Shown: positions 1 through 64,000 of the stretch, in pieces | How the letters are laid out: each line of letters begins with the position of its first letter | How positions within the stretch are numbered: the stretch's first letter is position 1 | Virus record (IMG/VR): IMGVR_UViG_3300005056_000001 | Span: 248,001-312,000 of that record | Direction: 5' to 3' (one strand) | Length of the DNA stretch: 64,000 nt | The notes under the pieces: model-generated | The model's database searches: none | What the model saw: only the letters and a program-made list of their open reading frames with translations | What the model was told of the DNA's origin: nothing | Made by a program: the position numbers and the translations under genes

Positions 1-480
1 GAACAGGGTGTGGATGGTGAGGCTAATAATGCCAAGACATTGCTAAATCAACAGCTTAGAAAATATGGGCTAACAATAGAAGATCTCTCATCAAATGATA
101 TTTTTGACTACTATGTTAAATACAAGACTGACAATGACAGACAGCTAATCGTGCAAATATGTGCAAAATTAGATATAGAAATATTCGCAGTCAGAAGAGT
201 TAAGAAATTAAAAAAGTATTGTCTTGAATGTGATGCTATCACATATGCAGAGTTTTCGAGCATGTTGGAGTTCCATAAGACCCTTTTGGAAAAGGAAATG
301 AAAATTTTTCTTTCGTCTTACATCCACAAACACGACTTGTTTAGTGCAAACAATGACGGAAAGAACAGACCAAAACCAACGGCTGAACAGTTGGCAGACA
401 CTAAGGCCATGTTTGCTATGATGGGAAATCTGTCGGACAAAAAATATGAATCCAATAAGCTACGATTGGGTGAAGAGTAA
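1..480 (+). CDS. DUF2786-like protein (5' end probably outside the window)
   Basis: Frame is open from base 1. GEANNAKTLLNQQLRKYGLT resembles the DUF2786 helical motif (GEa.nA..l...l.kYgl). Confidence 0.5.
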   Translation, partial: EQGVDGEANNAKTLLNQQLRKYGLTIEDLSSNDIFDYYVKYKTDNDRQLIVQICAKLDIEIFAVRRVKKLKKYCLECDAITYAEFSSMLEFHKTLLEKEMKIFLSSYIHKHDLFSANNDGKNRPKPTAEQLADTKAMFAMMGNLSDKKYESNKLRLGEE

Positions 481-483
481 AGT

Positions 484-545
484 GTTAAATAAATGTTAAG
501 GGTACGGGAATATTTGGCAATGGTTTTAATGTTCCCGTACTTAGC
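484..545 (+). promoter_or_regulatory. GTTAA-N6-GTTAA direct repeat + inverted repeat + putative -7 box
   Basis: gttaaataaatgttaa (484-499), inverted repeat gtacgggaatatt/aatgttcccgtac (502-540), tacttag at 538. The same architecture recurs at six other loci. Confidence 0.55.
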
Positions 546-582
546 GTCAACGAAATAATCAATAACAAAAACAGTAATTATC

Positions 583-909
583 ATGAAAAACACAACAATA
601 TTCCAAGTGTCCATAAACAACACGGTTGTTGGTGCAATTTCGGAACACAGTCTTGTATTGGCAGTTTCACACCCTAGGGGGCAAGGTGCATGTGTGTATA
701 AAGATATTAATACATGGCTCCTGACAATGCTAGAAAAATTTGAGAATGTCAAGGAAGCATTCGAGAGTATCGAAATGATTCCCTCAGAAGGTTTTGACTT
801 CTTGGAAGGTTTTGAGCCGCAAGAACGTGTGATTCTAATTTTTGGGGACAATGGATTAGTCAGAATAGACTTTTGTCCTATAGAATACTTGTCAGAAATA
901 ATCAAATAA
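583..909 (+). CDS. hypothetical protein
   Basis: 108-aa ORF with A-rich leader, first gene after the promoter motif. Confidence 0.75.
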   Translation: MKNTTIFQVSINNTVVGAISEHSLVLAVSHPRGQGACVYKDINTWLLTMLEKFENVKEAFESIEMIPSEGFDFLEGFEPQERVILIFGDNGLVRIDFCPIEYLSEIIK

Positions 910-943
910 CAGTAAAAAGTAAACAAATTCAAAATTCAAAATA

Positions 944-1213
944 ATGCGCACAACACAAGATTTAATCGCAATACTTAAGGCCCTTAATTGTGCCAATAAT
1001 TCATATTTCATTACAGGGGCAGCATGGGAGGACAGAAACGGGACAGAACTCGCTATAAGTCTTGACCGAAACACTCCTCTAAGAGAGCAAATGGCATTCG
1101 ATGCCAAGGTAAAGTCACTAAACTTCGAGATGATCATGAATGCAACGCTCACAAGCAAGGGTGTGCATTACATCTTGGGTGTCGGCGAATTCAAATCAAC
1201 GCTCGATGAATAG
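944..1213 (+). CDS. hypothetical protein
   Basis: 89-aa ORF, A-rich leader, co-directional cluster. Confidence 0.7.
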   Translation: MRTTQDLIAILKALNCANNSYFITGAAWEDRNGTELAISLDRNTPLREQMAFDAKVKSLNFEMIMNATLTSKGVHYILGVGEFKSTLDE

Positions 1214-1553
1214 ACACATGATCCTTGACAAGGCATTCACACAGGAATGTCATCCGTACAACACACGCAAGGCCTTTGTTTATATGATACACAAAAAAGC
1301 CTTTGCATATTGTCCGAGTGTATGGAATTTCGATTTCGTGCCGTTAGATGGCGAACTAAAGGGGTATGTGAGGGTCAATATAAAGGATGGCGAGTTCTTC
1401 CAATTACATCGAAATGAGGTTCACCAAGAAATAGATATACCATCGGATATTATATCTTCACAGGCACCAAATGGCAATAGTCTAATTTCTGTTGTTGGAC
1501 GACCAAGAACAAGGGTGTGTATTGAAGACTTTAACCCTGAAAATGATAAATAA
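1206..1553 (+). CDS. hypothetical protein
   Basis: ORF 1140..1553; the likely start is the ATG at 1206 overlapping the upstream stop; followed by a terminator. Confidence 0.65.
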   Translation: MNRHMILDKAFTQECHPYNTRKAFVYMIHKKAFAYCPSVWNFDFVPLDGELKGYVRVNIKDGEFFQLHRNEVHQEIDIPSDIISSQAPNGNSLISVVGRPRTRVCIEDFNPENDK

Positions 1554-1585
1554 AAAAAATCCTCACCTAGTGGGGATTTTTTTTT
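1552..1585. terminator. bidirectional intrinsic terminator
   Basis: aaaaaaaatcctcac-cta-gtggggatttttttt between convergent genes. Confidence 0.75.
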
Positions 1586-2154
1586 GTTGGTAACTGAACC
1601 GATGCACTTCCTATCTTGAACGCAATGCTTAGCTCAAATGTCCCAAAGTCGTTGTTTGTGGTTTCGCTGTCTAGTGGAATATCGTCTAGTGCAGCAAACA
1701 GAAAGTCCTTGAATGAGAATACAAATGCGGTCTGACGTTTCGTGTTTTTTATCACAATGTCAAGGCTGTCTTTGATGGTGTTCTTGTGGTTGGCCGAATA
1801 CTGCCTCTGAAAACTCTCCCACAGGAATAGGTACGACATGTATGCATCCACATGATGTAGCTCAAGTGTGACCGTCTTTGAGGACAGTCCTTGTACCCAA
1901 CTTTTTGTGCCCAATTGTGGTGCTGTTGTATGACTAAAACCACCGCCTTGTTCTTGTGTCACAAAGCTGTCTGTAAATCCGACTATATTGACCTTTTTAA
2001 TGGTGGCATTCAGGAGCGATATAATGTCCTTTATATAGTCGTCGTCGTCGGCATCCATATATGTATTATATTTGTCAACCAATGACTGTTCAAACCAATG
2101 AGTTTTGAATTTCACGTCTACCAAATCAGACGATGGAGGGTTGAAGTATTTCAT
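1567..2154 (-). CDS. tail tube-like / baseplate tail-tube initiator (T4 gp54/gp19-like fold)
   Basis: 195 aa with the tube-fold pattern (TLELHHVD..YLFLWE..; FSFKDFLF..L; FELSIAF); GTACATA box at 2168-2174. Confidence 0.5.
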   Translation of the reverse strand: MKYFNPPSSDLVDVKFKTHWFEQSLVDKYNTYMDADDDDYIKDIISLLNATIKKVNIVGFTDSFVTQEQGGGFSHTTAPQLGTKSWVQGLSSKTVTLELHHVDAYMSYLFLWESFQRQYSANHKNTIKDSLDIVIKNTKRQTAFVFSFKDFLFAALDDIPLDSETTNNDFGTFELSIAFKIGSASVQLPTKKNPH

Positions 2155-2574
2155 ATTAATTTTATGCTATGTACCAATATTGTTGGTTGTGCCTAAAATC
2201 TATTAGTGGCATATAACGTTATTTGCCACTTTTTGGTAAATTTTACTGTATCAGCTAAAATCGGAAAAAAGCCTAATAACAGCTATACCACTCAACGCCT
2301 GTGTTTGTCGGCTGTTCGGTAGGGGGAATTTTTTGATTTTTTATCAGAAAAAAATGACCACTCTTGCACTTATCAGGGGAAACACGTGATTATTGGACAT
2401 CAAAAACACTTTTGCACGTGCAAAAATAAGCAAAAACTGTTTGAGCTTCGTGACGTTATAATATTAATACATACCACACAGTCGACGTATAAAGGGTTAC
2501 AGCCGATTTTTAAAAAATGTCATTTTTGGTGTCTACTATATAAAACAAAGAATACTTAATTAATAAATAGTAAT

Positions 2575-3501
2575 ATGAACAAATTAGAGAAAGTTTTATC
2601 AGAAATAAACAAGTGTTATGTCAATCGGATAACCTCGAATACATTCATAATTAATGAGGATTTTTGTGTGATATTGGCAGACAAATTAACATTGGATATT
2701 GGTACCTATAAACAACAAAAAGAAGGCTTGGTTAAACACGAGATTCCCGACGATTTATTGGTGCCTGATGGCCCCACAAAAACACTTGGCACAATCTCCC
2801 GAACAGACCTGTTGCATATTTATGAATGTACGGCACAAAACACAGCCAATGGTTGGAGCGATATCGTGTTGTCAGACGGTTTTTTGATTGGCACAGACAA
2901 TATTGGCTTGATGGCCTGCAAACTTATCACAACAAAGAACCTTCCTAGGCCATGTTTGTTCCCCAAGGAGTTATTGCCATTCGTCACAATGGTTTTGGAC
3001 GACAAGCCTATCGGGGTTTTTGTAAAAAAATATAATGGCAAGTTTGTGTTTGGCCTCACAGACGGAAGCAACGGTGTTTTATATCTAAAGAAGTCTCCAT
3101 ATACAAACACGCTCCCTCCCATCAACAAGATCGCACCGAGTTTCAGTGTGGGGGAATATATCAAGATAGGCAAGACCGAGCGTAACTTTATTGGATCGCT
3201 AAACAATCGTTTGTGTTTGCTCCATCAAGATTATATTCGTTCGAACGAAAGAAAAATAAAGTGTCCAATCAAAAAAGGAAAGGAGAACACAACATGGCAC
3301 AGCAACCGAATGTTGAAATTTGCAACCCTGCGGACACCGAAATCTGTTACTGACCATACATACCCAACCATCGGCAAGGAGGTGACAACAGTCAAATTTA
3401 TACCCAATGATCTGCTAAAATTAATTGGTGACCAAGACTGTTTGTTGAGATGGGGCTTGCCTATCAAGGACGAAATGCTTTTGTATGTGGAATATTTGTA
3501 A
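2575..3501 (+). CDS. hypothetical protein, possible DNA pol III beta-clamp-like fold
   Basis: LIGTDNIGLM resembles the clamp motif vATDghRL, and LPPINKIAP resembles yPdy.rviP. Weak. Confidence 0.35.
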   Translation: MNKLEKVLSEINKCYVNRITSNTFIINEDFCVILADKLTLDIGTYKQQKEGLVKHEIPDDLLVPDGPTKTLGTISRTDLLHIYECTAQNTANGWSDIVLSDGFLIGTDNIGLMACKLITTKNLPRPCLFPKELLPFVTMVLDDKPIGVFVKKYNGKFVFGLTDGSNGVLYLKKSPYTNTLPPINKIAPSFSVGEYIKIGKTERNFIGSLNNRLCLLHQDYIRSNERKIKCPIKKGKENTTWHSNRMLKFATLRTPKSVTDHTYPTIGKEVTTVKFIPNDLLKLIGDQDCLLRWGLPIKDEMLLYVEYL

Positions 3502-3568
3502 TGATTTAGTACATAACAAGAAGCCCGACACAAGATTTTATATAAACAGATTTTACGTTCTGTAAAAC

Positions 3569-3922
3569 ATGACAGTAGCAGTCCGCAACAAAAATAACAT
3601 GGAAAAAACAATACAGGCAGCAAAGTACAAGTTCATAGAACTCATGAAGGGTTCTTTGTTTAAGGACGACAAACCCTCGTCATCAAGGATTTTTGGGTAT
3701 GTAATGATGCTCATAATTTTCTTGTTTTCCGTGGTATTTATTGCCACCGAAATAGGAAACGCCATACTTTCTTGGAAAAACGGAAATGTTTATGTACCTT
3801 CATGGCAAACGATTACATTTTTTGGGATGTGTTTGACGCAAAAGTTGACATTACTTGGGATTTACAAAAAAGCAGAGAGTCTTATTCCTAAAAAAACAAT
3901 CGAAAAAAAGCCTGTCCAATAA
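3569..3922 (+). CDS. putative holin / two-TM membrane protein
   Basis: DDKPSSSRIFG followed by two hydrophobic segments and a basic C-terminus; GTACATA box at 3509-3515. Confidence 0.45.
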   Translation: MTVAVRNKNNMEKTIQAAKYKFIELMKGSLFKDDKPSSSRIFGYVMMLIIFLFSVVFIATEIGNAILSWKNGNVYVPSWQTITFFGMCLTQKLTLLGIYKKAESLIPKKTIEKKPVQ

Positions 3923-3972
3923 CAAAAGGACTCACAGGTTAATGAGAATTACATAACTAAACATTGAAATAA

Positions 3973-4584
3973 ATGAGACGAGTTTTTAGATCATCACAAT
4001 ACATTCCTGTTAATATCATACAGGGTGACGATGCCGACAAATGGAACGAGAAGATCTCTGATGGTCGCCATGAGTATGTGATTAGACAACTAGATCAAGG
4101 AATTGATTACAACACGAAAACCGAAGACCTTCCAACCAATTACAACAAATACGAATCCGAGGATGGTATGCACGTTTTAGCATACGGAAAGTATTCTAGT
4201 TTTGTGGGGTTGTACAAAGAAGCAAAGTACAAGTACTTTGACAGCGATTGGTCTTGGAGCGGTCTAGGGGCTGCCCAAATAGAGGATGCTGTTGGTGTTT
4301 TTTCACATAAAGATGTCCGTAATTATTACTACATGTTCCCGCTTAGTGACTATGACAAGAACGAATTTTCTTATATAAACCTAAGAGACAATGAGGGACT
4401 ATTCAGAGTCGAAACAGAAAGAATGAAATTTGGAGGATTTAGACCCCTTGTTAAGGTCAATGTGGCACGTGGGCTTATATACTTCATAGAAGACATGGAT
4501 GTTGAACCTATATCTTTTGAAAAAAAAGGAACCAAGGTGCAATTTATGAGACTCAATCTTTCACAATCCTACATGTTGCAGTAG
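3973..4584 (+). CDS. hypothetical protein (possibly virion-associated)
   Basis: 203-aa ORF in a late-type cluster; variant box TTACATA upstream. Confidence 0.7.
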   Translation: MRRVFRSSQYIPVNIIQGDDADKWNEKISDGRHEYVIRQLDQGIDYNTKTEDLPTNYNKYESEDGMHVLAYGKYSSFVGLYKEAKYKYFDSDWSWSGLGAAQIEDAVGVFSHKDVRNYYYMFPLSDYDKNEFSYINLRDNEGLFRVETERMKFGGFRPLVKVNVARGLIYFIEDMDVEPISFEKKGTKVQFMRLNLSQSYMLQ

Positions 4585-4634
4585 CATAAACTACAAAAAA
4601 CAAAATATACTTAAATCAGTCAACAACCATCAAC

Positions 4635-5819
4635 ATGCATTTCAGAACTATAGACCCTAAATGGCTAACGCAAAACATCGTGACTATCAACGAAGAGGCA
4701 GACAGCACAGGCGAGATTGACCTACAAATGTATGTTGATGCCTATAGTGAATGGCTTTCGTCCAAGTTTGAGGACATCATTAATGTATACAAAAACGTGG
4801 AGGTAAGCACTGCCATTACAATCAATTTCATTGATGACAAGTTGGTTATCGTGGGTAGCATTCGTGGTATATCGTTTCGTGTCATGGATGAGGTATTGTC
4901 ATTTGCAGAAGACTACGACCTTTCAGGAACATTGGAATTAGGACTAAGCTACACGGCATCCTTTCCTGAAGATTTCTTTAACGAGTACTTTGAGAAGGAC
5001 GACAAAAAAGAAACCGACGAGAATGAAGAACCCGAAGAAGAGACAGACGACGACGATGTTGACGACATAAAGGACGATGATATTGACAATGCATCCGACG
5101 AGGTCAAGGAGATGCGTGAGTCCAAGGATCATATAGACCTTAACAAGGGGCTTGTCACAAAATGGTTTGACCACTTCAACAATTTATTGTTTGGTAACAG
5201 GCTTATTTTACCCCCAATTTCTTTTATGAGGTCTAAGTATGTATTGGCTAGTGTGGTATCAAACAGAAAAGTCAATGAATTGGGTAAATACCCCCCAATT
5301 TCCTTTAAGTTTAGCAGATTCTACAAGTTGGATTTGACAACATTTAAGGGTATTATGGTTCATGAAATGATACACATTGAGTTGTTACAATACGACGGTA
5401 TCGTTTCGGGCAAGGATGGTCACGGCGACGAGTTTGAGTACAGACGTGTCAGACTAAATAAACAAGTAGAGTTCGATGTCCCAAGAACCGAGAATGCAAA
5501 GCTTGAGGTTGACAGCAAGTCGGGCAAGAGATGGGATGTTATCGTTTTTAATCAGGTTGACGGCAGCAAGTCCATGCTTGTATACAAGAGCGGTTATTTG
5601 TCGGACAAGCTCGACGAGGTACAGTCAATTTTTGCATATTGGGTTACACATTACAACAAGAAAGGCGATTTTTCAATTGAGGTTTATAATACGGGTGCCA
5701 CAAACGTGGCCATGTACCGTCAAAAAAGAAATCTTAAAACAACAAATGCCCAAGTCCTAGACAGTACGCTTGCCCAAGAAATCAAAGATGAGGGCAAGTT
5801 GATCTACACCGTAAAATAA
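4635..5819 (+). CDS. SprT-like zinc metalloprotease domain protein with acidic linker
   Basis: FDHFNNLLFGNRL...IMVHEMIH...DGHGDEF is the SprT signature (HExxH plus downstream H). Confidence 0.8.
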   Translation: MHFRTIDPKWLTQNIVTINEEADSTGEIDLQMYVDAYSEWLSSKFEDIINVYKNVEVSTAITINFIDDKLVIVGSIRGISFRVMDEVLSFAEDYDLSGTLELGLSYTASFPEDFFNEYFEKDDKKETDENEEPEEETDDDDVDDIKDDDIDNASDEVKEMRESKDHIDLNKGLVTKWFDHFNNLLFGNRLILPPISFMRSKYVLASVVSNRKVNELGKYPPISFKFSRFYKLDLTTFKGIMVHEMIHIELLQYDGIVSGKDGHGDEFEYRRVRLNKQVEFDVPRTENAKLEVDSKSGKRWDVIVFNQVDGSKSMLVYKSGYLSDKLDEVQSIFAYWVTHYNKKGDFSIEVYNTGATNVAMYRQKRNLKTTNAQVLDSTLAQEIKDEGKLIYTVK

Positions 5820-5842
5820 TATTGGTACATATTTAAAAAGAT

Positions 5843-6679
5843 ATGGCTATTACAACTCCCGAAGAATTTCTTGCCAACAGAACCTTGCCGACAGTAAGAC
5901 CTGTTGATGCCGCATTCATTCAAGACATCATGAATGAACTGAACGAGGAATGTGGTCTTTCTGTAAATATTGACCCAAAAAAAATATTGCGACAAATTCG
6001 CAAGGTTGCCCGATATGTCTATAAGCATTACCAATACATGACTCTCCAACAAAAGGTGGCACTATTAAGATACGAAGACTTCAAGGATAGTTATGCGGCC
6101 AATGGTGGTATGTATGCAACCGTAACGCTCCCAAATTCAATCGAGGGGCTGTGGGGCATAAGTCCTGCAAATAATGGGTCATACGGCACATCTTCTAGGA
6201 TTTTAGACATTCCGTTATTGCGCTCGGTATCACTCACACAGGCAGCAGGCGGTTTTAGTATACAGACCAATGCGGCCAATCAATATAATTATTCTGTGTC
6301 TGATGCCACAATTGCACTCTACGAACAGGCCTCCTATCAGAATCATTTTCAGTCGGGGTTCCCGTTTAGTTTTTCTCATGCAAGCAAGGAGTTGGTAATC
6401 AGGCCCAAGGTAAGACAATCATGTGGTGTCATATTGGGCGTTTATGTTCAGACAGACATATCAAACCTATACAACGATTATTATTTCAGGGAGCATGTGA
6501 TGGGTGAATGCATGATTAGTGCTGCCCGAATTTTTGGAACATTTGACATTGAGTTGGGTGGTGGTGCCACGATTAATTGGAAGGACATAAAAGACGACGG
6601 AAGAGAAAAGGTTGACGAATGCAAAGACCACTATAAAACGACGACATTTATGCCAAAAACATTTTTCAAGGGCAAGTAG
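5843..6679 (+). CDS. neck protein (T4 gp13-like)
   Basis: C-terminal ARIFGTFDIELGGGATINWKDIKDDG matches the gp13 motif (LPGGvtinG..I..eg); GTACATA at 5825-5831. Confidence 0.75.
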   Translation: MAITTPEEFLANRTLPTVRPVDAAFIQDIMNELNEECGLSVNIDPKKILRQIRKVARYVYKHYQYMTLQQKVALLRYEDFKDSYAANGGMYATVTLPNSIEGLWGISPANNGSYGTSSRILDIPLLRSVSLTQAAGGFSIQTNAANQYNYSVSDATIALYEQASYQNHFQSGFPFSFSHASKELVIRPKVRQSCGVILGVYVQTDISNLYNDYYFREHVMGECMISAARIFGTFDIELGGGATINWKDIKDDGREKVDECKDHYKTTTFMPKTFFKGK

Positions 6680-6680
6680 T

Positions 6681-6730
6681 TTTTGCCTAACTCTCGGTTC
6701 TTGGAGTCGATAACCGTGAGTTAGGCAAAA
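6681..6730. terminator. long inverted repeat downstream of the neck gene
   Basis: ttttgcctaactc-tcggtt...aaccgt-gagttaggcaaaa. Confidence 0.55.
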
Positions 6731-6801
6731 ATATGGTAACTAAACAAAAAAATGTTCGATAATTTTTATAATTATCGAACATTTTTTTGTTACATTTGTT
6801 C

Positions 6802-7812
6802 ATGGAATACACAACAGAAGAACACAAACGCCTTGATTTAATATTTAGTGACAACCTAGAATTGGTCAAAGAATTAGAAAAAGGCAACCCGACAGGGGTA
6901 TTTGCCAAGTTGTCTGTCGATTTTATCGACCTTATAAATTTAACAGGCAAGGGTTTTGAGGATGTCTATCTCTTGGATAATGTCGATTCTTTGCTCTATA
7001 ACATGAACCACATACCCGAATGTGTGTTCATGTTACGAAACCTAAAACGGTTGGTGTGGGACGAGAAACACTTAACAGAAATCCCTCAAGGAATTGGAAA
7101 GCTAGTCAATCTCGAGTACCTATCCTTGGCGTTCAACGAAATATCAACACTTCCCGACTGCATGTCCAACCTAAAGAAGTTAACACACCTTGAACTCAAA
7201 GGAAATAAAATTGTAGACTTTCCACGGTCTATTTTTGACATGCCCTCATTGACGTTTCTATCACTTAGCGGGAATGAAATCAAAAACATACCACAGGAAA
7301 TTGGACAATTAACAAGTCTACATACTATTATGATTTACAGTAATAGACTAACATCTCTCCCAAATTCATTGTCTATACTGCCCAACCTTAGAAGCTTGCT
7401 CATTAAACATAACAAGATTAAAAACCTGCCATCAGACTCGCATAACTTGTCGGGTCTTACCTTTCTTTCTTGGGGTGACAATGGACTGACAGAATTCCCG
7501 ACCGAAATCAGGAACCTAACAAACCTAGAAACATTATACCTAGACGATAATAATATAAAAACAGTCCCTGATTGGATAAGCGAACTCACAGAATTAGATA
7601 TGTTTAATTTGTCGGATAACAACATTACACAGCTCCCCGACTCTTTGTGCAAAATGGATTTGTTGGGGTCTTTGTCAGTCACCCGAAACCCTATTACACA
7701 CCTGCCCCAAGCAATCGGAAGTATTAAAAGTCTATATGAGTTATATATTTATTCGACAAACATAACGGTATGTCCACAAATCGACGGTGTGGAGGTTCAT
7801 TTTTTGCAATAA
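6802..7812 (+). CDS. leucine-rich repeat protein
   Basis: About eleven 23-aa repeats LxxLxxLxLxxNxI/LxxLPxxI. Likely start MEYTT at 6802, directly after an inverted repeat (6747-6788) and a TACATTTG box (6791-6798). Confidence 0.95.
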   Translation: MEYTTEEHKRLDLIFSDNLELVKELEKGNPTGVFAKLSVDFIDLINLTGKGFEDVYLLDNVDSLLYNMNHIPECVFMLRNLKRLVWDEKHLTEIPQGIGKLVNLEYLSLAFNEISTLPDCMSNLKKLTHLELKGNKIVDFPRSIFDMPSLTFLSLSGNEIKNIPQEIGQLTSLHTIMIYSNRLTSLPNSLSILPNLRSLLIKHNKIKNLPSDSHNLSGLTFLSWGDNGLTEFPTEIRNLTNLETLYLDDNNIKTVPDWISELTELDMFNLSDNNITQLPDSLCKMDLLGSLSVTRNPITHLPQAIGSIKSLYELYIYSTNITVCPQIDGVEVHFLQ

Positions 7813-7909
7813 TGAGGATGTGTTATACTTTAATAAAATGTTAAAATTATGCACAACACTTGTTTATTTCAAGATATTTTGTATATTTACATCACAACCA
7901 ATACAACAC

Positions 7910-8242
7910 ATGCAACAAGAAGACTATAAAAACGAACACAGCAGGCTAGAAGGTCAAATATTAAGGCTACAATCCGAGCTCCGAGAATCGAAAGCCAAAT
8001 ATATAAAGGACTATTCAGAGTTCCAACTTGACGAAAAGGTAATAATTTGCACACCTACACATACAAATAGTCATGGACAGGTTCCTTGTTCGGAAAGATT
8101 TGCCTACATACACGAGGTTAGTTTAGACTATATTGCAGATTTTCGATACGAATTAAAACAGGCCAAAAAGAACGGCAAGAAGTCAAGGAACAACGAATGG
8201 CTACACACGCATAATTATGTGGAATATCTAAAAAAAATATAA
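7910..8242 (+). CDS. hypothetical protein
   Basis: ORF 7787..8242, likely start MQQEDY at 7910, downstream of a TTAA-N6-GTTAA motif (7829-7844). Confidence 0.7.
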   Translation: MQQEDYKNEHSRLEGQILRLQSELRESKAKYIKDYSEFQLDEKVIICTPTHTNSHGQVPCSERFAYIHEVSLDYIADFRYELKQAKKNGKKSRNNEWLHTHNYVEYLKKI

Positions 8243-8243
8243 A

Positions 8244-8636
8244 ATGAATATACTTAAACCGATTCGTATAGATGGCGAGGATGTTATTGTCCAACTCCCA
8301 CATGGTGGAGAAGTCACAAAGGAAATGTATGAGGACGAGAATGGGACATACTTTATGGGCTTTGGTTTTGTTGCAAATTACATCCCACAACATATCTTAG
8401 ACGGAAAGCCTCCACATGGCGATGACGTGGTATTGGAAGACATGAAAATCATACAATTTGATATTATTAAATCAAAAAGGTACCCACTAAAGTCTTCGGC
8501 ACATATCATACATCCAAACGACAAATCAATAAGCGTCATGGGTCTGAAGCTCCCAATAAAAACATATAAATCAATCACTAAACCAAGTATGCAACAAATA
8601 AAAATGTGGCACAAACTAAACAATAAACAATGGTAG
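8244..8636 (+). CDS. hypothetical protein
   Basis: 130-aa ORF abutting its neighbours. Confidence 0.7.
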   Translation: MNILKPIRIDGEDVIVQLPHGGEVTKEMYEDENGTYFMGFGFVANYIPQHILDGKPPHGDDVVLEDMKIIQFDIIKSKRYPLKSSAHIIHPNDKSISVMGLKLPIKTYKSITKPSMQQIKMWHKLNNKQW

Positions 8637-8935
8637 GTAAATACATAAGTCAAAAAACTAGAAAGTCGGCAACAGAAAACGGAATGTTCGTGACCGAAAA
8701 AACAACTATTTCTGAATTGAGTGGACGTCTGAGAGATGCAGGGGTTGAAATTAATATGAACACAGTATACAACACCGAGGCTGTTAAGGTTGGATACAAT
8801 TTTATTGTGTTTAGCACACTCCCCCAAAAAATAGATGCAGAACTAAGCATGCTCTGCGAGGATTGGTTCGTAAAAGATTATTATGATGCATTGGATCAGG
8901 CATTGCTTGAGGGTCTAGAATTTTTACAAAAATAA
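8630..8935 (+). CDS. hypothetical protein
   Basis: 101 aa; the C-terminus YYDALDQALLEGL is a common Bacteroidota-phage pattern. Confidence 0.7.
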   Translation: MVGKYISQKTRKSATENGMFVTEKTTISELSGRLRDAGVEINMNTVYNTEAVKVGYNFIVFSTLPQKIDAELSMLCEDWFVKDYYDALDQALLEGLEFLQK

Positions 8936-8996
8936 TTTAATAGGTTGAATATCCATATTCGGACATTATCTAGAACAATTGAACAATACACAAAAA

Positions 8997-10082
8997 ATGA
9001 AACCATACGATAAATTATTAGAAGAGATTTTCGGGGCATTCTTAGAAATGATGGGATGTGTTATCGACGAAAAAATTATAAAAAATGTTGTTCAGTACTC
9101 TAGTGTCACCATAGAAATGGACGATAGCGAATACTCGGAAGACCCGTCGAACACTTACTATGGAAACGTTAAATACATCAGCACACACCTAAAATATTTT
9201 AATGCTGTTATTGCCGTATACACCAATACAGGAGGTGAATTTTGTATGGGTACATGGGAATTCACCACAAAGGGTCGAGAGGTATTATTTCCTATGATTG
9301 TTCGTGCAATGGGCATAGTAAATAGTACACATATACCAAAGACACTAAAGGTTTGGTGTGGTGACGAGGAGGAGTATGACGGAACATATGGTCTACACCC
9401 CATAAAACAGGTCGAAAAGGCAAAGTTTGACATTAAAAGGTTGCTAGACGACCCCCAATACGAAAAGAATGTATATACCAACAGCACTGATTACCTGTGT
9501 ATGATCAAGGCGTATGCAGAACTGAAGGGTGTGGTTGTCGAATATAGTCTGAACATGAGAGAATCCGACTTTGACGGTATCATGAAAAACTTGGGTGGTG
9601 GTATGGCAGAGGTCGAAAAGATAGAAACCGAAATCAAAGAAAAGAACTTTGCAAAAAAACGTTGTAATATTTTTGACAGGCTCAAGGAAGTATATGACAT
9701 GGACAATCGGGTCTATGTGTCACATCTACACTTCATTGCCTACCTGACCAACCACGATTTCACAAAGGGTAATTTTAAATGGTCATACCTAAAGAATATA
9801 ATCAACGGATTAAGCGGTGATCAGACATTGGACTTGTATTGTCGAATTTTTATTGGAACGCTTGATGTTATTTTACTAGGAGCCGTAGAGAACGCCGACG
9901 TGACCAAGAAGGATTGGTTTTATGATATCCTAGAAAATGCGGTGGTGCCTAAAATACACAAGGAATCACTTTTGGAACAGTGTAAGTCTTGGTGTACACA
10001 CAGCAATGGCGAAGAGGGTCTACGTGAAAGAATGTATGAATGGATCAAGGATATTGATTGGACTAAAACACAGATATTATGA
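8997..10082 (+). CDS. multi-domain hypothetical protein containing an ABC-ATPase C-terminal-like (LHP...TNS) domain
   Basis: Residues around LHPIKQVEKAK...VYTNSTDYLCMIKAY align by eye with the whole of ORF 40896..41234. Confidence 0.65.
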   Translation: MKPYDKLLEEIFGAFLEMMGCVIDEKIIKNVVQYSSVTIEMDDSEYSEDPSNTYYGNVKYISTHLKYFNAVIAVYTNTGGEFCMGTWEFTTKGREVLFPMIVRAMGIVNSTHIPKTLKVWCGDEEEYDGTYGLHPIKQVEKAKFDIKRLLDDPQYEKNVYTNSTDYLCMIKAYAELKGVVVEYSLNMRESDFDGIMKNLGGGMAEVEKIETEIKEKNFAKKRCNIFDRLKEVYDMDNRVYVSHLHFIAYLTNHDFTKGNFKWSYLKNIINGLSGDQTLDLYCRIFIGTLDVILLGAVENADVTKKDWFYDILENAVVPKIHKESLLEQCKSWCTHSNGEEGLRERMYEWIKDIDWTKTQIL

Positions 10083-10462
10083 TATTTATATACATAACAA
10101 GGCAGTGCGATCGCTACCATTTTATTGGGGATTCACTTGTCGAAAAGCACTCGCTCCGTATTATGCAGGTCGAGGATTCTGAAGATTCCGACAGGTTGCA
10201 ACAAGACGTAATGGAACTCCTAGACAAGCAGCACCGCATAGACGAACTGCTTACTAGGGACGTATTGAATACCATTTTCGATGCCCACAAACAAAACCCT
10301 CCATTTTGTGACTTTTGGACTGATGGCACAGGATGGCAAGAGTACGAGTTTGACACGGAAGAAATAATGAGACAGGCAGAGACCGTTCTTTGCAAAAAAT
10401 GGGACATGGAAAATGTCACCGAAATGTTTAATAAAAACAACAACAAACCACAGAGATTATGA
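10079..10462 (+). CDS. hypothetical protein
   Basis: 127 aa, ATGA overlaps on both sides. Confidence 0.7.
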   Translation: MIFIYITRQCDRYHFIGDSLVEKHSLRIMQVEDSEDSDRLQQDVMELLDKQHRIDELLTRDVLNTIFDAHKQNPPFCDFWTDGTGWQEYEFDTEEIMRQAETVLCKKWDMENVTEMFNKNNNKPQRL

Positions 10463-10779
10463 AATACTTCACAGCAGGTAACCGTTTATATCTAGAACTA
10501 AAAGGGGCGACCAACACGGAACGTGCCATCACAGACGGAGCCAAGGACGCATCTGTTTGGCAAGACAAACGAGTCAAATTAAAGGACGGCAAGTTTATCC
10601 ATTCTCAGAATATTGACACCAACGATCTAGGCGGGACATTATTTTTTGGCTACGAATTTATAACCAAAGAAGCATTAGACTTGTATGTAAAAAAGATTTG
10701 GGTTGTTGATTTGCTATTCATTGACTTCACGCTTGAATGTGTCACAAAGGAGTATGAGGATCTTGCTAATCATGCGTAG
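10459..10779 (+). CDS. hypothetical protein
   Basis: 106 aa, ATGA overlap with the upstream gene. Confidence 0.7.
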   Translation: MKYFTAGNRLYLELKGATNTERAITDGAKDASVWQDKRVKLKDGKFIHSQNIDTNDLGGTLFFGYEFITKEALDLYVKKIWVVDLLFIDFTLECVTKEYEDLANHA

Positions 10780-10832
10780 GGTTTTGGTAAAGCTAAACCT
10801 TTACTTTTTTCATTGAAAGTAAAGCCAACCCT

Positions 10833-11483
10833 TTACTTATCGTCCTCCACACGTTCCACCTTTCCTATCTGAGACTGTATCAACATCTGAATATACAATG
10901 CATAGTTCATCATGTCGTTCATGTCCATACATGTCTTTTCGGTGGCCGTTTTCAATCCTTGATGTCTAAACATTTTCGCTTTCATGACATCAAGGATTGT
11001 TTCTATTGACCCCAATTTCCATGCGCTTGCATAGTAAATTTCCTTGTACGGGATTATTGATATTGCATCCTTGTAGGCCTCCGAAAACTTTCTGTTGCCA
11101 ACCATGGCAGAATACATACGTATTTCTTGCATCAGGTTAAACACGATATCCATTTTACCCATCCCATAGGCGGCATGTGCAGCCACAACCTTGAATATTG
11201 TTTGGTCGATCATCCCATTCGTGCTATACGAAGCCACTGTGTCGCCATATTGGGCCTGTTTTTCATTATACAAAACTATGTCAATCGAAAACCTTTCGAC
11301 CGCATAGGCAAGCGTTTCTGTGAGTCCCAAGGACTTCCATCGTGGATTTCCATATTTAACAAGGCAATCTTTGGGTAATTCTAGTCCGAATGGCGTTTGG
11401 TGCTTTTGGTGACGGTATTTGTCTATTTTTTTAGACTCTTCCTCGAGTGACACACTTGCTTGTTTTCTTAATATTTCTCTCAT
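10833..11483 (-). CDS. tandem DUF1599 (nucleotide-modification-associated, all-alpha NTP-PPase-related) protein
   Basis: Two units, LYNEKQAQYGD..MIDQTIFK and YKEIYYASAWK..ILDVMKAKMFR...DMMNYA, match the Bacteroidota two-domain DUF1599 pattern (K..DYG.AW..D.I..K..R...D.iNYa). Confidence 0.65.
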   Translation of the reverse strand: MREILRKQASVSLEEESKKIDKYRHQKHQTPFGLELPKDCLVKYGNPRWKSLGLTETLAYAVERFSIDIVLYNEKQAQYGDTVASYSTNGMIDQTIFKVVAAHAAYGMGKMDIVFNLMQEIRMYSAMVGNRKFSEAYKDAISIIPYKEIYYASAWKLGSIETILDVMKAKMFRHQGLKTATEKTCMDMNDMMNYALYIQMLIQSQIGKVERVEDDK

Positions 11484-11535
11484 GTTTTATTTTTTGGTAT
11501 GTAAAAGGCCTAATGTCATGTACAATACATAACGC

Positions 11536-11564
11536 AAAAAGGGAACAAACTTTCGTTTGCCCCC
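11536..11564 (-). terminator. intrinsic terminator
   Basis: Minus strand gggggcaaac-gaaa-gtttgttccc-ttttt. Confidence 0.8.
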
Positions 11565-11669
11565 TGTCCTCAAAACCGTAGCGAAACTTTGGCGGTGAGT
11601 CTTATTGTCGGCTTTTGTCTTATTGTCGGCTTTTGCCTTATCGACCTCGGCCTTATTTCTGAACATCCA

Positions 11670-11906
11670 TCACCTTCTATATTTTTTAGACATAGACTTT
11701 TGCTTGGCAACAGATTCCTCGTTTCGACGTTGTTGTGTTTTCCTGTTTTTGTATATTTGCTCAAGATCCTTTGAAAAAATCTTAAGCTCATAGAAAGACA
11801 TTTTTTCAAATTCTTTTTTAGAAACGCCTTGTTCCTTTTTCATTCTTAACCACAAGGCACTAAAGTCGATGTCGGATTGGAATGACTGAAGAATCTGATA
11901 GTCCAT
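11670..11906 (-). CDS. baseplate hub assembly protein (T4 gp51-like)
   Basis: 78 aa with EFEKMSFYELKIF (gp51-like M.pyE..i), directly after a gp26-like gene. Confidence 0.55.
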   Translation of the reverse strand: MDYQILQSFQSDIDFSALWLRMKKEQGVSKKEFEKMSFYELKIFSKDLEQIYKNRKTQQRRNEESVAKQKSMSKKYRR

Positions 11907-11916
11907 AACATTTAGA

Positions 11917-12795
11917 CTAGATAGTAAATTCTCTTTTAGACTTGATAAAACCTGTCCAATCGGTTGGAGTAATCCATGTTTTACTTTCTTGAAAGCAACT
12001 TTTACATGTCACTGTACCCTCCTCAGTACCATCCAACACGTATTGTGTCAAGAATTGTAGTTCTTCCATGTCACTGTCAGAAAGTTCTTTGTTAAAACGC
12101 CTTAGATATGTTTTCATAGTATTGTCAGGCTTCTTGCAAATATCTGTGTCTGATGGGTGGTCACGCAAAAAAGTAAACACCTTTGAAAATTCCATAACTC
12201 GTTCCCGTTCCATTTCTCCGCTGTCAACCAACGGTTTTAGTAATTCGTTGGCGGCACTTACCTCATCCAAGGTGGCGGGTAAGTAATACCATACCTTACT
12301 GAAGTGCTCGTTGCCGATAGCAAAAACCTTGCCGTCCCAATACTTGTTGATATGGTCAGGCGTGACTGTGATTAGGTCAGGCGTGAAATGGTTGAACTGT
12401 TTGTGATTGCAACTACCACACGTGCTTTTGAATTGTAGAGGATTTTCAAATTTATTCAATTCACGTATTTTCATCAATAGCTTGGTTCTGTCCAAGCCGA
12501 AAAGATAGTTACCCGAAAGAGGTTTGTCTACACTAGGTACTCTGACACGTGCATGTTTTGCAACCACATATCCCCACATAGTTGCCAACTGCACAGGATT
12601 CTCTAGGTTGATTCCTCCAATCCATTGAAGCGTCTTTACATTCATTTTAGATATCTCAACAGATGAGCCGTTTGGGTAATATTTTCCCCCATAACCCAAT
12701 TCGGACATATCCACTGTAATCCATTTCGTTGGTGAAACAGGCGTTTTTACATTGCCTTTCATCAGTGCCTTTAGGGCGGTTTTTTCTTTTGCCAT
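11917..12795 (-). CDS. baseplate hub subunit (T4 gp26-like)
   Basis: GKYYP, DRTKLLMKIRE and two CxxC pairs (CGSC, CKSC), as in gp26-family proteins. Confidence 0.65.
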   Translation of the reverse strand: MAKEKTALKALMKGNVKTPVSPTKWITVDMSELGYGGKYYPNGSSVEISKMNVKTLQWIGGINLENPVQLATMWGYVVAKHARVRVPSVDKPLSGNYLFGLDRTKLLMKIRELNKFENPLQFKSTCGSCNHKQFNHFTPDLITVTPDHINKYWDGKVFAIGNEHFSKVWYYLPATLDEVSAANELLKPLVDSGEMERERVMEFSKVFTFLRDHPSDTDICKKPDNTMKTYLRRFNKELSDSDMEELQFLTQYVLDGTEEGTVTCKSCFQESKTWITPTDWTGFIKSKREFTI

Positions 12796-12798
12796 AAT

Positions 12799-13152
12799 TT
12801 ATTGTTCAGTATCCCCATTATATATGGCATCCAAAGAGACACCATCCCGTTCCAATTGGGGGTAAGAGTTAATTATTAGATTGGTAATTGTTGTAGTGTA
12901 ATAAGAAAATGGGTTCTTTCTATTGAAATTGAATTTATAATACCTTGTTAACAACCCTTCCATGGCAAACGAAACGACATCGTTTCTGTCTTCTTCTATG
13001 ACATATTTAAAAAGATCCGCCAATTTTTGGGACATGTCATAAAACATTTGCACAAGTTTTCGGGTTGGTTCCCCTTGCCACATAGACATAACCATTTCAT
13101 TGTACATCACTTGTTTGTCGATATCGAGTTTGTCGATCTTTTTTTTTGACAT
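12799..13152 (-). CDS. late-transcription sigma factor (T4 gp55-like)
   Basis: EDRNDVVSFAMEGLLTRYYKFNFNRKNPFSYYTT is the gp55 region-2 motif (FdpeksNPFaYfT). Likely start MSKKK at 13152. Confidence 0.8.
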   Translation of the reverse strand: MSKKKIDKLDIDKQVMYNEMVMSMWQGEPTRKLVQMFYDMSQKLADLFKYVIEEDRNDVVSFAMEGLLTRYYKFNFNRKNPFSYYTTTITNLIINSYPQLERDGVSLDAIYNGDTEQ

Positions 13153-13162
13153 GTATATGTTT

Positions 13163-13321
13163 TTATGAAAGTAAGTGGTCACGCAAATCGTCTTTCTTTA
13201 CCACTTTTGTTCCTTCCTTGAATTCGACGCTGACCTTATCGGTTGTTGATTCAGAAACATTAGCCGAAACTTTTCCTAGTCCGTGTTTTGGGTGATATAC
13301 TTTATCTTCTTCGTTTTTCAT
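13163..13321 (-). CDS. 52-aa Tudor/SH3-like small protein (not in ORF track)
   Basis: Translated by hand: MKNEEDKVYHPKHGLGKVSANVSESTTDKVSVEFKEGTKVVKKDDLRDHLLS; GTACATT box at 13353-13359 upstream. Confidence 0.6.
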   Translation of the reverse strand: MKNEEDKVYHPKHGLGKVSANVSESTTDKVSVEFKEGTKVVKKDDLRDHLLS

Positions 13322-13470
13322 GCTATTTTGTTTTTGTTAAATAATGTTATATAATGTACAATAATCATATTTTTTGTTTGTATTGTACATAATACACAAC
13401 GTTAAAAAATCCGTTTAGTACATATATCGAAGATTTTTTAATAATTAATAGCACACAAAATATTTGCCTC

Positions 13471-15870
13471 ATGAAAAAAGTATATGAATTACAAGCTAAG
13501 CAATTGGTAGATGCGATGAACATCACAAAGCTACTAGGCGATGTTGTTCCATTAACGGTAGAGGGCGTTAGTCTGCGTAAAAGACTGTTGTTAAAGTATT
13601 CCGATGGTTTTAACACCATTACCGAAGCTAATCATGCCTATGCATGTATCAACACACACTGCCAATCAAAATTGGGCAGTATGGACACCCCAATGTTTAA
13701 CATTATCAAAACCCTAAAGGAATCGTTCGACAAGGACATGACACGTATTCGCTTAATTAGTATGGCAGAGCATCTGTCTCTCAGCGAAAATATCGGTTCA
13801 AGGTCTATTGTTGAGGACATTTGTAAAGCCCTCGAAACCAAAGACGATAGTTTGAATTACATTATTGGCGAAGGGGTTTCCCAATACAAGAACGACTACA
13901 AACCGCTAAGTTCTTTGGTTGCCGAAACACGCAAGAATAACCTAAACAAAAATAAGTCGGCAAGTTACACAGTAACAATCCCTGTTGGCTTTGTTGGCGA
14001 AAAGGACAACAAAAAATATTTAAGATTTAAGGACATTTGGTTGTCTATTGACGAAAACAAGAATGTGGCACAGGTTAGCCATGCACCAACCGAATTTATC
14101 ACCATCACGGATGCCATGGAAAAATGCTGTGAATGGAAAGGCGAAGAAAAACGTTACCTTGTTAAGGTTGGCGACAAAAAGTTCTTTGTGAACGACAAGG
14201 GTATTTTTGAGGGTCGTGTAAAATACGACAAGGACAAGTTTGTTGCAAAGGCCCAACTAATGGGCGAATCATGCTCCGAGGCAGCCAATGTTGTTTTATT
14301 CCTGTCTGAACATTTTGAGAATGTCTTTGAATTTGACGAGTGTGTAATGTCTACCAATGAATACAACGACAGAGTTATTTCGGGTAAAATCGGAAACCAA
14401 CCTCTTGTTCTTGTTTTGGAGGGTCGTTACCCGATTGAGGCACGATTTGTGGAAAGCGTTGCAGAAGCAACCCGAATTGCAAGTAAAATTGTGGGCATTG
14501 ACCTAAACGAGGCAATGGTCGAAACAATCGAATCCGAGAAACGCACCAAGGCACAAAAGGAAACCTTCATTAAGGTACAAGAAAAGAAAAGAACCACTTT
14601 CTTGGAAAAGAAAGCAATCACTCTCGAAAAAATTGCAGCAACCGACAAAGGCACAAAACGTCACGAGAAATTGGTAGAGACTCTTCAGATAATCGAGGGG
14701 CATCTAACAAAAACTCAAAACATTATCGAAGGCAAAGACGAGGACAACAAGTTTGTTCCGTTGTCTGAGCGTAAATCTAGTTACAAGGAAGGTGTTGATT
14801 TGAATGAGGCCAAAGACAAGGACGCTGACAAGGATAAAGACAAGGACAAAGACGCTGACAAAGACAAAGATAAGGACGCTGATAAGGACAAAGACAAAGA
14901 TAAGGACGCTGATAAGGATAAAGACAAAGATAAGGACGCTGATAAAGACAAGGACGCTGATAAAGATAAAGATAAAGATAAAGATAAAGATAAAGACAAG
15001 GACGCTGACAAGGATAAAGATGAGGACGCTGACAAGGATGCCGATAAGGACAAAAAATCCGAATCAAAACGTGCCCACATCAAAAATATGGTTGAAAAAT
15101 ACTATCAAAAAGATGCGTCGAACAGCCTACAGGAAAACATGTTGAAGCTTCTTGATGACGAGACTAAAAATCGTTTTTTGGAAAGTCAAAAACAACCTGT
15201 TGGTGACGGAAGAATGGCTGTGCAAAATATCCTTGAGGGTAAGTACAGAAACAAATCGTTTCCGACGATCAACGAGAGCAAGGATGTGTCCGCAACAAGC
15301 CGTATCAAGCAAATGTTGGAGGAGGAGTTTAATTACAAAAGCAAGAACGACAAGCCGCTTACACGTAAGGAGATTATTGAAATGCGTGATGGTGTTAACG
15401 AGCCTATTGTTACTTACGAAGACGCTTATATTAAATGGCTTGATTACGAAGCAAGAGAAGGACTTCTTGAAATTAGTACAGACTTTAGCAAGTCGGAAGT
15501 TATTTATGCATTCGAAAGTTTCTTGAGGGATAATACAAGCTTTGCAATTTCTAAGAGAAAAATGGAATCTGTGGTCAATACAAAAGTATTTAAACGAACC
15601 ATTGAGCCATTTGGATACCGAGTTGTGGGATTAGATGGGTATAAGAGGATTAACGAGGCAAAAGTCTTGCCAACATTTTTAATACGCCTTTCAGACACTT
15701 CGTATTCACAAAAGGAGTTGGTTGCAATGATCAAAAAGGAGGTCAAGAATGACATTGATGTAAATAAAGAAGAAAATGATTTGCTCATTACACCTTCAGA
15801 CAAAAAAGATTTCAAATCTATTATGAAGTTTTTGAAAGATAATGACATCAAGTTAGATTTTGAACTATAA
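13471..15870 (+). CDS. large prohead core / internal head protein with DK low-complexity tract
   Basis: 799 aa, two GTACATA boxes upstream, many (L/I)xE sites (LNEAK, INESK, ILEGK, INEAK) like T4 gp21 cleavage sites, and a coiled-coil. Confidence 0.5.
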   Translation: MKKVYELQAKQLVDAMNITKLLGDVVPLTVEGVSLRKRLLLKYSDGFNTITEANHAYACINTHCQSKLGSMDTPMFNIIKTLKESFDKDMTRIRLISMAEHLSLSENIGSRSIVEDICKALETKDDSLNYIIGEGVSQYKNDYKPLSSLVAETRKNNLNKNKSASYTVTIPVGFVGEKDNKKYLRFKDIWLSIDENKNVAQVSHAPTEFITITDAMEKCCEWKGEEKRYLVKVGDKKFFVNDKGIFEGRVKYDKDKFVAKAQLMGESCSEAANVVLFLSEHFENVFEFDECVMSTNEYNDRVISGKIGNQPLVLVLEGRYPIEARFVESVAEATRIASKIVGIDLNEAMVETIESEKRTKAQKETFIKVQEKKRTTFLEKKAITLEKIAATDKGTKRHEKLVETLQIIEGHLTKTQNIIEGKDEDNKFVPLSERKSSYKEGVDLNEAKDKDADKDKDKDKDADKDKDKDADKDKDKDKDADKDKDKDKDADKDKDADKDKDKDKDKDKDKDADKDKDEDADKDADKDKKSESKRAHIKNMVEKYYQKDASNSLQENMLKLLDDETKNRFLESQKQPVGDGRMAVQNILEGKYRNKSFPTINESKDVSATSRIKQMLEEEFNYKSKNDKPLTRKEIIEMRDGVNEPIVTYEDAYIKWLDYEAREGLLEISTDFSKSEVIYAFESFLRDNTSFAISKRKMESVVNTKVFKRTIEPFGYRVVGLDGYKRINEAKVLPTFLIRLSDTSYSQKELVAMIKKEVKNDIDVNKEENDLLITPSDKKDFKSIMKFLKDNDIKLDFEL
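14812..15052 (+). repeat. coding tandem repeat (DKDKDA)n
   Basis: About 80 codons of gacaag/gataaa/gacgct units inside 13471..15870. Confidence 0.95.
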
Positions 15871-15893
15871 TTTTAATAGACCAAATAATACCC

Positions 15894-15930
15894 AAAAACC
15901 GAACCAATACATTATTGGTTCGGTTTTTTT
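15894..15930 (+). terminator. intrinsic terminator
   Basis: aaaaaccgaaccaata-cat-tattggttcggttttttt. Confidence 0.85.
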
Positions 15931-15983
15931 AATGGTACATACCCTATATTAGCAATTATTTACTATCTTTGAAAAAAATATAA

Positions 15984-17045
15984 ATGAAATTACATAAATT
16001 GTCAGAACGTCTACAGGGTGGTGCGTTCATGGAAGAAAGAGGAATCGAAATAAATTACGGCAACAAAATAAAATACAGCCAACATCAGGGTGATCGTGAA
16101 ATGGCAATTGAACGACTAACAGAATTGTCCATACGTACCATCATGAATCTTTCTTCTAGCAAGATCAAGGGCACCATGAAGGAGTTGTATGACTTGGGTG
16201 TGGCACATGGTGTTCAGAACCTTGTCATTTCCATGGCAAAAGAGTACAATGACAAATATGTCAATACGGATGTTATTACAGACGGTGTCGTGGGTGTTAT
16301 TGAGCGGTACGAGAATAACGGACATCCGTTGTTCCCAAAAAGCCCCAACGGTAAGGCACAGGTCAAACAATATACAATTAGATACCACGAGGGTTCGTAT
16401 CAATACGACAACGAGGTATTCAAGGGTACACTAAAGGATGCCAAGGAGCATGCCAAGTCAAAATTGCAAGAACTGCATGATTATCGTAACGGTAAACTAG
16501 AAGACAGTATTTGGGCAACATTTAGCGATTCAGAGGACGGCGACGAGATGTTTGATGAGCGTGTTAGTATGAAAAGAGGTAAATTTGGCGAAGCACTAAG
16601 CGGGGCAGAATATATAATCGGACAAATACAGCTTGGAAATTCCTTGTATCTATATATGGATGAATATTTAAAACTTGATTTAAAGAGTCAGCGTTTGGTT
16701 ATGGCGGCAAATGCGAAATATGTGAAAGACAAGGAAGCTGCCGAAGACGAAGATTTAAAAAGAAAGGATATTTCTCCTAAAGGTCAAAAGACTCTCGATT
16801 TGTTAATTGCAAGATACAACGATGATCTTGACTATTTAAAAGACCGAATTACTAGAGGCGCACCTAGAGACAAACGAAGAGTGTTTAAGTCGTTTATGGC
16901 AAGATGGGCTGTGTACGATGATGAAATGCACAGTTTACTTAGGGATGAATACGGTCTTAAATGGTCTTATAATCAAAAGGCAAATGATATATATAAGAAG
17001 ATTGAGACGTATGAACCAATCAAGCACAAATATATAGGAAGATAG
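15984..17045 (+). CDS. hypothetical late protein (possible internal head protein)
   Basis: 353 aa; GTACATA at 15935-15941; N-terminal MKLHKLSE looks like a protease-cleaved leader. Confidence 0.6.
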   Translation: MKLHKLSERLQGGAFMEERGIEINYGNKIKYSQHQGDREMAIERLTELSIRTIMNLSSSKIKGTMKELYDLGVAHGVQNLVISMAKEYNDKYVNTDVITDGVVGVIERYENNGHPLFPKSPNGKAQVKQYTIRYHEGSYQYDNEVFKGTLKDAKEHAKSKLQELHDYRNGKLEDSIWATFSDSEDGDEMFDERVSMKRGKFGEALSGAEYIIGQIQLGNSLYLYMDEYLKLDLKSQRLVMAANAKYVKDKEAAEDEDLKRKDISPKGQKTLDLLIARYNDDLDYLKDRITRGAPRDKRRVFKSFMARWAVYDDEMHSLLRDEYGLKWSYNQKANDIYKKIETYEPIKHKYIGR

Positions 17046-17070
17046 AGACTTAAGTATAATTACAATAAAT

Positions 17071-17101
17071 AAAAAAAGCCTGTCAAATGACAGGCTTTTT
17101 T
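17071..17101. terminator. bidirectional terminator
   Basis: aaaaaaagcctgtca-aa-tgacaggcttttt between convergent genes. Confidence 0.85.
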
Positions 17102-18608
17102 ATGCTTTCATATATGCCTTCGGGAAGTTCCATGGCTCGACCAAATACATTTCCTTGCCCTTTAAATGTGGGTATTCGGTGGTTATGTATAGTATGGCAC
17201 TCTTGGAATACTTCTTGTATATCAAAATATCCATTGAAGGTTTTGGTGCCCATGTTGGGGGCAATTCAGAGTCGTCGATGTCCCACGAAAAATATTGAAT
17301 CTCTTTTCCCACAATAAAAGGATACGATTTAACTTTGGATCCATTTCCCAAATGTCTTTCGTTAATTTTTTGATCAATAATAATGTTGTTATAGGTCGTG
17401 ATACCTTTTTCGTTGACCCCTGCGCCTTTGGTGGTGACATACCGCCCATTAACCATCTCTGTTTTGTTGCTAAACTTACGAACGGTTTGTGTATTACTAA
17501 GCTCCTCCACGCCCAATTTATTGAGCTCCTGAATATGTTTCGACATCATGTCCAACAGGTACGGAAGGTTATTGTGCTCGGAATTTGAACTTCGTAACAT
17601 AATATTTAGTAAATCCTTTAGCTTTTTCCTGATTATTTTTGGATACGATGTCTTCTTGACAACGATCCCTCCTGCCTTAACATCTTCCTCGTCTGACTTG
17701 TCTGTGCCATCCAATATAATAAGAGACGAACAGTAGCATTTTTTGGCATAAATATGCATCTTTTCAAGTATTTGCTCACACTCAAGAACATAGAAGTTGG
17801 TGGCATTTCTCATGTCACACATATTCTGAATTATCTTGTGATAGAATGGTATCAATCCCTCTAGACAGAACCATTCGATAAATCTACAAATACGAAGTAT
17901 GTCATCCGTTTCGGGGTCAATACCGTAAGACCGACATATATTTTCAAAGCCAATACAAATAGAATCGGTGTCCCCATACAAAACAGTGTGGCGGGTTGGT
18001 GTTTTGTCAATAAATTCTACCTTTGGATTGCCACGATTGCCACGTGGTTTGTGTTCAATGACCTCTTGTGATTCCACGAGATGAGGAATTGATTTTGGTG
18101 ACGTGTCCACACGAACAATATCCCCAAACCTTTCTTTCATCTCTTTAAAGTCGATGTACAAATCAAGTAGTCCTATTTTACCACCCTTGTAAGGAACCTC
18201 AACATTATCAAGAAGCCTTGTTGTTTCGACATCCAATGTCTTGAATATCCAACGCCCCTCTGCCGTAATGTCTGCGGCAACCTCCATTGATGTGTATTCG
18301 GCAAAAGATGCACCAACATAACCATAAAGACCATTCGAGTCCAATTTCTTGTTTTGTTCCAAATCGTAATAAAACGTTCGTGCTGCCTTGACCTTTGTGA
18401 GTAGTTGCTTGGCACCGTCAAGTCCCAAGAGCTTAATTGACTTGACTGTGTCAAGAAATTCGGCTGTCGATTCCTTGTTCTTGTCAAGTGCATTAACCCC
18501 TCCCTTGACTTTGTCGTGGTATGGATTCAACGGTGCCACCAAATCCCAATACATCAAGTCTGTTTCACCGACCTCGTTGCGCCTAGGAAAGTTATTAGGC
18601 TTATTCAT
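17100..18608 (-). CDS. family B DNA polymerase, C-terminal subunit (gp43B-like)
   Basis: Motif B (EQNKKLDSNGLYG), ITAEGR, motif C (YGDTDS), KKCY. No exonuclease domain and no DxxSLYP motif A. Confidence 0.85.
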   Translation of the reverse strand: MNKPNNFPRRNEVGETDLMYWDLVAPLNPYHDKVKGGVNALDKNKESTAEFLDTVKSIKLLGLDGAKQLLTKVKAARTFYYDLEQNKKLDSNGLYGYVGASFAEYTSMEVAADITAEGRWIFKTLDVETTRLLDNVEVPYKGGKIGLLDLYIDFKEMKERFGDIVRVDTSPKSIPHLVESQEVIEHKPRGNRGNPKVEFIDKTPTRHTVLYGDTDSICIGFENICRSYGIDPETDDILRICRFIEWFCLEGLIPFYHKIIQNMCDMRNATNFYVLECEQILEKMHIYAKKCYCSSLIILDGTDKSDEEDVKAGGIVVKKTSYPKIIRKKLKDLLNIMLRSSNSEHNNLPYLLDMMSKHIQELNKLGVEELSNTQTVRKFSNKTEMVNGRYVTTKGAGVNEKGITTYNNIIIDQKINERHLGNGSKVKSYPFIVGKEIQYFSWDIDDSELPPTWAPKPSMDILIYKKYSKSAILYITTEYPHLKGKEMYLVEPWNFPKAYMKA

Positions 18609-19401
18609 CGTGTGTAAATCTTGTCAAGTCCAAGAATGATGATAATTCTTTATCTTGGCTTTCGACGATATCACCCTCCATTGGAGTTGTGGCAATATAG
18701 AATTTCGAATTTCCTTGTTCAATAACAATCGAATCTGAGCCTGTATGAATATTGAACGAAGTTTTCTTTATGGATTCCAAATCTTTTTTATAGACCTTAA
18801 ACGGCTTGTTGATTTTGGCAATACCACATTCAAAAAAATCGTTAGTACAAGAACACATAACAGAGGGAAATCCACTTTCGTTATAGAACTTAATATGCAG
18901 TGGGTTGCCCTGTGCATCAAAACCGTCGGTTCTTGACACGCTTTCCATGAAAACTTTTCCGTCAAGAACAGGGATGACAACACCGCCATCAATATCGAAA
19001 ATTTTATCGTAAGGGTTTGCATCGTCACCCTCTAGGTTGTATTCGGGTGTTGGATGGTACAGGGTAAATCTAAGCCTTGGGCTTGAGCAAGAAAATGTTA
19101 TTTCTCTTGCGACTCTAAACCCTTCAAAATCATCGTCGGCATACTCAAAATCAATGTTTAAGTCATGACCATGAAGCCCGTTAAACTTCTTGACGGTTTC
19201 GTTGATGTCATAGAAGCAAAAACAGAAGCTTGAGGTAATATCGGTAAAAATAGTATCACTATCGAATGTTTGTAATAAAGAAACACCGCCATCCGTATTG
19301 GTTGCATAAGTCTTTTCAGGCGTTACAAAGAATACAGTTTTTTTGGTAACGCCATTTATGGCGGTACTCTTCAAAAGAGAAATGAAGTTTTTAATGTTCA
19401 T
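18601..19401 (-). CDS. sliding clamp (T4 gp45-like)
   Basis: About 266 aa, alternating beta/alpha pattern ending in SKFYIAT plus an acidic tail; overlaps the polymerase start. Confidence 0.5.
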   Translation of the reverse strand: MNIKNFISLLKSTAINGVTKKTVFFVTPEKTYATNTDGGVSLLQTFDSDTIFTDITSSFCFCFYDINETVKKFNGLHGHDLNIDFEYADDDFEGFRVAREITFSCSSPRLRFTLYHPTPEYNLEGDDANPYDKIFDIDGGVVIPVLDGKVFMESVSRTDGFDAQGNPLHIKFYNESGFPSVMCSCTNDFFECGIAKINKPFKVYKKDLESIKKTSFNIHTGSDSIVIEQGNSKFYIATTPMEGDIVESQDKELSSFLDLTRFTHDE

Positions 19402-19588
19402 AAAATATATCGGTTTGTGTAAAATCAAAAGCAATTTTTAAACCGTAACACAAAAATAGCCTTTTAATTTAATAATATCAAATACATAACGGTTTTTTAT
19501 AAAAAAAATTAAAATCAATGGGATTGTACACATTTAAAATGTACATATTTTGACTAATTTTTTAATAAACAACTAAAACGATACGCTC

Positions 19589-20080
19589 ATGATATTAGTT
19601 TTTAAAAAAAAGGGAACGTGTTTATACACATCTTACACCGACTACAATTTTTATGTTGCAGGAAAAGAGATCGAGGTTATTCCAAATTTACCCTATGAAT
19701 GCGGTGGTTTGAAAAAATTCAGGCGTAACGCCAAGGGTCGAGCACGTAGCGGATTTGTTGTCACACAAGCCGAGTTGGTCACGTCTGATATAGTTTTCAA
19801 ACTCGTCAATGAAAGAATACTACTTTTTAAGGACGGCAAAAAAACAAAACATGAGATTCATCTAGACAGGGCCACAATTCATAGGTCGAAGAAAAATTGG
19901 CTCTGTGAATTAGAGAAGGCACACACATCCGAACGTAAATGTGTCAATATATTTGCAAAACACTTCAAAATATCACCCGATGAATTGGGTGAGTCATACG
20001 ACATGCTTAGGCAATGTGTAAACGATGTCCATGCGCACAAAAAGACATGTCCATGGTTTAGGGCAAGAACATGGACATAG
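19589..20080 (+). CDS. hypothetical basic protein
   Basis: 163-aa ORF, GTACATA at 19541-19547. Confidence 0.65.
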   Translation: MILVFKKKGTCLYTSYTDYNFYVAGKEIEVIPNLPYECGGLKKFRRNAKGRARSGFVVTQAELVTSDIVFKLVNERILLFKDGKKTKHEIHLDRATIHRSKKNWLCELEKAHTSERKCVNIFAKHFKISPDELGESYDMLRQCVNDVHAHKKTCPWFRARTWT

Positions 20081-20182
20081 AGACTTTGTACATAGATCAC
20101 ATAACGGTCTAATAATTATACTATATTGCCCAAAAACCGTTATAACCAAAACAACTATAATTTTACATACATAACAAAAAAT

Positions 20183-20911
20183 ATGAAAAAGACCAATCTA
20201 GGACAAAATGTCGTAAGACCACACTTAAAAGACGGTAAATATCCTGCCCGAATTTACGCAACAAACCTATGGGTAGACATCAATGGCGAACGAAAACATT
20301 TTATCATTCCACATCTTGTTGACAGACCAACCGATGGCATACTAGCCGTAAGTGGTCTGTATTACACATTCTACCACGAAGAAATTGTTGATTCAATCAC
20401 ATCAAAAAAGTCGATTGGTATCGCATACGACACAGAGGTTACACTCGACAAAACCACGGAAGAATTGTTTATTGAGGATATTGAAGTGAAGGACGAAACG
20501 ATTGCGGGGATTGACGAAGACGAACAGAAAGACGAGGTGGCAAAGTCGGAACAAGAAAATGTTGTGACAGAACCAAAAGCAGAGAACGTGCCAATTGTGA
20601 CTGTTCCTGAAATTGTAGAAAATGTTGTAACAGAAGCCGAAACCACGGAAGAACCCACAATCGTACCCGAACCAATCGTAGAAGATCCCTTAACTGGCAT
20701 TGAGGAAGTTATCGAGAATGGTGAATCTGTTGAGGACGATATAATGACTGTTGAAAAAATAAATGAGATGGGATTCAATGGGATGAAAAAATATCGCAAG
20801 GAATTGTTTGCAGAATTAGCTACCAAGGGTATTGATACATCTTCAATCAAAAAAGGAAGCAAAAAGAATGAGGTACTTGCAGAGGTGTTGGCATTGTTTG
20901 CACTAAAATAA
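20183..20911 (+). CDS. acidic protein with C-terminal HeH/Rho-N-like helical domain
   Basis: E/P/V-rich linker, then INEMGFNGMKKYRKEL..GI..SKKNEVLAEVL. Likely start MKKTN at 20183. Confidence 0.55.
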   Translation: MKKTNLGQNVVRPHLKDGKYPARIYATNLWVDINGERKHFIIPHLVDRPTDGILAVSGLYYTFYHEEIVDSITSKKSIGIAYDTEVTLDKTTEELFIEDIEVKDETIAGIDEDEQKDEVAKSEQENVVTEPKAENVPIVTVPEIVENVVTEAETTEEPTIVPEPIVEDPLTGIEEVIENGESVEDDIMTVEKINEMGFNGMKKYRKELFAELATKGIDTSSIKKGSKKNEVLAEVLALFALK

Positions 20912-20934
20912 GCACATAATACATATAATATATT

Positions 20935-20972
20935 AAAAAGGCAAGTCGTTATTTACAACGACTTGCCTTTTT
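20935..20972. terminator. bidirectional terminator
   Basis: aaaaaggcaagtcgtt-atttac-aacgacttgccttttt. Confidence 0.85.
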
Positions 20973-20992
20973 CTTTAGACTTGACCCGTTGT

Positions 20993-22096
20993 TTACTCAA
21001 AAAACTTTTTGATATTCTCTTCATTAATCATTGCCATCTCTAACATACCCTTTGTTCGACCATACTCGATTAAATCATCGGCTTTTAATGACTTCTTTTT
21101 TTCGCACACATCAAAGTTATCCTGTGCTAATTTCACTTGTTCCTCTGCCAAGGCTATCGGCGACGGTGCAAAGTGTTTATACTCGTCTTCCTTAAAGTTC
21201 CCTGTTGCCTCGATCCTAACCAATTCTAATAATTTCTTTTTGCCTCTTTTTGCCACTTTATCCCAACCATACCTTCCTTCCAAAACATCGGACAGTTTAA
21301 GTGCTATGGTGTTGGTATCCATATAAATCAATTCGTCTGAATCACTTGGGTTAATACCAACAAATGTGTATGAAATTGCTCGAACGCCATCATAAACACT
21401 TTTATTAAAATCAATCGGTTTAATGTAACTAATTGTATGGTGATGTTTTTGTAGATACACCATACGTATATTTAGCGGTAGGGATTTAAAGCCCTCAAGG
21501 GTCAAATCCCCTATTTCTATCAACACATCAATCACGGCTTGTTTTGCAATCGTGAGAGCACTTTCGGGAATGTGTGTGTCTGATGGTGTATAATAATCGG
21601 TAGGGCGGCCATTGACCATTAAAAAACCCTTGTCAAAGCTTAGATTATTTCTAAAATCTCGGGATAGCATATGCAAAAAATCTTCTTTGTCGTGCATGCG
21701 ACATCCTCTACACATTCTGTTAGCAATTTTTTCGACCTGAGATTTTCGGTATTGTATGGTCTTCATTATATGAACACCCTTAATTCCTATACCGTCAATG
21801 CGGAGCAGTCCACGAATATTAACCGATATGTATTGGGCATATTCAGGATGTTGTGTTTTCAGAAATTCAATAACCTCTTCTTGTGTAAACAAGGCTTCAT
21901 TCTGCTTGATGATTGAAACGTACCGATCCATTTGTTCTTGCGTACAAGTTTCTGTATCATAAAATTTAATTCCGTCCACCCTGTCGCCGTCGATTTGTAT
22001 GTATGCCCAACCCGATTCTTGTTGAATCTTTCCGCCATACTGAGGCAATTCCTTGTTGAGGTAGGCAATAACCTCTTCTGTATTATACGTTTTCAT
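20993..22096 (-). CDS. hypothetical protein with internal ~70-aa repeats
   Basis: YNTEEVIAYLNKELPQY, FTQEEVIEFLKTQHPEY and HDKEDFLHMLSRDF units. Likely start MKTYN at 22096. Confidence 0.7.
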   Translation of the reverse strand: MKTYNTEEVIAYLNKELPQYGGKIQQESGWAYIQIDGDRVDGIKFYDTETCTQEQMDRYVSIIKQNEALFTQEEVIEFLKTQHPEYAQYISVNIRGLLRIDGIGIKGVHIMKTIQYRKSQVEKIANRMCRGCRMHDKEDFLHMLSRDFRNNLSFDKGFLMVNGRPTDYYTPSDTHIPESALTIAKQAVIDVLIEIGDLTLEGFKSLPLNIRMVYLQKHHHTISYIKPIDFNKSVYDGVRAISYTFVGINPSDSDELIYMDTNTIALKLSDVLEGRYGWDKVAKRGKKKLLELVRIEATGNFKEDEYKHFAPSPIALAEEQVKLAQDNFDVCEKKKSLKADDLIEYGRTKGMLEMAMINEENIKKFFE

Positions 22097-22239
22097 GTAT
22101 ATATTTTTTTGTTTAAATAAATAACTTACGCAATAATAACAAAAATATTCAAGAATCAAAAATAAATATACACTTTTAACTTTTTTGTACATAAACAACA
22201 CACAATTATTGTAACATCTCAACAACAAACCTATGATCT

Positions 22240-22902
22240 ATGGCAGGATTGATAAATAATGCTATCGTTAAGCTAAAAGGGTTTTTTAACAAGATAAAAG
22301 ACCGCTATCGGTTTAATTTTTTAACCGAGGCAGAAAAAGCATTTAAAAGCGCACCAAACAAACCAACCGAGGCACTTAGATGGTTCAAGAAGATTAAGAC
22401 CACCAAGGAGTACATGCACGGGAGGAAACCGCTAAAGGCAGGGCGATTGTATTGGTTTAAATACCAAAATCCTATCCATGAAAAAACACTTCCTTATTGG
22501 GACATGGAACCATTGGTTATTATGAGTTCAACATTTACGGTCGCCAATGGCGTGCGTAGACAATTGGGACTTAACCTACATCTTTTGCCGCCACATATAA
22601 GGGTTCGTGTGTTTGCCGATATTTGGGCGGCACACCAATCAACATTTAAGAAGGGTCTGAACGACAAAAAAAATCAGCCAACGTTCATGTTCTCATGGAA
22701 AACATTAAAAAGTAAAATCGGGCCGTATGGCGGAGACTTTGCGATTCGTATGTATGCCCCCGAACGAATAAAGGGCGCAATTGAGTTCGCCACAGAAGAT
22801 TGGCCAAAAGCGGTACATATACCGAGTAGACGCTACAAGAACACAAACCTAGTCAAACTCAACGAGGAGTTTAAAAAATTTCTTAAATCAAAAAGAAGCT
22901 AG
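22240..22902 (+). CDS. DNA end protector protein (T4 gp2-like)
   Basis: GRLYWFKY..TLPYWDMEPLVI..GLNLHLLPP..R is the gp2 signature; GTACATA at 22187-22193. Confidence 0.85.
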   Translation: MAGLINNAIVKLKGFFNKIKDRYRFNFLTEAEKAFKSAPNKPTEALRWFKKIKTTKEYMHGRKPLKAGRLYWFKYQNPIHEKTLPYWDMEPLVIMSSTFTVANGVRRQLGLNLHLLPPHIRVRVFADIWAAHQSTFKKGLNDKKNQPTFMFSWKTLKSKIGPYGGDFAIRMYAPERIKGAIEFATEDWPKAVHIPSRRYKNTNLVKLNEEFKKFLKSKRS

Positions 22903-22940
22903 GAATTTATTAAAATCGAGTCAAAGAAGAATACGTAAAT

Positions 22941-24758
22941 ATGTTCAGTTTTTTTAATCCAAAGAAATCACCTGTTATTAAAAATATATCCGAAAAAAAG
23001 GATAGCAACAATGTTAATGTCAATGTAACACTTAGCGGAACCAACGACACATTCGGGAAATCAACTACCATACAGGGCACTAACAATTTTGACCGTATTC
23101 GAAACAATTTCGGAAAGCATCAGGCGATTCTACAAAGACTTTCTCAGTACAACAGTAACATACAGGCTGTAACCACGGACACATTGTCCAAGATGGAGAC
23201 AATGCCCAAGGCCCAAGAATTCATTCAGGACTATTATAGTATGCTTTCGAATCACGAAACCAAGTCAAGGAAGGGTCGGGGCGGCGGATTCAATAACAAT
23301 ACAGGATATGAGCAACAATTAAGACTAAAACAAGTTGCTGCATTGGATGAGGTTGACGAGGTATTAACCAAGCTGACAACAGAATTGACTATGCCAACAG
23401 AGGGCGAAAAACACTTCTTCCAATATGATATAGACAGGGTCGAGCTAGAAAAGGCAGAGGTCAAGAAAGAATACATCGAAAAAATAGAAAAAATCGCCAC
23501 AGATTTTTTACCAAAAATATACCGTGAGTTAGGATTTAAGTTGAATGGGGCAAACAATGCCATGCACAATTACCTAATAGAGGGTCGAAAGGCCTATGAG
23601 TTGATTTATGACGACCCCGACAAACCCAAAAAGTTTTTACATGCCATTGAAATTGATGCACAGAGCCTAACAAAATTTTACCATAATGGTAGTGTGTTTT
23701 GGAAGTATGAATTTAGTCTTGATTCTAAATACGCAAGAACCGTGGCGCAATACAATAATGCACTGCTCAAAAACAAGCAGTTTCAAAACGGATCCCGAAT
23801 CTTGTATGATTGGCAAGTAAATCATGTTGATTGGTACGAGGACAGCGTAAAAGGGCATATCAGTTATGTTCATAGCATGATGAAATCATCCAATATATTA
23901 CGTATCATGGAAGAAACTATGATTGTGTGGTATGTCACAAACTCGTCTTATAGAACCGTCCATAAAGTTCCCACACAAGGATTGATGGGTAGCTATGCGG
24001 CCACAGCCGTACTACAAGAAAAAGAGGAATATACAACAGACATTGAATATACTTCTGCCACAGGCGAGATTATGATTGAGGACTCTGCCAACATACCATT
24101 TGAGAGAACCACATTTATAAGCGACGGCGAATATGGAGAGCCCTCTATTGAGGTGTTGAATGACAGGGGGGCCGCACTCGACAAAACGGATGTGGTTGAT
24201 TACTTCAAGGGCAAACTATACCGTGCATCCAAGATGCCACAGTCAAGGTTTGACGAGGAGGGAGGTGATTGGGCAATCGACCCGACTCGTGCACAACGGG
24301 AAGAGGTCTATTTTGCAGGATTCTGTCACAGAATTCGCAATACATTTGCACCGCTATTGCTAAAACCCTTGTTCATACAGATCGGTCTAGAAATCCCCGA
24401 ACTCGAAGGCGATGTTACGATTTTTGACAATATAAACATAAAGTGGAACAGTGTCAATCAATTCAAACAGTTGCTAGACTTGGCAGTGCTCACAGAGAAG
24501 CTAGGATATATTGAAAAGATACGGGACTCTTTAGTGATGACCACTATTGATGGTGATGATATTCCTATTATCCCATGGAGGTTATTGCTCCAACAACATT
24601 TGGGATACACCGCCGAAGATCTTGAAATAATCGAAAAGGCCCGATACGAAGAAACAGAAAAGTTATTAATCGAACGTAAGAATATTAATGAACTGAAAAA
24701 AAAGTACGGAATTGACGACGACGAGGAAGGTGGTGGTCGTGGTGGCAGATTTCGTTAA
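22941..24758 (+). CDS. portal vertex protein (T4 gp20-like)
   Basis: YLIEGR, NILRIMEETMIVW, DVVDYFKGKLYRASKMPQSRF, REEVYFAGFCHRIR are gp20 motifs. Confidence 0.92.
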   Translation: MFSFFNPKKSPVIKNISEKKDSNNVNVNVTLSGTNDTFGKSTTIQGTNNFDRIRNNFGKHQAILQRLSQYNSNIQAVTTDTLSKMETMPKAQEFIQDYYSMLSNHETKSRKGRGGGFNNNTGYEQQLRLKQVAALDEVDEVLTKLTTELTMPTEGEKHFFQYDIDRVELEKAEVKKEYIEKIEKIATDFLPKIYRELGFKLNGANNAMHNYLIEGRKAYELIYDDPDKPKKFLHAIEIDAQSLTKFYHNGSVFWKYEFSLDSKYARTVAQYNNALLKNKQFQNGSRILYDWQVNHVDWYEDSVKGHISYVHSMMKSSNILRIMEETMIVWYVTNSSYRTVHKVPTQGLMGSYAATAVLQEKEEYTTDIEYTSATGEIMIEDSANIPFERTTFISDGEYGEPSIEVLNDRGAALDKTDVVDYFKGKLYRASKMPQSRFDEEGGDWAIDPTRAQREEVYFAGFCHRIRNTFAPLLLKPLFIQIGLEIPELEGDVTIFDNINIKWNSVNQFKQLLDLAVLTEKLGYIEKIRDSLVMTTIDGDDIPIIPWRLLLQQHLGYTAEDLEIIEKARYEETEKLLIERKNINELKKKYGIDDDEEGGGRGGRFR

Positions 24759-24816
24759 TATAAGTAAATAGTACATACCGTAACATTATTGATTAAAAAT
24801 AACAATTTCAGATAAG

Positions 24817-26898
24817 ATGGAAAAAAAGATAATAGTCCAAACGCATCCCAAAATGTTTTTAGGAGAACACAAAGCAGACTCCATAAGAATTGATGAGTCT
24901 AGTGGCAAAGCATACACAATGTTATGGGAGAGTTCTGCAAAACCCTTAAAATACTATATTCCTGAAGGAATGTTATTGATCGAGGGTGTTATTGGGGTCG
25001 CCGATATATTAAACGAAAATGAACGAATGTACCCATTTGCTCAGTACGAGGAACATATCGAAAAACTACAACCAAGCATCCGAAGGGGACTGTACGGGGA
25101 AATGTTTCATCCTGACGGTATGGAGGTCAATATCGACCGTGCAACACACCGAATCCTAGAGATAAGAATCGAGGCAAACGGAAACGTGTGGGGGAAATTT
25201 TTGCTATTAGACAACAAGCACGGACTACAATGCCAATCAATCGTAAGGAGTGGTGGTTGTTTGCCTGTGTCTTCTCGTGGTTATGGTTCTATTGACGAGA
25301 ACAATGTCGTAACACTAGACGTACTTGCAACATGGGACACTGTCAATGAGGGTGGATTCTCGCAGGCATTAATGAGAGTGTCGGAGCAGTTGACCGAAAG
25401 CAAAAAGAACGGCTACACAACATATGTTTTTGAAAGCAAAAAAGGTTCGTACAAAACGACAACCGAGGCTGTCGAACAAACCAATAAAACGGTTTCAAAA
25501 CTAGAATCAAAAGTAACATCCCTTGAGTCTGCCCTAGAAAAAAGTAACACGCTTATGACTAAAATGTTGGCAGAATTTAAAGAGGGTGCCAAGAAGAAGG
25601 ACGAGGACGGCGATGACAAGTCTGACGACAAAAATACGTCTGACGACAAGAAAAAAGAAGACAAAGACGATAAGTCTGACGACAAAAATACGTCTGACGA
25701 CAAGAAAAAAGAAGACAAAGACGGTAAGTCTGACGACAAAAATAAGTCTGACGACAACAAGAAAAAAGACGATGTCGGCGCAGACAGCAAATCCGACAAG
25801 GAAGGTGTTAAAGAAATGTTGGCAAATCATGAGGCACGACTTCAGGTTATGGTGGCAGAACGATTTTTGTCTTTTGTGACAAAAATTAAGATTTTTCTTA
25901 AAGAAGATTATACGAATTTTGTTTCTGCAAACACAATCGAAACAATCAAAGAAAACAATACCAAATTAGCAACCGAGTTTGATAGTATTTTTGAGGCAAA
26001 CATACGGGTGGTTCTTGATGAGGTAAAGGGTTACATAGGAAATATCGAAGTTTCTGAGAGTGTCCCAACAATTACCCCACGTACATCGGTTACCGAAACC
26101 AAAGGCTTGATTATTGATATTGTTTCCAAGGCAGTTTCTCATAGTGAGGCAAGTACCAAAGAAAGTGTCGGGAAAATTTTCCATGTAGTTTCTGAGAGCG
26201 TGGATGCACTTGCTGTGAGAGTGGCACAATTGGTCGAGACGTCGGAGACGGTTGACAAAGAAGCAATCAAACAGATTAGAGGTTCAATTTCTTCGATTAA
26301 CAAAAAAATTGCAGAAAGCGTGATTGGTATTAATCGCACTATCACAGAGAATTCAGCGGCATCAAAAGAACAATCAGAAACGCTTCAATCAAAACTTGTA
26401 GAGTCCGAAAATAAAAACTTGTTGCTCAAGAAGTGGATGGAAAACGAATACTTGGTAGAGAATGTTTTGCCGCTATTTAACGAGGATGCAAAAAATTACA
26501 AGGCCGATGAATTGGTTCATGATTCCTATGTCAGCGTCAAAGAGAAATTAATCAATAAAAATGTCACACATGAACATGTTAGCGAGATTGACGAGATGTT
26601 GAATGATGCCGATAATATGACATTCAAGGAGAGCACCCAAATCACCGAGGGTTTTGAGTCAACAAAGATCTTCCGACAAATGCCAAATGAATATACAGGA
26701 CTTTGGGCCACAACAAGCCAAGCTGTTAAATCAAAAATTGAGGAATCCGCCAAGGTAAGAAACTTCACCAATGAAAAAAGCATCAAGGCTTTTTGGGAAG
26801 CACAGGAGTCTAAAATGTTTCATGTTGAAGTAGCAAAGCCAAAAGACATTCCTAGTAATACTACAGAACCCGTTTATAAACTCGATCCGAATCTATAA
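24817..26898 (+). CDS. prohead protease fused to scaffold/core domain (T4 gp21+gp22-like)
   Basis: NENERMY, GEMFHP, VSSRGYGS, TWDTV..GFSQA (gp21 catalytic motifs) followed by about 490 aa of coiled-coil rich in xxE sites. Confidence 0.9.
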   Translation: MEKKIIVQTHPKMFLGEHKADSIRIDESSGKAYTMLWESSAKPLKYYIPEGMLLIEGVIGVADILNENERMYPFAQYEEHIEKLQPSIRRGLYGEMFHPDGMEVNIDRATHRILEIRIEANGNVWGKFLLLDNKHGLQCQSIVRSGGCLPVSSRGYGSIDENNVVTLDVLATWDTVNEGGFSQALMRVSEQLTESKKNGYTTYVFESKKGSYKTTTEAVEQTNKTVSKLESKVTSLESALEKSNTLMTKMLAEFKEGAKKKDEDGDDKSDDKNTSDDKKKEDKDDKSDDKNTSDDKKKEDKDGKSDDKNKSDDNKKKDDVGADSKSDKEGVKEMLANHEARLQVMVAERFLSFVTKIKIFLKEDYTNFVSANTIETIKENNTKLATEFDSIFEANIRVVLDEVKGYIGNIEVSESVPTITPRTSVTETKGLIIDIVSKAVSHSEASTKESVGKIFHVVSESVDALAVRVAQLVETSETVDKEAIKQIRGSISSINKKIAESVIGINRTITENSAASKEQSETLQSKLVESENKNLLLKKWMENEYLVENVLPLFNEDAKNYKADELVHDSYVSVKEKLINKNVTHEHVSEIDEMLNDADNMTFKESTQITEGFESTKIFRQMPNEYTGLWATTSQAVKSKIEESAKVRNFTNEKSIKAFWEAQESKMFHVEVAKPKDIPSNTTEPVYKLDPNL
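25612..25772 (+). repeat. 57-bp coding tandem repeat (DDKSDDKNTSDDKKKEDK)
   Basis: About 2.7 near-identical copies of aagtctgacgacaaaaatacgtctgacgacaagaaaaaagaagacaaagacg. Confidence 0.9.
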
Positions 26899-26918
26899 AC
26901 GATACAATAAAACATTTC

Positions 26919-26955
26919 AAAAAGCACCAAATAACCGTATTTGGTGCTTTTTTTT
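26919..26955 (+). terminator. intrinsic terminator
   Basis: aaaaagcaccaaata-accg-tatttggtgctttttttt. Confidence 0.85.
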
Positions 26956-26970
26956 GTCCTTTGGCTTCTT

Positions 26971-26977
26971 GTACATA
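26971..26977 (+). promoter_or_regulatory. candidate late promoter GTACATA (representative copy, before major capsid)
   Basis: The same heptamer precedes at least 16 late/virion genes on the coding strand (see findings). Confidence 0.75.
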
Positions 26978-27016
26978 TCACGAACTTAAATATTATTAAA
27001 CAATAACCCAAAGATA

Positions 27017-28924
27017 ATGGCATTAATTAATCTAAAAGAGTATAGATACCATAACCTTGACCGTAAAAAAGCCTCTACCAAATGGAAGAATCCATTGAAA
27101 GAGTTAGTCGAGAATAAAGTTGGTATTACATTGGACGAGAAGAATCCTAACAATGTAAGAAAATTGAAATGGATGAGTACATTGAACGAGGCAGTTTGCG
27201 CTCGTGACCATGGACGTTCGATCCTTATTACAGAGAGTGGATACGATTCTGTTGATCCTGCTCACTTGGTTGGTATGGGAGCAATCACAAATCCTAATTC
27301 AACAAACACAGGTAACACTCGCACCACGGCTGATTCAGACAAGGGTAGCGGCGACTACTCGAAGCGTTTGACAATTACGTCTATGCACATTGCTGCTGCG
27401 ACAATTGCGTTTGAATTGCTTCCTGTAATTGCTATTGAAGTGCCTATGGTACAGATGACTTTTGTTGAGTCTGTATATGGTGGTACTAAAGTGGCAGATA
27501 CCGAAAAATCTCCACAGTATATTGAAATCCCTGTTAAGATGTTCAAGGCTTTGGATGCTTTAACAACAGATTTTGAGGGTGCAGGAACCGTTGTTGCAAT
27601 TAATGGTATCGTTAAATTAACAGAACAAACTATTTATTACCTAGTGGGTAATGGTGTGGCTGTTGATACTTTGCTTGCAGACAAAGGATTGCAATTGCGT
27701 TTTGCAGGTCAACACCATGTAACAGGCGCATACCGTTTTCAAGTACTTTCTAACATTACCGTTACGAATGCTGCAACAGGGACATTTACACAAACACCAA
27801 CTGAATTTGTGTCTACATTCTTGAATGACTTTGCCGTGATTGGTGCCAATGCTTATGCGTTGACATGGAACAATGGTGGTACTTTGGCATTCACAGATGC
27901 ACAAACAGTTAAAGTGGGTAGTGCAACAACTTCTGCCGATATAATCCCTATTGGATTGGTTGACACAAAAGAAACTGCGATTTATGGTGCTTCACATTCG
28001 GACGGTTTTACTACTGCTCCGATGAACAGAGAAGTTTCTGAATTGGGTACCGAAAACTCAATCACTGTTCGTTCATGGTCTACTTCTGCAAAGGTATCCG
28101 ATTTTGATATTACTTGTGCAGTAACCACAAAACAAGAACGTGACTTCCGTGCGATGGGACTTAGTGCTTTTGAAATTGCTCTTGAGGCAGCAAAAACACA
28201 ATTGGTTCAATCAACAAACAACCACATCTTGGACACTATGTTCAAATTGGGTGTTGAGAATCACATTCAAGTATTTGAGGCGTCTAATTTGAATTTGCAT
28301 TTGTATGTTGATGATCCATTGGTTGCCAACTCTCTTATTTCTGCAATGAACATTAGCAGTGTTGGTTCTTTCAATTTGCAAAAATTGGATGGTACTGATG
28401 TTTCTGCTCAATTTGGTGCGATTAACAACTTTCGCCAAACAAACTATGCAGACGGTTACCAAGATGTAATCCGTATGGTTAAGTCTCGTACTAACCTTGT
28501 ATCTGCCTTGATTGGTAAATTGAATCGTACAACAAAGGCAGACTTTGTTGTTTGTGCAACAGGTTTGTCTGCTTCACTTGTTGACAACCGCAATCACGAT
28601 CTAGCTCCTGTTGAGCAAAATCTTTTGATTGGTGCCGATGTTCTATCTTACTTTGGTAAGTGTGAAGGTATGGACTTGTATGTTGACCCAAGAATGGACT
28701 TGGCAGATAACCGTATTTTGGTTGGACGAAGAGGAAACGAATTGGATAGTGGCTTAAAATATTTCGTATACGATCTATTGAGCGAAATCCAAACAATCGA
28801 AGGATTGTCTATGAGCAAAAAAGCCCTAGTTTCGACTAGTTACGCTTTAATCTCTGCGGGACATCACCCTGAGACTAACTACATGACCTTTATTGCTGAA
28901 AATGCAGGCGGACTTTGGTCTTAA
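27017..28924 (+). CDS. major capsid protein (T4 gp23-like)
   Basis: Follows portal and protease; IAFELLPVIAI, QLVQSTNNHIL, ADFVV, LYVDP..ILVGRRG; strongly biased codons. Confidence 0.9.
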   Translation: MALINLKEYRYHNLDRKKASTKWKNPLKELVENKVGITLDEKNPNNVRKLKWMSTLNEAVCARDHGRSILITESGYDSVDPAHLVGMGAITNPNSTNTGNTRTTADSDKGSGDYSKRLTITSMHIAAATIAFELLPVIAIEVPMVQMTFVESVYGGTKVADTEKSPQYIEIPVKMFKALDALTTDFEGAGTVVAINGIVKLTEQTIYYLVGNGVAVDTLLADKGLQLRFAGQHHVTGAYRFQVLSNITVTNAATGTFTQTPTEFVSTFLNDFAVIGANAYALTWNNGGTLAFTDAQTVKVGSATTSADIIPIGLVDTKETAIYGASHSDGFTTAPMNREVSELGTENSITVRSWSTSAKVSDFDITCAVTTKQERDFRAMGLSAFEIALEAAKTQLVQSTNNHILDTMFKLGVENHIQVFEASNLNLHLYVDDPLVANSLISAMNISSVGSFNLQKLDGTDVSAQFGAINNFRQTNYADGYQDVIRMVKSRTNLVSALIGKLNRTTKADFVVCATGLSASLVDNRNHDLAPVEQNLLIGADVLSYFGKCEGMDLYVDPRMDLADNRILVGRRGNELDSGLKYFVYDLLSEIQTIEGLSMSKKALVSTSYALISAGHHPETNYMTFIAENAGGLWS

Positions 28925-28942
28925 TAAGGTTTGTTACAATAT

Positions 28943-28980
28943 AAAAATGGTGCTTGTCTTTGACAAGCACCATTTTTTTT
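28943..28980 (+). terminator. intrinsic terminator after capsid gene
   Basis: aaaaatggtgcttgtc-ttt-gacaagcaccatttttttt. Confidence 0.9.
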
Positions 28981-29024
28981 GTGTATACACGTAATCTTTT
29001 ATTGCCAATAATTCGGGTTCCGAC

Positions 29025-29417
29025 TCAATGACCCCTCAAGACTATACATTTGTTTTGTAAAGCCGTCCTGTGTTCCATTAGCGACCTAAGCCGTTTTGTG
29101 TCGTTATCTCCTTGAATAAATATCCAAATACTAGGAGGAACGTTGAACGTTGTCGATATTTTTTTAATAAAATCAACATTAAAATTCTTTTTATTGTTAC
29201 AATACCTGCTTATCGTAAGAGGTTTAATCCCCCAAAACTCGGCCATTTTTTTATTGGGGATTCCATACACATTCTTAATGGCTGTGAGATATTCCTTTAG
29301 GTAATCGCCTGTGGTTTTCATGAAAAAACAGTCATTCGATATTATATAGTCGGACATTGACTTGTGTATATCCTCAAACAAGGATTCTAAATGTTTCAAT
29401 TTGTTGTTTGCTTCCAT
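29025..29417 (-). CDS. HigA/VapI-like XRE-family HTH protein
   Basis: TGDYLKEYL..MAEFWGIKPLTISRYCNNKKNFNVDFIKKISTTFNVPPSIWIFIQ matches the HigA antidote pattern (..f.....W...Q). Confidence 0.7.
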   Translation of the reverse strand: MEANNKLKHLESLFEDIHKSMSDYIISNDCFFMKTTGDYLKEYLTAIKNVYGIPNKKMAEFWGIKPLTISRYCNNKKNFNVDFIKKISTTFNVPPSIWIFIQGDNDTKRLRSLMEHRTALQNKCIVLRGH

Positions 29418-29431
29418 TATATTTTGGGTAA

Positions 29432-29734
29432 TTATTTAATAAGTCCTAATTTTTTGGCATCCGAAACAAGTACATCAAAAACACTATGGTCTGTGATTTT
29501 CTTTGTGTACAAATCACGATATAGGTGGTCGGTAACATCGCAAAACGTTTCCCAACCACAACACAGCCTGATTTGTAGATAAGATATCTGTATTTTTTTG
29601 TCCGTGTCTAATTGTCCGTGTCTACTTTTGAAACATTCATCAAAACCGATTGAATCTTCGTCAGGTAATTGTGCGTTACTATAACCATCTATCCATGCCG
29701 CCCGTAAGTCTTCTTTGGTATAAACCCGTTTCAT
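29432..29734 (-). CDS. hypothetical protein
   Basis: 100 aa; YTKEDLRAAW N-terminal motif common in Bacteroidota phages. Confidence 0.7.
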   Translation of the reverse strand: MKRVYTKEDLRAAWIDGYSNAQLPDEDSIGFDECFKSRHGQLDTDKKIQISYLQIRLCCGWETFCDVTDHLYRDLYTKKITDHSVFDVLVSDAKKLGLIK

Positions 29735-29806
29735 AATTTTATATTTTTTAGTTCTTTGGTAATATACTAAAAAAGTTGGACATACATAACAAAAAATTAT
29801 AACTAT

Positions 29807-30247
29807 ATGAAAATATTAATTTCCGACGACAGAAAGTGTGGTTATATTCACGAAAAAGATTACCATTGGACAAAGAATGGCGAGGTGCTGATGTTCGGAC
29901 AATTCCAAACCGAGAATAATAGAAAAACAAATGAGTGGTCAATGCTCGGGATTGAAAGCCGAAAATTCACAACACATATATTTGTAAGGGACTTACCCCT
30001 GACAAAACAATTCTACAAAGAAATGATTGTTGACTCGGTTGAAAAGGCCATGAAAACTAGTATCGGTAATGACGGTGTGTATATTGTCTCATTCGGGGAT
30101 TGGGGGTTCAATTTCAACATAAACGATATGGTGGATGAACTTATCCAAAAGGCTAGTGTGTTTTCCGACGGAGACAAGCTCGTTTGTGTAGGAAGGATCC
30201 TTGAAAAGTTCAAAGAAAACGATGCTAACATAACGCCTGTGCCTTAA
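29807..30247 (+). CDS. hypothetical protein
   Basis: 146-aa ORF, A-rich leader. Confidence 0.7.
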   Translation: MKILISDDRKCGYIHEKDYHWTKNGEVLMFGQFQTENNRKTNEWSMLGIESRKFTTHIFVRDLPLTKQFYKEMIVDSVEKAMKTSIGNDGVYIVSFGDWGFNFNINDMVDELIQKASVFSDGDKLVCVGRILEKFKENDANITPVP

Positions 30248-30256
30248 GGCGTTTCT

Positions 30257-30412
30257 CTAGGGTGGCGATTGTTTTCCTATATCTTTCTTTTCTTGATGTA
30301 TCGCAAATGCATTGGAAATATCATCAGCGTTCGGACTCGTAAGATTGTTGTAATACTCTATTAAGGATTGGAGTTGTTTTTGTTTCTTTGTTAAAAATGA
30401 TAATTTATTCAT
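30257..30412 (-). CDS. small hypothetical protein (51 aa, not in ORF track)
   Basis: MNKLSFLTKKQKQLQSLIEYYNNL..., ATG 3 nt after the stop of 30416..34264. Confidence 0.4.
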   Translation of the reverse strand: MNKLSFLTKKQKQLQSLIEYYNNLTSPNADDISNAFAIHQEKKDIGKQSPP

Positions 30413-30415
30413 TGT

Positions 30416-33400
30416 TTATTGATGTATAAAATTGACCGTACAATTGCCTGTTGAAATATTGTCTAGTGACAATATTTTGACAACTGTGTCGGTTATTTTT
30501 GTTGTGTCATGTTCGACCCCGTCAACAATAACATTGGACACTCTCATCACATCAATCAATACATTCCGTATTAATGCATTTGTGATAACATCTCTTACCT
30601 CCTCGTCTGTGATATTGTCTGTATTAACATCATAAACACGCAAGGCTGTTACATATTCGTTTGGGTCAAATAAAAAGTTAATAATTCCTTGGTTGTCTAG
30701 TATTTTTCGTGCATAAACAAAAAGAACATCCAATAGATCGAACTGTCCGTCAACAAATGTTGTTCCAACAGAAAGTGTTTCTGTTACATTTATGGACTTC
30801 GACAAGAAACCACGGATCTCGGACGGTGTGTACATCCAACGTACAGGCTCTATATCGGTTTTGTTGAGACTGTACGAGTAATATAAATCTAGGTCTAGGT
30901 CGGATATATTCTTTTCAAGAATTGGTATGGCTTGACCATTTCTGCTATTATTATCAAATAATGGCAATTTTAACGATACCGAGGCTTTTCTAAACCAAAC
31001 AATATCATCATGTTTTATTTCTATCCTTGTGGTCTGCGACGGGATGATTACCGATGTTATCGGGTCGTAATAAAACGATGGTCTGATAGCAAGGAATCTA
31101 TGCACGCTTGACTCTCGGCCAACACCAAAATTTGTAAAGTCGTATGACATTGATTGATTTAACGAAATTTCTTCCTTGAATGCCATGGACATATTTACAC
31201 TTCTTTCGTTTGTGTCGTCATCAACCAAGTGTGTTGTTTTTGCATTCACGGTATTGGCAATATTACTCAGCGATATTAGTTCATATCTGTCAACACTAAG
31301 GTTGTTCGAAATGGTTCTGTCAAAAAATGCATTGTAACGTGCAATACTCTCGGCAGTCGCATATTTATTGTCATTAAACAGGATTGTGTTGTCGGCCACA
31401 TAATCGGGCACAATGTCAAAAACCACAGGAACGGTCAACTCTTTCAGTATGACCTCTATGCCTGTACACCAAAAATAGTCGCTGCCGATTTCTACAATAT
31501 TTTTGAATTCAATCTGAATCCCGAACGTTAGCGTAGAAGAAGGGTTAATGTCTCCATGAAAAATAAGAAAATCATCCCCCAATCCTAACATGGTGGTTAG
31601 GTTAAAGTTATTAACAGCAGGATTTAATTTTATATAGGCAACATCTGTTCCGTTGTCATTGTACACCCAATCTGTTCCGACAGAGGCCCCATTGTAACTT
31701 TTGGGTGTTGTGTTATCAAATAGCAACAATGAAATTGCCTCTTCGCCTAATGATGCCAAGGAGACTTCTGTGGTGTTCCCGCCCGAACTATAATACAACA
31801 CCGATCTATCAAGATGATATTCGCCAACCTCTTCCAATCCTGTTAGAATAGGTTCAGGAATAAATTGTTGTATTACAAATGTCAATGTTTTGAATGGTTT
31901 ATTTTCCAATAATTTGAATTCGATATCTGCACCGCTTGGGGCATTGTCTGATATCAACACAACCGAAAATCTATATCCGTCAAATTCGTCGGGGAATATC
32001 AACCGTATCCCACGGAAAAACACTGATGTAACTTTACTCTTGGGGTCTTTTTTGATTACAGACCACTCATGTATATCGTTTTTATAGACATCGACCCCTG
32101 TGTCCAAAATTATAGCCTCAGATATTGCATTAAGGGTATACCCATCAATCACATCGGTTCCGTACCACGGAGGCGTTCCTGACCCAATTAAATACCAAGA
32201 ATGGCTAAATTGCCCAACATCTCTATTTGGTATAGTAAGGGACGGGGTAAAACTGTCATATCTGAACGTCATAGAAGTATTAAACTTCTGTGGAGAATTT
32301 GTGACATCGAAACCATCTCGTATAGAAAGCTTGGACACCCATTCATACATAGAATTTTGTAAGAGTGAAATATCATTAAATTCTTGGAGCGGTTTATATT
32401 CGCTATCCGTTGTCGTGAAGGCAAAGTTGTTTTTATTTATGGTATCAACAAGCATCTCTGTGGAAGGAATGTCGATATTATTAAAAAAACTGTTTACGAT
32501 AACCAAGAGTTCTGCCTTATAGTCCGCAAGCTCCTGTGGGGTTGCCGAAAAATCCAATCTACCAAAAAATGTTGGGTCTGCTATTTTGTTTAGTAAATAA
32601 CTCCTGTATGTGTTCAGATCAAAGTCTAGCGGGTCTGAGTGATAGCTTATATCACGATTATAGTCGAACTTTCGATGTTCAATATTTTGCACAGCATAAT
32701 AGACAATAGGCTTTTCTACCAATAGTTTTATGTCCAACAACGGTTTGTCTGTGACATCAATATCCATTCGGTATGCAAATGTTGACACGTGTCTAAAACC
32801 CAACAACGGAACTGCCACCGAGCCATCAGAGAATCTGACGGCATCAATATCCGTTGTGATGTTTTTGGAGGCAAGTGTTAGTGTTTTTTTGTTTGTACCA
32901 AAAAGGTTTGGTATAGCACCCGTAAACGAACCAATAAAAGGCTCCAATACGGCACATGCAAATGGAACACTTGTGATTGTCACCGTTTCCAACACAACAG
33001 ACGAAATAGTTGTTATAACGTGCAGTTCATCCGAACCGAACCTACGAAAGTTTAACACAAGATTTGTTGACGTTGTCTGCAATTGGGCTGTCATCTCCTT
33101 GATAAGCAAATCAATTGTCTTAGTCACCGTGTCACCTTGTAATTCGGGTGTCATCAAAACAGACGCCTCTATATTACCATCAAACTCGAACGTGAATGCC
33201 TGATTAATGTTTGGAATCGTGTTGAACTTGATAATTGCCATGGGCGGTTTTGAAACGCCCACACTAGCCCCTTTTATCATTCCTGTTGCCTTGTACAATG
33301 GCTCTGTTAATACAATAGGAATGTCTGTTTGGACATATTCTGTTGTTAGGGCAATATTTATATCATTAAGCGGGTCTAGTTCTGTGTCAAGTATTTCATT

Positions 33401-34264
33401 GTTTTTAACATAGATCCCCACAAATTCCACAAATGTATCGTTGTTTTCTATTTTTGTGTTATCAAGACTAAATGTAAATTCCAAATTCAAAAACCTTGGG
33501 TCAATCATGTTGGCGACCTCGTATGATTTTGTCAAAAAAACCTCGGACTCTTCAATGGTTCTTTCGGAAAGTAGGTCTCCGTTTATATAAACATCACTTT
33601 CGGTGATAACACCCGAATTTATATCCATTCCAATCACAGAAACAGTATCTGTATAGTTCACACTTATACCGACTTCTTGTTCTGTAATTTCTTGGTAATG
33701 ATCGTCCAAAAACTTGCCAATTCTTGTTTCACGTGTTAGGTCATAATACTTGACCATCTCGGTATTTTCATTGGTAAGTATATTGATCCCGCTCCTTTGT
33801 ATGTTGCTGTTTAAAACAGGGTTATTGTTCCTTGACACCTTAAAGATGGCAAACCCATCAGGCACACCATCATCGCCCAAAAATAGTGGCGCAAAAAAGC
33901 GATGTGTAGAATCCACACGCTTGTCTGTGTCGCTATATGCCCCATACCTGTATAGAGTGGAGGGTTGTGACGTAAACTTTTCGACCACCTCAAAGTCTTG
34001 GTCGGGTAGTCCATAGATTGCCGACTTGTTATCGACCAAATCACAAAATCTTTTTAGATTAGACCGAAACGGTTTGTCTGTGTCGATTCTATATCCTTTT
34101 AGTTTCGAGTCTTCCATGTCCTCATTTGCACCAATACTCTCAAGATAGCACAATGTGTCATCAACCAATATTTTGATATTTCCCGAAAATTTCGGATTCG
34201 CTGCACTTATTGAGAATGTGTTCTTAAGAAGCTTTGGGTTTAATGATTCTTCCTTGAAAGTCAT
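30416..34264 (-). CDS. large virion structural protein (probably baseplate)
   Basis: 1282 aa, beta-rich, N/T/D-rich; GTACATA at 34318-34324. Confidence 0.55.
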   Translation of the reverse strand: MTFKEESLNPKLLKNTFSISAANPKFSGNIKILVDDTLCYLESIGANEDMEDSKLKGYRIDTDKPFRSNLKRFCDLVDNKSAIYGLPDQDFEVVEKFTSQPSTLYRYGAYSDTDKRVDSTHRFFAPLFLGDDGVPDGFAIFKVSRNNNPVLNSNIQRSGINILTNENTEMVKYYDLTRETRIGKFLDDHYQEITEQEVGISVNYTDTVSVIGMDINSGVITESDVYINGDLLSERTIEESEVFLTKSYEVANMIDPRFLNLEFTFSLDNTKIENNDTFVEFVGIYVKNNEILDTELDPLNDINIALTTEYVQTDIPIVLTEPLYKATGMIKGASVGVSKPPMAIIKFNTIPNINQAFTFEFDGNIEASVLMTPELQGDTVTKTIDLLIKEMTAQLQTTSTNLVLNFRRFGSDELHVITTISSVVLETVTITSVPFACAVLEPFIGSFTGAIPNLFGTNKKTLTLASKNITTDIDAVRFSDGSVAVPLLGFRHVSTFAYRMDIDVTDKPLLDIKLLVEKPIVYYAVQNIEHRKFDYNRDISYHSDPLDFDLNTYRSYLLNKIADPTFFGRLDFSATPQELADYKAELLVIVNSFFNNIDIPSTEMLVDTINKNNFAFTTTDSEYKPLQEFNDISLLQNSMYEWVSKLSIRDGFDVTNSPQKFNTSMTFRYDSFTPSLTIPNRDVGQFSHSWYLIGSGTPPWYGTDVIDGYTLNAISEAIILDTGVDVYKNDIHEWSVIKKDPKSKVTSVFFRGIRLIFPDEFDGYRFSVVLISDNAPSGADIEFKLLENKPFKTLTFVIQQFIPEPILTGLEEVGEYHLDRSVLYYSSGGNTTEVSLASLGEEAISLLLFDNTTPKSYNGASVGTDWVYNDNGTDVAYIKLNPAVNNFNLTTMLGLGDDFLIFHGDINPSSTLTFGIQIEFKNIVEIGSDYFWCTGIEVILKELTVPVVFDIVPDYVADNTILFNDNKYATAESIARYNAFFDRTISNNLSVDRYELISLSNIANTVNAKTTHLVDDDTNERSVNMSMAFKEEISLNQSMSYDFTNFGVGRESSVHRFLAIRPSFYYDPITSVIIPSQTTRIEIKHDDIVWFRKASVSLKLPLFDNNSRNGQAIPILEKNISDLDLDLYYSYSLNKTDIEPVRWMYTPSEIRGFLSKSINVTETLSVGTTFVDGQFDLLDVLFVYARKILDNQGIINFLFDPNEYVTALRVYDVNTDNITDEEVRDVITNALIRNVLIDVMRVSNVIVDGVEHDTTKITDTVVKILSLDNISTGNCTVNFIHQ

Positions 34265-34383
34265 TTATTGATATAATTTGAGAGTGTACCACAATTCGAC
34301 CTTGTGTATTTTTAAGTTATGTACCTTTAAAGGAACAAATATTCATGGTTCTGTGTTTACAAAACGAACAAAAAACATTAAAC

Positions 34384-34587
34384 ATGGCCAAGAAACGTAG
34401 GCGCAAAAATATTAAAGTAGTGGTAGACCTAGACAAGGCACTCGGAAATGGTGCCCGACAGCAGTACCTAGAAAATAACCCGCATGGATATAACAGGGTT
34501 AATAAAATTCACAAATCTAAAAAGGCATATAATCGCAAGACGAAAAATCGTTCTTGTGATTATATGTTTTCGGGGAAAAAATATTAG
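34384..34587 (+). CDS. small basic protein, candidate ribosome-rescue-factor-like
   Basis: 67 aa, K/R-rich, NKIHKSKKAYNRK; strong hairpin 34526-34566 before the stop codon. Confidence 0.6.
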   Translation: MAKKRRRKNIKVVVDLDKALGNGARQQYLENNPHGYNRVNKIHKSKKAYNRKTKNRSCDYMFSGKKY

Positions 34588-34594
34588 AAATCCT

Positions 34595-35026
34595 CTAAAA
34601 TGTATTCGAGGACTGATAATAAACACCAACACCGTTAAGAAATGAAATGTAGGAATTAAACTCGTCAATATTGTTGAATACCGCCTTGAAGTATTTTGTT
34701 GGCACATTTGTTAGGAAATGTTTCTTTGCAGAGGCCTTGGTTGCAGCCTTGGCAACCTTGGTGCCCATTGATTTGTCGTCTCCATACATAACCTTGACTT
34801 GGTACTTCCCAATGTTTTTTGACTCGCCCGTGTATATCTTTGATTCGTATGTTGCGTCAAGTATCTCGCACCATTCGTGTAGGTTGTCTGCTTCGATAAT
34901 ATAACGCAACGGCTCGTCGTTGGTGTCCATTACATAGCACTTACGTGCATAACTTTCCAATGTTTTTAAACTTTCGGGTTTGTGGGCACTATTAAAGGCT
35001 GCCCGAGCCATTCCTAATGTTATCAT
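34595..35026 (-). CDS. hypothetical protein
   Basis: 143-aa ORF. Confidence 0.7.
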   Translation of the reverse strand: MITLGMARAAFNSAHKPESLKTLESYARKCYVMDTNDEPLRYIIEADNLHEWCEILDATYESKIYTGESKNIGKYQVKVMYGDDKSMGTKVAKAATKASAKKHFLTNVPTKYFKAVFNNIDEFNSYISFLNGVGVYYQSSNTF

Positions 35027-35044
35027 GTTTATTTTTAATGTTTA

Positions 35045-35245
35045 TTACAAATTTTTGTCAAGGTACAAAAAGAATTTCCATATATAAAAACATAGCAATG
35101 TCCATAGACACCACACACCAAGCATTACAGACACGGTACATTCGGTTTTAATAATATACAGGCCCCAACATAACAAAATGACAAGCGAAGCCCAAAACAA
35201 GCGTTTCCACGCTCCTGTCTTGGATAGTATGTCATAGTGTTTCAT
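35045..35245 (-). CDS. small two-TM membrane protein (late)
   Basis: Two hydrophobic helices; GTACATA at 35262-35268. Confidence 0.55.
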   Translation of the reverse strand: MKHYDILSKTGAWKRLFWASLVILLCWGLYIIKTECTVSVMLGVWCLWTLLCFYIWKFFLYLDKNL

Positions 35246-35326
35246 GTTGGGGTGAATGTTTTATGTACAAAATGTATATATGTCGTTTTTTAATGATGCG
35301 ATACAGGTATGCTTAAAGAGGATGTT

Positions 35327-35722
35327 TTACACATCAATAACCTCAAACTCGTCTTTGTCAATCCATCTGTATTTCGGGAAATGTACAAGATTTTTGCTCA
35401 TTGATCCGTCGATATTTATTCCACACACGGCATAATAAAATCTTAGACGCCCCTTGGTGTCAATCCAAGGGCTGATGTCAGAAACAATACCTTCTACATC
35501 CACAAAAGGATCCATAAGCGAGCCACCATCGTCCTTACATTTAAACACATTTACACGAACACCAATTCCCACAGGGGCAAATTGAATACACTGTCGTAAA
35601 ACATCTTTTTTCTGCTGAGCCAACTCGTCGTCTTTCTTGTTGAGTTTTGATAGTGCCAAATTATTGTCCTCAATTTCGCCTTCGATTACACGGTATTGTT
35701 TAAAGAAGTCTTCAAATTGCAT
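35327..35722 (-). CDS. hypothetical protein
   Basis: 131 aa, overlaps the ligase stop. Confidence 0.7.
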   Translation of the reverse strand: MQFEDFFKQYRVIEGEIEDNNLALSKLNKKDDELAQQKKDVLRQCIQFAPVGIGVRVNVFKCKDDGGSLMDPFVDVEGIVSDISPWIDTKGRLRFYYAVCGINIDGSMSKNLVHFPKYRWIDKDEFEVIDV

Positions 35723-36926
35723 TTTTATGGTTTTTAATTTCTATTTTCAAGGCCTTCAAAATATTTTTTGCCTTCATTTCCCAAATGGCATCCTTGAACA
35801 CACTTTCGGGATTTAATCTAAGCGAGTGTATTGGCCCAAGGAAAACACGCAAATGTTTCTTGTGATCGGTGGCTTTTTGGGCAAATGTGTAAAAATCCTT
35901 GTCACACATTTCTTTACCGTCAAGGTTGGCTACTTTTTCTTTTAATTGGTCAAACACCTGTTCGCAGCGTGCGATTAAAACATCGTACGGTGTCTTTAGC
36001 GGGTAAATTTCCTTGGCCAACAAAGGAAAGTACCCAATAATAGTTTCCTCTTCTCCTGCCCTGATAGCATCAACAAACCTCCACTTGGAGGTTATTGTTT
36101 TGTATGTTTCGTTCCATTGGTGGTGTATAACATAGGAGTTTGACTTTATCTTAAGACGGTTGCCGTGTTTGTCAACCACAACATATCCCTCAAAATTTTG
36201 ATCGCCCAACTTGACATTGTGTAAAGATTTAAGTATCTCATCCTTTCCTTTGTAGGGATACCTTTTTGGACGGTCGCAATTAAACACCATTGCAATCATA
36301 TCCAATTCATCTGTGTCATATTCCTGTAGGGTGTCCATCTCCCTTGCTGCCAACAGAACAATGTTGCCTTGTTGATAGGTGTTAATGACCTTGTTGTCTG
36401 CACTAATACATTCAAAAACATAGGTCACACCTTTTTTTGAATGTGTGAGGTCAACATGGTTTTCTTTGGCGATACGATTGAATAGGTGAGTATAATCAAA
36501 GTCTTGCTCAACCAATATGCTATGGTTATGCTTGTCACGATAGCTAACCTTATCAATTGCATACCCACTCTTTTTTGTGCCAACAACCCACTCGTTTATG
36601 ACATTATCATAGTAGCGTTGTATCATGGCACCATCCCCTTTATCCTCCCCGACCGCACTTTCCCAATCCAAAACACCTTTATGACCTGCCTTATACTCGC
36701 CAAAACGATACAAGGGCATGGACATTGCCTCGAACTTTTCGCCAACACGTTTTATAATAACCCCACGACATTCATTTGTGGTCGGGTTCTTGGGTGTCTT
36801 GAGTTGGTCATAGTGTAGAATTATTCTGTGTTCAGACTCTCTAAGCTCAAGTCTATATTTATCGACCGTGGCCTTCAGTCCTTTTTGGTTGAGCTCCTTG
36901 ATTATGTTAAGTTCCTTCTTTTCCAT
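35712..36926 (-). CDS. RNA ligase (T4 Rnl1-like)
   Basis: ECRGVI, motif I EDKGDGAM (KxDG), FECIS..N, EGYVV, RLKIKS..Y. Confidence 0.88.
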   Translation of the reverse strand: MEKKELNIIKELNQKGLKATVDKYRLELRESEHRIILHYDQLKTPKNPTTNECRGVIIKRVGEKFEAMSMPLYRFGEYKAGHKGVLDWESAVGEDKGDGAMIQRYYDNVINEWVVGTKKSGYAIDKVSYRDKHNHSILVEQDFDYTHLFNRIAKENHVDLTHSKKGVTYVFECISADNKVINTYQQGNIVLLAAREMDTLQEYDTDELDMIAMVFNCDRPKRYPYKGKDEILKSLHNVKLGDQNFEGYVVVDKHGNRLKIKSNSYVIHHQWNETYKTITSKWRFVDAIRAGEEETIIGYFPLLAKEIYPLKTPYDVLIARCEQVFDQLKEKVANLDGKEMCDKDFYTFAQKATDHKKHLRVFLGPIHSLRLNPESVFKDAIWEMKAKNILKALKIEIKNHKNAI

Positions 36927-37218
36927 TTTTGATATTTTCTTTGAATTGGTTTCGAAATTCTTCGATGCCTTGGTCTGTCACATAGAAGAAAATGTTTTCG
37001 CTCTCTTCCATTGTTTCGGATCCCATATACCCCATTTCGACCAATGTCATTAGCTCCGAGTAACTACCCGTTTTCCCTGTCGTGATATATCTGTTCCGAT
37101 AGAATTGTTTTGGTAGTTTTTTGTCTTCTTTTTTGGCATCAGGAAGCATTACACCATAATAGTGTATTCCTAGCGAGTGCCCGACCTTACAAATTTGATT
37201 GTATGATAATTTTTTCAT
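36907..37218 (-). CDS. conserved phage hypothetical protein
   Basis: HSLG...YRNRY...LVEMGYM...FYVTDQG; likely start MKKLSY at 37218. Confidence 0.65.
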   Translation of the reverse strand: MKKLSYNQICKVGHSLGIHYYGVMLPDAKKEDKKLPKQFYRNRYITTGKTGSYSELMTLVEMGYMGSETMEESENIFFYVTDQGIEEFRNQFKENIKNGKEGT

Positions 37219-37232
37219 AGTACTTGCTGTTT

Positions 37233-37493
37233 TTACCATTTGATAATGTATTCTCCGCCTCCTTTTACGTCTACTACATAACCCAAACCTTCCAAAATTT
37301 CTTGTTCTTGGTATGACATTTCGTCTTGTTCCCAATCCCCTGCTTGGTATGTCAATTCACGGATTGGTGTATGTGAAGACTCTATTAATATTTTTATTTT
37401 TTCCATTATGACTCTAAGCGTGTTTGTTCTTGCTGCCAATGATTTATACATTGCAGTCTTTTGCTCTTTGGCCGTTTTTATCTTGCTAGACAT
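37233..37493 (-). CDS. hypothetical protein
   Basis: 86 aa ending LEGLGYVV...IKW. Confidence 0.7.
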   Translation of the reverse strand: MSSKIKTAKEQKTAMYKSLAARTNTLRVIMEKIKILIESSHTPIRELTYQAGDWEQDEMSYQEQEILEGLGYVVDVKGGGEYIIKW

Positions 37494-37588
37494 TTTTCGG
37501 TTTTAATGTTATTAAAGCACCAAGGTAAAGAAATATATCCGAAAACAAAAGGAGTCGTCCAAAAAGAATTCATACTTTTACAAAAAAA

Positions 37589-38368
37589 CTACAACAAACT
37601 ACTAGAATCAATACTACCATCCTCTTCTCTTAGAGGGTTGTTGTTTACGTTTCCTTCCTGTGTCACATCTATTCCGTCGGCTATTTGATTGTCTACCTCC
37701 AATGCCGCCTTTTGGGCCTCCATAATCTCACGTACTTTGTCTAACACAGCACCCTGTCCTCGTTGGGGACTGTCTAGCATTGTATATTCCTCGTCGGTGT
37801 CTTCGCCCTCAATTGCTCCTGATTGACCCTCAAATTCTTCGTAGTCGTCATAATCTTCTTCTTCGTCGCTAAAGTCGGCACCCCTTGTCGTCATATCTTC
37901 TGATAGCTCCTTAAAAAACGTTGGTATGGAACGCATGTGCTTGTATAATGTTTTTGTCACATCACTCAACGAACTTTGTGCCTCGGCAATTCTTTTATAG
38001 AGAGCATCGTCCGAGGCACCCCCCGCATTTAAGTGTACTATCAAAGACTCAAGGACATGTTCACCTAATTTAACTTGGTACATCATTGTTCTTAGTGGAA
38101 TAATTTCCATTTTTGCCTGTTGAATTGCAGCCTTCTGAAATTTGGTGATATAGACAAGATCCTCGCTATGTTCCTCGTCTCCAAAATCCCTTTCTATGTC
38201 CAATCCTGCATAAACGGCCGCCATTGAGATAACAAATTTTTTGCACGAATTCTCTATGCGTTTTTTTGCAACCTCAATGTCCAATTTATTGTATGTGTTT
38301 TTGTATTCCAAGGCCTCTCCTAGACCATCACCAATAAAACCGCTAAAATCATCCTCGTCCTCAAACAT
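37589..38368 (-). CDS. acidic helical protein, possibly terminase small subunit
   Basis: Helical hairpin LNAGGASDDALYKRIAEAQSSL loosely recalls the gp16 core; acidic tails. Weak functional call. Confidence 0.35.
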   Translation of the reverse strand: MFEDEDDFSGFIGDGLGEALEYKNTYNKLDIEVAKKRIENSCKKFVISMAAVYAGLDIERDFGDEEHSEDLVYITKFQKAAIQQAKMEIIPLRTMMYQVKLGEHVLESLIVHLNAGGASDDALYKRIAEAQSSLSDVTKTLYKHMRSIPTFFKELSEDMTTRGADFSDEEEDYDDYEEFEGQSGAIEGEDTDEEYTMLDSPQRGQGAVLDKVREIMEAQKAALEVDNQIADGIDVTQEGNVNNNPLREEDGSIDSSSLL

Positions 38369-38535
38369 AATATTTTTTTGTAGTGTTATAACCTTTCTTT
38401 ATTAACGGCAAGAAACAACACAAAATAGGTACAGGTGTTAATATTTACAGATAAATTCATAAATAAATTCATAAATAGGTATGATGGTGTTAATTTTTTG
38501 TATATTGTCATTTTTAAAGAAACAAAACGTAACAA

Positions 38536-38856
38536 ATGAAGGATACAAACAATAATAACAAGGGCCTGTGTCAGTCCCCATTTATAGGACGCTATGTCAA
38601 CGGGAATTTTAAGAAAGATGGTTGGTGTCCTATATCCTATACATTTGTGATGTTAGATGACGGAAAGGACGACACCAATGCCGAATGCCTAGAGATTGTT
38701 GATTTGGTACCCTGTAATATTGAGTGGGTTAAGAGACCATGCACGGTGTACGAACTCCACCTCAAAGGGCTCGAAGAAACTCCACTCTTTGTCTATGTAA
38801 AAAACGGCGAATTATTTAAATTCCTTTCAGACATTAGAATTTCGATGGCAAATTAA
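38536..38856 (+). CDS. hypothetical protein
   Basis: 106-aa ORF, A-rich leader. Confidence 0.7.
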   Translation: MKDTNNNNKGLCQSPFIGRYVNGNFKKDGWCPISYTFVMLDDGKDDTNAECLEIVDLVPCNIEWVKRPCTVYELHLKGLEETPLFVYVKNGELFKFLSDIRISMAN

Positions 38857-38863
38857 CACAAAC

Positions 38864-38923
38864 GTTAAGGAAGTGTTAATTTACTTGATTTGTGTGTAAC
38901 TAGAACATTTTTACTTACCTTTA
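38864..38923 (+). promoter_or_regulatory. GTTAA-N6-GTTAA repeat + putative -7 box
   Basis: gttaaggaagtgttaa (38864-38879); taccttta at 38916. Confidence 0.55.
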
Positions 38924-38955
38924 TACTATCAATTAAATAACACATAAAATCAGGC

Positions 38956-39141
38956 ATGAACTACCAAGAAAGTCAAGAAGAAGCAAAACGAATACAATCA
39001 ATATGTGAGCAAACTGCAATTGATTATGACATGGAGGTCGAGGATGTTAAGCGTATATATAGCAGATCAAAAAAAGGGTACGAAGATTTCTATGAAGAAT
39101 TAGAACGCTTCATCAGTGAGCGTGTAGAATCCGACTGCTAA
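38956..39141 (+). CDS. hypothetical protein
   Basis: 61-aa acidic ORF. Confidence 0.65.
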   Translation: MNYQESQEEAKRIQSICEQTAIDYDMEVEDVKRIYSRSKKGYEDFYEELERFISERVESDC

Positions 39142-39229
39142 ATATATACAGCAAATCATTCAAGGACTCTTACGAGCTATCAAATTGGGTTGTAGAGACC
39201 AAAGATTATTAATATTACTAGAAAATAAA

Positions 39230-39856
39230 ATGAACCTAACAAACAACGAACTACAACTCCTGTCTAACATGACAGGGAAACAATTCAACGACCTAAAAGA
39301 CATGGTTGAACATTCCAATACGAATGGTTTTAAACACACACTAACAGAGGTCATTGTACGGATGAAAAATGTACATTATGGTGCATGTCCCGAAAACACA
39401 ACCGAGTTGGAACGTCTGTTTTTGAATCCCGACACAACAACCAATTGGTTTGGAGTGGTTTGTGAAAATTTCCGTAAGGAAAAATCCATTATCAGATCAC
39501 ATGGCATTAAAAAATGTGACTTGGTTCCTTTAAAAAAAGGATGGCTTGACACATTTTCCGAAAATAAGGCAGAGCGTATTACGCTAATGTGCATGATAGA
39601 CATTGCCCTTTATAGATTGGAGCAGTTTAAAGCAAAACAAAAGATTTCGGGTGTATCCAAATTGTCGAATCCTGTAACAAAAGAAGAATGGGTCGAGGAT
39701 TTTTTGACAGAATATATTGTTAGACACTCCAACGAACACGAAAATACAAAGGATCGTAAGACCAACCCATTTTATCTAATAGGAGGCAATCCATATGCAC
39801 TACTCGAAAACGAGGACAATCTTGTAAGATTCAGAAAAGTGTTAAGGAAATGTTAA
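39230..39856 (+). CDS. hypothetical protein
   Basis: Likely start MNLTN at 39230. Confidence 0.7.
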   Translation: MNLTNNELQLLSNMTGKQFNDLKDMVEHSNTNGFKHTLTEVIVRMKNVHYGACPENTTELERLFLNPDTTTNWFGVVCENFRKEKSIIRSHGIKKCDLVPLKKGWLDTFSENKAERITLMCMIDIALYRLEQFKAKQKISGVSKLSNPVTKEEWVEDFLTEYIVRHSNEHENTKDRKTNPFYLIGGNPYALLENEDNLVRFRKVLRKC

Positions 39857-39912
39857 AGTCGTGTCTTATCAAAGACAGGGCTTTTTTTATTGGAGTATTT
39901 GTTGTACATTTG
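39841..39912 (+). promoter_or_regulatory. GTTAA-N6-GTTAA repeat + hairpin + TACATTTG -7 box
   Basis: gttaaggaaatgttaa (39841-39856), hairpin aaagtcgtgtctt/aagacagggcttt, tacatttg at 39905. Confidence 0.55.
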
Positions 39913-39958
39913 ATTTATCAAAGGATGAAACATTAAGGAACAGCAAAACACATATATC

Positions 39959-40348
39959 ATGTCAAATACACCATTAGAACAAGCAAAGAAACAATTAGAG
40001 AAGGCTCAGGTAACGTATAATTACTACAACACCATTGAGGAGCTTTTGGCTTTTATGGAATCTTTGGTATATCCAACGGTCAATTGGTGGGCAGGGGAAA
40101 CTTACTCAAAAACAGGGATGTTAGTTTTTGATTCTTTTGATTTCAGGGCAATTATAGAAGATGAAAGTAAGTACTGTAAAACAGGACTTGGCATAAGATA
40201 TTATTCGTCTAAACTAAGCTGTGGTGTGTCAACAGAAGACCTTGGCACCGAACCCGAGTACAAAAAATGGTTACTCTCAAACAGAAGAGTGCTGAATAAA
40301 TTATACAAGGCTTATGCACAAGCCATAAAATTATTCGAAAATAGTTAG
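39959..40348 (+). CDS. hypothetical protein
   Basis: 129-aa ORF. Confidence 0.7.
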   Translation: MSNTPLEQAKKQLEKAQVTYNYYNTIEELLAFMESLVYPTVNWWAGETYSKTGMLVFDSFDFRAIIEDESKYCKTGLGIRYYSSKLSCGVSTEDLGTEPEYKKWLLSNRRVLNKLYKAYAQAIKLFENS

Positions 40349-40498
40349 GATATTTTGAATTCTTAACATTTTGTTTTATATTACAACAACCAAGGGATAT
40401 TTATATTTCACATTTGAAATTTTACTTAAAAATTAGTATTGATCGCTATTATTGAGTGTGTGTATAAATACTCCTTTGGTTTTAATAATTCGAAAAAC

Positions 40499-40891
40499 AT
40501 GCAAATGCTCAAAAAAGAATTAGTAGAAGAAAACGCCCTACTAAAGGCCCAAATAGAAAAACTAACAAAACCTAAAACAACGGGTTTGTATAACAAGCTT
40601 TTTGGTCTTACGGCGGAGGATATCGAAAAAGAGGACGAGGAAGAAGGAGAGGAAGGTGATGGCTCATTTCAATTGATGCATGATCTATTAGACACATATC
40701 ACGGCTGTAAAATGATTCGTGAAGACTCTGAAAACGTTTCCGAGACCGAGGGAGCAATTATCATCGAGGATGATTATGATATGCCATTACCGATGTCCAC
40801 ATTGGGTGATGCCATTAAGGAAATAATTTCCCGAAAGGATATTGTTTGGCTTGCGAATCGTTTGGAGGATATTATTGAAAATGAAATATAG
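40499..40891 (+). CDS. hypothetical acidic protein
   Basis: Likely start MQMLKK at 40499. Confidence 0.7.
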   Translation: MQMLKKELVEENALLKAQIEKLTKPKTTGLYNKLFGLTAEDIEKEDEEEGEEGDGSFQLMHDLLDTYHGCKMIREDSENVSETEGAIIIEDDYDMPLPMSTLGDAIKEIISRKDIVWLANRLEDIIENEI

Positions 40892-40895
40892 CATA

Positions 40896-41234
40896 ATGAA
40901 AAAATTTAAGGTTTATACAGGCACCGACATCGAAGATATGTGTGGACGCCAATTGCACCCGCTAAATGAGGTGAAGTCTGCAAAGGCTACTATTGACACG
41001 TATTTGAAGTGTCACAAAGAATGCAAGGGTGACACCAAAACAAAGGCTGTCGTAGATTACATATTCACAAACAGCCCCGATTTTGTGGCTGCCATAAAAG
41101 AATATGGCGAAACAAACGATTTGTTTGTTGAATTCTACCTAAATGGTGTTTCTAAGGGGTATGATATCGAACCGATTTTTGAAGACTTTAACAGGTCATT
41201 CGATGAGGGTCAGAAATTAATTACACAAAAATAG
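40896..41234 (+). CDS. stand-alone ABC-ATPase C-terminal-like (LHP...TNS) protein
   Basis: RQLHPLNEVKSAK...IFTNSPDFVAAIKEY...EFYLN...DIEPIFEDFNRSF; paralogous to a domain in 8997..10082. Confidence 0.65.
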   Translation: MKKFKVYTGTDIEDMCGRQLHPLNEVKSAKATIDTYLKCHKECKGDTKTKAVVDYIFTNSPDFVAAIKEYGETNDLFVEFYLNGVSKGYDIEPIFEDFNRSFDEGQKLITQK

Positions 41235-41308
41235 TAAGACACTGCCTAGGAAAGACATTGGATTTTGTTGATTCGAAATCCTGATCAGTACATTTTATAC
41301 AAAAAAAT

Positions 41309-41887
41309 ATGCAAATTAAAATAACAGACTTTTACTATCCATTGGCCAAAGAATGGATGTGGGACTACTGCACACCGCTAGGAAAATTTATTGACTGTCA
41401 GGGTGTCAAGTGGGATTTGGGGATATTGATAAAATCAGAGGGTGATTGGTCTGCTGCCTGTGTTTATGGCGACACCGACGGTCATTATAATTCGGGCTCT
41501 TCTTATGGAATTTTATCCCAACCAAAAAGAATGGATTTTATTGATGAAATGATTAATCGGGCAGTAAAGGAAGGGTTGATAAAAGACGAGAGAGTAAAAA
41601 CCAAGGAAGAGGCCGAAATTTGGCTTGACAATTTCTCTAGCACCATAGAGTTCTGTGAGAATATTGATCAACCAATCAGCGTGTCAGGGTTTTTAAAACC
41701 GTTCAAGAAAATGCTTGCCGACAAAAAATATATTTTCTTGGACACGATATTATTTTCTATGGTCTTCAAGTATTATAAGATGGAATACTTGGAAGCATTT
41801 CGGGAAATGTTACTACCCCACAAATCAGAGCTAAGGATGTTTAACTTATTGGAGCTCAATTTAATCGTAAGAACCCCACCAAAATAA
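41309..41887 (+). CDS. hypothetical protein
   Basis: 192-aa ORF. Confidence 0.7.
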   Translation: MQIKITDFYYPLAKEWMWDYCTPLGKFIDCQGVKWDLGILIKSEGDWSAACVYGDTDGHYNSGSSYGILSQPKRMDFIDEMINRAVKEGLIKDERVKTKEEAEIWLDNFSSTIEFCENIDQPISVSGFLKPFKKMLADKKYIFLDTILFSMVFKYYKMEYLEAFREMLLPHKSELRMFNLLELNLIVRTPPK

Positions 41888-41889
41888 TT

Positions 41890-42666
41890 ATGCAGTACAA
41901 TAGAGAGACCATTGACAGTGTCCTTAAACTAAGAAGTGTTGCTGACCCGTACTCGGATATATTAGAAATCTGCAAGGAGAATAGTTCTCGTCTTGGTAAA
42001 TACATGGATAAGTATGAAATGTTATTCAGAATAATTTCATGTCTAGGCAAGGAAAGTTTTAACGATTTTTTGGAGACCGTTATTGGAGACCTGCAACACG
42101 GCACGATAGATTGTTTGTTCGAGGCATTAAGCAAGGGTCTTAGACAATGGGATGTGTTCGACAACGGAGACTTGGACATGCTTTTTAGATGTATGCTATT
42201 CGAAAGTAAAATACCAAAAATTGTGTTTATGGAGGTCTTTGTTGATGGTAAAAACAGACGTGTTCATGACGACTTCAAAAAAAGATTTGTTGGCGACCTA
42301 AAAGAAGAACACCTGTCCAATCGTGTTTGGGGGAGTCAGAAGGCAAAGGATTGCGTCCTGAAGGATTACAATAACATACACTTTGATTATGTTAAAATGT
42401 TGTTGTCTGAAGCCAATAAGATTTCATTTCCTGCCTATAAAATCTCTGAGAAGATTAGGAAAAAGTTTGGTATCGAACTATTTCCTTTAATTTTAAGCAG
42501 TGGACAGGTCGGTATGTTGAAAAAGCCCAAGCCAAATGGTAATCACTTTTACATGGCAAGCAGCGAGGGGGTTTATTACACCCTTATAGGAAGTCCGACA
42601 CATTATTTCAAACACGGTATTACCATAAATATTGAAAATTTAAATATATCAATCAATGAAAGATAA
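41890..42666 (+). CDS. hypothetical protein
   Basis: 258-aa ORF. Confidence 0.7.
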   Translation: MQYNRETIDSVLKLRSVADPYSDILEICKENSSRLGKYMDKYEMLFRIISCLGKESFNDFLETVIGDLQHGTIDCLFEALSKGLRQWDVFDNGDLDMLFRCMLFESKIPKIVFMEVFVDGKNRRVHDDFKKRFVGDLKEEHLSNRVWGSQKAKDCVLKDYNNIHFDYVKMLLSEANKISFPAYKISEKIRKKFGIELFPLILSSGQVGMLKKPKPNGNHFYMASSEGVYYTLIGSPTHYFKHGITINIENLNISINER

Positions 42667-42961
42667 AGAGTACATCCTGTGTGCGGCAACTTGGTACAAG
42701 GAGGTCGAAAAACCTGTTCATAGCCCGATTAACATAACAGAGGGTGTTGTTGTTTGTGGATTTAGACACCCAAATGTAATAGGCATCGTTCATGCACTAT
42801 CCACGAAACCAAGTTCTGCGTTTGACTATGCCAAGGTTGTGCAAGGGTTTCTGTCAAGCAAAAACAGATTCCTGACAAGAGAGGAGGCTGCCGACATTGC
42901 ATTCGTTGCAGGACAAATTGACACCAAAATTAAGCGTTTATATAGCGAAGATTTATATTAA
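42656..42961 (+). CDS. conserved phage protein (QGF..RFLTREEA..IA..AGQ...LYSEDLY family)
   Basis: ILCAA, G.RH and QGFLSSKNRFLTREEA...LYSEDLY form a widespread phage motif set; function unknown to me. Confidence 0.7.
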   Translation: MKDKEYILCAATWYKEVEKPVHSPINITEGVVVCGFRHPNVIGIVHALSTKPSSAFDYAKVVQGFLSSKNRFLTREEAADIAFVAGQIDTKIKRLYSEDLY

Positions 42962-43111
42962 TAAAAATATAGTTTATGTTAGACAAAAAAGTTATTAAGA
43001 GCATTAAAAAGGTTAGACAGGTCAGCAAGTGTAATCTTTTTCAGGCAATCGTTGATTCTGTGGTACAAGACTTGAAGTCTGTCAAAAAATTGGTCAAATA
43101 AAATCGCTGAT

Positions 43112-44797
43112 CTAACAATTATTATTTACGTCATCCGACAAACCAATTATATCGTTTAGTGGAGGAGAGGCGTTGTTGTTTGATTGTACGATCTTGCTGT
43201 CGTCTGTAAAGATATTATCAAAATGATTAATAGGGAATAGGTGTGCCAATAGGTTTGATTTGCTTACTATTTTAGAATTCATTTTTATCATGCCCAAGGT
43301 GATCGGATTTTTGTTACAAACAAATTCCAAAACATTTATTGTGTTGTCGGAAAGTGAGTTCACAAACACTCCTTCTTGGATAGTTAACAATGCTGCCGTT
43401 GTTTTGTCATACTCGCTTATTGTTATAGTCAAATGCGACTGTGTTTTGTTGATATGAAAGTTGTAATACTTACCCACGACCAATGGCGTTGTGGGTGTTG
43501 TGAATACTTTTTTTGATTGTGCGCCACTAAAGACCTCCAACGAAACATTACCACCTGATTCTAAACTAAATTGGTGGGCAAGATTGCCTAGTCTAAATGT
43601 TTTGTATATTGTGCGATCTTCTATCAAGGAGAATGAGGCCCAAAACGAAAGTGAATATGTGCTAGTATCAAAATTGCTCACATCATATTTAAGCATTGTG
43701 GTGTCTGCCTCTAATTCGGGACTTCTGTATAACCAATCAACACCCATCAATCCTCTGTGTTGAATAGATGCCCTAATGGCATATAACGGGCTTATTCGTT
43801 CTCTTAGTAGAGAATGATAATTATGGTTGTCCATGTCTTTGGAAACCTCGCTGTCCTGTACCGAGCTGTCTGCCTGCGATGCCTCGATGTATTCTTTTGT
43901 CTCCTCAACATCTTGCATAATTCCTGCACCATCAATATAGTCACCAAAGTCTTCCGTAATATGGTCGATACGTTCTGTGTTTACGCTTGCATCATCAACA
44001 TATTTAATTAGCGACAATTCGTAGGCCACAAATCGGTTCATAAAGTCCAAATCTCCAACAACTTTCGATACTGTCATTCTTCTTTTGAACATCGGCAACC
44101 AAATTGAATCTTTTGGGGTCGGAGGAGCCGAGAAGTTATTGTCCCATTCGGTTCTGTCGATAAACACCTTGATACCGCCATAGTACATTTGAAATTCGTC
44201 TATGTGTAGATCATCCTTTGGGGTGTTCTCGGCATTTATGATTACCTTTATTTTTGAGTCCTCTGTCACATTATGGATTGTGTATGTTTTGAACGTCATA
44301 TTCTTGCCCGTATTGTCTGTGCGAAAATAATGACCATCAAAACCCATGTTATTGCTGAGGGCATAACTAAGAGCCTTTCGCATTTCATGCACAGATTCTA
44401 AATCATCATGATACCTCCATAGGTTGGCATTCAAACAAGAATGAACAACAGAGTTTTGTTTCGGAAACGAAACGGCTTCCACACACATCGGAACACCGTC
44501 TGCAAGTAGTGATCTAAAAAAAATGGTGTTGTAAGTACTTATCTTGGGCTTTACCGATACTTGTGCCCTAACATGTATTTTGTTGTACGCAAGGGTCTGA
44601 ATAATCACATTGAACACATTTTCTGTGCTATAGTCCGAATATGTTGTGCCGTCAATGCTATATGCATATATAACATTGATATCATATTCGCTCACCACAC
44701 CATCAAAATTAGATACGATGGTATTCACATTACCCCCCAAAGGAAGGAATGTGAATATCTGAACACTCTCGTTTTCGTAAAATGTAATAAAGCTCAT
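43112..44797 (-). CDS. neck/head-tail connector (T4 gp14-like core) with C-terminal LamG-like domain
   Basis: FDGHYFRT, FIDRTEW..F..PPTPKDSIWLPMFKRRMTV resembles gp14; C-terminal YSLSFW..GKYYNFHI resembles a concanavalin/LamG fold. Confidence 0.55.
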   Translation of the reverse strand: MSFITFYENESVQIFTFLPLGGNVNTIVSNFDGVVSEYDINVIYAYSIDGTTYSDYSTENVFNVIIQTLAYNKIHVRAQVSVKPKISTYNTIFFRSLLADGVPMCVEAVSFPKQNSVVHSCLNANLWRYHDDLESVHEMRKALSYALSNNMGFDGHYFRTDNTGKNMTFKTYTIHNVTEDSKIKVIINAENTPKDDLHIDEFQMYYGGIKVFIDRTEWDNNFSAPPTPKDSIWLPMFKRRMTVSKVVGDLDFMNRFVAYELSLIKYVDDASVNTERIDHITEDFGDYIDGAGIMQDVEETKEYIEASQADSSVQDSEVSKDMDNHNYHSLLRERISPLYAIRASIQHRGLMGVDWLYRSPELEADTTMLKYDVSNFDTSTYSLSFWASFSLIEDRTIYKTFRLGNLAHQFSLESGGNVSLEVFSGAQSKKVFTTPTTPLVVGKYYNFHINKTQSHLTITISEYDKTTAALLTIQEGVFVNSLSDNTINVLEFVCNKNPITLGMIKMNSKIVSKSNLLAHLFPINHFDNIFTDDSKIVQSNNNASPPLNDIIGLSDDVNNNC

Positions 44798-44806
44798 GCG
44801 ATTGGG

Positions 44807-47197
44807 TTAGTTTATTGGAAAGGTGATATTAGACACACGTGACAGATAGAAATTTATGTTTATATCCCCTCCTTCTAAGGCTTGGTATTCTAGCATAGAA
44901 GTTATGAACACAGAACCGCCCGTTGATATTATTATTCGATACAGTCTGTCGTTTGCATATAAGATTGAACTCGGAACACCTTTTGCCCTGCCGTAAATAT
45001 AAAAAAACTGAGTAGTAGAAGGTCTATAACCAACGGGCAGTTGGAATATTTGACCTAGTGTGGTTCCTGTAGTAATGTTAGTGGTGTTGAAATCACCCTC
45101 GATTGTAACCTTATCCGTAAATTTCCGAAACCTTAAAAACTGTGTCGATAGCGGGAGTGCACTTTCATATGTACCCAAGAATGTGGTGCCCAAACCCGTT
45201 CCTGCGTCTCCTACATTATGCCATGTGTCTAATGGAACATAATCACCTCTAATCACACTATCCAAATCACCGATAGCGGCCGAATGACTTCTGCCGTGTG
45301 TGTCAACCGACATATTTGTTATGTACGGGAATATTGCTGTTGTCGGGAATGATGTCCCGCCCGAACCACTTGCATGTGCCGCAACACCATCCTCAAGATT
45401 AAGTGTGTGTTTATTGTTAAGGTAATCGAAGGCATATTCAAGACCAATACCTTCCATGTCAAACATTCCGTCATGGTGTATGGTTTCCCATTCCGAAAAA
45501 TTAAAAGTTCCTAGTGGCGTCGAGGAACTGCCTGTTCTTGTCATAATAAGTTGCCCCCTATTCATGTTTGTCAAAAAAGGTACCCCGTCAGGCACATTTA
45601 TAAACAAGACTTGTAGCACCATGTCATAGGCAGAAATAGAGAGAGTTTTTGTGTTGTCATACCTAAACGCAAGCAATGCGCCACCATCACTCGACTGAAG
45701 TCCAATTCCGTTTCCTATATCGGCAAGTGTGCCTGTTAAGTCGGGTAAATTCGAATAGTCAGGCACAGGGTTCGGGTTTATTTGATAAATCCCTGCCTCT
45801 ATGGCTGTATTCAAATCTTGTGGACAAGCCCCACGCTGAATAAAATGGTTTTCTGCTATAAGTGTTGCAACCAAATTATTGAAATTGTTTAGGTTGGTGT
45901 TTATGCCACTGCTCAATGACACATTTAAGTTATTCATTAAGTCGGATGTGACAATCAATGAGGGGTCGTTATCCAAAAATGTACTTGCTAGACTAAGTCC
46001 CGAATCAGAAAGCAAATTGTTGCTAAGACTCAAGAACTTGACATCTGTTCCAAGGTCGGAAAATATATGCATTTCATGGGTATAAAAGGCAATGTCATTC
46101 GAATCTAGTGCATTGCCAATTCTCATGACACTATCAAGTGTCAAGAATTTTTGTTGGACGGTTTCCGTGTTAATTTGTAAAACACCCTGTGATGCCTCGG
46201 TGCTAATCGTCACAATGTCTTTTCCGTACAGTGTGGCATTAACAGACGCCAAATCAAGGTATGTCATATCACCCTCCGAAAGTTCGTTTCTTCCTGTAAT
46301 CCGAAGAGAATTTGAGGCTGTTTTGTATATTTTAGAATACAGACGCATAGACGTCTCGTCTCTGTGCCCAATAAAAATTCCGCTATTATAATCATTTTGT
46401 AGCATAACCATAATGGGGGCATTGTCGAATCCCGCAGCATAATCATGCGTATCGTTCTCTAGTGTGTTTTGAATGACCCTGTGATAATCCTGTGCCGCTC
46501 CTCTGATAAATACAGGAATATCCGTAATGCCTATCTTGGCCTCCTTTGGGGCAATTAGCTTATAATCCGACAACTGAACACCGCCGCCTGCACCAATGGC
46601 AGGAATATCAAGCACACTGTCGTTGTTTGCCACGGTATTTATGCCACCACTAACATCGGAAAATAATTTACCGACCGCAAGATATATCGCATCAATAGAA
46701 TCGTCGGATGTACTGCCTGCCAACATGGCGGTTACAATGTCCTGTACTTGTTGCACAGTCAAGGAAGAACCATTTGCGAATGTGATACCTGTGTCCTCGA
46801 ACATGGACACGTTTTCGTTATAAATTATCACAGACAGGTCGGGTAACACGATAACATCACCATGTACCAACTCTGTATATCCAAAATTTAATAAAAATGC
46901 AGGGAGATCTGCCACGATTTGTACATTAACAAATCCCAATGTAATTTGATTGGGGGATGTCAACCCATAGGCAGACATAATAGAGGCAGATAATACCGTA
47001 TCAATAACCTTCCATACCGACCCACGGATACCAACAGAACCAACACCATCATCTCCTTCGTCTCCCTTGATGCCCTTGTAGGCAGGAAGCTTTAATATCA
47101 TAGAGAAGTTGTGGTTAATGTCGGCAACCAAAGACGCCAAGTCTGCTATATTTAGGGTTTTAAGAATTAAACCAAGTTCTGCAAGATTCTTCATCAA
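44807..47197 (-). CDS. tail fibre / baseplate-associated structural protein
   Basis: INHNF..GIKGDEG collagen-like start, DLNTAIEAGIY and FRKFTDKVTIEG..FQLPVGYRPS tail-fibre motifs; GTACATA at 47221-47227. Confidence 0.65.
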   Translation of the reverse strand: MMKNLAELGLILKTLNIADLASLVADINHNFSMILKLPAYKGIKGDEGDDGVGSVGIRGSVWKVIDTVLSASIMSAYGLTSPNQITLGFVNVQIVADLPAFLLNFGYTELVHGDVIVLPDLSVIIYNENVSMFEDTGITFANGSSLTVQQVQDIVTAMLAGSTSDDSIDAIYLAVGKLFSDVSGGINTVANNDSVLDIPAIGAGGGVQLSDYKLIAPKEAKIGITDIPVFIRGAAQDYHRVIQNTLENDTHDYAAGFDNAPIMVMLQNDYNSGIFIGHRDETSMRLYSKIYKTASNSLRITGRNELSEGDMTYLDLASVNATLYGKDIVTISTEASQGVLQINTETVQQKFLTLDSVMRIGNALDSNDIAFYTHEMHIFSDLGTDVKFLSLSNNLLSDSGLSLASTFLDNDPSLIVTSDLMNNLNVSLSSGINTNLNNFNNLVATLIAENHFIQRGACPQDLNTAIEAGIYQINPNPVPDYSNLPDLTGTLADIGNGIGLQSSDGGALLAFRYDNTKTLSISAYDMVLQVLFINVPDGVPFLTNMNRGQLIMTRTGSSSTPLGTFNFSEWETIHHDGMFDMEGIGLEYAFDYLNNKHTLNLEDGVAAHASGSGGTSFPTTAIFPYITNMSVDTHGRSHSAAIGDLDSVIRGDYVPLDTWHNVGDAGTGLGTTFLGTYESALPLSTQFLRFRKFTDKVTIEGDFNTTNITTGTTLGQIFQLPVGYRPSTTQFFYIYGRAKGVPSSILYANDRLYRIIISTGGSVFITSMLEYQALEGGDININFYLSRVSNITFPIN

Positions 47198-47254
47198 TAT
47201 ATATTTTTTGTCTTTTTATATATGTACAAAAACAAAAGAGTTGAAGGTCTTTAA

Positions 47255-47291
47255 CACAAAAAACACGTCTAACATAGACGTGTTTTTTGTG
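47255..47291 (-). terminator. intrinsic terminator
   Basis: cacaaaaaacacgtcta-aca-tagacgtgttttttgtg. Confidence 0.8.
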
Positions 47292-47297
47292 GTGGTG

Positions 47298-47570
47298 CTA
47301 ATCGGTTGCGCCCGTGCTTATGTAGTTGTATAGTTTTTCTGTCGCTACAATAACATCACTGATAGAGGTACCCATTCCTATATTTGTTTGTTCCCAACGG
47401 AATTCGCTCCAAACCTTGTCCAAGCATTCTGATCGTAAAGATTGCTCATGTCTAATCTTTTCAAGATCCAATTCTTGGTTATACAGGTCTAGTTCTTGGG
47501 CCGACTTGTCTAAGATGTCCCAAGAACTTTTTTCTTTAGCTCCTGCTTCTTTAACTCCTGACTTTTTCAT
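47298..47570 (-). CDS. hypothetical protein (paralog of 47578..47931)
   Basis: CLDKVWS..WE...TEKLYNYISTG. Confidence 0.7.
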   Translation of the reverse strand: MKKSGVKEAGAKEKSSWDILDKSAQELDLYNQELDLEKIRHEQSLRSECLDKVWSEFRWEQTNIGMGTSISDVIVATEKLYNYISTGATD

Positions 47571-47577
47571 ATTCACT

Positions 47578-47931
47578 TTAGTTTTTGGGCACAATACCCT
47601 TTGTTATATAATTGTATAATACTTCTGCACAACTCAGGGATTCTATTACATGCTCGGCTTTGCGAGACCCCGAAAGACTCTCCCAATCAACAATAGACCA
47701 CACCTTGCCCAAGCAACGGTCTCTCATTACTTGGGTGTAAATATTGTCGTTTTGTCCTTTGGTTTCAACCTCAAGGAATTTATTTTTTGCTAGTTGGTAT
47801 TCAATATATTCTATTGCACTAGGGCCGCCACCAACACATTTGTGTTGGTTTGTAATAGACCTGAGTTCATCCTTGTCCATTGTGTCTAGTAGCTCCTTGA
47901 GTAACGTGAGATTTTTTGATTCTTTTTCCAT
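47578..47931 (-). CDS. hypothetical protein (paralog of 47298..47570)
   Basis: CLGKVWS..WE...AEVLYNYITKG. Confidence 0.7.
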   Translation of the reverse strand: MEKESKNLTLLKELLDTMDKDELRSITNQHKCVGGGPSAIEYIEYQLAKNKFLEVETKGQNDNIYTQVMRDRCLGKVWSIVDWESLSGSRKAEHVIESLSCAEVLYNYITKGIVPKN

Positions 47932-47944
47932 AACCACATAACGT

Positions 47945-47976
47945 AAAAAAATCCCATATTTTCGGTATGGGATTTT
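47945..47976 (-). terminator. terminator after tail tube gene
   Basis: aaaaaaatcccatat-tttc-ggtatgggatttt. Confidence 0.7.
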
Positions 47977-48008
47977 GTTTATAATGAAATTAAAGATTTT
48001 CTATGTAA

Positions 48009-48551
48009 TTAAATTGAGGTTTCGGGGAAATATTCGCCTGCAACATTCACTTCCATCATCTTCAGTTCCGAATCAGCAATGTCGGCATCAAAAATTCCTG
48101 CACCAAATGCACCAAAGAACATACAATTTTTCAATGTTCGCTCATACACCTTGACATTATTTCGCAAGAAATATTCAACATTGATATCGAAGGCATAGTC
48201 TCTTTTTAGTCCTAGCTCGAATGTGTTGTGATTATTCATGGCATTTTTTGCAGCCAAGAGTGATGTGTAAATATACAGATCATTCTCCTCGTTAAAGTTT
48301 AGACTTAGAGTAATGGCCAACTCCTGTTTTGTGGAAATTTTGTTTTTTGCAAAAAGACGAATTGCCCCCTGATCTTGCTCGGCAAGTTCTGTTTCGGGAA
48401 TTTGCCAACCCGTACAAGACATTACGTGCTCTGTAATCAATGGCTCAAAGGCTATTGTGGGCGAGAAAATAAAAGTAAGACGGAAGTTGTCGGTTTGGAA
48501 TCCCTCCCATTTATTCAAACCTGCCGCCGTCTGTGTGATATGACTTAACAT
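48009..48551 (-). CDS. tail tube protein (T4 gp19-like)
   Basis: 180 aa directly downstream of the sheath; tube-fold pattern; GTACATA at 48612-48618. Confidence 0.8.
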   Translation of the reverse strand: MLSHITQTAAGLNKWEGFQTDNFRLTFIFSPTIAFEPLITEHVMSCTGWQIPETELAEQDQGAIRLFAKNKISTKQELAITLSLNFNEENDLYIYTSLLAAKNAMNNHNTFELGLKRDYAFDINVEYFLRNNVKVYERTLKNCMFFGAFGAGIFDADIADSELKMMEVNVAGEYFPETSI

Positions 48552-48625
48552 AATAGATGTATTGTAGGGGTTATTTAAAATATTGCCCGAACATATGTTC
48601 GGGCTTTAAGGTATGTACTATTTGA

Positions 48626-51577
48626 TTATACGATTATAACAGTACCGATTTCGCTTGTGCTATTGAATGTTGTTGTTCGTATAACAACCTTCTCGGCAAC
48701 GCTGCTAACAATGACTTCAATGTCTATTACCAACATTTGTGCAGCAAGAACGTCACCATCGTTGTTGGTCGAATCAACTATAGATCTTCCGAATGTAAGT
48801 GCACCATTTGCCAAGTATCGTTCCAATACAGAATCCACACGGGCCTTAACTGTTGCACGCAATTGTTCGGTATTCAACTTGCCCAATGCACCCTTTGCGA
48901 TAGGTGTCACTTCTAGTTGTAGCACATTCAATGTTTCACGTACATGGAGCGATTTAAGTGCCGTGCCGTCCTGATTCAAGGTTCGGTTTCCCATTACAGT
49001 AAAGTCTTGCATAATAGGATTTACACCAAGACGTTCTAGGATTGCCCTGTCATCATTGGTCAATTCCATGCCGACCTTTCCGAGTCCTGATGCAGCAACC
49101 CGAAAATCTGATCCGAAAATCGGGATGTGTCCTTGTCCTGCCAACCATTTAGCAGCAAACAAGTTACTCACGATTGGAGCCATAGGCATTTTAATGTCTC
49201 TGCCATTGTCTTTGATCGTTGCATTAGGAAAATAAGTTGCACCATAAGCCGCACCTTGTTGTTTTGTCGGGAGCGTGAATAATTGACTATAAGGCAACAA
49301 TAGATTACCACCATCCTCAAAATGTTCTATGTTAATTTTGGTGTCTGTTGGTGAATCCTTGAAAAATGGATCCGTAGAGTTCTTGAATGTTTTTACAAAT
49401 GGCGTGTTTATCAAAGATGTAATGCCACCCTGACGGTCTCTCGCCACAACAGTAAACTGTGATTTTATATTTGCTGTTGGGTAACTCTCAAACGAATCAA
49501 CCAAATAACTGTATGTTTCATATTCCCTGTCGGTTAGTAAGTCCAATAATTGTCCGCTAATTGTACCATTTAACACATCTTCCAATCGTGTTGGTGTACC
49601 GTTAACAAATTGGTCATTACGAACAGCAAGCCCTTTCATTGAAATTGGATTAAATTGCTTTGTGGTATCTACAACCCTATTCAACTGTAACATGTAGTTG
49701 GCATTGGTAGAAGGCTCACGATACAGAATAATCTCAAGTGAGTTGTCTAGTGTCAAGACGGAAAAATTGCTCCTTGCACCAACAGATGTTGGTACGGATA
49801 CATCGTCATCTCCGCCATACAACGGACGATCAAACTCGGCCACGAAGTAGTTTAGCTCGACCGAAAATGTTGGATTCGCCAAAACAAGTGCCGCAATCGC
49901 AGCGTCATCAATATCAGGGAACGCTATGACGGTTCCACCAACTTGATCTTTTGGATAACCAAAAGTCGGGTCGGTCGGGTCAATGCCTGTGTAGTTATAT
50001 TCAACAGGCAGTCCGAGACTAACACCACCCAAGTATTCCCAATTACCGCTAATAGTATTAAATGTGGCCAATGGAGCCCCAACACTATCAAGCGGAAACG
50101 TCGAAGTGTGTAGTCCGCCAAAAACAACCTTTTTCCCAATAAAATTGAAACGTGTTACTGTTGTTGGGTTGCCATCCATTCCAAGGAATAATGTGCCTGT
50201 TTTTACGGCTGTGGCATTCGTCATGATACACGACCGTCTTGGGTCGTAATCTTGGCCACTAATAGAGATAACGTTTGAGCTAGGTTTCGAGTAATCAAAA
50301 TCTGCCACGACAGGTGTCTCTAACCCTAAAAGCATGGGATTGTTATGGACAATATGATTTCCAATAATTGTAAAATTATTTACATCTTCCTGTGCCGTTA
50401 TTTTTCCGCTCTCAAGGACGTATGCCTGTGACAACGTATTACTATCGTTTGACAACGAGTTATAGTTTGTCGTCACAAAGTCGGCATCAATACTCATTGC
50501 CGAATACTTGTCGCTTGGTGTGTAGTCCATGTTTGAACCCGTCCAATCAATAGTTTTTGTTCCATAAAACTCCATTGGGATAGGACGTTTGCCGTTAGAC
50601 AGCGCAGATGCCGTTGCAACACTTGAAAGTTCTGCCAATGTCGGAGGTTCAAAATCTGCCGCATTATCCAATACATCTTCGTTTATTTTACAGATCAATC
50701 CTGTCAAATCAGAGTCGATATTAATCAAGTTGTCAATCGCCAAGGTTGCAGATGATTGGTTTGTTAATGTTGAAATCAACGAACCTTCATAAGAATTTAA
50801 AAAGCGTGCATCCTCTTCGTTTGATAAACGTTGTAACGCATCAATATCACGTCCATTTGCATCAATAACATCGTTTCTAAGGTTTCCCGCAGAATTAAAC
50901 AGGTAAGCCACAGAGGATGGAATACCAAATGTCAAATCAATGTTAAACACAAAAACCTCCACAAACGTGTCATTCAACAACATTGTTGGCTCTATGGATT
51001 CAGGCAGGGCTTGGTCAAGCAATTCGTAATATTCCCCAATAGTTTGTTTGTAAATAACATTCTTTAGTGGTCGCACAAAAACGGTTAGGTCTTTATTTCC
51101 GATATTTACAATATGCAACAAATCAGTGTCGTTGCTAGGAATGATATTTTCTTCATCAACAAACCAATTTCTGTCGGTATTAAAGTAGTTGGTATATGGT
51201 CTGTCAGAAAGCACACTGTTTCCGTTGTCATCCATTTGTATGTTAAGACCAATTGCTTGTACAACATCCAATGTGTCATCATAACTTCTGACATTCATTA
51301 CCTTTATCGGGCCTTGCGCAAGCATGATCTCGGCAGAACGATGGAAAAAACCGCCTCTACGTTCTAGTCGTCTGTCAATATCACCAAATAACTGAACAAA
51401 TTGTGGGTATGTATCAATACGAATTATTTTATTGGTCACACCTTTTTTGGATTGTCCAATCAATAGTCTATATCCATCAAGCTCTGCCGCTGCACTGAGT
51501 GGCGGAGAAGTGCGCTCAATAAAGTACAAACCCGCCGCTTGTCTACTTATTTGTTGTAATCTAACACTTAGTGCCAT
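48626..51577 (-). CDS. contractile tail sheath protein (T4 gp18-like)
   Basis: AGLYFIE, IGQSKKG, FVQLFG, LERLGVNPI, GNRTL, LHVRE; GTACATA at 51616-51622. Confidence 0.9.
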   Translation of the reverse strand: MALSVRLQQISRQAAGLYFIERTSPPLSAAAELDGYRLLIGQSKKGVTNKIIRIDTYPQFVQLFGDIDRRLERRGGFFHRSAEIMLAQGPIKVMNVRSYDDTLDVVQAIGLNIQMDDNGNSVLSDRPYTNYFNTDRNWFVDEENIIPSNDTDLLHIVNIGNKDLTVFVRPLKNVIYKQTIGEYYELLDQALPESIEPTMLLNDTFVEVFVFNIDLTFGIPSSVAYLFNSAGNLRNDVIDANGRDIDALQRLSNEEDARFLNSYEGSLISTLTNQSSATLAIDNLINIDSDLTGLICKINEDVLDNAADFEPPTLAELSSVATASALSNGKRPIPMEFYGTKTIDWTGSNMDYTPSDKYSAMSIDADFVTTNYNSLSNDSNTLSQAYVLESGKITAQEDVNNFTIIGNHIVHNNPMLLGLETPVVADFDYSKPSSNVISISGQDYDPRRSCIMTNATAVKTGTLFLGMDGNPTTVTRFNFIGKKVVFGGLHTSTFPLDSVGAPLATFNTISGNWEYLGGVSLGLPVEYNYTGIDPTDPTFGYPKDQVGGTVIAFPDIDDAAIAALVLANPTFSVELNYFVAEFDRPLYGGDDDVSVPTSVGARSNFSVLTLDNSLEIILYREPSTNANYMLQLNRVVDTTKQFNPISMKGLAVRNDQFVNGTPTRLEDVLNGTISGQLLDLLTDREYETYSYLVDSFESYPTANIKSQFTVVARDRQGGITSLINTPFVKTFKNSTDPFFKDSPTDTKINIEHFEDGGNLLLPYSQLFTLPTKQQGAAYGATYFPNATIKDNGRDIKMPMAPIVSNLFAAKWLAGQGHIPIFGSDFRVAASGLGKVGMELTNDDRAILERLGVNPIMQDFTVMGNRTLNQDGTALKSLHVRETLNVLQLEVTPIAKGALGKLNTEQLRATVKARVDSVLERYLANGALTFGRSIVDSTNNDGDVLAAQMLVIDIEVIVSSVAEKVVIRTTTFNSTSEIGTVIIV

Positions 51578-51636
51578 GATTTATATTGTTTATAGGTTTT
51601 TAAAATATTATGTTATATGTACTATTCAAAATATGA

Positions 51637-53535
51637 CTACGAATCTTCATATTTAAGCCTATTGCGCAAATCATCAAAATTATAGGCAAACCTCCAATCA
51701 ACACCCGCCATTTTTTTTTGTGCATAATATTGCTCAATGAAAGCCGTAAGTCCACTATTCCTTGACAGTATCGTAAAACCTAGATGTAAGTATGGCACAA
51801 CATTGTCGTCATTGCCCAATTCTGCTTGGTACGTTCCTTTCTTGTTTACTTGGAAAAATCCTATTTGTTCTATAGTTTTCTCGTCGGATATGTCAAATAA
51901 ATTATTTTCCATTGCAAGCTTGAATGCATTGACAGACACTTTTTTAATCGCCCTGTTTGTTGTTAATCCTACCGCACGTCCGCCAACCCGTTTTCCTTTC
52001 GTGTTTCGGCTACTCCGTTCACCGTACCTAAGAAAACAGGCAGGAGGGATAAAAATATTATTCTTCCTCATTGCCTCGTTTATTTGAGTCATGAAGTAGT
52101 CACCATAGGTGTTTCGTTCTATGATGATTCTAATATTTTCAAACGTTGTGAATGTTGCCAACGTATGCACGATAAGTGTAGGCATCTCGGTTTCTAACGG
52201 TATGTCGTTTGCCTCCAAAACAAATTCTTGCCTGAAGGATATTTTACTTTTGAAATTCCCGTCCTTTCGGTGTTGGACAGACAAAAAATGTGCGGTTGTT
52301 GAATCGCCGCCAATACCCTCTGCAAGGTCTATGATCACCACATAGTGTTTATCCCTTAGTTTTTCGGCATCGGGCCTAAATCTAATCTTCGGACTGTATT
52401 TCTCAATACCCCTAAATCTTAAGTCATGGGTTTTGAACGGAACTTTTTTCTCGTCCAACTCACGCATTGTAAATGGAGACAACAGCTTATTCAGTTGGGT
52501 ATCAAAAGACATCTCAAACTGAATCTTGAATTTTTGAAGCGTAATCTTACTGATCATTTTCTTTGCCCACTCAACATCACGTGAGGGTATTTGCCACCAA
52601 TAAACCGTTGATGGTCTGTAAGAGTTTTTACCCTTGACAGCCCCGTCATAAAGCTCATAGAATAAGTCTTTACCATTTGGAGTACTTGTGATAATAAGCT
52701 TGGGATTCTCTACTGCTGCCTGTGCAGGTGCCGCATTTGACAGAAATTCTGCCTGCTTTTCCTTGTTCCCATCAAAGCACAGTGCAAACTCATCAATATA
52801 CAGGGTGTGCACGGTAAGACCGTTGATTGCATCCTTGGTACAGGGTGCCGCCAATATCGAACAACCGTTATCGAACTTGATGTTCTTCTCGTTCCATATC
52901 TCAACACCTGCTTTCATATAAAAAGGAAGTCTGTAATAAATTTCCTTTATTTTGTCCAATACCTCATTGGATGTCTTTTGTTTGTTGGCAAGTATTGCAA
53001 CATTTCTATTCTTGTGAAACATGACATTCCACAGTATATATATAGCAGCCGTTGTTGTTTTTGAGGCCTGCCTCGACCATGCCTGTATGTGGTCATCGTG
53101 TCGTAGGTATGACACCAATTGCTTTAGCTGATGTGGAAATAAATTACATAGCTGATAACTTTGGTCACGTTGTTTTAGGTATGCAAAATTACGGGCAAAA
53201 TGCAACATGTTGGTCATGCACGAAACCATCTCCAATGTTTCGCTATTGGACGGTCGATACACCAACTCTGCCCGTTTTAGTTTTGGGTTATTGTCAAAAA
53301 ATGGGGTTTTCTTAAGGGGCTGACCAACAGCAATCGCATCAATGGCCAATTTTGCACTCTTTGATGTCCATACAATTGCATCCACAGCACCGTTGCCTGT
53401 AAGTGGCTTACGTGGATCATAATGTTTTATGCCACCCTTATCTGCCTTTATTTTCTTTCGGGCTTTTTTTCTTGCACGCTTGACGGGCTTTGTGACCGTC
53501 GTGGTGTTTTTTGCCTTCTCGGGTGGTATAATCAT
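51637..53535 (-). CDS. terminase large subunit (T4 gp17-like)
   Basis: LFPHQ, SRQASKTT (Walker A), ILANK, YIDEFA (Walker B), ITSTPNG, DLAEGIGGD, IERN..G, NDDNV. Confidence 0.95.
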   Translation of the reverse strand: MIIPPEKAKNTTTVTKPVKRARKKARKKIKADKGGIKHYDPRKPLTGNGAVDAIVWTSKSAKLAIDAIAVGQPLKKTPFFDNNPKLKRAELVYRPSNSETLEMVSCMTNMLHFARNFAYLKQRDQSYQLCNLFPHQLKQLVSYLRHDDHIQAWSRQASKTTTAAIYILWNVMFHKNRNVAILANKQKTSNEVLDKIKEIYYRLPFYMKAGVEIWNEKNIKFDNGCSILAAPCTKDAINGLTVHTLYIDEFALCFDGNKEKQAEFLSNAAPAQAAVENPKLIITSTPNGKDLFYELYDGAVKGKNSYRPSTVYWWQIPSRDVEWAKKMISKITLQKFKIQFEMSFDTQLNKLLSPFTMRELDEKKVPFKTHDLRFRGIEKYSPKIRFRPDAEKLRDKHYVVIIDLAEGIGGDSTTAHFLSVQHRKDGNFKSKISFRQEFVLEANDIPLETEMPTLIVHTLATFTTFENIRIIIERNTYGDYFMTQINEAMRKNNIFIPPACFLRYGERSSRNTKGKRVGGRAVGLTTNRAIKKVSVNAFKLAMENNLFDISDEKTIEQIGFFQVNKKGTYQAELGNDDNVVPYLHLGFTILSRNSGLTAFIEQYYAQKKMAGVDWRFAYNFDDLRNRLKYEDS

Positions 53536-53711
53536 TTTCGCATTGTTTTATGATAATATATCGCAGCAACCATTTGTGGTCGCACATTGATACATTAGGG
53601 TTATATATTTTTTGATATATGTACAAAACATTTTACTTATTTGCACGTTCGGATATTTTTACCTAACTTGGCACAACAGAACATACATTACAATAACAGA
53701 TACAGGATAAT

Positions 53712-53978
53712 ATGACAACACAAGAAAAAATATTACATAATCTTAAGAGTCGTGGTCTCGGACACAACGATGCGATAGACGCATTGGACTATGCTAGTGT
53801 AAATCTTGTTATAGACTTGTCAGTGTGTGCACATACATTATCACAGCCTCACTTTGGAGATATTTTACATCAGTGCGATGTTTACATAGGAAGGTGGATA
53901 GGATTATACAGACCAAATAAATGGTACATTATAAATTTCCCTAAACTAACGATCAACAAGTATTTAATAGAACATTGA
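53712..53978 (+). CDS. hypothetical protein
   Basis: 88-aa ORF. Confidence 0.65.
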   Translation: MTTQEKILHNLKSRGLGHNDAIDALDYASVNLVIDLSVCAHTLSQPHFGDILHQCDVYIGRWIGLYRPNKWYIINFPKLTINKYLIEH

Positions 53979-53988
53979 ACAAGAAAAA

Positions 53989-54327
53989 ATGAAAAGAACA
54001 ATTGTAACATTATGTGGCTCCACAAAATTTGAAAAGGAGTTTCACGAAGTAAACAAACAATTAACAGCAAGAGGACATATTGTAATTTCTTGTGGTATAT
54101 TTGGACACACAATGCCACCCAAAGAAAAGGAATTGTTTTTCTCTACAACAGTAAAGGCAAAGTTGGATTGTCTCCATAACGACAAGATCCTGATGTCGGA
54201 TTGTATTCTAGTTATTGATGTTAAGGGCTACATAGGGTCAAGCACAAAAAAAGAAATCGACTTTGCCAAGAAGCATAAAAAGGGTGTGTATTATTACTCA
54301 AAAGATGTTATTGATTCTATTGGTTGA
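53989..54327 (+). CDS. nucleoside 2-deoxyribosyltransferase-like (NDT/DUF4406-type Rossmann) protein
   Basis: TLCGSTKF..GHIV..HNDKILMSDCILVIDVKGYIGSSTKKEIDFA. Confidence 0.7.
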   Translation: MKRTIVTLCGSTKFEKEFHEVNKQLTARGHIVISCGIFGHTMPPKEKELFFSTTVKAKLDCLHNDKILMSDCILVIDVKGYIGSSTKKEIDFAKKHKKGVYYYSKDVIDSIG

Positions 54328-54341
54328 TTGTCCAAACAGAT

Positions 54342-54378
54342 AAAAAAAGCGTTTTACTTTGGTAGAACGCTTTTTTTT
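54342..54378 (+). terminator. intrinsic terminator
   Basis: aaaaaaagcgttttac-tttg-gtagaacgctttttttt. Confidence 0.8.
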
Positions 54379-54404
54379 GTACATATCAAAAAACCCAATA
54401 GTTA

Positions 54405-57400
54405 ATGAGCACACTTAATGACCAAATAGCCCAATTACAATTGTTGATGAATAATGCGTTGGCAATTCTTACGGCATTTAACGAGACAAATTTTTCGGAT
54501 GTTGCATTCGCAGAAATTGCCATTGATAATGGTGACGGAACAAACACAGTATTTAACCTGCCTTCCAATATCAATAACGACAGAAAAATTAAGGCACTTC
54601 AAAACACCGTGGATGCTCTTACATCACTGTCGGATAGTGGACAAACGTTAACCGTTTCGATTGCCGACCCCAATGTTAGAATATTGTATATTGGCTCATT
54701 TGAGCGTGCGTTTTCTGAATTGTTATCAACAGATTATGTGGTTAGTACAACACTATCAATCAAACAGAATCATTTGTTGGAGGCATTAACGGATCCAATT
54801 TGTAGAGTGCAAGTAACACTACCGCCACAATTTTCGCATATACAACATGTCAGACTGTCTAAGTTTGTTATTACAGGATCGGACAAGAACGACAAATTTG
54901 ACACACTCAATGTCACAACCACAAGCACAAGAAGTGCCGTATTACAGGCATTAAACGACACGGCTACCACCTATAAGGAGTTTGACTCTGTGTTTACTTT
55001 GGATGCCCAAAAGGTAAGGTTCTATGGGGCATTCTCTGTGTTAAATATAGCCAACGAAACAAATGGTGATTTTACTTGTCGATTGGACAAGAATACATAC
55101 AACGACTCTATTAGTACGGTCATCAACAGCAAACAATTGACAGTCGGGGATGTTTTGGTAACAGCCAACGGTGATTCTATTTGGGACGTTATCAACATAA
55201 CACTAATTAATGGTGTGTTTGTGACCCTACGCAAAAAAGGCGGGTTCAAGGCAATAACGTCAGGTATACAAACGCTTAGATTTCATGACCAAAATGATAT
55301 CACAAAAACTGTATCAATACCTATCGAGGGTGGCGAACGTTCCTTTGCTTTTTTTGCCCCAATCAAACCCGACACGGGAATTGCAGGCGAATGGAGTCAA
55401 AATATACCAATCTCAAGTGCGAACTACTCGGTTGATGTAAGTGGCATAACAGTACCATTTGACGAATACTACAACACAAATGTTCTGCCTATTGGACAAT
55501 TCATCCTGAGTCAAGTTTCCGATCAATCGGTATCACGTGCCGTGGCATTGGATATAGCAAAACCAACACTAAAAACAGAAAATTTTAGTGTGGTTCAAAT
55601 CAATGCCCATCTATCAAGAACAGGCGAATTTGAAAAAATAAAAAGACTGCAAGAAGTCAAAAACAATACATCAACAAAATTAGCATCATTGTCCAACGAA
55701 ATTTCTGAAATACGGAATCGCTTGGCACGTTCGACATATAGAAGTTCGACTGCCAAAATTCAGGACGAAACTATACTAGGGTCGAAGGAGTCAGCACGAA
55801 ATCTGCAATCAAAAAAACTCCAAACAACCATTAAGGAAATTTCTAGTGTTAGCTCAACAACATCCGCAAACAAGGTTCAGCCAATATACCATGTGCGTGG
55901 ATTTTTTAAAATTGACGAGCCCGTATCAAATGATGGGCAAACACAACGACTCGTGTCTTATGAAGTGCGGTATAAATATGTACCCTCAAATTCAAGAGCC
56001 TCAATTTCACAATCATTGAGTAGCATTGACGGTGTTGACGGCACGAAATCTCCATGGTTTGATGCGCCCCCAATAGTTTTGGAAAAAGAATTCAATTCTG
56101 ATACCGAAAAATATGAATGGGAACAAAATGACATAGCCAATGCCCAAAAAAACAATATAAACCAAGTGGATATTCCATTAACATACGGCGAGGCTGTTAT
56201 CATACAGGTCAGGGCAGTGAGTGAGGCAGGATACCCGTCCAACCCTGCAAAGTCGTTATTTTCGGATGATTTAAGAATCGAGTTTCCGACATCGTTGGCA
56301 CAAAACGAAACCATTAGTGCAATAGTTTCACAAAATGCAGAGGATGAACAGATAGTGAAACTTGACGAGTTTTTAAGAGACAAGGGGTATGATAAATTAA
56401 CTGCCGAAAGTTACGAAACAACCGAGCAATATTTTGTTACAAAGGCGAACACCATTGATTCCACGTTCAAGAATGATGCAGGGCTTGTTCAAAACCTAAG
56501 AGATTTTTTAACAACATTGGTAAACAGAGTCGGAACACTTGAAGAAACTGTGCTGCGACAAAGCGTGTCTTGGTCTATTGAGATTATTGACTCGAACGGT
56601 AAATCTTATCCTATCGGGAACAGGAGCAGTCTTAAGCTTTTTGCAGGATATTACACCGAAAGTGTTGATGTTACAGATGTCGCAAACTACGGAGATTTTA
56701 TTCAGGAACAATTCCTGTTAAAAATCACCAACAACAGTGCAAGCGCAGGCGATATATTGACACTGTCGGCAGGTGACATAACGGCACGAACAACCGACAT
56801 TAACTATACAACCGCACCTTTTCAGGCGGTTACAACACCTTTGCAATTCCAAAAGAACGGTCAAATATTCTACCTAAGAACCAATTCGTTAAGTGGTGCC
56901 GACACGTTCTACACCAACGACACAACGATTTCAACAAATACGGTGACACCTTCTGACATTGACACAGGTGCACTTACGGCACAAAAAAATGTTGTTTCAT
57001 GGGACGGAGTTGCCGCATCCTTAATTAAATTATTGGACGGGGCAACATCGCCTAGTTATGTTGCACTTCTGAAGACACATCCGATATATGCCGCTTATTT
57101 GACCAATCCATCACCCGCAAACTTGGCTCTATTGGCCGATGAATTTGCACGTATTACAAATTACACACAAATATTGAGAGACGGATTTAAACAGCGTGAT
57201 TATGATTCGCTTGTCAATCCACAATTTTTGTCTGATGATAAATATTTGGTTGGTGGAAATTCGTGTGGATCCATGTTGTTTACAAGACCACAACAACAAG
57301 ACAGCGTTCAGGTATCAACGGCAGATGCCTCTTCGCCAAGAACGGTTGAGGGTGGCAAGTCGATTCAGATACCAATCATCTTTCAATACAGAATGACGGA

Positions 57401-57617
57401 TGGTATTGGCCGACTGAACGGTGACGGCAGCAAGTCGTTGGCAGCATCAAATCTGACCTACAAAAAAAGAATCGGATTTGACATCTACCTAGGATCACAA
57501 ATACAATTTGATATCGAGGTCGAAGCCTCTTTCAGACCAACCCTACAATCGAGCCGCCGATCCGTTGACAACACACCCATTATAACAACCACAAATGGTG
57601 ATGCAACCACGTTGTAA
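54405..57617 (+). CDS. large virion structural protein (baseplate/tail)
   Basis: 1070 aa, T/S/N-rich, FN3-like IQVRAVSEAGYPSNP; GTACATA at 54379-54385. Confidence 0.6.
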   Translation: MSTLNDQIAQLQLLMNNALAILTAFNETNFSDVAFAEIAIDNGDGTNTVFNLPSNINNDRKIKALQNTVDALTSLSDSGQTLTVSIADPNVRILYIGSFERAFSELLSTDYVVSTTLSIKQNHLLEALTDPICRVQVTLPPQFSHIQHVRLSKFVITGSDKNDKFDTLNVTTTSTRSAVLQALNDTATTYKEFDSVFTLDAQKVRFYGAFSVLNIANETNGDFTCRLDKNTYNDSISTVINSKQLTVGDVLVTANGDSIWDVINITLINGVFVTLRKKGGFKAITSGIQTLRFHDQNDITKTVSIPIEGGERSFAFFAPIKPDTGIAGEWSQNIPISSANYSVDVSGITVPFDEYYNTNVLPIGQFILSQVSDQSVSRAVALDIAKPTLKTENFSVVQINAHLSRTGEFEKIKRLQEVKNNTSTKLASLSNEISEIRNRLARSTYRSSTAKIQDETILGSKESARNLQSKKLQTTIKEISSVSSTTSANKVQPIYHVRGFFKIDEPVSNDGQTQRLVSYEVRYKYVPSNSRASISQSLSSIDGVDGTKSPWFDAPPIVLEKEFNSDTEKYEWEQNDIANAQKNNINQVDIPLTYGEAVIIQVRAVSEAGYPSNPAKSLFSDDLRIEFPTSLAQNETISAIVSQNAEDEQIVKLDEFLRDKGYDKLTAESYETTEQYFVTKANTIDSTFKNDAGLVQNLRDFLTTLVNRVGTLEETVLRQSVSWSIEIIDSNGKSYPIGNRSSLKLFAGYYTESVDVTDVANYGDFIQEQFLLKITNNSASAGDILTLSAGDITARTTDINYTTAPFQAVTTPLQFQKNGQIFYLRTNSLSGADTFYTNDTTISTNTVTPSDIDTGALTAQKNVVSWDGVAASLIKLLDGATSPSYVALLKTHPIYAAYLTNPSPANLALLADEFARITNYTQILRDGFKQRDYDSLVNPQFLSDDKYLVGGNSCGSMLFTRPQQQDSVQVSTADASSPRTVEGGKSIQIPIIFQYRMTDGIGRLNGDGSKSLAASNLTYKKRIGFDIYLGSQIQFDIEVEASFRPTLQSSRRSVDNTPIITTTNGDATTL

Positions 57618-57637
57618 TCACGAATTAATACAATATT

Positions 57638-57907
57638 ATGAAATACGACAAAGAGTTCCTGTTGGATATAGCCTCAGATCTCGAATTTGACCCGTTTACC
57701 GCCACAATAAATGACGGCGGTAATATTACCAAAAAGAAGTTTAAGGATCCTATCGTATGGGTATTTTACGAAGAGGACAGATTGGATATCGAAGACAAAA
57801 GATCGCCAATAAAGCTTTCTGTAAAAATAAGCGATATTGATACAATTACCACAGGACATAATACCATAGAATTTCATATGGGCGATATGCACATATTATT
57901 TCTGTGA
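57638..57907 (+). CDS. hypothetical protein
   Basis: 89-aa ORF. Confidence 0.65.
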   Translation: MKYDKEFLLDIASDLEFDPFTATINDGGNITKKKFKDPIVWVFYEEDRLDIEDKRSPIKLSVKISDIDTITTGHNTIEFHMGDMHILFL

Positions 57908-57940
57908 TAATTTAGACACGATAGAAGTGTACAAGACAAA

Positions 57941-57971
57941 TAGAAATGGCTCCCAATTGGGAGCCATTTCT
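57941..57971. terminator. bidirectional hairpin/terminator
   Basis: tagaaatggctccc-aatt-gggagccatttcta, a perfect palindrome. Confidence 0.75.
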
Positions 57972-58515
57972 ATTGTGGTTCGTCGGTCGTGTCCGAAACT
58001 ATTCCTCCTTGAAAGTAACTCAAGACCTTTCTGTCGATATATTGGGTTATAATGTCCTCGAATTTTTGTATCAATCCTATCCTAGGCAACAACACATGAA
58101 GAGTAACAGCCAATACCGCCAATGCAATTGGTGCAATCATGATTACCGAAATTTGTTTATCCAATAAGAGAAATGATGGTACAACCGAAATGAATGTTGC
58201 AATAAACTGTGTCAGACTTCTAGAGCTTACAATAGAAGCAATCGTAACAAACATGGCAGCCATAAAAACACCGTGGACATGGAAATTGCCAAAGTTGTTT
58301 GGGTAAACCCATTGTCCTAGATGGATAGACACGTTCATAGACAAAACAAGTACGGCAATGGTGCTTGCCAAAACCATGTTCAATCGGGTCTTTGCCTCGC
58401 TTGGCATTTTGTGTTTTGTTTCTCGGATTTTTTGGAGTGTTCTGAGCCCAAATGAGCCAAATGTAATCATTGTCAAATAAATAATAAATACTATAATTGT
58501 AATTGTTTGATGCAT
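57970..58515 (-). CDS. multi-pass membrane protein
   Basis: About five hydrophobic segments. Confidence 0.7.
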   Translation of the reverse strand: MHQTITIIVFIIYLTMITFGSFGLRTLQKIRETKHKMPSEAKTRLNMVLASTIAVLVLSMNVSIHLGQWVYPNNFGNFHVHGVFMAAMFVTIASIVSSRSLTQFIATFISVVPSFLLLDKQISVIMIAPIALAVLAVTLHVLLPRIGLIQKFEDIITQYIDRKVLSYFQGGIVSDTTDEPQ

Positions 58516-58543
58516 TATTGTTGTTTTTTGTTGGTTAAAAAAT

Positions 58544-59419
58544 TTAGTCGTATTTTATCTTCCTTGGTTTTCTACACCATGTGTTCGGGACGTTTATGTA
58601 TCTAATTTTAGGAAGCTCCTCGATCCATTCGGGTAATTCCATTCTTTCGTTTCCGCCTAGCCATAGACATTCAAGGTTGTTTAGATTTTTCATTGACTCA
58701 GGAAGGTGTGTGATATCATTACCCGACAAGTATAGAAACTTAAGAGATTCTAGCTCACCAATACTTTCGGGTAACTCGTTTAAATTATTGTTTTGGAAAT
58801 TCAAGTCTGTAATATTTTTAAGATCACCGATGTGTTTTGGCATTGTTTCTATGAGACCATCACGAACATTCAATACACTCAACATTTTCAGGTCACATAG
58901 CGAGTCGGGCAATTCGGTCAATTTATTTCCGATTAAACCAAGATATGACAAGTGTTTAAGGTTCCCAATATCTTTTGGTATCGAGGACACATCACACCTT
59001 ATCAAATCTAAACCTCTAAGGTTTTGTAAACTACACAACCAATCAGGCAAGTCTCCAAGCACACAATCACAGGTGACAAAAGTTCGTAGACTTTTAAGAT
59101 TCTTCATGCTATCAGGAAGATGTGTGATATTGCAGTATTCTAATTTAATCTTTTCTAAATGTGTCAGTAGTCCGATATTTTCGGGAATTGTATATTTATG
59201 CATAAAGCCTCTTGTTAGGGTTTTCGTACTGCCCAACTTTCTTAATAAGTCCAATAAAGGGAAATTTATACTTAACGGATTAAAAGAAATGTACAGCTCA
59301 TAATACCCGCTAAAATCCATCACAATATTATTGGACTCAACCAATTGCAATGCAAGTTCAATATTGTTGCTGTCCCATGTGTGAATGAGGTCTAGTATTT
59401 TTTGTTCGTCTGTTGTCAT
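58544..59419 (-). CDS. leucine-rich repeat protein
   Basis: About nine 23-aa LRRs (..LPESIGELESLKFLYLSGN..); start MTTDEQ at 59419 forms an ATGA overlap with the upstream gene. Confidence 0.95.
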   Translation of the reverse strand: MTTDEQKILDLIHTWDSNNIELALQLVESNNIVMDFSGYYELYISFNPLSINFPLLDLLRKLGSTKTLTRGFMHKYTIPENIGLLTHLEKIKLEYCNITHLPDSMKNLKSLRTFVTCDCVLGDLPDWLCSLQNLRGLDLIRCDVSSIPKDIGNLKHLSYLGLIGNKLTELPDSLCDLKMLSVLNVRDGLIETMPKHIGDLKNITDLNFQNNNLNELPESIGELESLKFLYLSGNDITHLPESMKNLNNLECLWLGGNERMELPEWIEELPKIRYINVPNTWCRKPRKIKYD

Positions 59420-60045
59420 TTTGTATAGGTTATCCAATCATATAATAATTCACCGTTGTGCTTACTAACCACACAATCATAAGAAACTTTCTTGTGCTCG
59501 TTGTGTGCCCAAAGATGTGTAATAATATTTGCCTTTACTTTGTCGGGCTTGAGGTTCTTCAATAAGTGTGTTACTAGGTTCGGGTGGATTCGCTTGTTTA
59601 TACACCAAAGAAGAATAATATCCACATGATTGACATAGTATAGCAAAACAAAAATATACTTCATACAGTGTCCAATATTTTCAATGGGCATTATGACATT
59701 GGGACAAGTCGAAAAAGCGTAGCCTTCTGAGGTTAGTATCAGGTCTGTATGACTATCTCCCATGCCTGTCGAAAGAAAGTTTTTGGCTGTCTCATTGAAA
59801 TTATTGTCACAATCCAAGGCAGCGGTAACTGTCCCGAATAATTCGTCAATACGTTTATTGTCGTATATGTCTAACACAAGAAACGACAAATCAAGATTTG
59901 TTGCAGGAACATCACCAACGGTAAATCGAAGATTCTTAAAATCCTCAAGTAGTGGCCCTGAATCCATAAACAGGGTCGTGTCGTTTATAATCCATGACGA
60001 CCCATTTTTTAGGTATAAATTAAGCCCCTCAAATTTTATAGTCAT
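59416..60045 (-). CDS. degenerate (predicted inactive) ABC/AAA_21-type ATPase-like protein
   Basis: FEGLNLYLKNGSS (eroded Walker A), PIENIGHCMK (signature-like), IILLWCINKRIHP (Walker B/D-loop without DE), NIITH (H-loop). Confidence 0.55.
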   Translation of the reverse strand: MTIKFEGLNLYLKNGSSWIINDTTLFMDSGPLLEDFKNLRFTVGDVPATNLDLSFLVLDIYDNKRIDELFGTVTAALDCDNNFNETAKNFLSTGMGDSHTDLILTSEGYAFSTCPNVIMPIENIGHCMKYIFVLLYYVNHVDIILLWCINKRIHPNLVTHLLKNLKPDKVKANIITHLWAHNEHKKVSYDCVVSKHNGELLYDWITYTK

Positions 60046-60063
60046 TGTGTGATAATTTATATG

Positions 60064-60573
60064 TTAATAACCTTCCCATTCATCGTCTGTGTCAATACTA
60101 GGCACATCACTTGTTGTGTCACAGGAAAATGGCAAGTCCTCGTTATCTTTAGGCGCAAACACAGGATGGTTTCCGAGCCATTCTTCAAAGTCGGGCGAAT
60201 CGCTACCGCTATTATTGGAATGTGCCTCGGACTGTCCTGCCATGAATGCCTGTTCAAGTATATCTGTTAGTTTAGTTTTTGTGAATGAAAAATCTGTTAC
60301 TGAAAAATCTTGATGAGGATCCCGACGTCGGTCTGTTGCCTTGAATACAAGTTCTCCGTCTCCACCAATTTCGCTTACCTTAAATACGAAATCATTTAAT
60401 CCGTCATCCGTCCATAAGAAGTCTTCAAACTCTTTTACTGCACCAAAACTAGCGGCCTTGATTAGGTTTGTGTGTAATAAGATCGCCTTTAAATCCACCA
60501 AGAAGTTATCCAAATTGGCAGTTGTAACACAGTCCGTGATATCCTGAAACGTTTTTATTTTATATGTTTTCAT
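60064..60573 (-). CDS. hypothetical protein
   Basis: 169-aa ORF. Confidence 0.7.
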   Translation of the reverse strand: MKTYKIKTFQDITDCVTTANLDNFLVDLKAILLHTNLIKAASFGAVKEFEDFLWTDDGLNDFVFKVSEIGGDGELVFKATDRRRDPHQDFSVTDFSFTKTKLTDILEQAFMAGQSEAHSNNSGSDSPDFEEWLGNHPVFAPKDNEDLPFSCDTTSDVPSIDTDDEWEGY

Positions 60574-60841
60574 TGTCTATTTTTATTAGATTAATTTTTT
60601 CGGTATGTAATTCGCTGTAATACATTGTGTTCATGGCAATATGCACGGCCTCAAGGCATACACAATTAGATCTTAGTCTATAGGAATAATCTTGAATATC
60701 TCCCTTAGACCTTGCTGCCACACAGTCGGGTCTGTTGGCCCATTGTTCCAAGCAAAATTCTATGTCTTTTTTAAGGGTTTTTGAATGCTCCTTGAGTGTT
60801 TCTAGGCTACATTTTGACAATGTTTTTTTGTCGTAAACCAT
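60560..60841 (-). CDS. hypothetical protein
   Basis: 93-aa ORF. Confidence 0.7.
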   Translation of the reverse strand: MVYDKKTLSKCSLETLKEHSKTLKKDIEFCLEQWANRPDCVAARSKGDIQDYSYRLRSNCVCLEAVHIAMNTMYYSELHTEKINLIKIDNENI

Positions 60842-60882
60842 AATGTTTTATTTTAATGTTTAGAAAGAATTAAAAAGAGAGT

Positions 60883-61098
60883 TTAATCTTTTTTATTACT
60901 TCGTGCCACTTTTTCGGCCCAACTACATTTTCTTCTTTTTGCATTTAATACAACGTTCTCATCACCGTCTATGCTACAACCATCTAAATTAACACCTTCT
61001 CGGTGTGCCTTTTGGACTGTCTTTCGGATCGTGTTACCTTCCTCTTCGTGTGTGTAGATAGTTTTATTGTCCCTGTCTTGGATTTCAATTTTTCTCAT
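60883..61098 (-). CDS. truncated pentapeptide-repeat-protein N-terminal domain
   Basis: KIEIQDR..IYTHEEEGNTIRKTVQKA..GVNLDG resembles the leader of phage pentapeptide-repeat proteins, but the repeats stop after about one unit. Confidence 0.4.
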   Translation of the reverse strand: MRKIEIQDRDNKTIYTHEEEGNTIRKTVQKAHREGVNLDGCSIDGDENVVLNAKRRKCSWAEKVARSNKKD

Positions 61099-61109
61099 TG
61101 CTTATCTGT

Positions 61110-61313
61110 TTATCTGTTTAATTCGATTAAAATAAGAGGCTCTTTCTTGCCATTAAATTCAAATTGCTTGTGTGTGACCTTTACCACATTTAAAGTCGTT
61201 TCTTGACCATCAATACGTACAGCCACGGACTCACCCTCACGAGGAATAGTTTCAAACACGGTCACGTAACAATCTGTGTTGTCAATATTGCTTTTACAAA
61301 ATCCTTTTAGCAT
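61110..61313 (-). CDS. hypothetical protein
   Basis: 67-aa ORF (IPREGE..V..VTH). Confidence 0.6.
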   Translation of the reverse strand: MLKGFCKSNIDNTDCYVTVFETIPREGESVAVRIDGQETTLNVVKVTHKQFEFNGKKEPLILIELNR

Positions 61314-61407
61314 TTTTTTGATTTAAAGTGACGGGTTCATATGATCCCGTCACAATAATAGTAATATTTTTCGTAATATCAAAACTTTTTGGGGTAATGT
61401 GATGGTA

Positions 61408-61683
61408 TTATTTTTTGACGTTCCCAACATTATTGATCACAACATTATTGTATCCCATTGCCAACAACATTCCTGTTGTTAAATGGTTTAAAAAATGAAA
61501 CACATTCCCGTTCAGGAAATCAATCTTTACCAATGTGTTTCGGATCATCTTGTGTTCCGACTTTGCTGCACAGATATAATCAACCAACATTTGCCATGTT
61601 AAGCCGATATGACCATCAACACCAATTTCTGCATCAATGTCCATGCCTTTTTCTGAAAGTAGATTTAATAGGTAAGTTCTCAT
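61408..61683 (-). CDS. conserved phage hypothetical protein
   Basis: IRNTLVKIDFLNGNVFHFLNHL motif; own promoter cassette upstream. Confidence 0.7.
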   Translation of the reverse strand: MRTYLLNLLSEKGMDIDAEIGVDGHIGLTWQMLVDYICAAKSEHKMIRNTLVKIDFLNGNVFHFLNHLTTGMLLAMGYNNVVINNVGNVKK

Positions 61684-61703
61684 CTTTTATTTTTTTTTGT
61701 GTC

Positions 61704-61776
61704 TTTACTAATGATTGCCTTACAAATATAGACAAAAATCCGTGCCCACAAGCATGGACACGGATTTTAACATTTC
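61704..61776 (-). repeat. 73-bp exact duplicated promoter cassette, copy 1
   Basis: Identical to 62588-62660; contains a hairpin and TATATTTG on the minus strand. Confidence 0.9.
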
Positions 61777-61790
61777 TTTAACGTTTTTAA

Positions 61791-62573
61791 CTAAATTTTC
61801 ATTTTGGAGTTGTTCTTTAAAATACTACTGAGCTCTGTTTTTGAATCCTTCAAAAGCTTTTTGTGTGCCTTAACACTGTCGGTTGCCCATTTAATATGTT
61901 TTTTATAGGAGTTAACACAATCCTTGATGCACTCTTTTTGATATTTCTTGTAACCCTCAATATCATTTTTGTATAATTTGTAATTGTGACAAGATTTGTC
62001 AATACTCTCAAAATCATCCAATAACCAAGAAACATTTTTATGTTCCAATATTTGTGTGACAGTCTTTATGTTTTTCTTGGTGGCTAGGTACTCAAGGTTT
62101 CTGTTAATCGAAGATTTGGCCAATGTAATCACATCGTTCAATTTTTTTGTGCGGTTATTTTGGCGTTTAACGGCCTTTGACAGTGCTTCGTACTTGTCTG
62201 TCACATCTTGTCTGTTTGTTTGAGGAAGGGTGGTTTGTGTGGTGTAGCGTGTATGAAACCGTTGCTTGTTCCATCCACCCGCATAAATAACATCAGTAGT
62301 CAATGTATACTCTCTTTCGTCACGTATGATAATGGCATTAATTGTAACATTCCCACAATCAAGATTTGCCGTGAACGATTTTAGTTTGTCTGTTGGAAGT
62401 GTGTATTTATTTATTGATGTTGCCATCTTATAAACCATGTCCAACCTAAGACATTGTTTGTCGTACTTGCTTAATGCCTTGCCATTCTTTTGGATGTTGT
62501 GGTCATTAACCTTTTTGATAATGGTATTGATCCAAGAGTTTGACTTTTCGATAATTGTTTCCAAGATATGCAT
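61791..62573 (-). CDS. conserved phage hypothetical protein (AGG.N.QR.H.RY motif)
   Basis: TTDVIYAGGWNKQRFHTRY plus a coiled-coil. Confidence 0.7.
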   Translation of the reverse strand: MHILETIIEKSNSWINTIIKKVNDHNIQKNGKALSKYDKQCLRLDMVYKMATSINKYTLPTDKLKSFTANLDCGNVTINAIIIRDEREYTLTTDVIYAGGWNKQRFHTRYTTQTTLPQTNRQDVTDKYEALSKAVKRQNNRTKKLNDVITLAKSSINRNLEYLATKKNIKTVTQILEHKNVSWLLDDFESIDKSCHNYKLYKNDIEGYKKYQKECIKDCVNSYKKHIKWATDSVKAHKKLLKDSKTELSSILKNNSKMKI

Positions 62574-62587
62574 AATGACTATTTTTG

Positions 62588-62660
62588 TTTACTAATGATT
62601 GCCTTACAAATATAGACAAAAATCCGTGCCCACAAGCATGGACACGGATTTTAACATTTC
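62588..62660 (-). repeat. 73-bp exact duplicated promoter cassette, copy 2
   Basis: Identical to 61704-61776. Confidence 0.9.
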
Positions 62661-62679
62661 CTTAACAGTATGTCATTAA

Positions 62680-63180
62680 TTAACGATTGTATATATCTTC
62701 TTCCTCATCTGTTAGGGGTATATTACCTTTTACCTTAGTTAAAGCAATTTCGGCTTTTATGGCCTCGACTTTACGGTGAAAATTACCCATTTCAGCATAG
62801 ACATTCTCGGAATCACTGTGTCTAAGGTTGTTGGAATCTATACGCAATTCTGAAATAGATCTTTCCATCGTGTCGATTTCGGATAACAAAATTTGCTCTC
62901 TGCGTAATTTATCCTGAATTAAAGATTTAGGTTCCCCTATTAAGGCTTTAATTATTTTTGCCAACAGGAAAAATCCCCAAAACAGGCTTAGTAACCACAT
63001 ATCATTGTGACTATAAGAATATTGTTTCAATTTAATCAGGTTATATTTTGTAGGATCCTTGTATTTATTGGTTATAAATATATTATATAACCTTATACAT
63101 CCGAACATCACAAGAGATAAATAGAAATATCCAATAACAAATAATACATTAAAAGGAATTGTTTTTATATACTCAAACAT
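62680..63180 (-). CDS. two-TM membrane protein with coiled-coil
   Basis: Two hydrophobic segments, then a charged helix. Confidence 0.7.
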   Translation of the reverse strand: MFEYIKTIPFNVLFVIGYFYLSLVMFGCIRLYNIFITNKYKDPTKYNLIKLKQYSYSHNDMWLLSLFWGFFLLAKIIKALIGEPKSLIQDKLRREQILLSEIDTMERSISELRIDSNNLRHSDSENVYAEMGNFHRKVEAIKAEIALTKVKGNIPLTDEEEDIYNR

Positions 63181-63215
63181 TTTTTATTTTTAAAAGGTTG
63201 AAGAATTATAAGTCA

Positions 63216-63416
63216 TTACGATTGTGTCAGTCTACCCTTTCCGATCCAAATGATCAACGTGTCACCGTCGGTTCTGTGCATGGTAGTCAATTCGGCAGCC
63301 ATACAGTCTTCTAGTATGCTACACAATCTCTCGGCAGAGTACTTAAACTCGCTATTGTGTTCATAACCAACCTCTTTTAGCTTAGATTTCCAATATAAAA
63401 TTCTAATAGTTTTCAT
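63216..63416 (-). CDS. hypothetical protein
   Basis: 66-aa ORF downstream of a promoter cassette. Confidence 0.6.
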   Translation of the reverse strand: MKTIRILYWKSKLKEVGYEHNSEFKYSAERLCSILEDCMAAELTTMHRTDGDTLIIWIGKGRLTQS

Positions 63417-63449
63417 AGTCGTAAATTAATGTTGTTTTAATCAATAGCA

Positions 63450-63511
63450 CAATATTAAACAAAAAAGTCCGTACCAAAAAATTTTAGTACGAACTTTAAC
63501 ATTTTCTTAAC
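63450..63511 (-). promoter_or_regulatory. GTTAA-N6-GTTAA repeat + hairpin + TAATATTG box
   Basis: Minus strand gttaagaaaatgttaa-agttcgtactaaaa..ttttggtacggact...taatattg. Confidence 0.55.
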
Positions 63512-63520
63512 ATATACATG

Positions 63521-63829
63521 CTATTTTATGTACTTGCCCTCTACGCCACGACGTTTTCTGTCTTTCGTGCGCCTGTTTTGAGTTTTCAGTGCCACGTTTA
63601 TAAGGTCTATAGTCTTTTCGTTTTCTTTACAAGGAAGCGCATCATTAAGGCTAGTGTAGAGGTTTCTTACAAATTCTAGCATGTCGGTTGCCTGACATCC
63701 ATTAATACCAACATCGCCAATTGGAGCATCCTGTACCTCAAACGTTACGCTATGATCTTCCTGTGATAGTTGAACATATACTCTTACGTCATGCTCCAAT
63801 TTATTTCGTGCCTCTGTTACGTGTTTCAT
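63521..63829 (-). CDS. tad1: Tad1-like anti-Thoeris / cyclic-nucleotide sponge protein
   Basis: Q..P..GINGCQATDMLEFVR...CKEN...AL..QNRRTKDRKRRGVEG matches the Tad1 pattern (FQ.G...G..D.LEIVRD...REN...EEAL.W.NRR..DR..R.V.G). Confidence 0.75.
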   Translation of the reverse strand: MKHVTEARNKLEHDVRVYVQLSQEDHSVTFEVQDAPIGDVGINGCQATDMLEFVRNLYTSLNDALPCKENEKTIDLINVALKTQNRRTKDRKRRGVEGKYIK

Positions 63830-63878
63830 ATTTTTGTTTTTATTAATTACTGATTGTTATGGTTGTCGTGCTTGGTTT

Positions 63879-64000
63879 CTATCGCTTACTTTTCGTGTTC
63901 CTCTGAATGTGTCTGAATTTTACGATAATATTCAAATCTAATTTGATGGGTATTTCGCCAATAAAAGGTCTGTAGTAATACTCACCCGTCAGATGATTGG
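63879..64000 (-). CDS. partial hypothetical protein (3' end)
   Basis: Open frame from the window edge: ...NHLTGEYYYRPFIGEIPIKLDLNIIVKFRHIQRNTKSKR*. Confidence 0.4.
   Translation of the reverse strand, partial: NHLTGEYYYRPFIGEIPIKLDLNIIVKFRHIQRNTKSKR

What the first reader, a model, noticed from the sequence alone, without database searches (positions are those of the whole stretch)
34384..34587. Small basic ORF with a terminator-like hairpin before its stop codon: candidate non-stop-regulated ribosome rescue factor
Seen: a 67-aa K/R-rich protein ending ...NKIHKSKKAYNRKTKNRSCDYMFSGKKY. A 15-bp stem (catataatcgcaaga 34526-34540 / tcttgtgattatatg 34552-34566, one G-U on this strand) with a 3-bp upper stem is followed by tttt and ends about 18 nt before the TAG. 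Known: arfA (E. coli) and brfA (B. subtilis) are short basic genes whose mRNAs are truncated before the stop by an internal hairpin, so tmRNA tags the protein for degradation unless trans-translation is overloaded; ArfA has a KGKGSYxR-type basic tail. Inference: a phage-borne, possibly Bacteroidota-derived, rescue factor that switches on when host defences (tRNA/mRNA nucleases) stall ribosomes. It would complement the RNA ligase about 1 kb away.
Basis: partly seen in the sequence, partly recalled or inferred. Interest (0 to 1): 0.72.

Follow-up and report, generated by a model that had tools for sequence, protein, structure and literature searches.

The report
Small basic gene ending inside terminator
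A jumbo phage carries a real, conserved 67-residue basic protein whose transcript probably ends before its stop codon, the wiring bacteria use for back-up ribosome-rescue factors, and the same design recurs in relatives from Bacteroidota bacteria and their phages.

Summary
ORF 34384..34587 (+) encodes a 67-aa basic protein, and a 15+3-bp hairpin plus TTTT (34526-34570) ends 14 nt before the TAG.

The gene is real. It belongs to an uncharacterised family with core G-x5-K-[VI]-H-K-S-K-K-x-Y-x-R-K, found in Bacteroidota chromosomes and in phage contigs.

In at least 20 family loci, with about 10 unrelated stem sequences, a terminator-like hairpin and T-tract sits directly after the YxRK motif and 0-115 nt before the in-frame stop. 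The tails beyond it are unconserved, and the T-tract reads as "FF". Control ORFs that have a detected terminator rarely show this (5 of 89). This is the brfA/arfA architecture.

Many other family members have an ordinary stop before their terminator.

Similarity to ArfA is limited to a short basic motif (P 0.004-0.025). Pfam ArfA does not match, so this is not a demonstrable ArfA member.

Function is inferred, not shown. No RNA run was listed, and the RF2 complex prediction gave no answer.

Best reading: a tmRNA-gated, ArfA/BrfA-like factor that acts at the ribosome's empty mRNA channel, carried by a phage of a Bacteroidota host. ArfA/BrfA-type factors are not reported in that phylum.

The parts
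34384..34587 (+). Small basic protein gene: 67 codons plus TAG. It has no Shine-Dalgarno sequence and an A-rich leader.
   Evidence: ORF list and sequence. 36 representative homologues were found by phmmer. A syntenic 58-aa homologue lies at L006:4704-4880. The family alignments fix the start at MAKK.
34429..34476 (+). Codons 16-31: the predicted single alpha-helix. It contains the conserved LG..R..YL segment.
   Evidence: AlphaFold2 on alignment A3 gives a helix at residues 16-31, with mean pLDDT about 80 over residues 21-40 and 67.7 overall.
34504..34539 (+). Codons K41-K52 (KIHKSKKAYNRK): the invariant family motif K-[VI]-H-K-S-K-K-x-Y-x-R-K.
   Evidence: Invariant columns K41, H43, K44, K46, K47, Y49 and R51, with K52 near-invariant, in 35 sequences. 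This stretch aligns without gaps to ArfA K31-K42.
34526..34566 (+). Hairpin: 15-bp lower stem (one G-U), 1-nt bulge, 3-bp upper stem and AAAA loop. The 5' arm is made of the conserved Y-N-R-K codons. The 3' arm encodes the unconserved S-C-D-Y-M.
   Evidence: Folds at -29.4 kcal/mol, z -7.9, on the + strand and more weakly on the - strand. The same hairpin, with a compensatory C-G to T-A change and G-U to G-C, occurs in the homologue of a 178-kb viral contig (L040).
34567..34570 (+). T-tract (TTTT) following the stem: the predicted transcript end. It is read in frame as F62.
   Evidence: Sequence. In homologues, T5-T7 tracts at the equivalent place read as FF/LF in the annotated tails.
34571..34584 (+). 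The remainder of codon 63 and codons 64-67 (SGKKY) lie downstream of the predicted 3' end and are probably not translated. The expected product is about 62-63 aa.
   Evidence: Inference from the terminator position. Tails beyond the hairpin are unconserved in length and sequence across the family.
34595..35026 (-). Convergent 143-aa orphan gene. Its stop lies 28 nt from the hairpin, so the hairpin could also terminate it (on the - strand the tail is CCTTTTT).
   Evidence: ORF list and the - strand fold. It has no homologues apart from a 31%-identical protein in L006.
30416..34264 (-). Divergent 1282-aa gene (phrog_31887), part of the virion module in relatives. It served as the anchor to find related phages.
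   Evidence: PHROG hit at 3.7e-164. Homologues occur in Tenacibaculum phages pT24/PTm1/PTm5, Sphingomonas phage PAU and Lak phages. Relatives at 46-66% identity were also found.
35712..36926 (-). RNA ligase (T4 Rnl1-like, phrog_562), 1.1 kb from the small gene. This is context only.
   Evidence: PHROG hit at 2.5e-30. A ligase of another family (PF09414) lies about 1 kb from the family member in L087.

Best explanation
The gene encodes a small basic factor of about 62 aa. It has an N-terminal Lys/Arg run, one helix and an extended Lys-rich tail.

Its mRNA is built to end at an intrinsic terminator that lies inside the reading frame, 14 nt before the stop codon. Ribosomes translating it would therefore run to the 3' end of a stop-less message. 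The host's tmRNA-SmpB would tag the product for degradation, and the protein would accumulate only when trans-translation is saturated or disabled. This is the circuit known for brfA (an in-ORF terminator) and arfA (in-ORF RNase III cleavage).

By analogy, the accumulated factor most likely threads its basic tail into the empty mRNA channel of ribosomes stalled on truncated mRNAs and promotes their release, probably through a class-I release factor. In the phage, this would keep ribosomes available when host or phage RNases flood the cell with broken mRNAs.

Shown:
- The gene is real and conserved.
- The hairpin and T-tract are there and are stronger on the gene's own strand.
- The pre-stop terminator design recurs independently across the family.
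- The host signal is Bacteroidota-type.

Inferred:
- Termination actually happens there.
- tmRNA tagging occurs.
- The protein binds ribosomes and recruits a release factor.
For: 1. Real family. 36 cluster representatives have E <= 1e-3, with invariant G35, K41, H43, K44, K46, K47, Y49 and R51. Members lie in 25 Bacteroidota species genomes, 7 IMG/VR contigs and 39 metagenome loci. The gene is syntenic in the nearest relative, L006.

2. Recurrent in-ORF terminators. These sit directly after YxRK.
- WIN and L040 share one stem, with a compensatory change.
- The Paludibacter group L022/23/25/30/32/74 uses GGAGGG or GAGAG stems, with two covarying pairs.
- Others are L042, L043, L106/107/108/110 and L083-L088.
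- In total there are about 10 unrelated stems. The T-tract ends 0-115 nt before the stop.

3. Comparison with controls. Under strict criteria the family scores 12 pre-stop, 2 post-stop and 1 overlapping. Control ORFs score 2/44/11 in the phage and 3/25/4 in locus flanks.

4. The 5' arm is built from the conserved YNRK/RKEG codons. The design also occurs where the downstream gene is co-directional (L022, L023, L025, L084), so it is not only a neighbour's terminator.

5. In the window, the hairpin is stronger on the + strand (-29.4 vs -21 kcal/mol).

6. Weak ArfA-like motif in one gapless register: K..K.K..Y.RK. The empirical P is about 0.004 against 20,000 composition-preserving shuffles, and hhalign gives P 0.007-0.008. 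The family consensus carries K-H where ArfA K44-H45 and BrfA K49-H50 contact 16S rRNA (PMC6881298).

7. Size and shape resemble ArfA and BrfA: one helix and a disordered basic tail, and a stand-alone gene with variable neighbours.

8. A survey found ArfA in 0 of 1,956 FCB-group genomes (PMC11633108), so there is a vacant niche.

9. The three Paludibacter-group genomes and the four GGCAG-type genomes with the pre-stop design have only two RF-1-domain genes, that is, no ArfB or PrfH.

10. Precedent for phage-borne rescue factors: true ArfA homologues occur in phages Arash and pf16.
Against: - No transcript data. No RNA run was listed, and the DNA contigs laid on the region were uninformative.
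- The window's T-tract is short (4 T, then CGGGG). The hairpin also sits 28 nt past the convergent gene's stop, so it may chiefly be a bidirectional terminator.
- Most family loci have an ordinary stop before or inside their terminator, or no detectable terminator (56 of 71 under strict criteria). This includes all Dysgonomonas copies and the window's closest relative, L006.
- Homology to ArfA is not demonstrable. Pfam PF03889 gives no hit. No PDB chain with a relevant function matches. hhalign against a 4-sequence ArfA profile weakens to P 0.025, probability 1.9%.
- The window's own protein has K54-N55, not K-H.
- Presence of the family is not significantly anticorrelated with a third RF-1-domain gene: 3/19 vs 67/182, Fisher p = 0.08.
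- The RF2 complex prediction gave no answer.
Confidence: 0.5

Rival explanations
1. This is an ordinary small basic phage protein of unknown role, for example nucleic-acid binding. Its 3' end happens to overlap a bidirectional intrinsic terminator shared with the convergent 143-aa gene. Enough transcripts include the stop codon, and the overlap has no regulatory meaning.
For: A convergent gene ends 28 nt from the hairpin, and a T5 run follows on the - strand. Convergent genes also abut the small ORF in L040, L030, L032, L074, L083 and L085-L087. The phage has about 95 strong terminator-like hairpins, many scored on both strands. Most family members have ordinary stops.
Against: The pre-stop position recurs with about 10 unrelated stems, including loci with co-directional downstream genes. 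Among control ORFs with a detected terminator, only 5 of 89 have it before the stop. The stems are built from the conserved YxRK codons. The window's hairpin is markedly stronger on the small gene's strand.
Confidence: 0.22
2. The design is a genuine non-stop, tmRNA-gated circuit, but the protein is not a release-factor-dependent rescue factor. It could instead be a ribosome-associated or RNA-binding effector, or a sensor. Examples are a translation modulator, a hibernation-like factor, or a phage sensor of host translational stress.
For: All the architecture evidence applies. The link to rescue rests only on analogy and a weak motif. There is no predicted RF2 contact. The distribution is patchy, at 19 of 201 Bacteroidales species.
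Against: To my knowledge, the natural genes known to be wired this way (arfA, brfA) are both rescue factors (PMC6881298). The basic tail, size and K..K.K..Y.RK(x)KH motif fit mRNA-channel binding.
Confidence: 0.2
3. The small ORF is a leader peptide of a transcription attenuator. Translation through the hairpin controls read-through into downstream genes.
For: The ORF overlaps a terminator, as leader peptides do.
Against: The peptide is conserved at the protein level across phyla-wide contexts. Downstream genes are unrelated between loci and often convergent. In the window, nothing co-directional follows.
Confidence: 0.03
4. The ORF is not a gene. The region is only the promoter and terminator spacer between two - strand genes.
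For: The ORF lies alone on the + strand between two - strand genes. The single sequence has no Pfam or PHROG hit.
Against: There are 36 representative homologues with invariant residues. Both a syntenic and a non-syntenic copy occur in other phages, and chromosomal copies occur in Bacteroidota.
Confidence: 0.02

Closest known systems
BrfA (YqkK) of Bacillus subtilis
   Same: Both are small stand-alone genes with a rho-independent terminator inside the coding region, a few codons before the stop. The mRNA is therefore non-stop and the product is tmRNA-tagged (PMC6881298). The active form is about 62 aa. Both have N-terminal helical and C-terminal basic parts. The Lys-His motif is present in the family consensus.
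   Different: No sequence similarity was detected: no PDB chain of the rescue factors matched the family profile. The phylum differs (Bacteroidota and phages vs Bacillus). Only part of this family has the in-ORF terminator. RF2 dependence is untested.
ArfA (Pfam PF03889) of beta/gamma-proteobacteria
   Same: A hairpin lies before the stop, with an unconserved tail beyond it. A gapless 29-31-residue alignment puts family K41, K44, K46, Y49, R51 and K52 on ArfA K31, K34, K36, Y39, R41 and K42. The distance from the Tyr to the end of the truncated product is similar: about 13 residues here against about 16 in ArfA, the ArfA figure (an active form of about 55 residues) being from my own knowledge rather than a tool result.
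   Different: The Pfam ArfA model does not match the window, the phage genome or any of 37 members. hhalign probabilities are only 2-5%. ArfA mRNA is cut by RNase III, whereas here a T-tract terminator is present. ArfA's GKG and DPLF residues are absent, and the family's invariant His43 and Gly35 are absent from ArfA.
Pfam DUF7230 (PF23876)
   Same: 13 of 37 family members give weak hits over the KVHK..Y.RK stretch (best E 5.8e-5). A DUF7230 cluster of viral proteins is among the nearest language-model neighbours.
   Different: All hits are below the gathering score (23.6 vs 27 bits). The window's protein and the phage genome do not match. No hit was found in 201 Bacteroidales genomes, 19 of which carry this family. 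DUF7230 has no known function.
Phage-encoded ArfA homologues (Salmonella phage Arash gp99c; unannotated ORF in Pseudomonas phage pf16)
   Same: They show that large phages carry alternative-rescue-factor genes.
   Different: They are true ArfA-family proteins (KKGKGSYRR) in phages of gamma-proteobacteria. They end at an ordinary stop a few codons after the motif, with no pre-stop hairpin.

Membership tests
ArfA (PF03889) | Significant match to the ArfA profile or sequence | tested here: not met
   There is no Pfam hit at E <= 1-10 for the window protein or for 37 members. The PF03889 search of the phage genome gave 0 hits, while E. coli scored 89.7 bits. hhalign gives P 0.007-0.025 and probability 2-5%. 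The shuffle test gives P about 0.004 for the short motif only.
ArfA (PF03889) | A hairpin inside the ORF that truncates the mRNA before the stop | tested here: met
   At the sequence level, a hairpin at 34526-34566 plus TTTT lies before TAG 34585, and this recurs in homologues. Actual truncation was not measured.
ArfA (PF03889) | Recruits RF2 to non-stop ribosomes | tested here: inconclusive
   A complex prediction of a Paludibacter family member with its own RF2 returned 'no answer' (score 0.00). Biochemistry is needed.
BrfA-type (in-ORF intrinsic terminator, tmRNA-gated rescue factor) | A rho-independent terminator within the coding region, upstream of the stop | tested here: met
   For the window. 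At least 20 family loci have a stem plus T4-T7 ending 0-115 nt before the stop. The control base rate is 5 of 89.
BrfA-type (in-ORF intrinsic terminator, tmRNA-gated rescue factor) | Product is SsrA-tagged and accumulates only without trans-translation | not testable with these tools
   No RNA or protein data were available, and no RNA run was listed.
BrfA-type (in-ORF intrinsic terminator, tmRNA-gated rescue factor) | Sequence similarity to BrfA | tested here: not met
   Family profiles found no rescue-factor chain in the PDB at E <= 10. PDB entry 6SZS holds BrfA according to PMC8012679.
ArfA/BrfA shared feature | A Lys-His motif in the basic tail that contacts 16S rRNA near U534 | tested here: inconclusive
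   The family consensus is Y-x-R-K-x-K-H-K, and many members carry K-H. The window has K54-N55, L040 has K-G, and the Paludibacter and Dysgonomonas members lack it.
Pfam DUF7230 (PF23876) | Score at or above the gathering threshold (27 bits) | tested here: not met
   The best member scores 23.6 bits. The window protein has no hit, and the phage genome has no hit.

The most novel reading that the evidence does not exclude
This is a previously unrecognised family of tmRNA-gated alternative ribosome-rescue (or stalled-ribosome-sensing) factors, native to Bacteroidota and repeatedly captured by their phages. The in-ORF terminator that makes the mRNA stop-less has been invented independently about ten times at the same codon position. 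The jumbo phage would use its copy as a self-limiting switch that turns on only when the host's trans-translation is overwhelmed during infection or abortive-infection RNase attack.
Probability: 0.4. Interest if true: 0.85.

Novelty: new variant of a known kind. Interest (0 to 1): 0.78.

Why it matters
Release-factor-dependent back-up rescue factors are known only in beta- and gamma-proteobacteria (ArfA, ArfT) and Bacillus (BrfA). Reviews state that more should exist but cannot be found by sequence similarity (PMC8012679, PMC6881298). A survey found ArfA in 0 of 1,956 FCB-group genomes (PMC11633108).

The signature used here is a conserved small basic ORF whose terminator lies in frame, so that the T-tract is read as "FF". 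It gives a concrete, directly testable candidate for Bacteroidota, a phylum that includes major gut and marine lineages. It also gives a search recipe for further families.

Finding such a gene in phages, next to true ArfA homologues in other phages, would add ribosome rescue to the translation functions that large phages bring along. That bears on phage-defence conflicts that act through RNA cleavage.

Tried and rejected
- Close DNA or protein relatives of the window. None were found in the phage collection or IMG/VR for the small ORF, the 143-aa gene or the N-terminus of the 1282-aa gene. Relatives were reached only through the 1282-aa protein and the exhaustive phmmer search.
- Pfam, PHROG and NCBIfam. 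The small protein has no hits.
- PDB profile searches. No relevant hits.
- RNA evidence. No RNA run was listed. The two DNA runs gave only identical contig fragments.
- Complex prediction. A Paludibacter family member (residues 1-62) with its own RF2 fragment gave 'no answer'. This is not evidence either way.
- Co-occurrence with a third RF-1-domain gene (ArfB or PrfH) in 201 Bacteroidales. The result was 3/19 vs 67/182, p = 0.08, which is inconclusive. The third gene in Dysgonomonas looks like PrfH, not ArfB.
- Search for more copies of the window-type hairpin in IMG/VR. Only L040's contig was found.
- Upstream 10-mer GTTATGTACC, shared with L006. It is not enriched in the genome.
- Conserved gene neighbours in bacteria. 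None were found; the neighbours are unrelated housekeeping genes.
- A 4-sequence ArfA profile. It weakened rather than strengthened the ArfA link.
- The 80-aa start at 34345. Rejected from the homologue alignment.
- MAFFT alignment of the Paludibacter hairpins. It is not structure-aware, so formal pair counting was not run; compensatory changes were read directly from the sequences.

Full report
**1. Observation**

The sequence is exactly as described.
- ATG 34384 to TAG 34585-34587 encodes 67 aa.
- A 15-bp stem (34526-34540 / 34552-34566, one G-U) carries a bulged 3-bp upper stem and an AAAA loop, and is followed by TTTT (34567-34570).
- The stop lies 18 nt after the stem.

The + strand RNA folds at -29.4 kcal/mol (z = -7.9; 0 of 200 shuffles fold as well). 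The - strand version is weaker (-21 kcal/mol, z = -3.7) because the G-U pairs become A-C mismatches.

The 5' arm consists of the codons for A48-Y-N-R-K-T53. The 3' arm encodes S57-C-D-Y-M61, and the T-tract is F62. A transcript ending a few nt after the T-tract would encode about 62-63 residues and no stop.

**2. Setting**

The window is bases 248001-312000 of a 368-kb, 38% G+C virus genome with 4 tRNAs and no tmRNA.

The neighbouring 1282-aa gene has distant homologues in Tenacibaculum phages pT24/PTm1/PTm5, Sphingomonas phage PAU and Lak megaphages, next to their portal and neck genes.

The phage's long ORFs almost never have a Shine-Dalgarno motif (2 of 195, against 5% background) and have A-rich leaders. 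This is the Bacteroidota style of initiation. DNA runs holding the sequence are seawater and subsurface metagenomes.

The small ORF is the only + strand gene between two - strand genes: it is divergent from the 1282-aa gene and convergent with a 143-aa orphan.

**3. The ORF is a real gene**

Word-based searches found only the gene itself. An exhaustive phmmer search of 1.84 billion representatives found 36 proteins with E <= 1e-3.

The closest related phage fragment is L006, whose 1282-aa homologue is 66% identical. It has a 58-aa homologue in the same divergent position.

Pattern-plus-tblastn scans found the family in three collections:
- 25 Bacteroidota species genomes: Dysgonomonas, Paludibacter, Microbacter, Prevotellaceae, Bacteroidaceae and Aureispira;
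- 7 IMG/VR viral contigs of up to 334 kb;
- 39 metagenome contigs.

In a 35-sequence core alignment, G35, K41, H43, K44, K46, K47, Y49 and R51 are invariant. The motif is G-x5-K-[VI]-H-K-S-K-K-x-Y-x-R-K, often followed by x-K-H-K.

Homologues begin MxKKK, which fixes the start at 34384.

AlphaFold2 with this alignment predicts one helix (residues 16-31) and an extended basic C-terminal half (mean pLDDT 67.7).

The family is present in 19 of 201 sampled Bacteroidales species. Bacterial copies are stand-alone genes with unrelated housekeeping neighbours.

**4. The pre-stop terminator is a family trait**

In the protein alignment, conservation stops right after YxRKxK. The annotated tails run from 0 to about 47 further residues, are unrelated to each other and often contain FF.

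The DNA explains this. In many loci, a stem-loop followed by T4-T7 lies directly after, or overlapping, the YxRK codons, and the in-frame stop comes only 0-115 nt later.

Examples found without regard to tail length:
- the window;
- L040, which has the same stem as the window, with C-G to T-A and G-U to G-C changes;
- the Paludibacter group L022, L023, L025, L030, L032 and L074, with stems GGAGGG.../...CCCTCC or GAGAG.../...CTCTC and two covarying pairs;
- the viral contigs L042 and L043;
- four Bacteroidales genomes, L106, L107, L108 and L110, with stem GGCAG....

All six members that I picked because of their long tails (L083-L088) have textbook terminators 36-115 nt before the stop.

Altogether there are about 10 unrelated stem sequences at one position relative to the protein motif.

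With one strict rule (stem dG <= -9 kcal/mol plus TTTT), the family scores 12 pre-stop, 2 post-stop, 1 overlapping and 56 undetected. Control ORFs of at least 120 aa score:
- 2 pre-stop, 44 post-stop and 11 overlapping in the phage;
- 3 pre-stop, 25 post-stop and 4 overlapping in the locus flanks.

The design occurs both where the next gene is convergent and where it is co-directional. Downstream genes are unrelated between loci. That argues against both an attenuator and a merely borrowed terminator.

Many other members do not follow the design. All Dysgonomonas copies, L015, L038, L047-L052, L058 and others have an ordinary stop just before or inside their terminator.

L006 has lost the 3' arm. 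A TnpB (IS605 OrfB) gene sits right after the 5' arm, with the 12-mer ATAATCGCAAGA on both sides.

**5. What this architecture is known to do**

brfA of B. subtilis contains a rho-independent terminator within its coding region. [quoted passage not shown] To my knowledge these are the known natural uses of this wiring, and both proteins are release-factor-dependent ribosome rescue factors with basic C-terminal tails that occupy the empty mRNA channel. They also share a Lys-His contact to 16S rRNA.

The family here shares the wiring, the size and the basic tail, and its consensus carries K-H at the corresponding place. The window's own protein has K54-N55.

**6. Relation to ArfA**

E. coli ArfA was taken from NC_000913. 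hhalign and HMMER both choose one gapless register, with the window's residues 31-61 on ArfA 21-51. In it, family K41, K44, K46, Y49, R51 and K52 fall on ArfA K31, K34, K36, Y39, R41 and K42.

Against 20,000 shuffles of ArfA, even when only its basic segment is shuffled, the score is reached in about 0.4% of cases. hhalign gives P 0.007-0.008 and probability about 5%.

The link does not hold up as homology:
- The Pfam ArfA model matches nothing here.
- The PDB profile searches found no rescue factor.
- A 4-sequence ArfA profile lowered the hhalign result to P 0.025, probability 1.9%.

I therefore treat this as a shared short motif, convergent or very distant, and not as membership. Pfam DUF7230 gives only sub-threshold hits to some members and none to the window.

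**7. Other tests**

- Genomes with the pre-stop design that I checked have only two RF-1-domain genes, RF1 and RF2. These were three Paludibacter-group genomes and the four GGCAG-type genomes.
- Dysgonomonas alginatilytica has an ordinary stop and a third, PrfH-like gene. Bacteroidota PrfH with a C-terminal tail was recently reported to rescue non-stop ribosomes (PMC11741408).
- Across 201 genomes the anticorrelation is not significant: 3/19 vs 67/182, p = 0.08.
- A complex prediction of a Paludibacter member with its RF2 gave no answer.
- No RNA run could be listed.

**8. Phage angle**

True ArfA homologues exist in the records of Salmonella phage Arash (annotated as "ribosomal protein L2") and Pseudomonas phage pf16 (unannotated). 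They end at ordinary stops shortly after the KKGKGSYRR motif. Phage carriage of alternative rescue factors therefore has precedent in sequence databases. I found no paper describing it.

An RNA ligase lies 1.1 kb from the small gene in the window, and a ligase of another family lies about 1 kb from the member in L087. That is too few cases to call a linkage.

**9. Verdict**

The most likely mechanism is a tmRNA-gated, ArfA/BrfA-like factor. My confidence in each step is:
- that the gene is real, about 0.98;
- that the window's mRNA is mostly non-stop, about 0.7;
- that the protein acts in ribosome rescue, about 0.5.

It is not a demonstrable member of ArfA, BrfA or DUF7230. I rate it a new variant of a known kind, in a phylum where ArfA was not detected (0 of 1,956 FCB-group genomes in the PMC11633108 survey) and no BrfA-like factor is reported in the papers I read, and in phages.

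Noticed in passing
L119:598-741 (Salmonella phage Arash gp99c) and L120:595-738 (Pseudomonas phage pf16, unannotated; overlaps pf16_199 on the other strand): True ArfA-family ORFs (…DPLF..KVEKPKKGKGSYRR…) occur in two large phages of gamma-proteobacteria. One is annotated 'ribosomal protein L2'. Both end at an ordinary stop a few codons after the motif, with no pre-stop hairpin, so they look like constitutively 'pre-truncated' ArfA.
   Followed up: partly
L006 3470-3481 and 4730-4741 (minus strand), TnpB gene 3537-4688: In the window's closest relative, a TnpB (IS605 OrfB / Cas12f-like) gene sits directly after the 5' arm of the hairpin of the small gene. The 12-mer ATAATCGCAAGA stands on both sides of the insertion, and the 3' arm of the hairpin is gone.
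   Followed up: partly
Whole phage genome (G000); window 1-64000: Long ORFs are depleted of Shine-Dalgarno motifs (2 of 195 vs 5% background) and have A-rich -13..-3 leaders, pointing to a Bacteroidota host. The genome has 4 tRNAs (Ser, Tyr, His, Ala) and no tmRNA.
   Followed up: yes
window 35712-36926 (-); L087 2819-3303: An RNA ligase gene lies about 1 kb from the small basic gene in two unrelated phage contexts: T4 Rnl1-like phrog_562 in the window and Pfam RNA_ligase PF09414 in L087. This is too few cases to judge linkage.
   Followed up: partly
Whole phage genome; e.g. window 15894-15928, 17072-17101, 20935-20972, 26919-26952, 28943-28977: About 95 strand-specific strong hairpin+T-run sites (dG <= -14 kcal/mol) were found, many scoring on both strands. 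The phage appears to rely heavily on bidirectional intrinsic terminators. The one at 34522-34570 scores only on the + strand.
   Followed up: partly
window 34316-34325; L006 about 4966-4957 (minus strand): A 10-mer GTTATGTACC, followed about 4-5 nt later by AAGGAAC, is shared upstream of the small gene in the window and in L006. It is not enriched elsewhere in the genome (1 exact copy; 25 with one mismatch vs 26 expected).
   Followed up: yes
L099 (Dysgonomonas alginatilytica G003:C4), ORF 1471-2088 (-): The third RF-1-domain ORF of this genome starts MSSKIYLQITSGRGPAECC…. By recall it resembles PrfH rather than ArfB. Counts of 'extra RF-1 domain genes' in Bacteroidales therefore mix ArfB and PrfH.
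   Followed up: no
L094:886-1944 and equivalents (L089, L095, L096): The RF2 (SPF-motif) genes of the Paludibacter and Aureispira genomes start their long frame at …GGIFD…. This is as expected if prfB carries the usual programmed +1 frameshift near codon 25.
   Followed up: no
L040 3143-3240 (minus strand): The tail of the small ORF in the 178-kb viral contig overlaps, antisense, the end of a short ORF with an HNH-like …CANCHRIRHAKEHK terminus. This may be a remnant homing-endonuclease gene convergent with the small gene.
   Followed up: no

What the first reader, a model, noticed from the sequence alone, without database searches (positions are those of the whole stretch)
40896..41234. Stand-alone C-terminal piece of a defence-type ABC ATPase, present twice: candidate decoy of anti-phage ATPases
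Seen: ORF 40896..41234 and the middle of 8997..10082 align by eye over about 95 aa (KVY/W.G...LHP..(E/Q)V..AK...TNS.D....IK.Y.E...VE..LN...D...I). Known: AAA_15/AAA_21 (AbiEii/OLD-type) ABC ATPases end in ..DEPExHLHP..Q.......itsHSpy....ik.Y.....fYl......IF..l..pf. This ATPase class forms the sensor or scaffold in PARIS (AriA), Septu/retron PtuA and Gabija GajA. Here the Walker A half is missing, the Walker B acidic pair is eroded, and the H-loop His is Asn in both copies. Inference: the phage keeps a non-catalytic fragment that could poison oligomer assembly or titrate the effector of such systems. I know of no described anti-defence family of this type.
Basis: partly seen in the sequence, partly recalled or inferred. 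Interest (0 to 1): 0.8.

Follow-up and report, generated by a model that had tools for sequence, protein, structure and literature searches.

The report
Phage copies of defence ATPase tail
A huge phage carries two copies of a small protein that is a catalytically dead copy of the last ~100 residues of a Bacteroidota ABC ATPase which works with a nuclease in a probable anti-phage system; it most likely acts as a molecular mimic that disarms that system, a kind of counter-defence I could not find described and that nobody has tested.

Summary
ORF 40896..41234 (112 aa) and residues ~113-215 of ORF 8997..10082 are paralogues: BLASTP E 2e-8, and E 4e-35 and 3e-18 against a family profile built without them. 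They belong to an unannotated family: 163 hits among 50%-identity representatives, mostly 95-110 aa. Every context examined was phage-like or a viral contig.

The homology claim also holds. The family profile matches the last ~100 residues of ~430-aa AAA_15/AAA_21 ABC ATPases (hhalign 99.1%, E 1e-18; reciprocal HMM hits). That ATPase clade is almost entirely from Bacteroidota. It is nearly always followed by an overlapping ~170-aa gene with a PD-(D/E)xK-like motif. Its best defence-library match is HEC-02, a validated ABC ATPase + NERD nuclease system.

The phage copies lack Walker A, the signature motif and the Walker B acidic pair. They carry Asn at the H-loop His position in 116 of 136 domains. 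They keep the D-loop HP and the C-terminal extension, and are under purifying selection (dN/dS 0.12-0.18). Longer truncated intermediates exist in phage contigs. The window's genes lack Shine-Dalgarno motifs, which fits a Bacteroidota host.

The decoy function is inferred, not shown. Foldseek against PDB found no ABC ATPase.

The parts
40896..41234 (+). Gene for the 112-aa stand-alone ATPase-tail protein (P0001), member of a phage-borne family of ~100-aa proteins
   Evidence: ORF. Leave-out family HMM E 4e-35. hhalign of family against ATPase clade: 99.1%, E 9.6e-19. AF2 pLDDT 93.9, order beta-alpha-alpha-beta-alpha-beta-beta-alpha-alpha.
40953..40961 (+). Codons for L20-H21-P22, the counterpart of the LHP that follows Walker B (D-loop region) in the ATPases
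   Evidence: H present in 118 and P in 132 of 136 family domains. Aligned with the HLHPQ of the ATPases.
41067..41084 (+). Codons for T58-N59-S60-P61-D62-F63, the H-loop counterpart with His replaced by Asn
   Evidence: Asn in 116 and His in 12 of 136 domains. The ATPases have SHS(T/P)D(F/M) here.
41163..41192 (+). [quoted passage not shown]
   Evidence: This extension lies beyond the end of the Pfam AAA_15/AAA_21 models.
8997..10082 (+). Gene for a 361-aa protein (P0014) that carries a second, more diverged copy of the domain between unannotated N- and C-terminal parts
   Evidence: ORF. BLASTP E 2e-8 to the small protein. No Pfam or convincing PHROG hit. P0139 is a relative sharing part of the N-terminal extension.
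9333..9641 (+). Domain copy inside P0014 (residues ~113-215). It keeps LHP and TNSTDY, but the C-terminal IEPIF.DFN motif is degraded (DFDGIMKNLG).
   Evidence: Leave-out family HMM E 3.4e-18. Alignment. Direct hhalign to the ATPases is not significant (E 0.21), so its link to the ATPases runs through the small family.

Best explanation
The 112-aa protein, and the domain inside the 361-aa protein, are phage-kept, catalytically dead copies of the C-terminal subdomain of a Bacteroidota ABC ATPase. That subdomain runs from the Walker-B strand through the D-loop helix, the H-loop strand and helix and the two terminal strands to the C-terminal extension. In bacteria this ATPase is encoded in a two-gene cassette with a small PD-(D/E)xK-like protein. 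The cassette is related to the validated defence system HEC-02 (ABC ATPase + NERD nuclease).

Most likely mechanism (inferred): the phage protein mimics the part of the ATPase that holds or activates the nuclease partner. It would bind that partner and uncouple or sequester it, so the system cannot fire during infection.

Shown: homology, loss of catalytic motifs, phage-like or viral context in every place examined, purifying selection, a truncation series, and the conserved bacterial gene pair.

Inferred: that the bacterial pair is a defence system, that the phage infects Bacteroidota, and that the protein binds a component of the pair and blocks it.
For: Homology:
- The family profile hits ~430-aa AAA_15/AAA_21 ATPases at their last ~100 residues, with whole-library E 2e-6 to 3e-4.
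- hhalign of the small family (115 sequences, no ATPases) against the ATPase clade gives 99.1%, E 9.6e-19.
- A small-family-only HMM hits all 81 bacterial ATPases and no other ORF in those loci.
- An ATPase-only HMM hits 90 small proteins.

Source clade:
- There are 369 relatives in species-representative genomes; the top 80 are almost all Bacteroidota.
- 74 of 81 loci have a conserved 160-180-aa gene abutting or overlapping the ATPase stop. These form one BLAST cluster with a D...(E/D)xK...K motif.
- The ATPase's best PADLOC match is HEC-02A (E 1e-25 to 1e-29). The partner weakly matches HEC-02B.
- HEC-02 needs both genes for defence (bioRxiv 10.1101/2024.01.29.577857).

Phage side:
- Contexts are long one-directional arrays of small unannotated ORFs with a few phage-typical families such as T4_Y16D, plus IMG/VR viral contigs.
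- The only GenBank phage hit is the 636-kb LR756504.1. Genomes above 634 kb in that study were predicted to infect Bacteroidetes (PMC7162821).
- 0 of 48 window genes have a Shine-Dalgarno-like motif, against 6.4 +/- 2.5 at random positions.

Selection and origin:
- dN/dS is 0.12-0.18.
- There is a truncation series of 229, 160, 122 and ~100 aa. The 229-aa phage form is sister to the ATPase clade in the tree.

Analogy for mechanism: in PtuAB the nuclease PtuB docks on the C-terminal extension of the ABC ATPase PtuA (PMC12819146). The C-terminal extension motif is the best-kept segment between the phage family and the ATPases.
Against: - There is no experimental or co-folding evidence of binding.
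- The defence role of this Bacteroidota pair is only by homology. HEC-02A matches are partial, and HEC-02B matches are weak (2-3 of 14 members).
- Genomic contexts of the pair are variable rather than clear defence islands.
- Foldseek of the confident model found no ABC ATPase in PDB.
- The residues shared with the ATPase are largely hydrophobic, so they may reflect core packing rather than an interface.
- The second copy (P0014) has lost the IEPIF.DFN motif that the docking idea relies on.
- The host assignment is indirect. The Bacteroidota -33/-7 promoter motif is not enriched.
Confidence: 0.4

Rival explanations
1. Same target system, different mechanism. The fragment is a poison subunit. 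It displays the D-loop and H-loop face of the ATPase, docks onto the Walker-A/signature face or an oligomer interface of the host ATPase, and blocks ATP-dependent head engagement or assembly.
For: The most invariant residues of the small family are the HP of the D-loop LHP (H 87%, P 97%) and the H-loop-position Asn (85%). In ABC ATPases these lie at the nucleotide-sandwich dimer interface (established knowledge of the fold). The captured region is the best conserved part of the ATPase besides the P-loop.
Against: Without the rest of lobe I, the fragment exposes central strands and may not present that face natively. There is no binding data. Conservation of HP could be structural.
Confidence: 0.2
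2. An exapted module with a job unrelated to defence. After capture, the ATPase tail became a general protein-binding or adaptor domain used in the phage's own biology. The similarity to the ATPase reflects ancestry only.
For: Family members are fused to varied extensions: unannotated N- or C-terminal parts, CxxC-rich segments, a coiled-coil-like N-terminus and a tandem duplication. The second window copy sits inside a 361-aa protein and has lost the C-terminal motif.
Against: The main family keeps near-identical motifs to the ATPase (S.S.DFVSAIKY..EK and DIEPIF..FN) across more than 100 diverged clusters. That is easier to explain if both still meet the same partner. The family's location among early-type small ORFs also argues against a housekeeping role.
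Confidence: 0.2
3. One half of a split phage ATPase. The tail complements an N-terminal (Walker A) half encoded elsewhere in the 368-kb genome.
For: Only 64 kb of the 368-kb contig was available, so an N-terminal half elsewhere cannot be excluded. One viral contig (L092) carries a tail with intact Walker B and H-loop.
Against: The Walker B acidic pair and the H-loop His are lost in most members, so no ATPase could be rebuilt. No N-terminal half occurs in the window or in the 10-20 kb around six other members. IMG/VR has essentially no full-length members of this clade.
Confidence: 0.05
4. Decaying remnants of phage-borne ATPase genes, with no function.
For: Longer truncated forms exist.
Against: dN/dS is 0.12-0.18. 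There are 163 profile hits among 50%-identity representatives, and about two-thirds of the 148 retrieved are 90-125 aa. Specific substitutions are conserved: Asn at the H-loop position and an invariant Gly after strand 1. The predicted fold is confident.
Confidence: 0.03

Closest known systems
HEC-02 (PADLOC; Payne et al. 2024, bioRxiv 10.1101/2024.01.29.577857): ABC ATPase HEC-02A + NERD / PD-(D/E)xK nuclease HEC-02B
   Same: The bacterial relatives of the phage protein are ABC ATPases whose best defence-library match is HEC-02A (E 1e-25 to 1e-29). They are followed by a small protein with a D...(E/D)xK motif that weakly hits HEC-02B. This is the same two-gene logic.
   Different: The matches cover only the C-terminal half of the ATPase. 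The partner is ~170 aa and mostly below threshold. The clade is from Bacteroidota and its defence activity is untested. The phage protein itself matches no PADLOC model.
PtuA-PtuB (Septu / retron Ec78) ATPase-nuclease complex
   Same: PtuA is among the nearest solved structures to the ATPase clade by sequence. Its nuclease docks on the ATPase's C-terminal extension (PMC12819146), which gives a precedent for the proposed docking surface.
   Different: Similarity is confined to the generic Walker B to H-loop region. The PtuA extension is helical and unrelated in sequence. PtuB is an HNH nuclease, not PD-(D/E)xK.
Virus-encoded Cas homologues acting as anti-CRISPRs (bioRxiv 10.1101/2023.06.24.545427)
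   Same: The concept is the same: a virus keeps a homologue or fragment of an immune component and uses it against the system it came from.
   Different: The immune system and fold differ, and nothing is tested here.
Phage antitoxin mimics and direct inhibitors of ATPase-type systems (Gad1/Gad2 against Gabija; ICP1 Gp145 against DarT; ICP1 Gp205 against an OLD nuclease; reviewed in PMC13728456)
   Same: Small phage proteins that bind and neutralise an effector or complex.
   Different: Nothing in the passages of that review I read presents these inhibitors as homologues of the ATPase they inhibit. There is no sequence relation to this family.
AAA_15 / AAA_21 (OLD, AbiEii-type) ABC ATPases
   Same: Homologous over the last ~100 residues.
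   Different: The phage proteins lack the P-loop, the signature motif, the Walker B acidic pair and the H-loop His. They do not reach any Pfam threshold.

Membership tests
AAA_15/AAA_21 ABC ATPase (as an enzyme) | Walker A P-loop (GxxGxGKS/T) | tested here: not met
   Absent from both window proteins. No hit to the N-terminal 330 positions of the ATPase HMM anywhere in the window.
AAA_15/AAA_21 ABC ATPase (as an enzyme) | Walker B hhhhDE acidic pair | tested here: not met
   The ATPases have IIDEPEAHLHP. The small family has (I/V)xVYxG...LHP with no conserved acidic pair. Intermediates show IENPEN, IQYPEN and IKYPES.
AAA_15/AAA_21 ABC ATPase (as an enzyme) | H-loop histidine | tested here: not met
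   Asn in both window copies and in 116 of 136 domains. His in 12, including 7 ATPase tails that were part of the set; 5 small proteins keep it.
AAA_15/AAA_21 ABC ATPase (as an enzyme) | Passes the Pfam gathering threshold | tested here: not met
   No Pfam family even at E 10.
AAA_15/AAA_21 ABC ATPase (homology of the C-terminal subdomain) | Significant profile-profile or HMM match to bona fide members, in register with LHP and the H-loop | tested here: met
   hhalign 99.1%, E 9.6e-19. Reciprocal HMM hits. The targets pass AAA_15/AAA_21 thresholds.
AAA_15/AAA_21 ABC ATPase (homology of the C-terminal subdomain) | Three-dimensional similarity to the C-terminal part of solved ABC ATPases | tested here: inconclusive
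   The model is confident (pLDDT 93.9), and the order of its secondary-structure elements agrees with the ABC core as I know it. However, Foldseek against PDB gave no hit below E 0.1; the top hits were de novo P-loop-fold designs at TM ~0.3. No solved structure of this ATPase clade exists.
HEC-02-type defence system (applies to the bacterial relatives, not the phage protein) | ABC ATPase matching HEC-02A | tested here: met
   HEC-02A is the best PADLOC hit for all 6 ATPases tested, E 1e-25 to 1e-29, but the match is partial.
HEC-02-type defence system (applies to the bacterial relatives, not the phage protein) | Adjacent NERD / PD-(D/E)xK partner matching HEC-02B | tested here: inconclusive
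   A conserved adjacent partner with a D...(E/D)xK...K motif occurs in 74 of 81 loci. Only 2-3 of 14 hit HEC-02B, best E 1.7e-4. No Pfam family is shared by more than one of the 14 members, and none reaches E 0.01.
HEC-02-type defence system (applies to the bacterial relatives, not the phage protein) | Protects against phage, with both genes required | not testable with these tools
   Shown for the E. coli-tested HEC-02 only.
Known anti-defence protein families | Sequence match to a described inhibitor family | tested here: not met
   No significant PHROG hit at all (best E 0.12, all to 'unknown function' families). No PADLOC or PDB sequence match. Literature searches found no such family. AntiDefenseFinder, dbAPIS and EVADES profiles were not available to search.
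   AriA, PtuA and GajA models score far below HEC-02A and NsnB for the related ATPases. The small family hits none of them directly.

The most novel reading that the evidence does not exclude
A widespread family from uncultured phages, likely infecting Bacteroidota, consists of captured and catalytically stripped C-terminal subdomains of a host ABC ATPase. It would be the first known inhibitor class for ABC ATPase-nuclease defence systems that works by mimicking the ATPase's own effector-docking or assembly module. The truncation series (229, 160, 122, ~100 aa) would record how a defence gene was turned into a counter-defence gene.
Probability: 0.45. Interest if true: 0.85.

Novelty: new variant of a known kind. 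Interest (0 to 1): 0.72.

Why it matters
ABC ATPase plus nuclease pairs (Septu, PARIS, Gabija, Lamassu, the HEC systems) are among the commonest bacterial defences. Few phage inhibitors of them are known, and among those I could find none is a homologue of the ATPase itself.

If this family works as proposed, three things follow:
- It gives a sequence-traceable example of a phage turning a piece of a host immune protein into an inhibitor.
- It points to the C-terminal subdomain as the functionally critical surface of an uncharacterised defence pair that occurs across Bacteroidota, including gut genera such as Bacteroides and Prevotella.
- It suggests a simple search rule for new anti-defence genes: stand-alone, motif-dead fragments of defence proteins in phage genomes.

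It would also supply a tool to switch that system off in Bacteroidota phage work.

Tried and rejected
- Direct annotation of both window proteins with Pfam, PHROGs, PADLOC and PDB sequences found nothing usable.
- The ESM Atlas look-up gave only low-score leads and a poor stored model.
- The first AF2 run, with a 6-sequence alignment, was mediocre (pLDDT 73.6) and its Foldseek search was empty. The 115-sequence run was confident, but Foldseek against PDB was still empty. BFVD returned only a family member from a gut Myoviridae.
- The word-index homologue search found just 4 relatives. The exhaustive HMM search was what opened the family.
- The viral-contig scan with the large alignment failed for lack of a conserved stretch. 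With the small alignment it gave 5 loci.
- tblastn of three family members against GenBank phages hit only LR756504.1, so no cultured phage carries the family.
- Neighbouring genes 39185-42961 have no informative family, so there is no guilt-by-association within the window.
- No homologue of the nuclease partner occurs in the window (E<=1) or, significantly, in the viral loci (best E 0.0045).
- The Bacteroidota promoter pattern is not enriched, and there are no tRNAs.
- Direct hhalign of the 361-aa paralogue against the ATPases is not significant.
- I considered pseudogene remnants and rejected this on dN/dS and conserved length.
- I considered a split ATPase and consider it unlikely, given the loss of catalytic residues.

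Full report
**The window.** It comes from a large myovirus. It has a T4-type portal (22941-24758), a prohead protease (24817-26898), a large terminase (51637-53535) and a weak, sub-threshold match to the tail-sheath C-terminal domain in 48626-51577. The identical gene lies on IMG/VR contig UViG_3300005056_000001, 368 kb. There is no near-identical DNA in GenBank phages.

**Checking the observation.**
- ORF 40896..41234 (ATG start, 112 aa) and ORF 8997..10082 (361 aa) exist as described.
- A profile of 113 relatives that excludes both window proteins scores them at E 4e-35 and 3.4e-18. Nothing else in the six-frame translation of the window scores.
- So there are two real paralogous copies and no third.

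**What the family is.**
- Neither protein matches Pfam, any PHROG significantly, PADLOC or any PDB sequence.
- The word-index search found only four relatives.
- An exhaustive HMM search of 1.84 billion representatives found 163 proteins at E <= 1e-3, and 94 at E <= 1e-10. About two-thirds of the 148 retrieved are 90-125 aa.
- Some carry extra N- or C-terminal parts, and one is a tandem duplication.
- Conserved positions are a Gly after strand 1, H-P (87% and 97%), V..A, S-N-S-x-D-F, E-F-x-L-x-G and I-E-x-x-F-x-D-F-N.
- Close pairs have dN/dS 0.12-0.18, so these are working genes.
- With the 115-sequence alignment AF2 gives a confident model: pLDDT 93.9, pTM 0.85, order beta-alpha-alpha-beta-alpha-beta-beta-alpha-alpha.

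**Where the family lives.**
- Three members looked up by exact sequence sit in long one-directional arrays of small unannotated ORFs. The few families present are phage-typical (T4_Y16D, DUF551) or general (Macro, CYTH).
- Five loci came from IMG/VR viral contigs: two carry the window's own gene and three carry relatives.
- The only GenBank phage hit, for three different queries, is the 636-kb uncultured phage LR756504.1.
- In the window, none of 48 gene starts has a Shine-Dalgarno-like tetramer at -20..-4, against 6.4 +/- 2.5 at random positions, and the leaders are A-rich. That is the translation-initiation style of Bacteroidota.
- The Bacteroidota -33/-7 promoter pattern is not enriched, so the host call stays indirect.

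**The link to ABC ATPases.**
- At the weak end of the exhaustive search lie ~430-aa proteins matched only at their last ~100 residues. All pass the AAA_15/AAA_21 thresholds.
- Their tails read ...IIDEPEAHLHPQWIVEYAR...(A/T)SHS(T/P)D(F/M)VSA(I/L)(K/R)...DIEPIF(E/A)(S/T)FNKS(F/L/M)(D/E)... The phage consensus reads ...QLHPLNEVKKAK...YSNSPDFVSAIKY..EK...DIEPIFEDFNRSLD.
- Profile-profile comparison of the small family (no ATPases included) with six ATPases gives 99.1% probability, E 9.6e-19, over 86 columns ending at the ATPase C-terminus.
- The small-family-only HMM hits all 81 bacterial ATPases retrieved later and no other ORF in those loci. An ATPase-only HMM hits 90 small proteins.
- The phage proteins lack Walker A, the signature motif and the Walker B acidic pair, and have Asn for the H-loop His. 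They cannot be ATPases.

**A truncation series.**
- In phage contigs there are longer forms. One is 229 aa and aligns from ATPase position 269, keeping the helix after the signature motif and IENPENKLHP. One is 160 aa, aligns from position 327 and keeps the His. One is 122 aa. Then comes the ~100-aa bulk.
- In a tree of the shared region the ATPase tails form one clade (85 of 88; the other three are mis-cut envelopes; support 0.88), with the 229-aa phage form as sister.
- The root is arbitrary. Because the region is an integral part of the ABC core, capture from an ATPase followed by trimming is the natural direction.
- IMG/VR holds essentially no full-length member of the clade.

**What the ATPase is.**
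- A scan of one genome per species found 369 relatives. The top 80 are almost all Bacteroidota (Bacteroides, Prevotella, Flavobacterium, Chitinophaga, Cytophagales and others).
- In 74 of 81 loci the ATPase gene is followed, at -25 to +10 nt in most loci, by a 160-180-aa gene. All of these fall in one BLAST cluster.
- Their alignment has invariant D, D and K plus a (E/D)-x-(K/R) pattern after a hydrophobic strand, which is a PD-(D/E)xK-like signature.
- Upstream and downstream genes differ from genome to genome. In some Bacteroides the pair sits between groEL and integrases. It behaves as a mobile two-gene cassette.
- The best PADLOC match of the ATPases is HEC-02A (E 1e-25 to 1e-29), ahead of NsnB, AriA, PD-T4-4_A, PtuA and GajA. 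The partner weakly matches HEC-02B.
- HEC-02 is an ABC ATPase plus NERD (PD-(D/E)xK) nuclease pair. It protected E. coli, and both genes were required (bioRxiv 10.1101/2024.01.29.577857).
- I therefore read the Bacteroidota pair as an HEC-02-like defence candidate. Membership is not proven.

**Mechanism.** Nothing here shows binding. Two facts guide the inference.
- First, the captured region is, with the P-loop, the best conserved part of the ATPase. It includes a C-terminal extension beyond the Pfam ABC core whose motif is kept almost unchanged in the phage family.
- Second, PtuAB is among the nearest solved structures by sequence. There the nuclease docks on the C-terminal extension of the ATPase, and that extension is needed for toxicity (PMC12819146).
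- My preferred reading (about 0.4) is that the phage protein offers the nuclease partner a dead copy of its docking module and so titrates or uncouples it.
- The alternative within the same target (about 0.2) is a poison subunit, using the near-invariant D-loop HP and H-loop region to cap the ATPase.
- A non-defence exaptation (about 0.2) is kept open by the varied fusions and by the second window copy, which has lost the C-terminal motif.
- A split ATPase and decaying remnants are unlikely.

**Weak points.**
- Foldseek of the confident model finds no ABC ATPase in PDB. It finds only a family member in BFVD.
- No solved structure of this clade exists, and a 100-residue excerpt of a larger sheet may pack differently.
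- The defence role of the bacterial pair, the host of the phage and the inhibitory function are all inferred.

**Novelty.**
- I found no described anti-defence family of this type.
- The concept has a precedent in virus-encoded Cas homologues that act as anti-CRISPRs (bioRxiv 10.1101/2023.06.24.545427).
- I rate it a new variant of a known kind, and of high interest because it is directly testable.

Noticed in passing
L092 4046-4393 (+), IMGVR_UViG_3300014826_000238: A different stand-alone 115-aa ABC-ATPase tail in a viral contig. It has an intact Walker B (LVLDEPEAHLHP) and H-loop (TTHSP), and is preceded by an out-of-frame 117-aa ORF (3727-4080). It may be a recent capture, a frameshifted gene, or a second kind of ATPase-tail protein.
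   Followed up: partly
window, 48 gene starts across 1140-63829: No Shine-Dalgarno-like tetramer upstream of any of 48 genes (6.4 +/- 2.5 expected at random), and the leaders are A-rich. This is Bacteroidota-style translation initiation. The Bacteroidota -33/-7 promoter pattern is not enriched.
   Followed up: partly
L088 487-1653 and 11474-12742: Two IS605 OrfB/TnpB-type genes flank the region of a phage contig that carries family member P0009.
   Followed up: no
proteins P0006, P0102, P0108, P0118 (family members): Domain architectures vary: a tandem duplication (P0006, 224 aa), CxxC-rich zinc-ribbon-like extensions (P0102 at the N-terminus, P0108 at the C-terminus), and a coiled-coil-like N-terminus (P0118).
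   Followed up: no
L098 8221-12921 (Bacteroides sp. GM023; same arrangement in L030 and L052): The ATPase plus PD-(D/E)xK-like pair sits directly after groES-groEL and before tyrosine integrase genes. This suggests insertion of a mobile cassette at a conserved site.
   Followed up: no
window 41007-41054 (residues 38-53 of the 112-aa protein): There is a 13-residue Lys/Cys-rich insert that the closest relatives lack. It has the lowest confidence in the model.
   Followed up: no
window 42656-42961 and 35712-36926: The first is a member of PHROG 839 (unknown function, E 4e-18), at the end of the same plus-strand block. The second is a T4-type RNA ligase / tail-fibre attachment catalyst homologue (PHROG 562, E 2e-30).
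   Followed up: no
window 8997-9332 and P0139 residues 73-110: The N-terminal extension just before the domain in the 361-aa paralogue is shared with P0139 (38% identity over 89 aa, including the domain start). It lines up, not significantly, with the post-signature helix of the ATPases, so it may be a vestige of a longer captured piece.
   Followed up: partly
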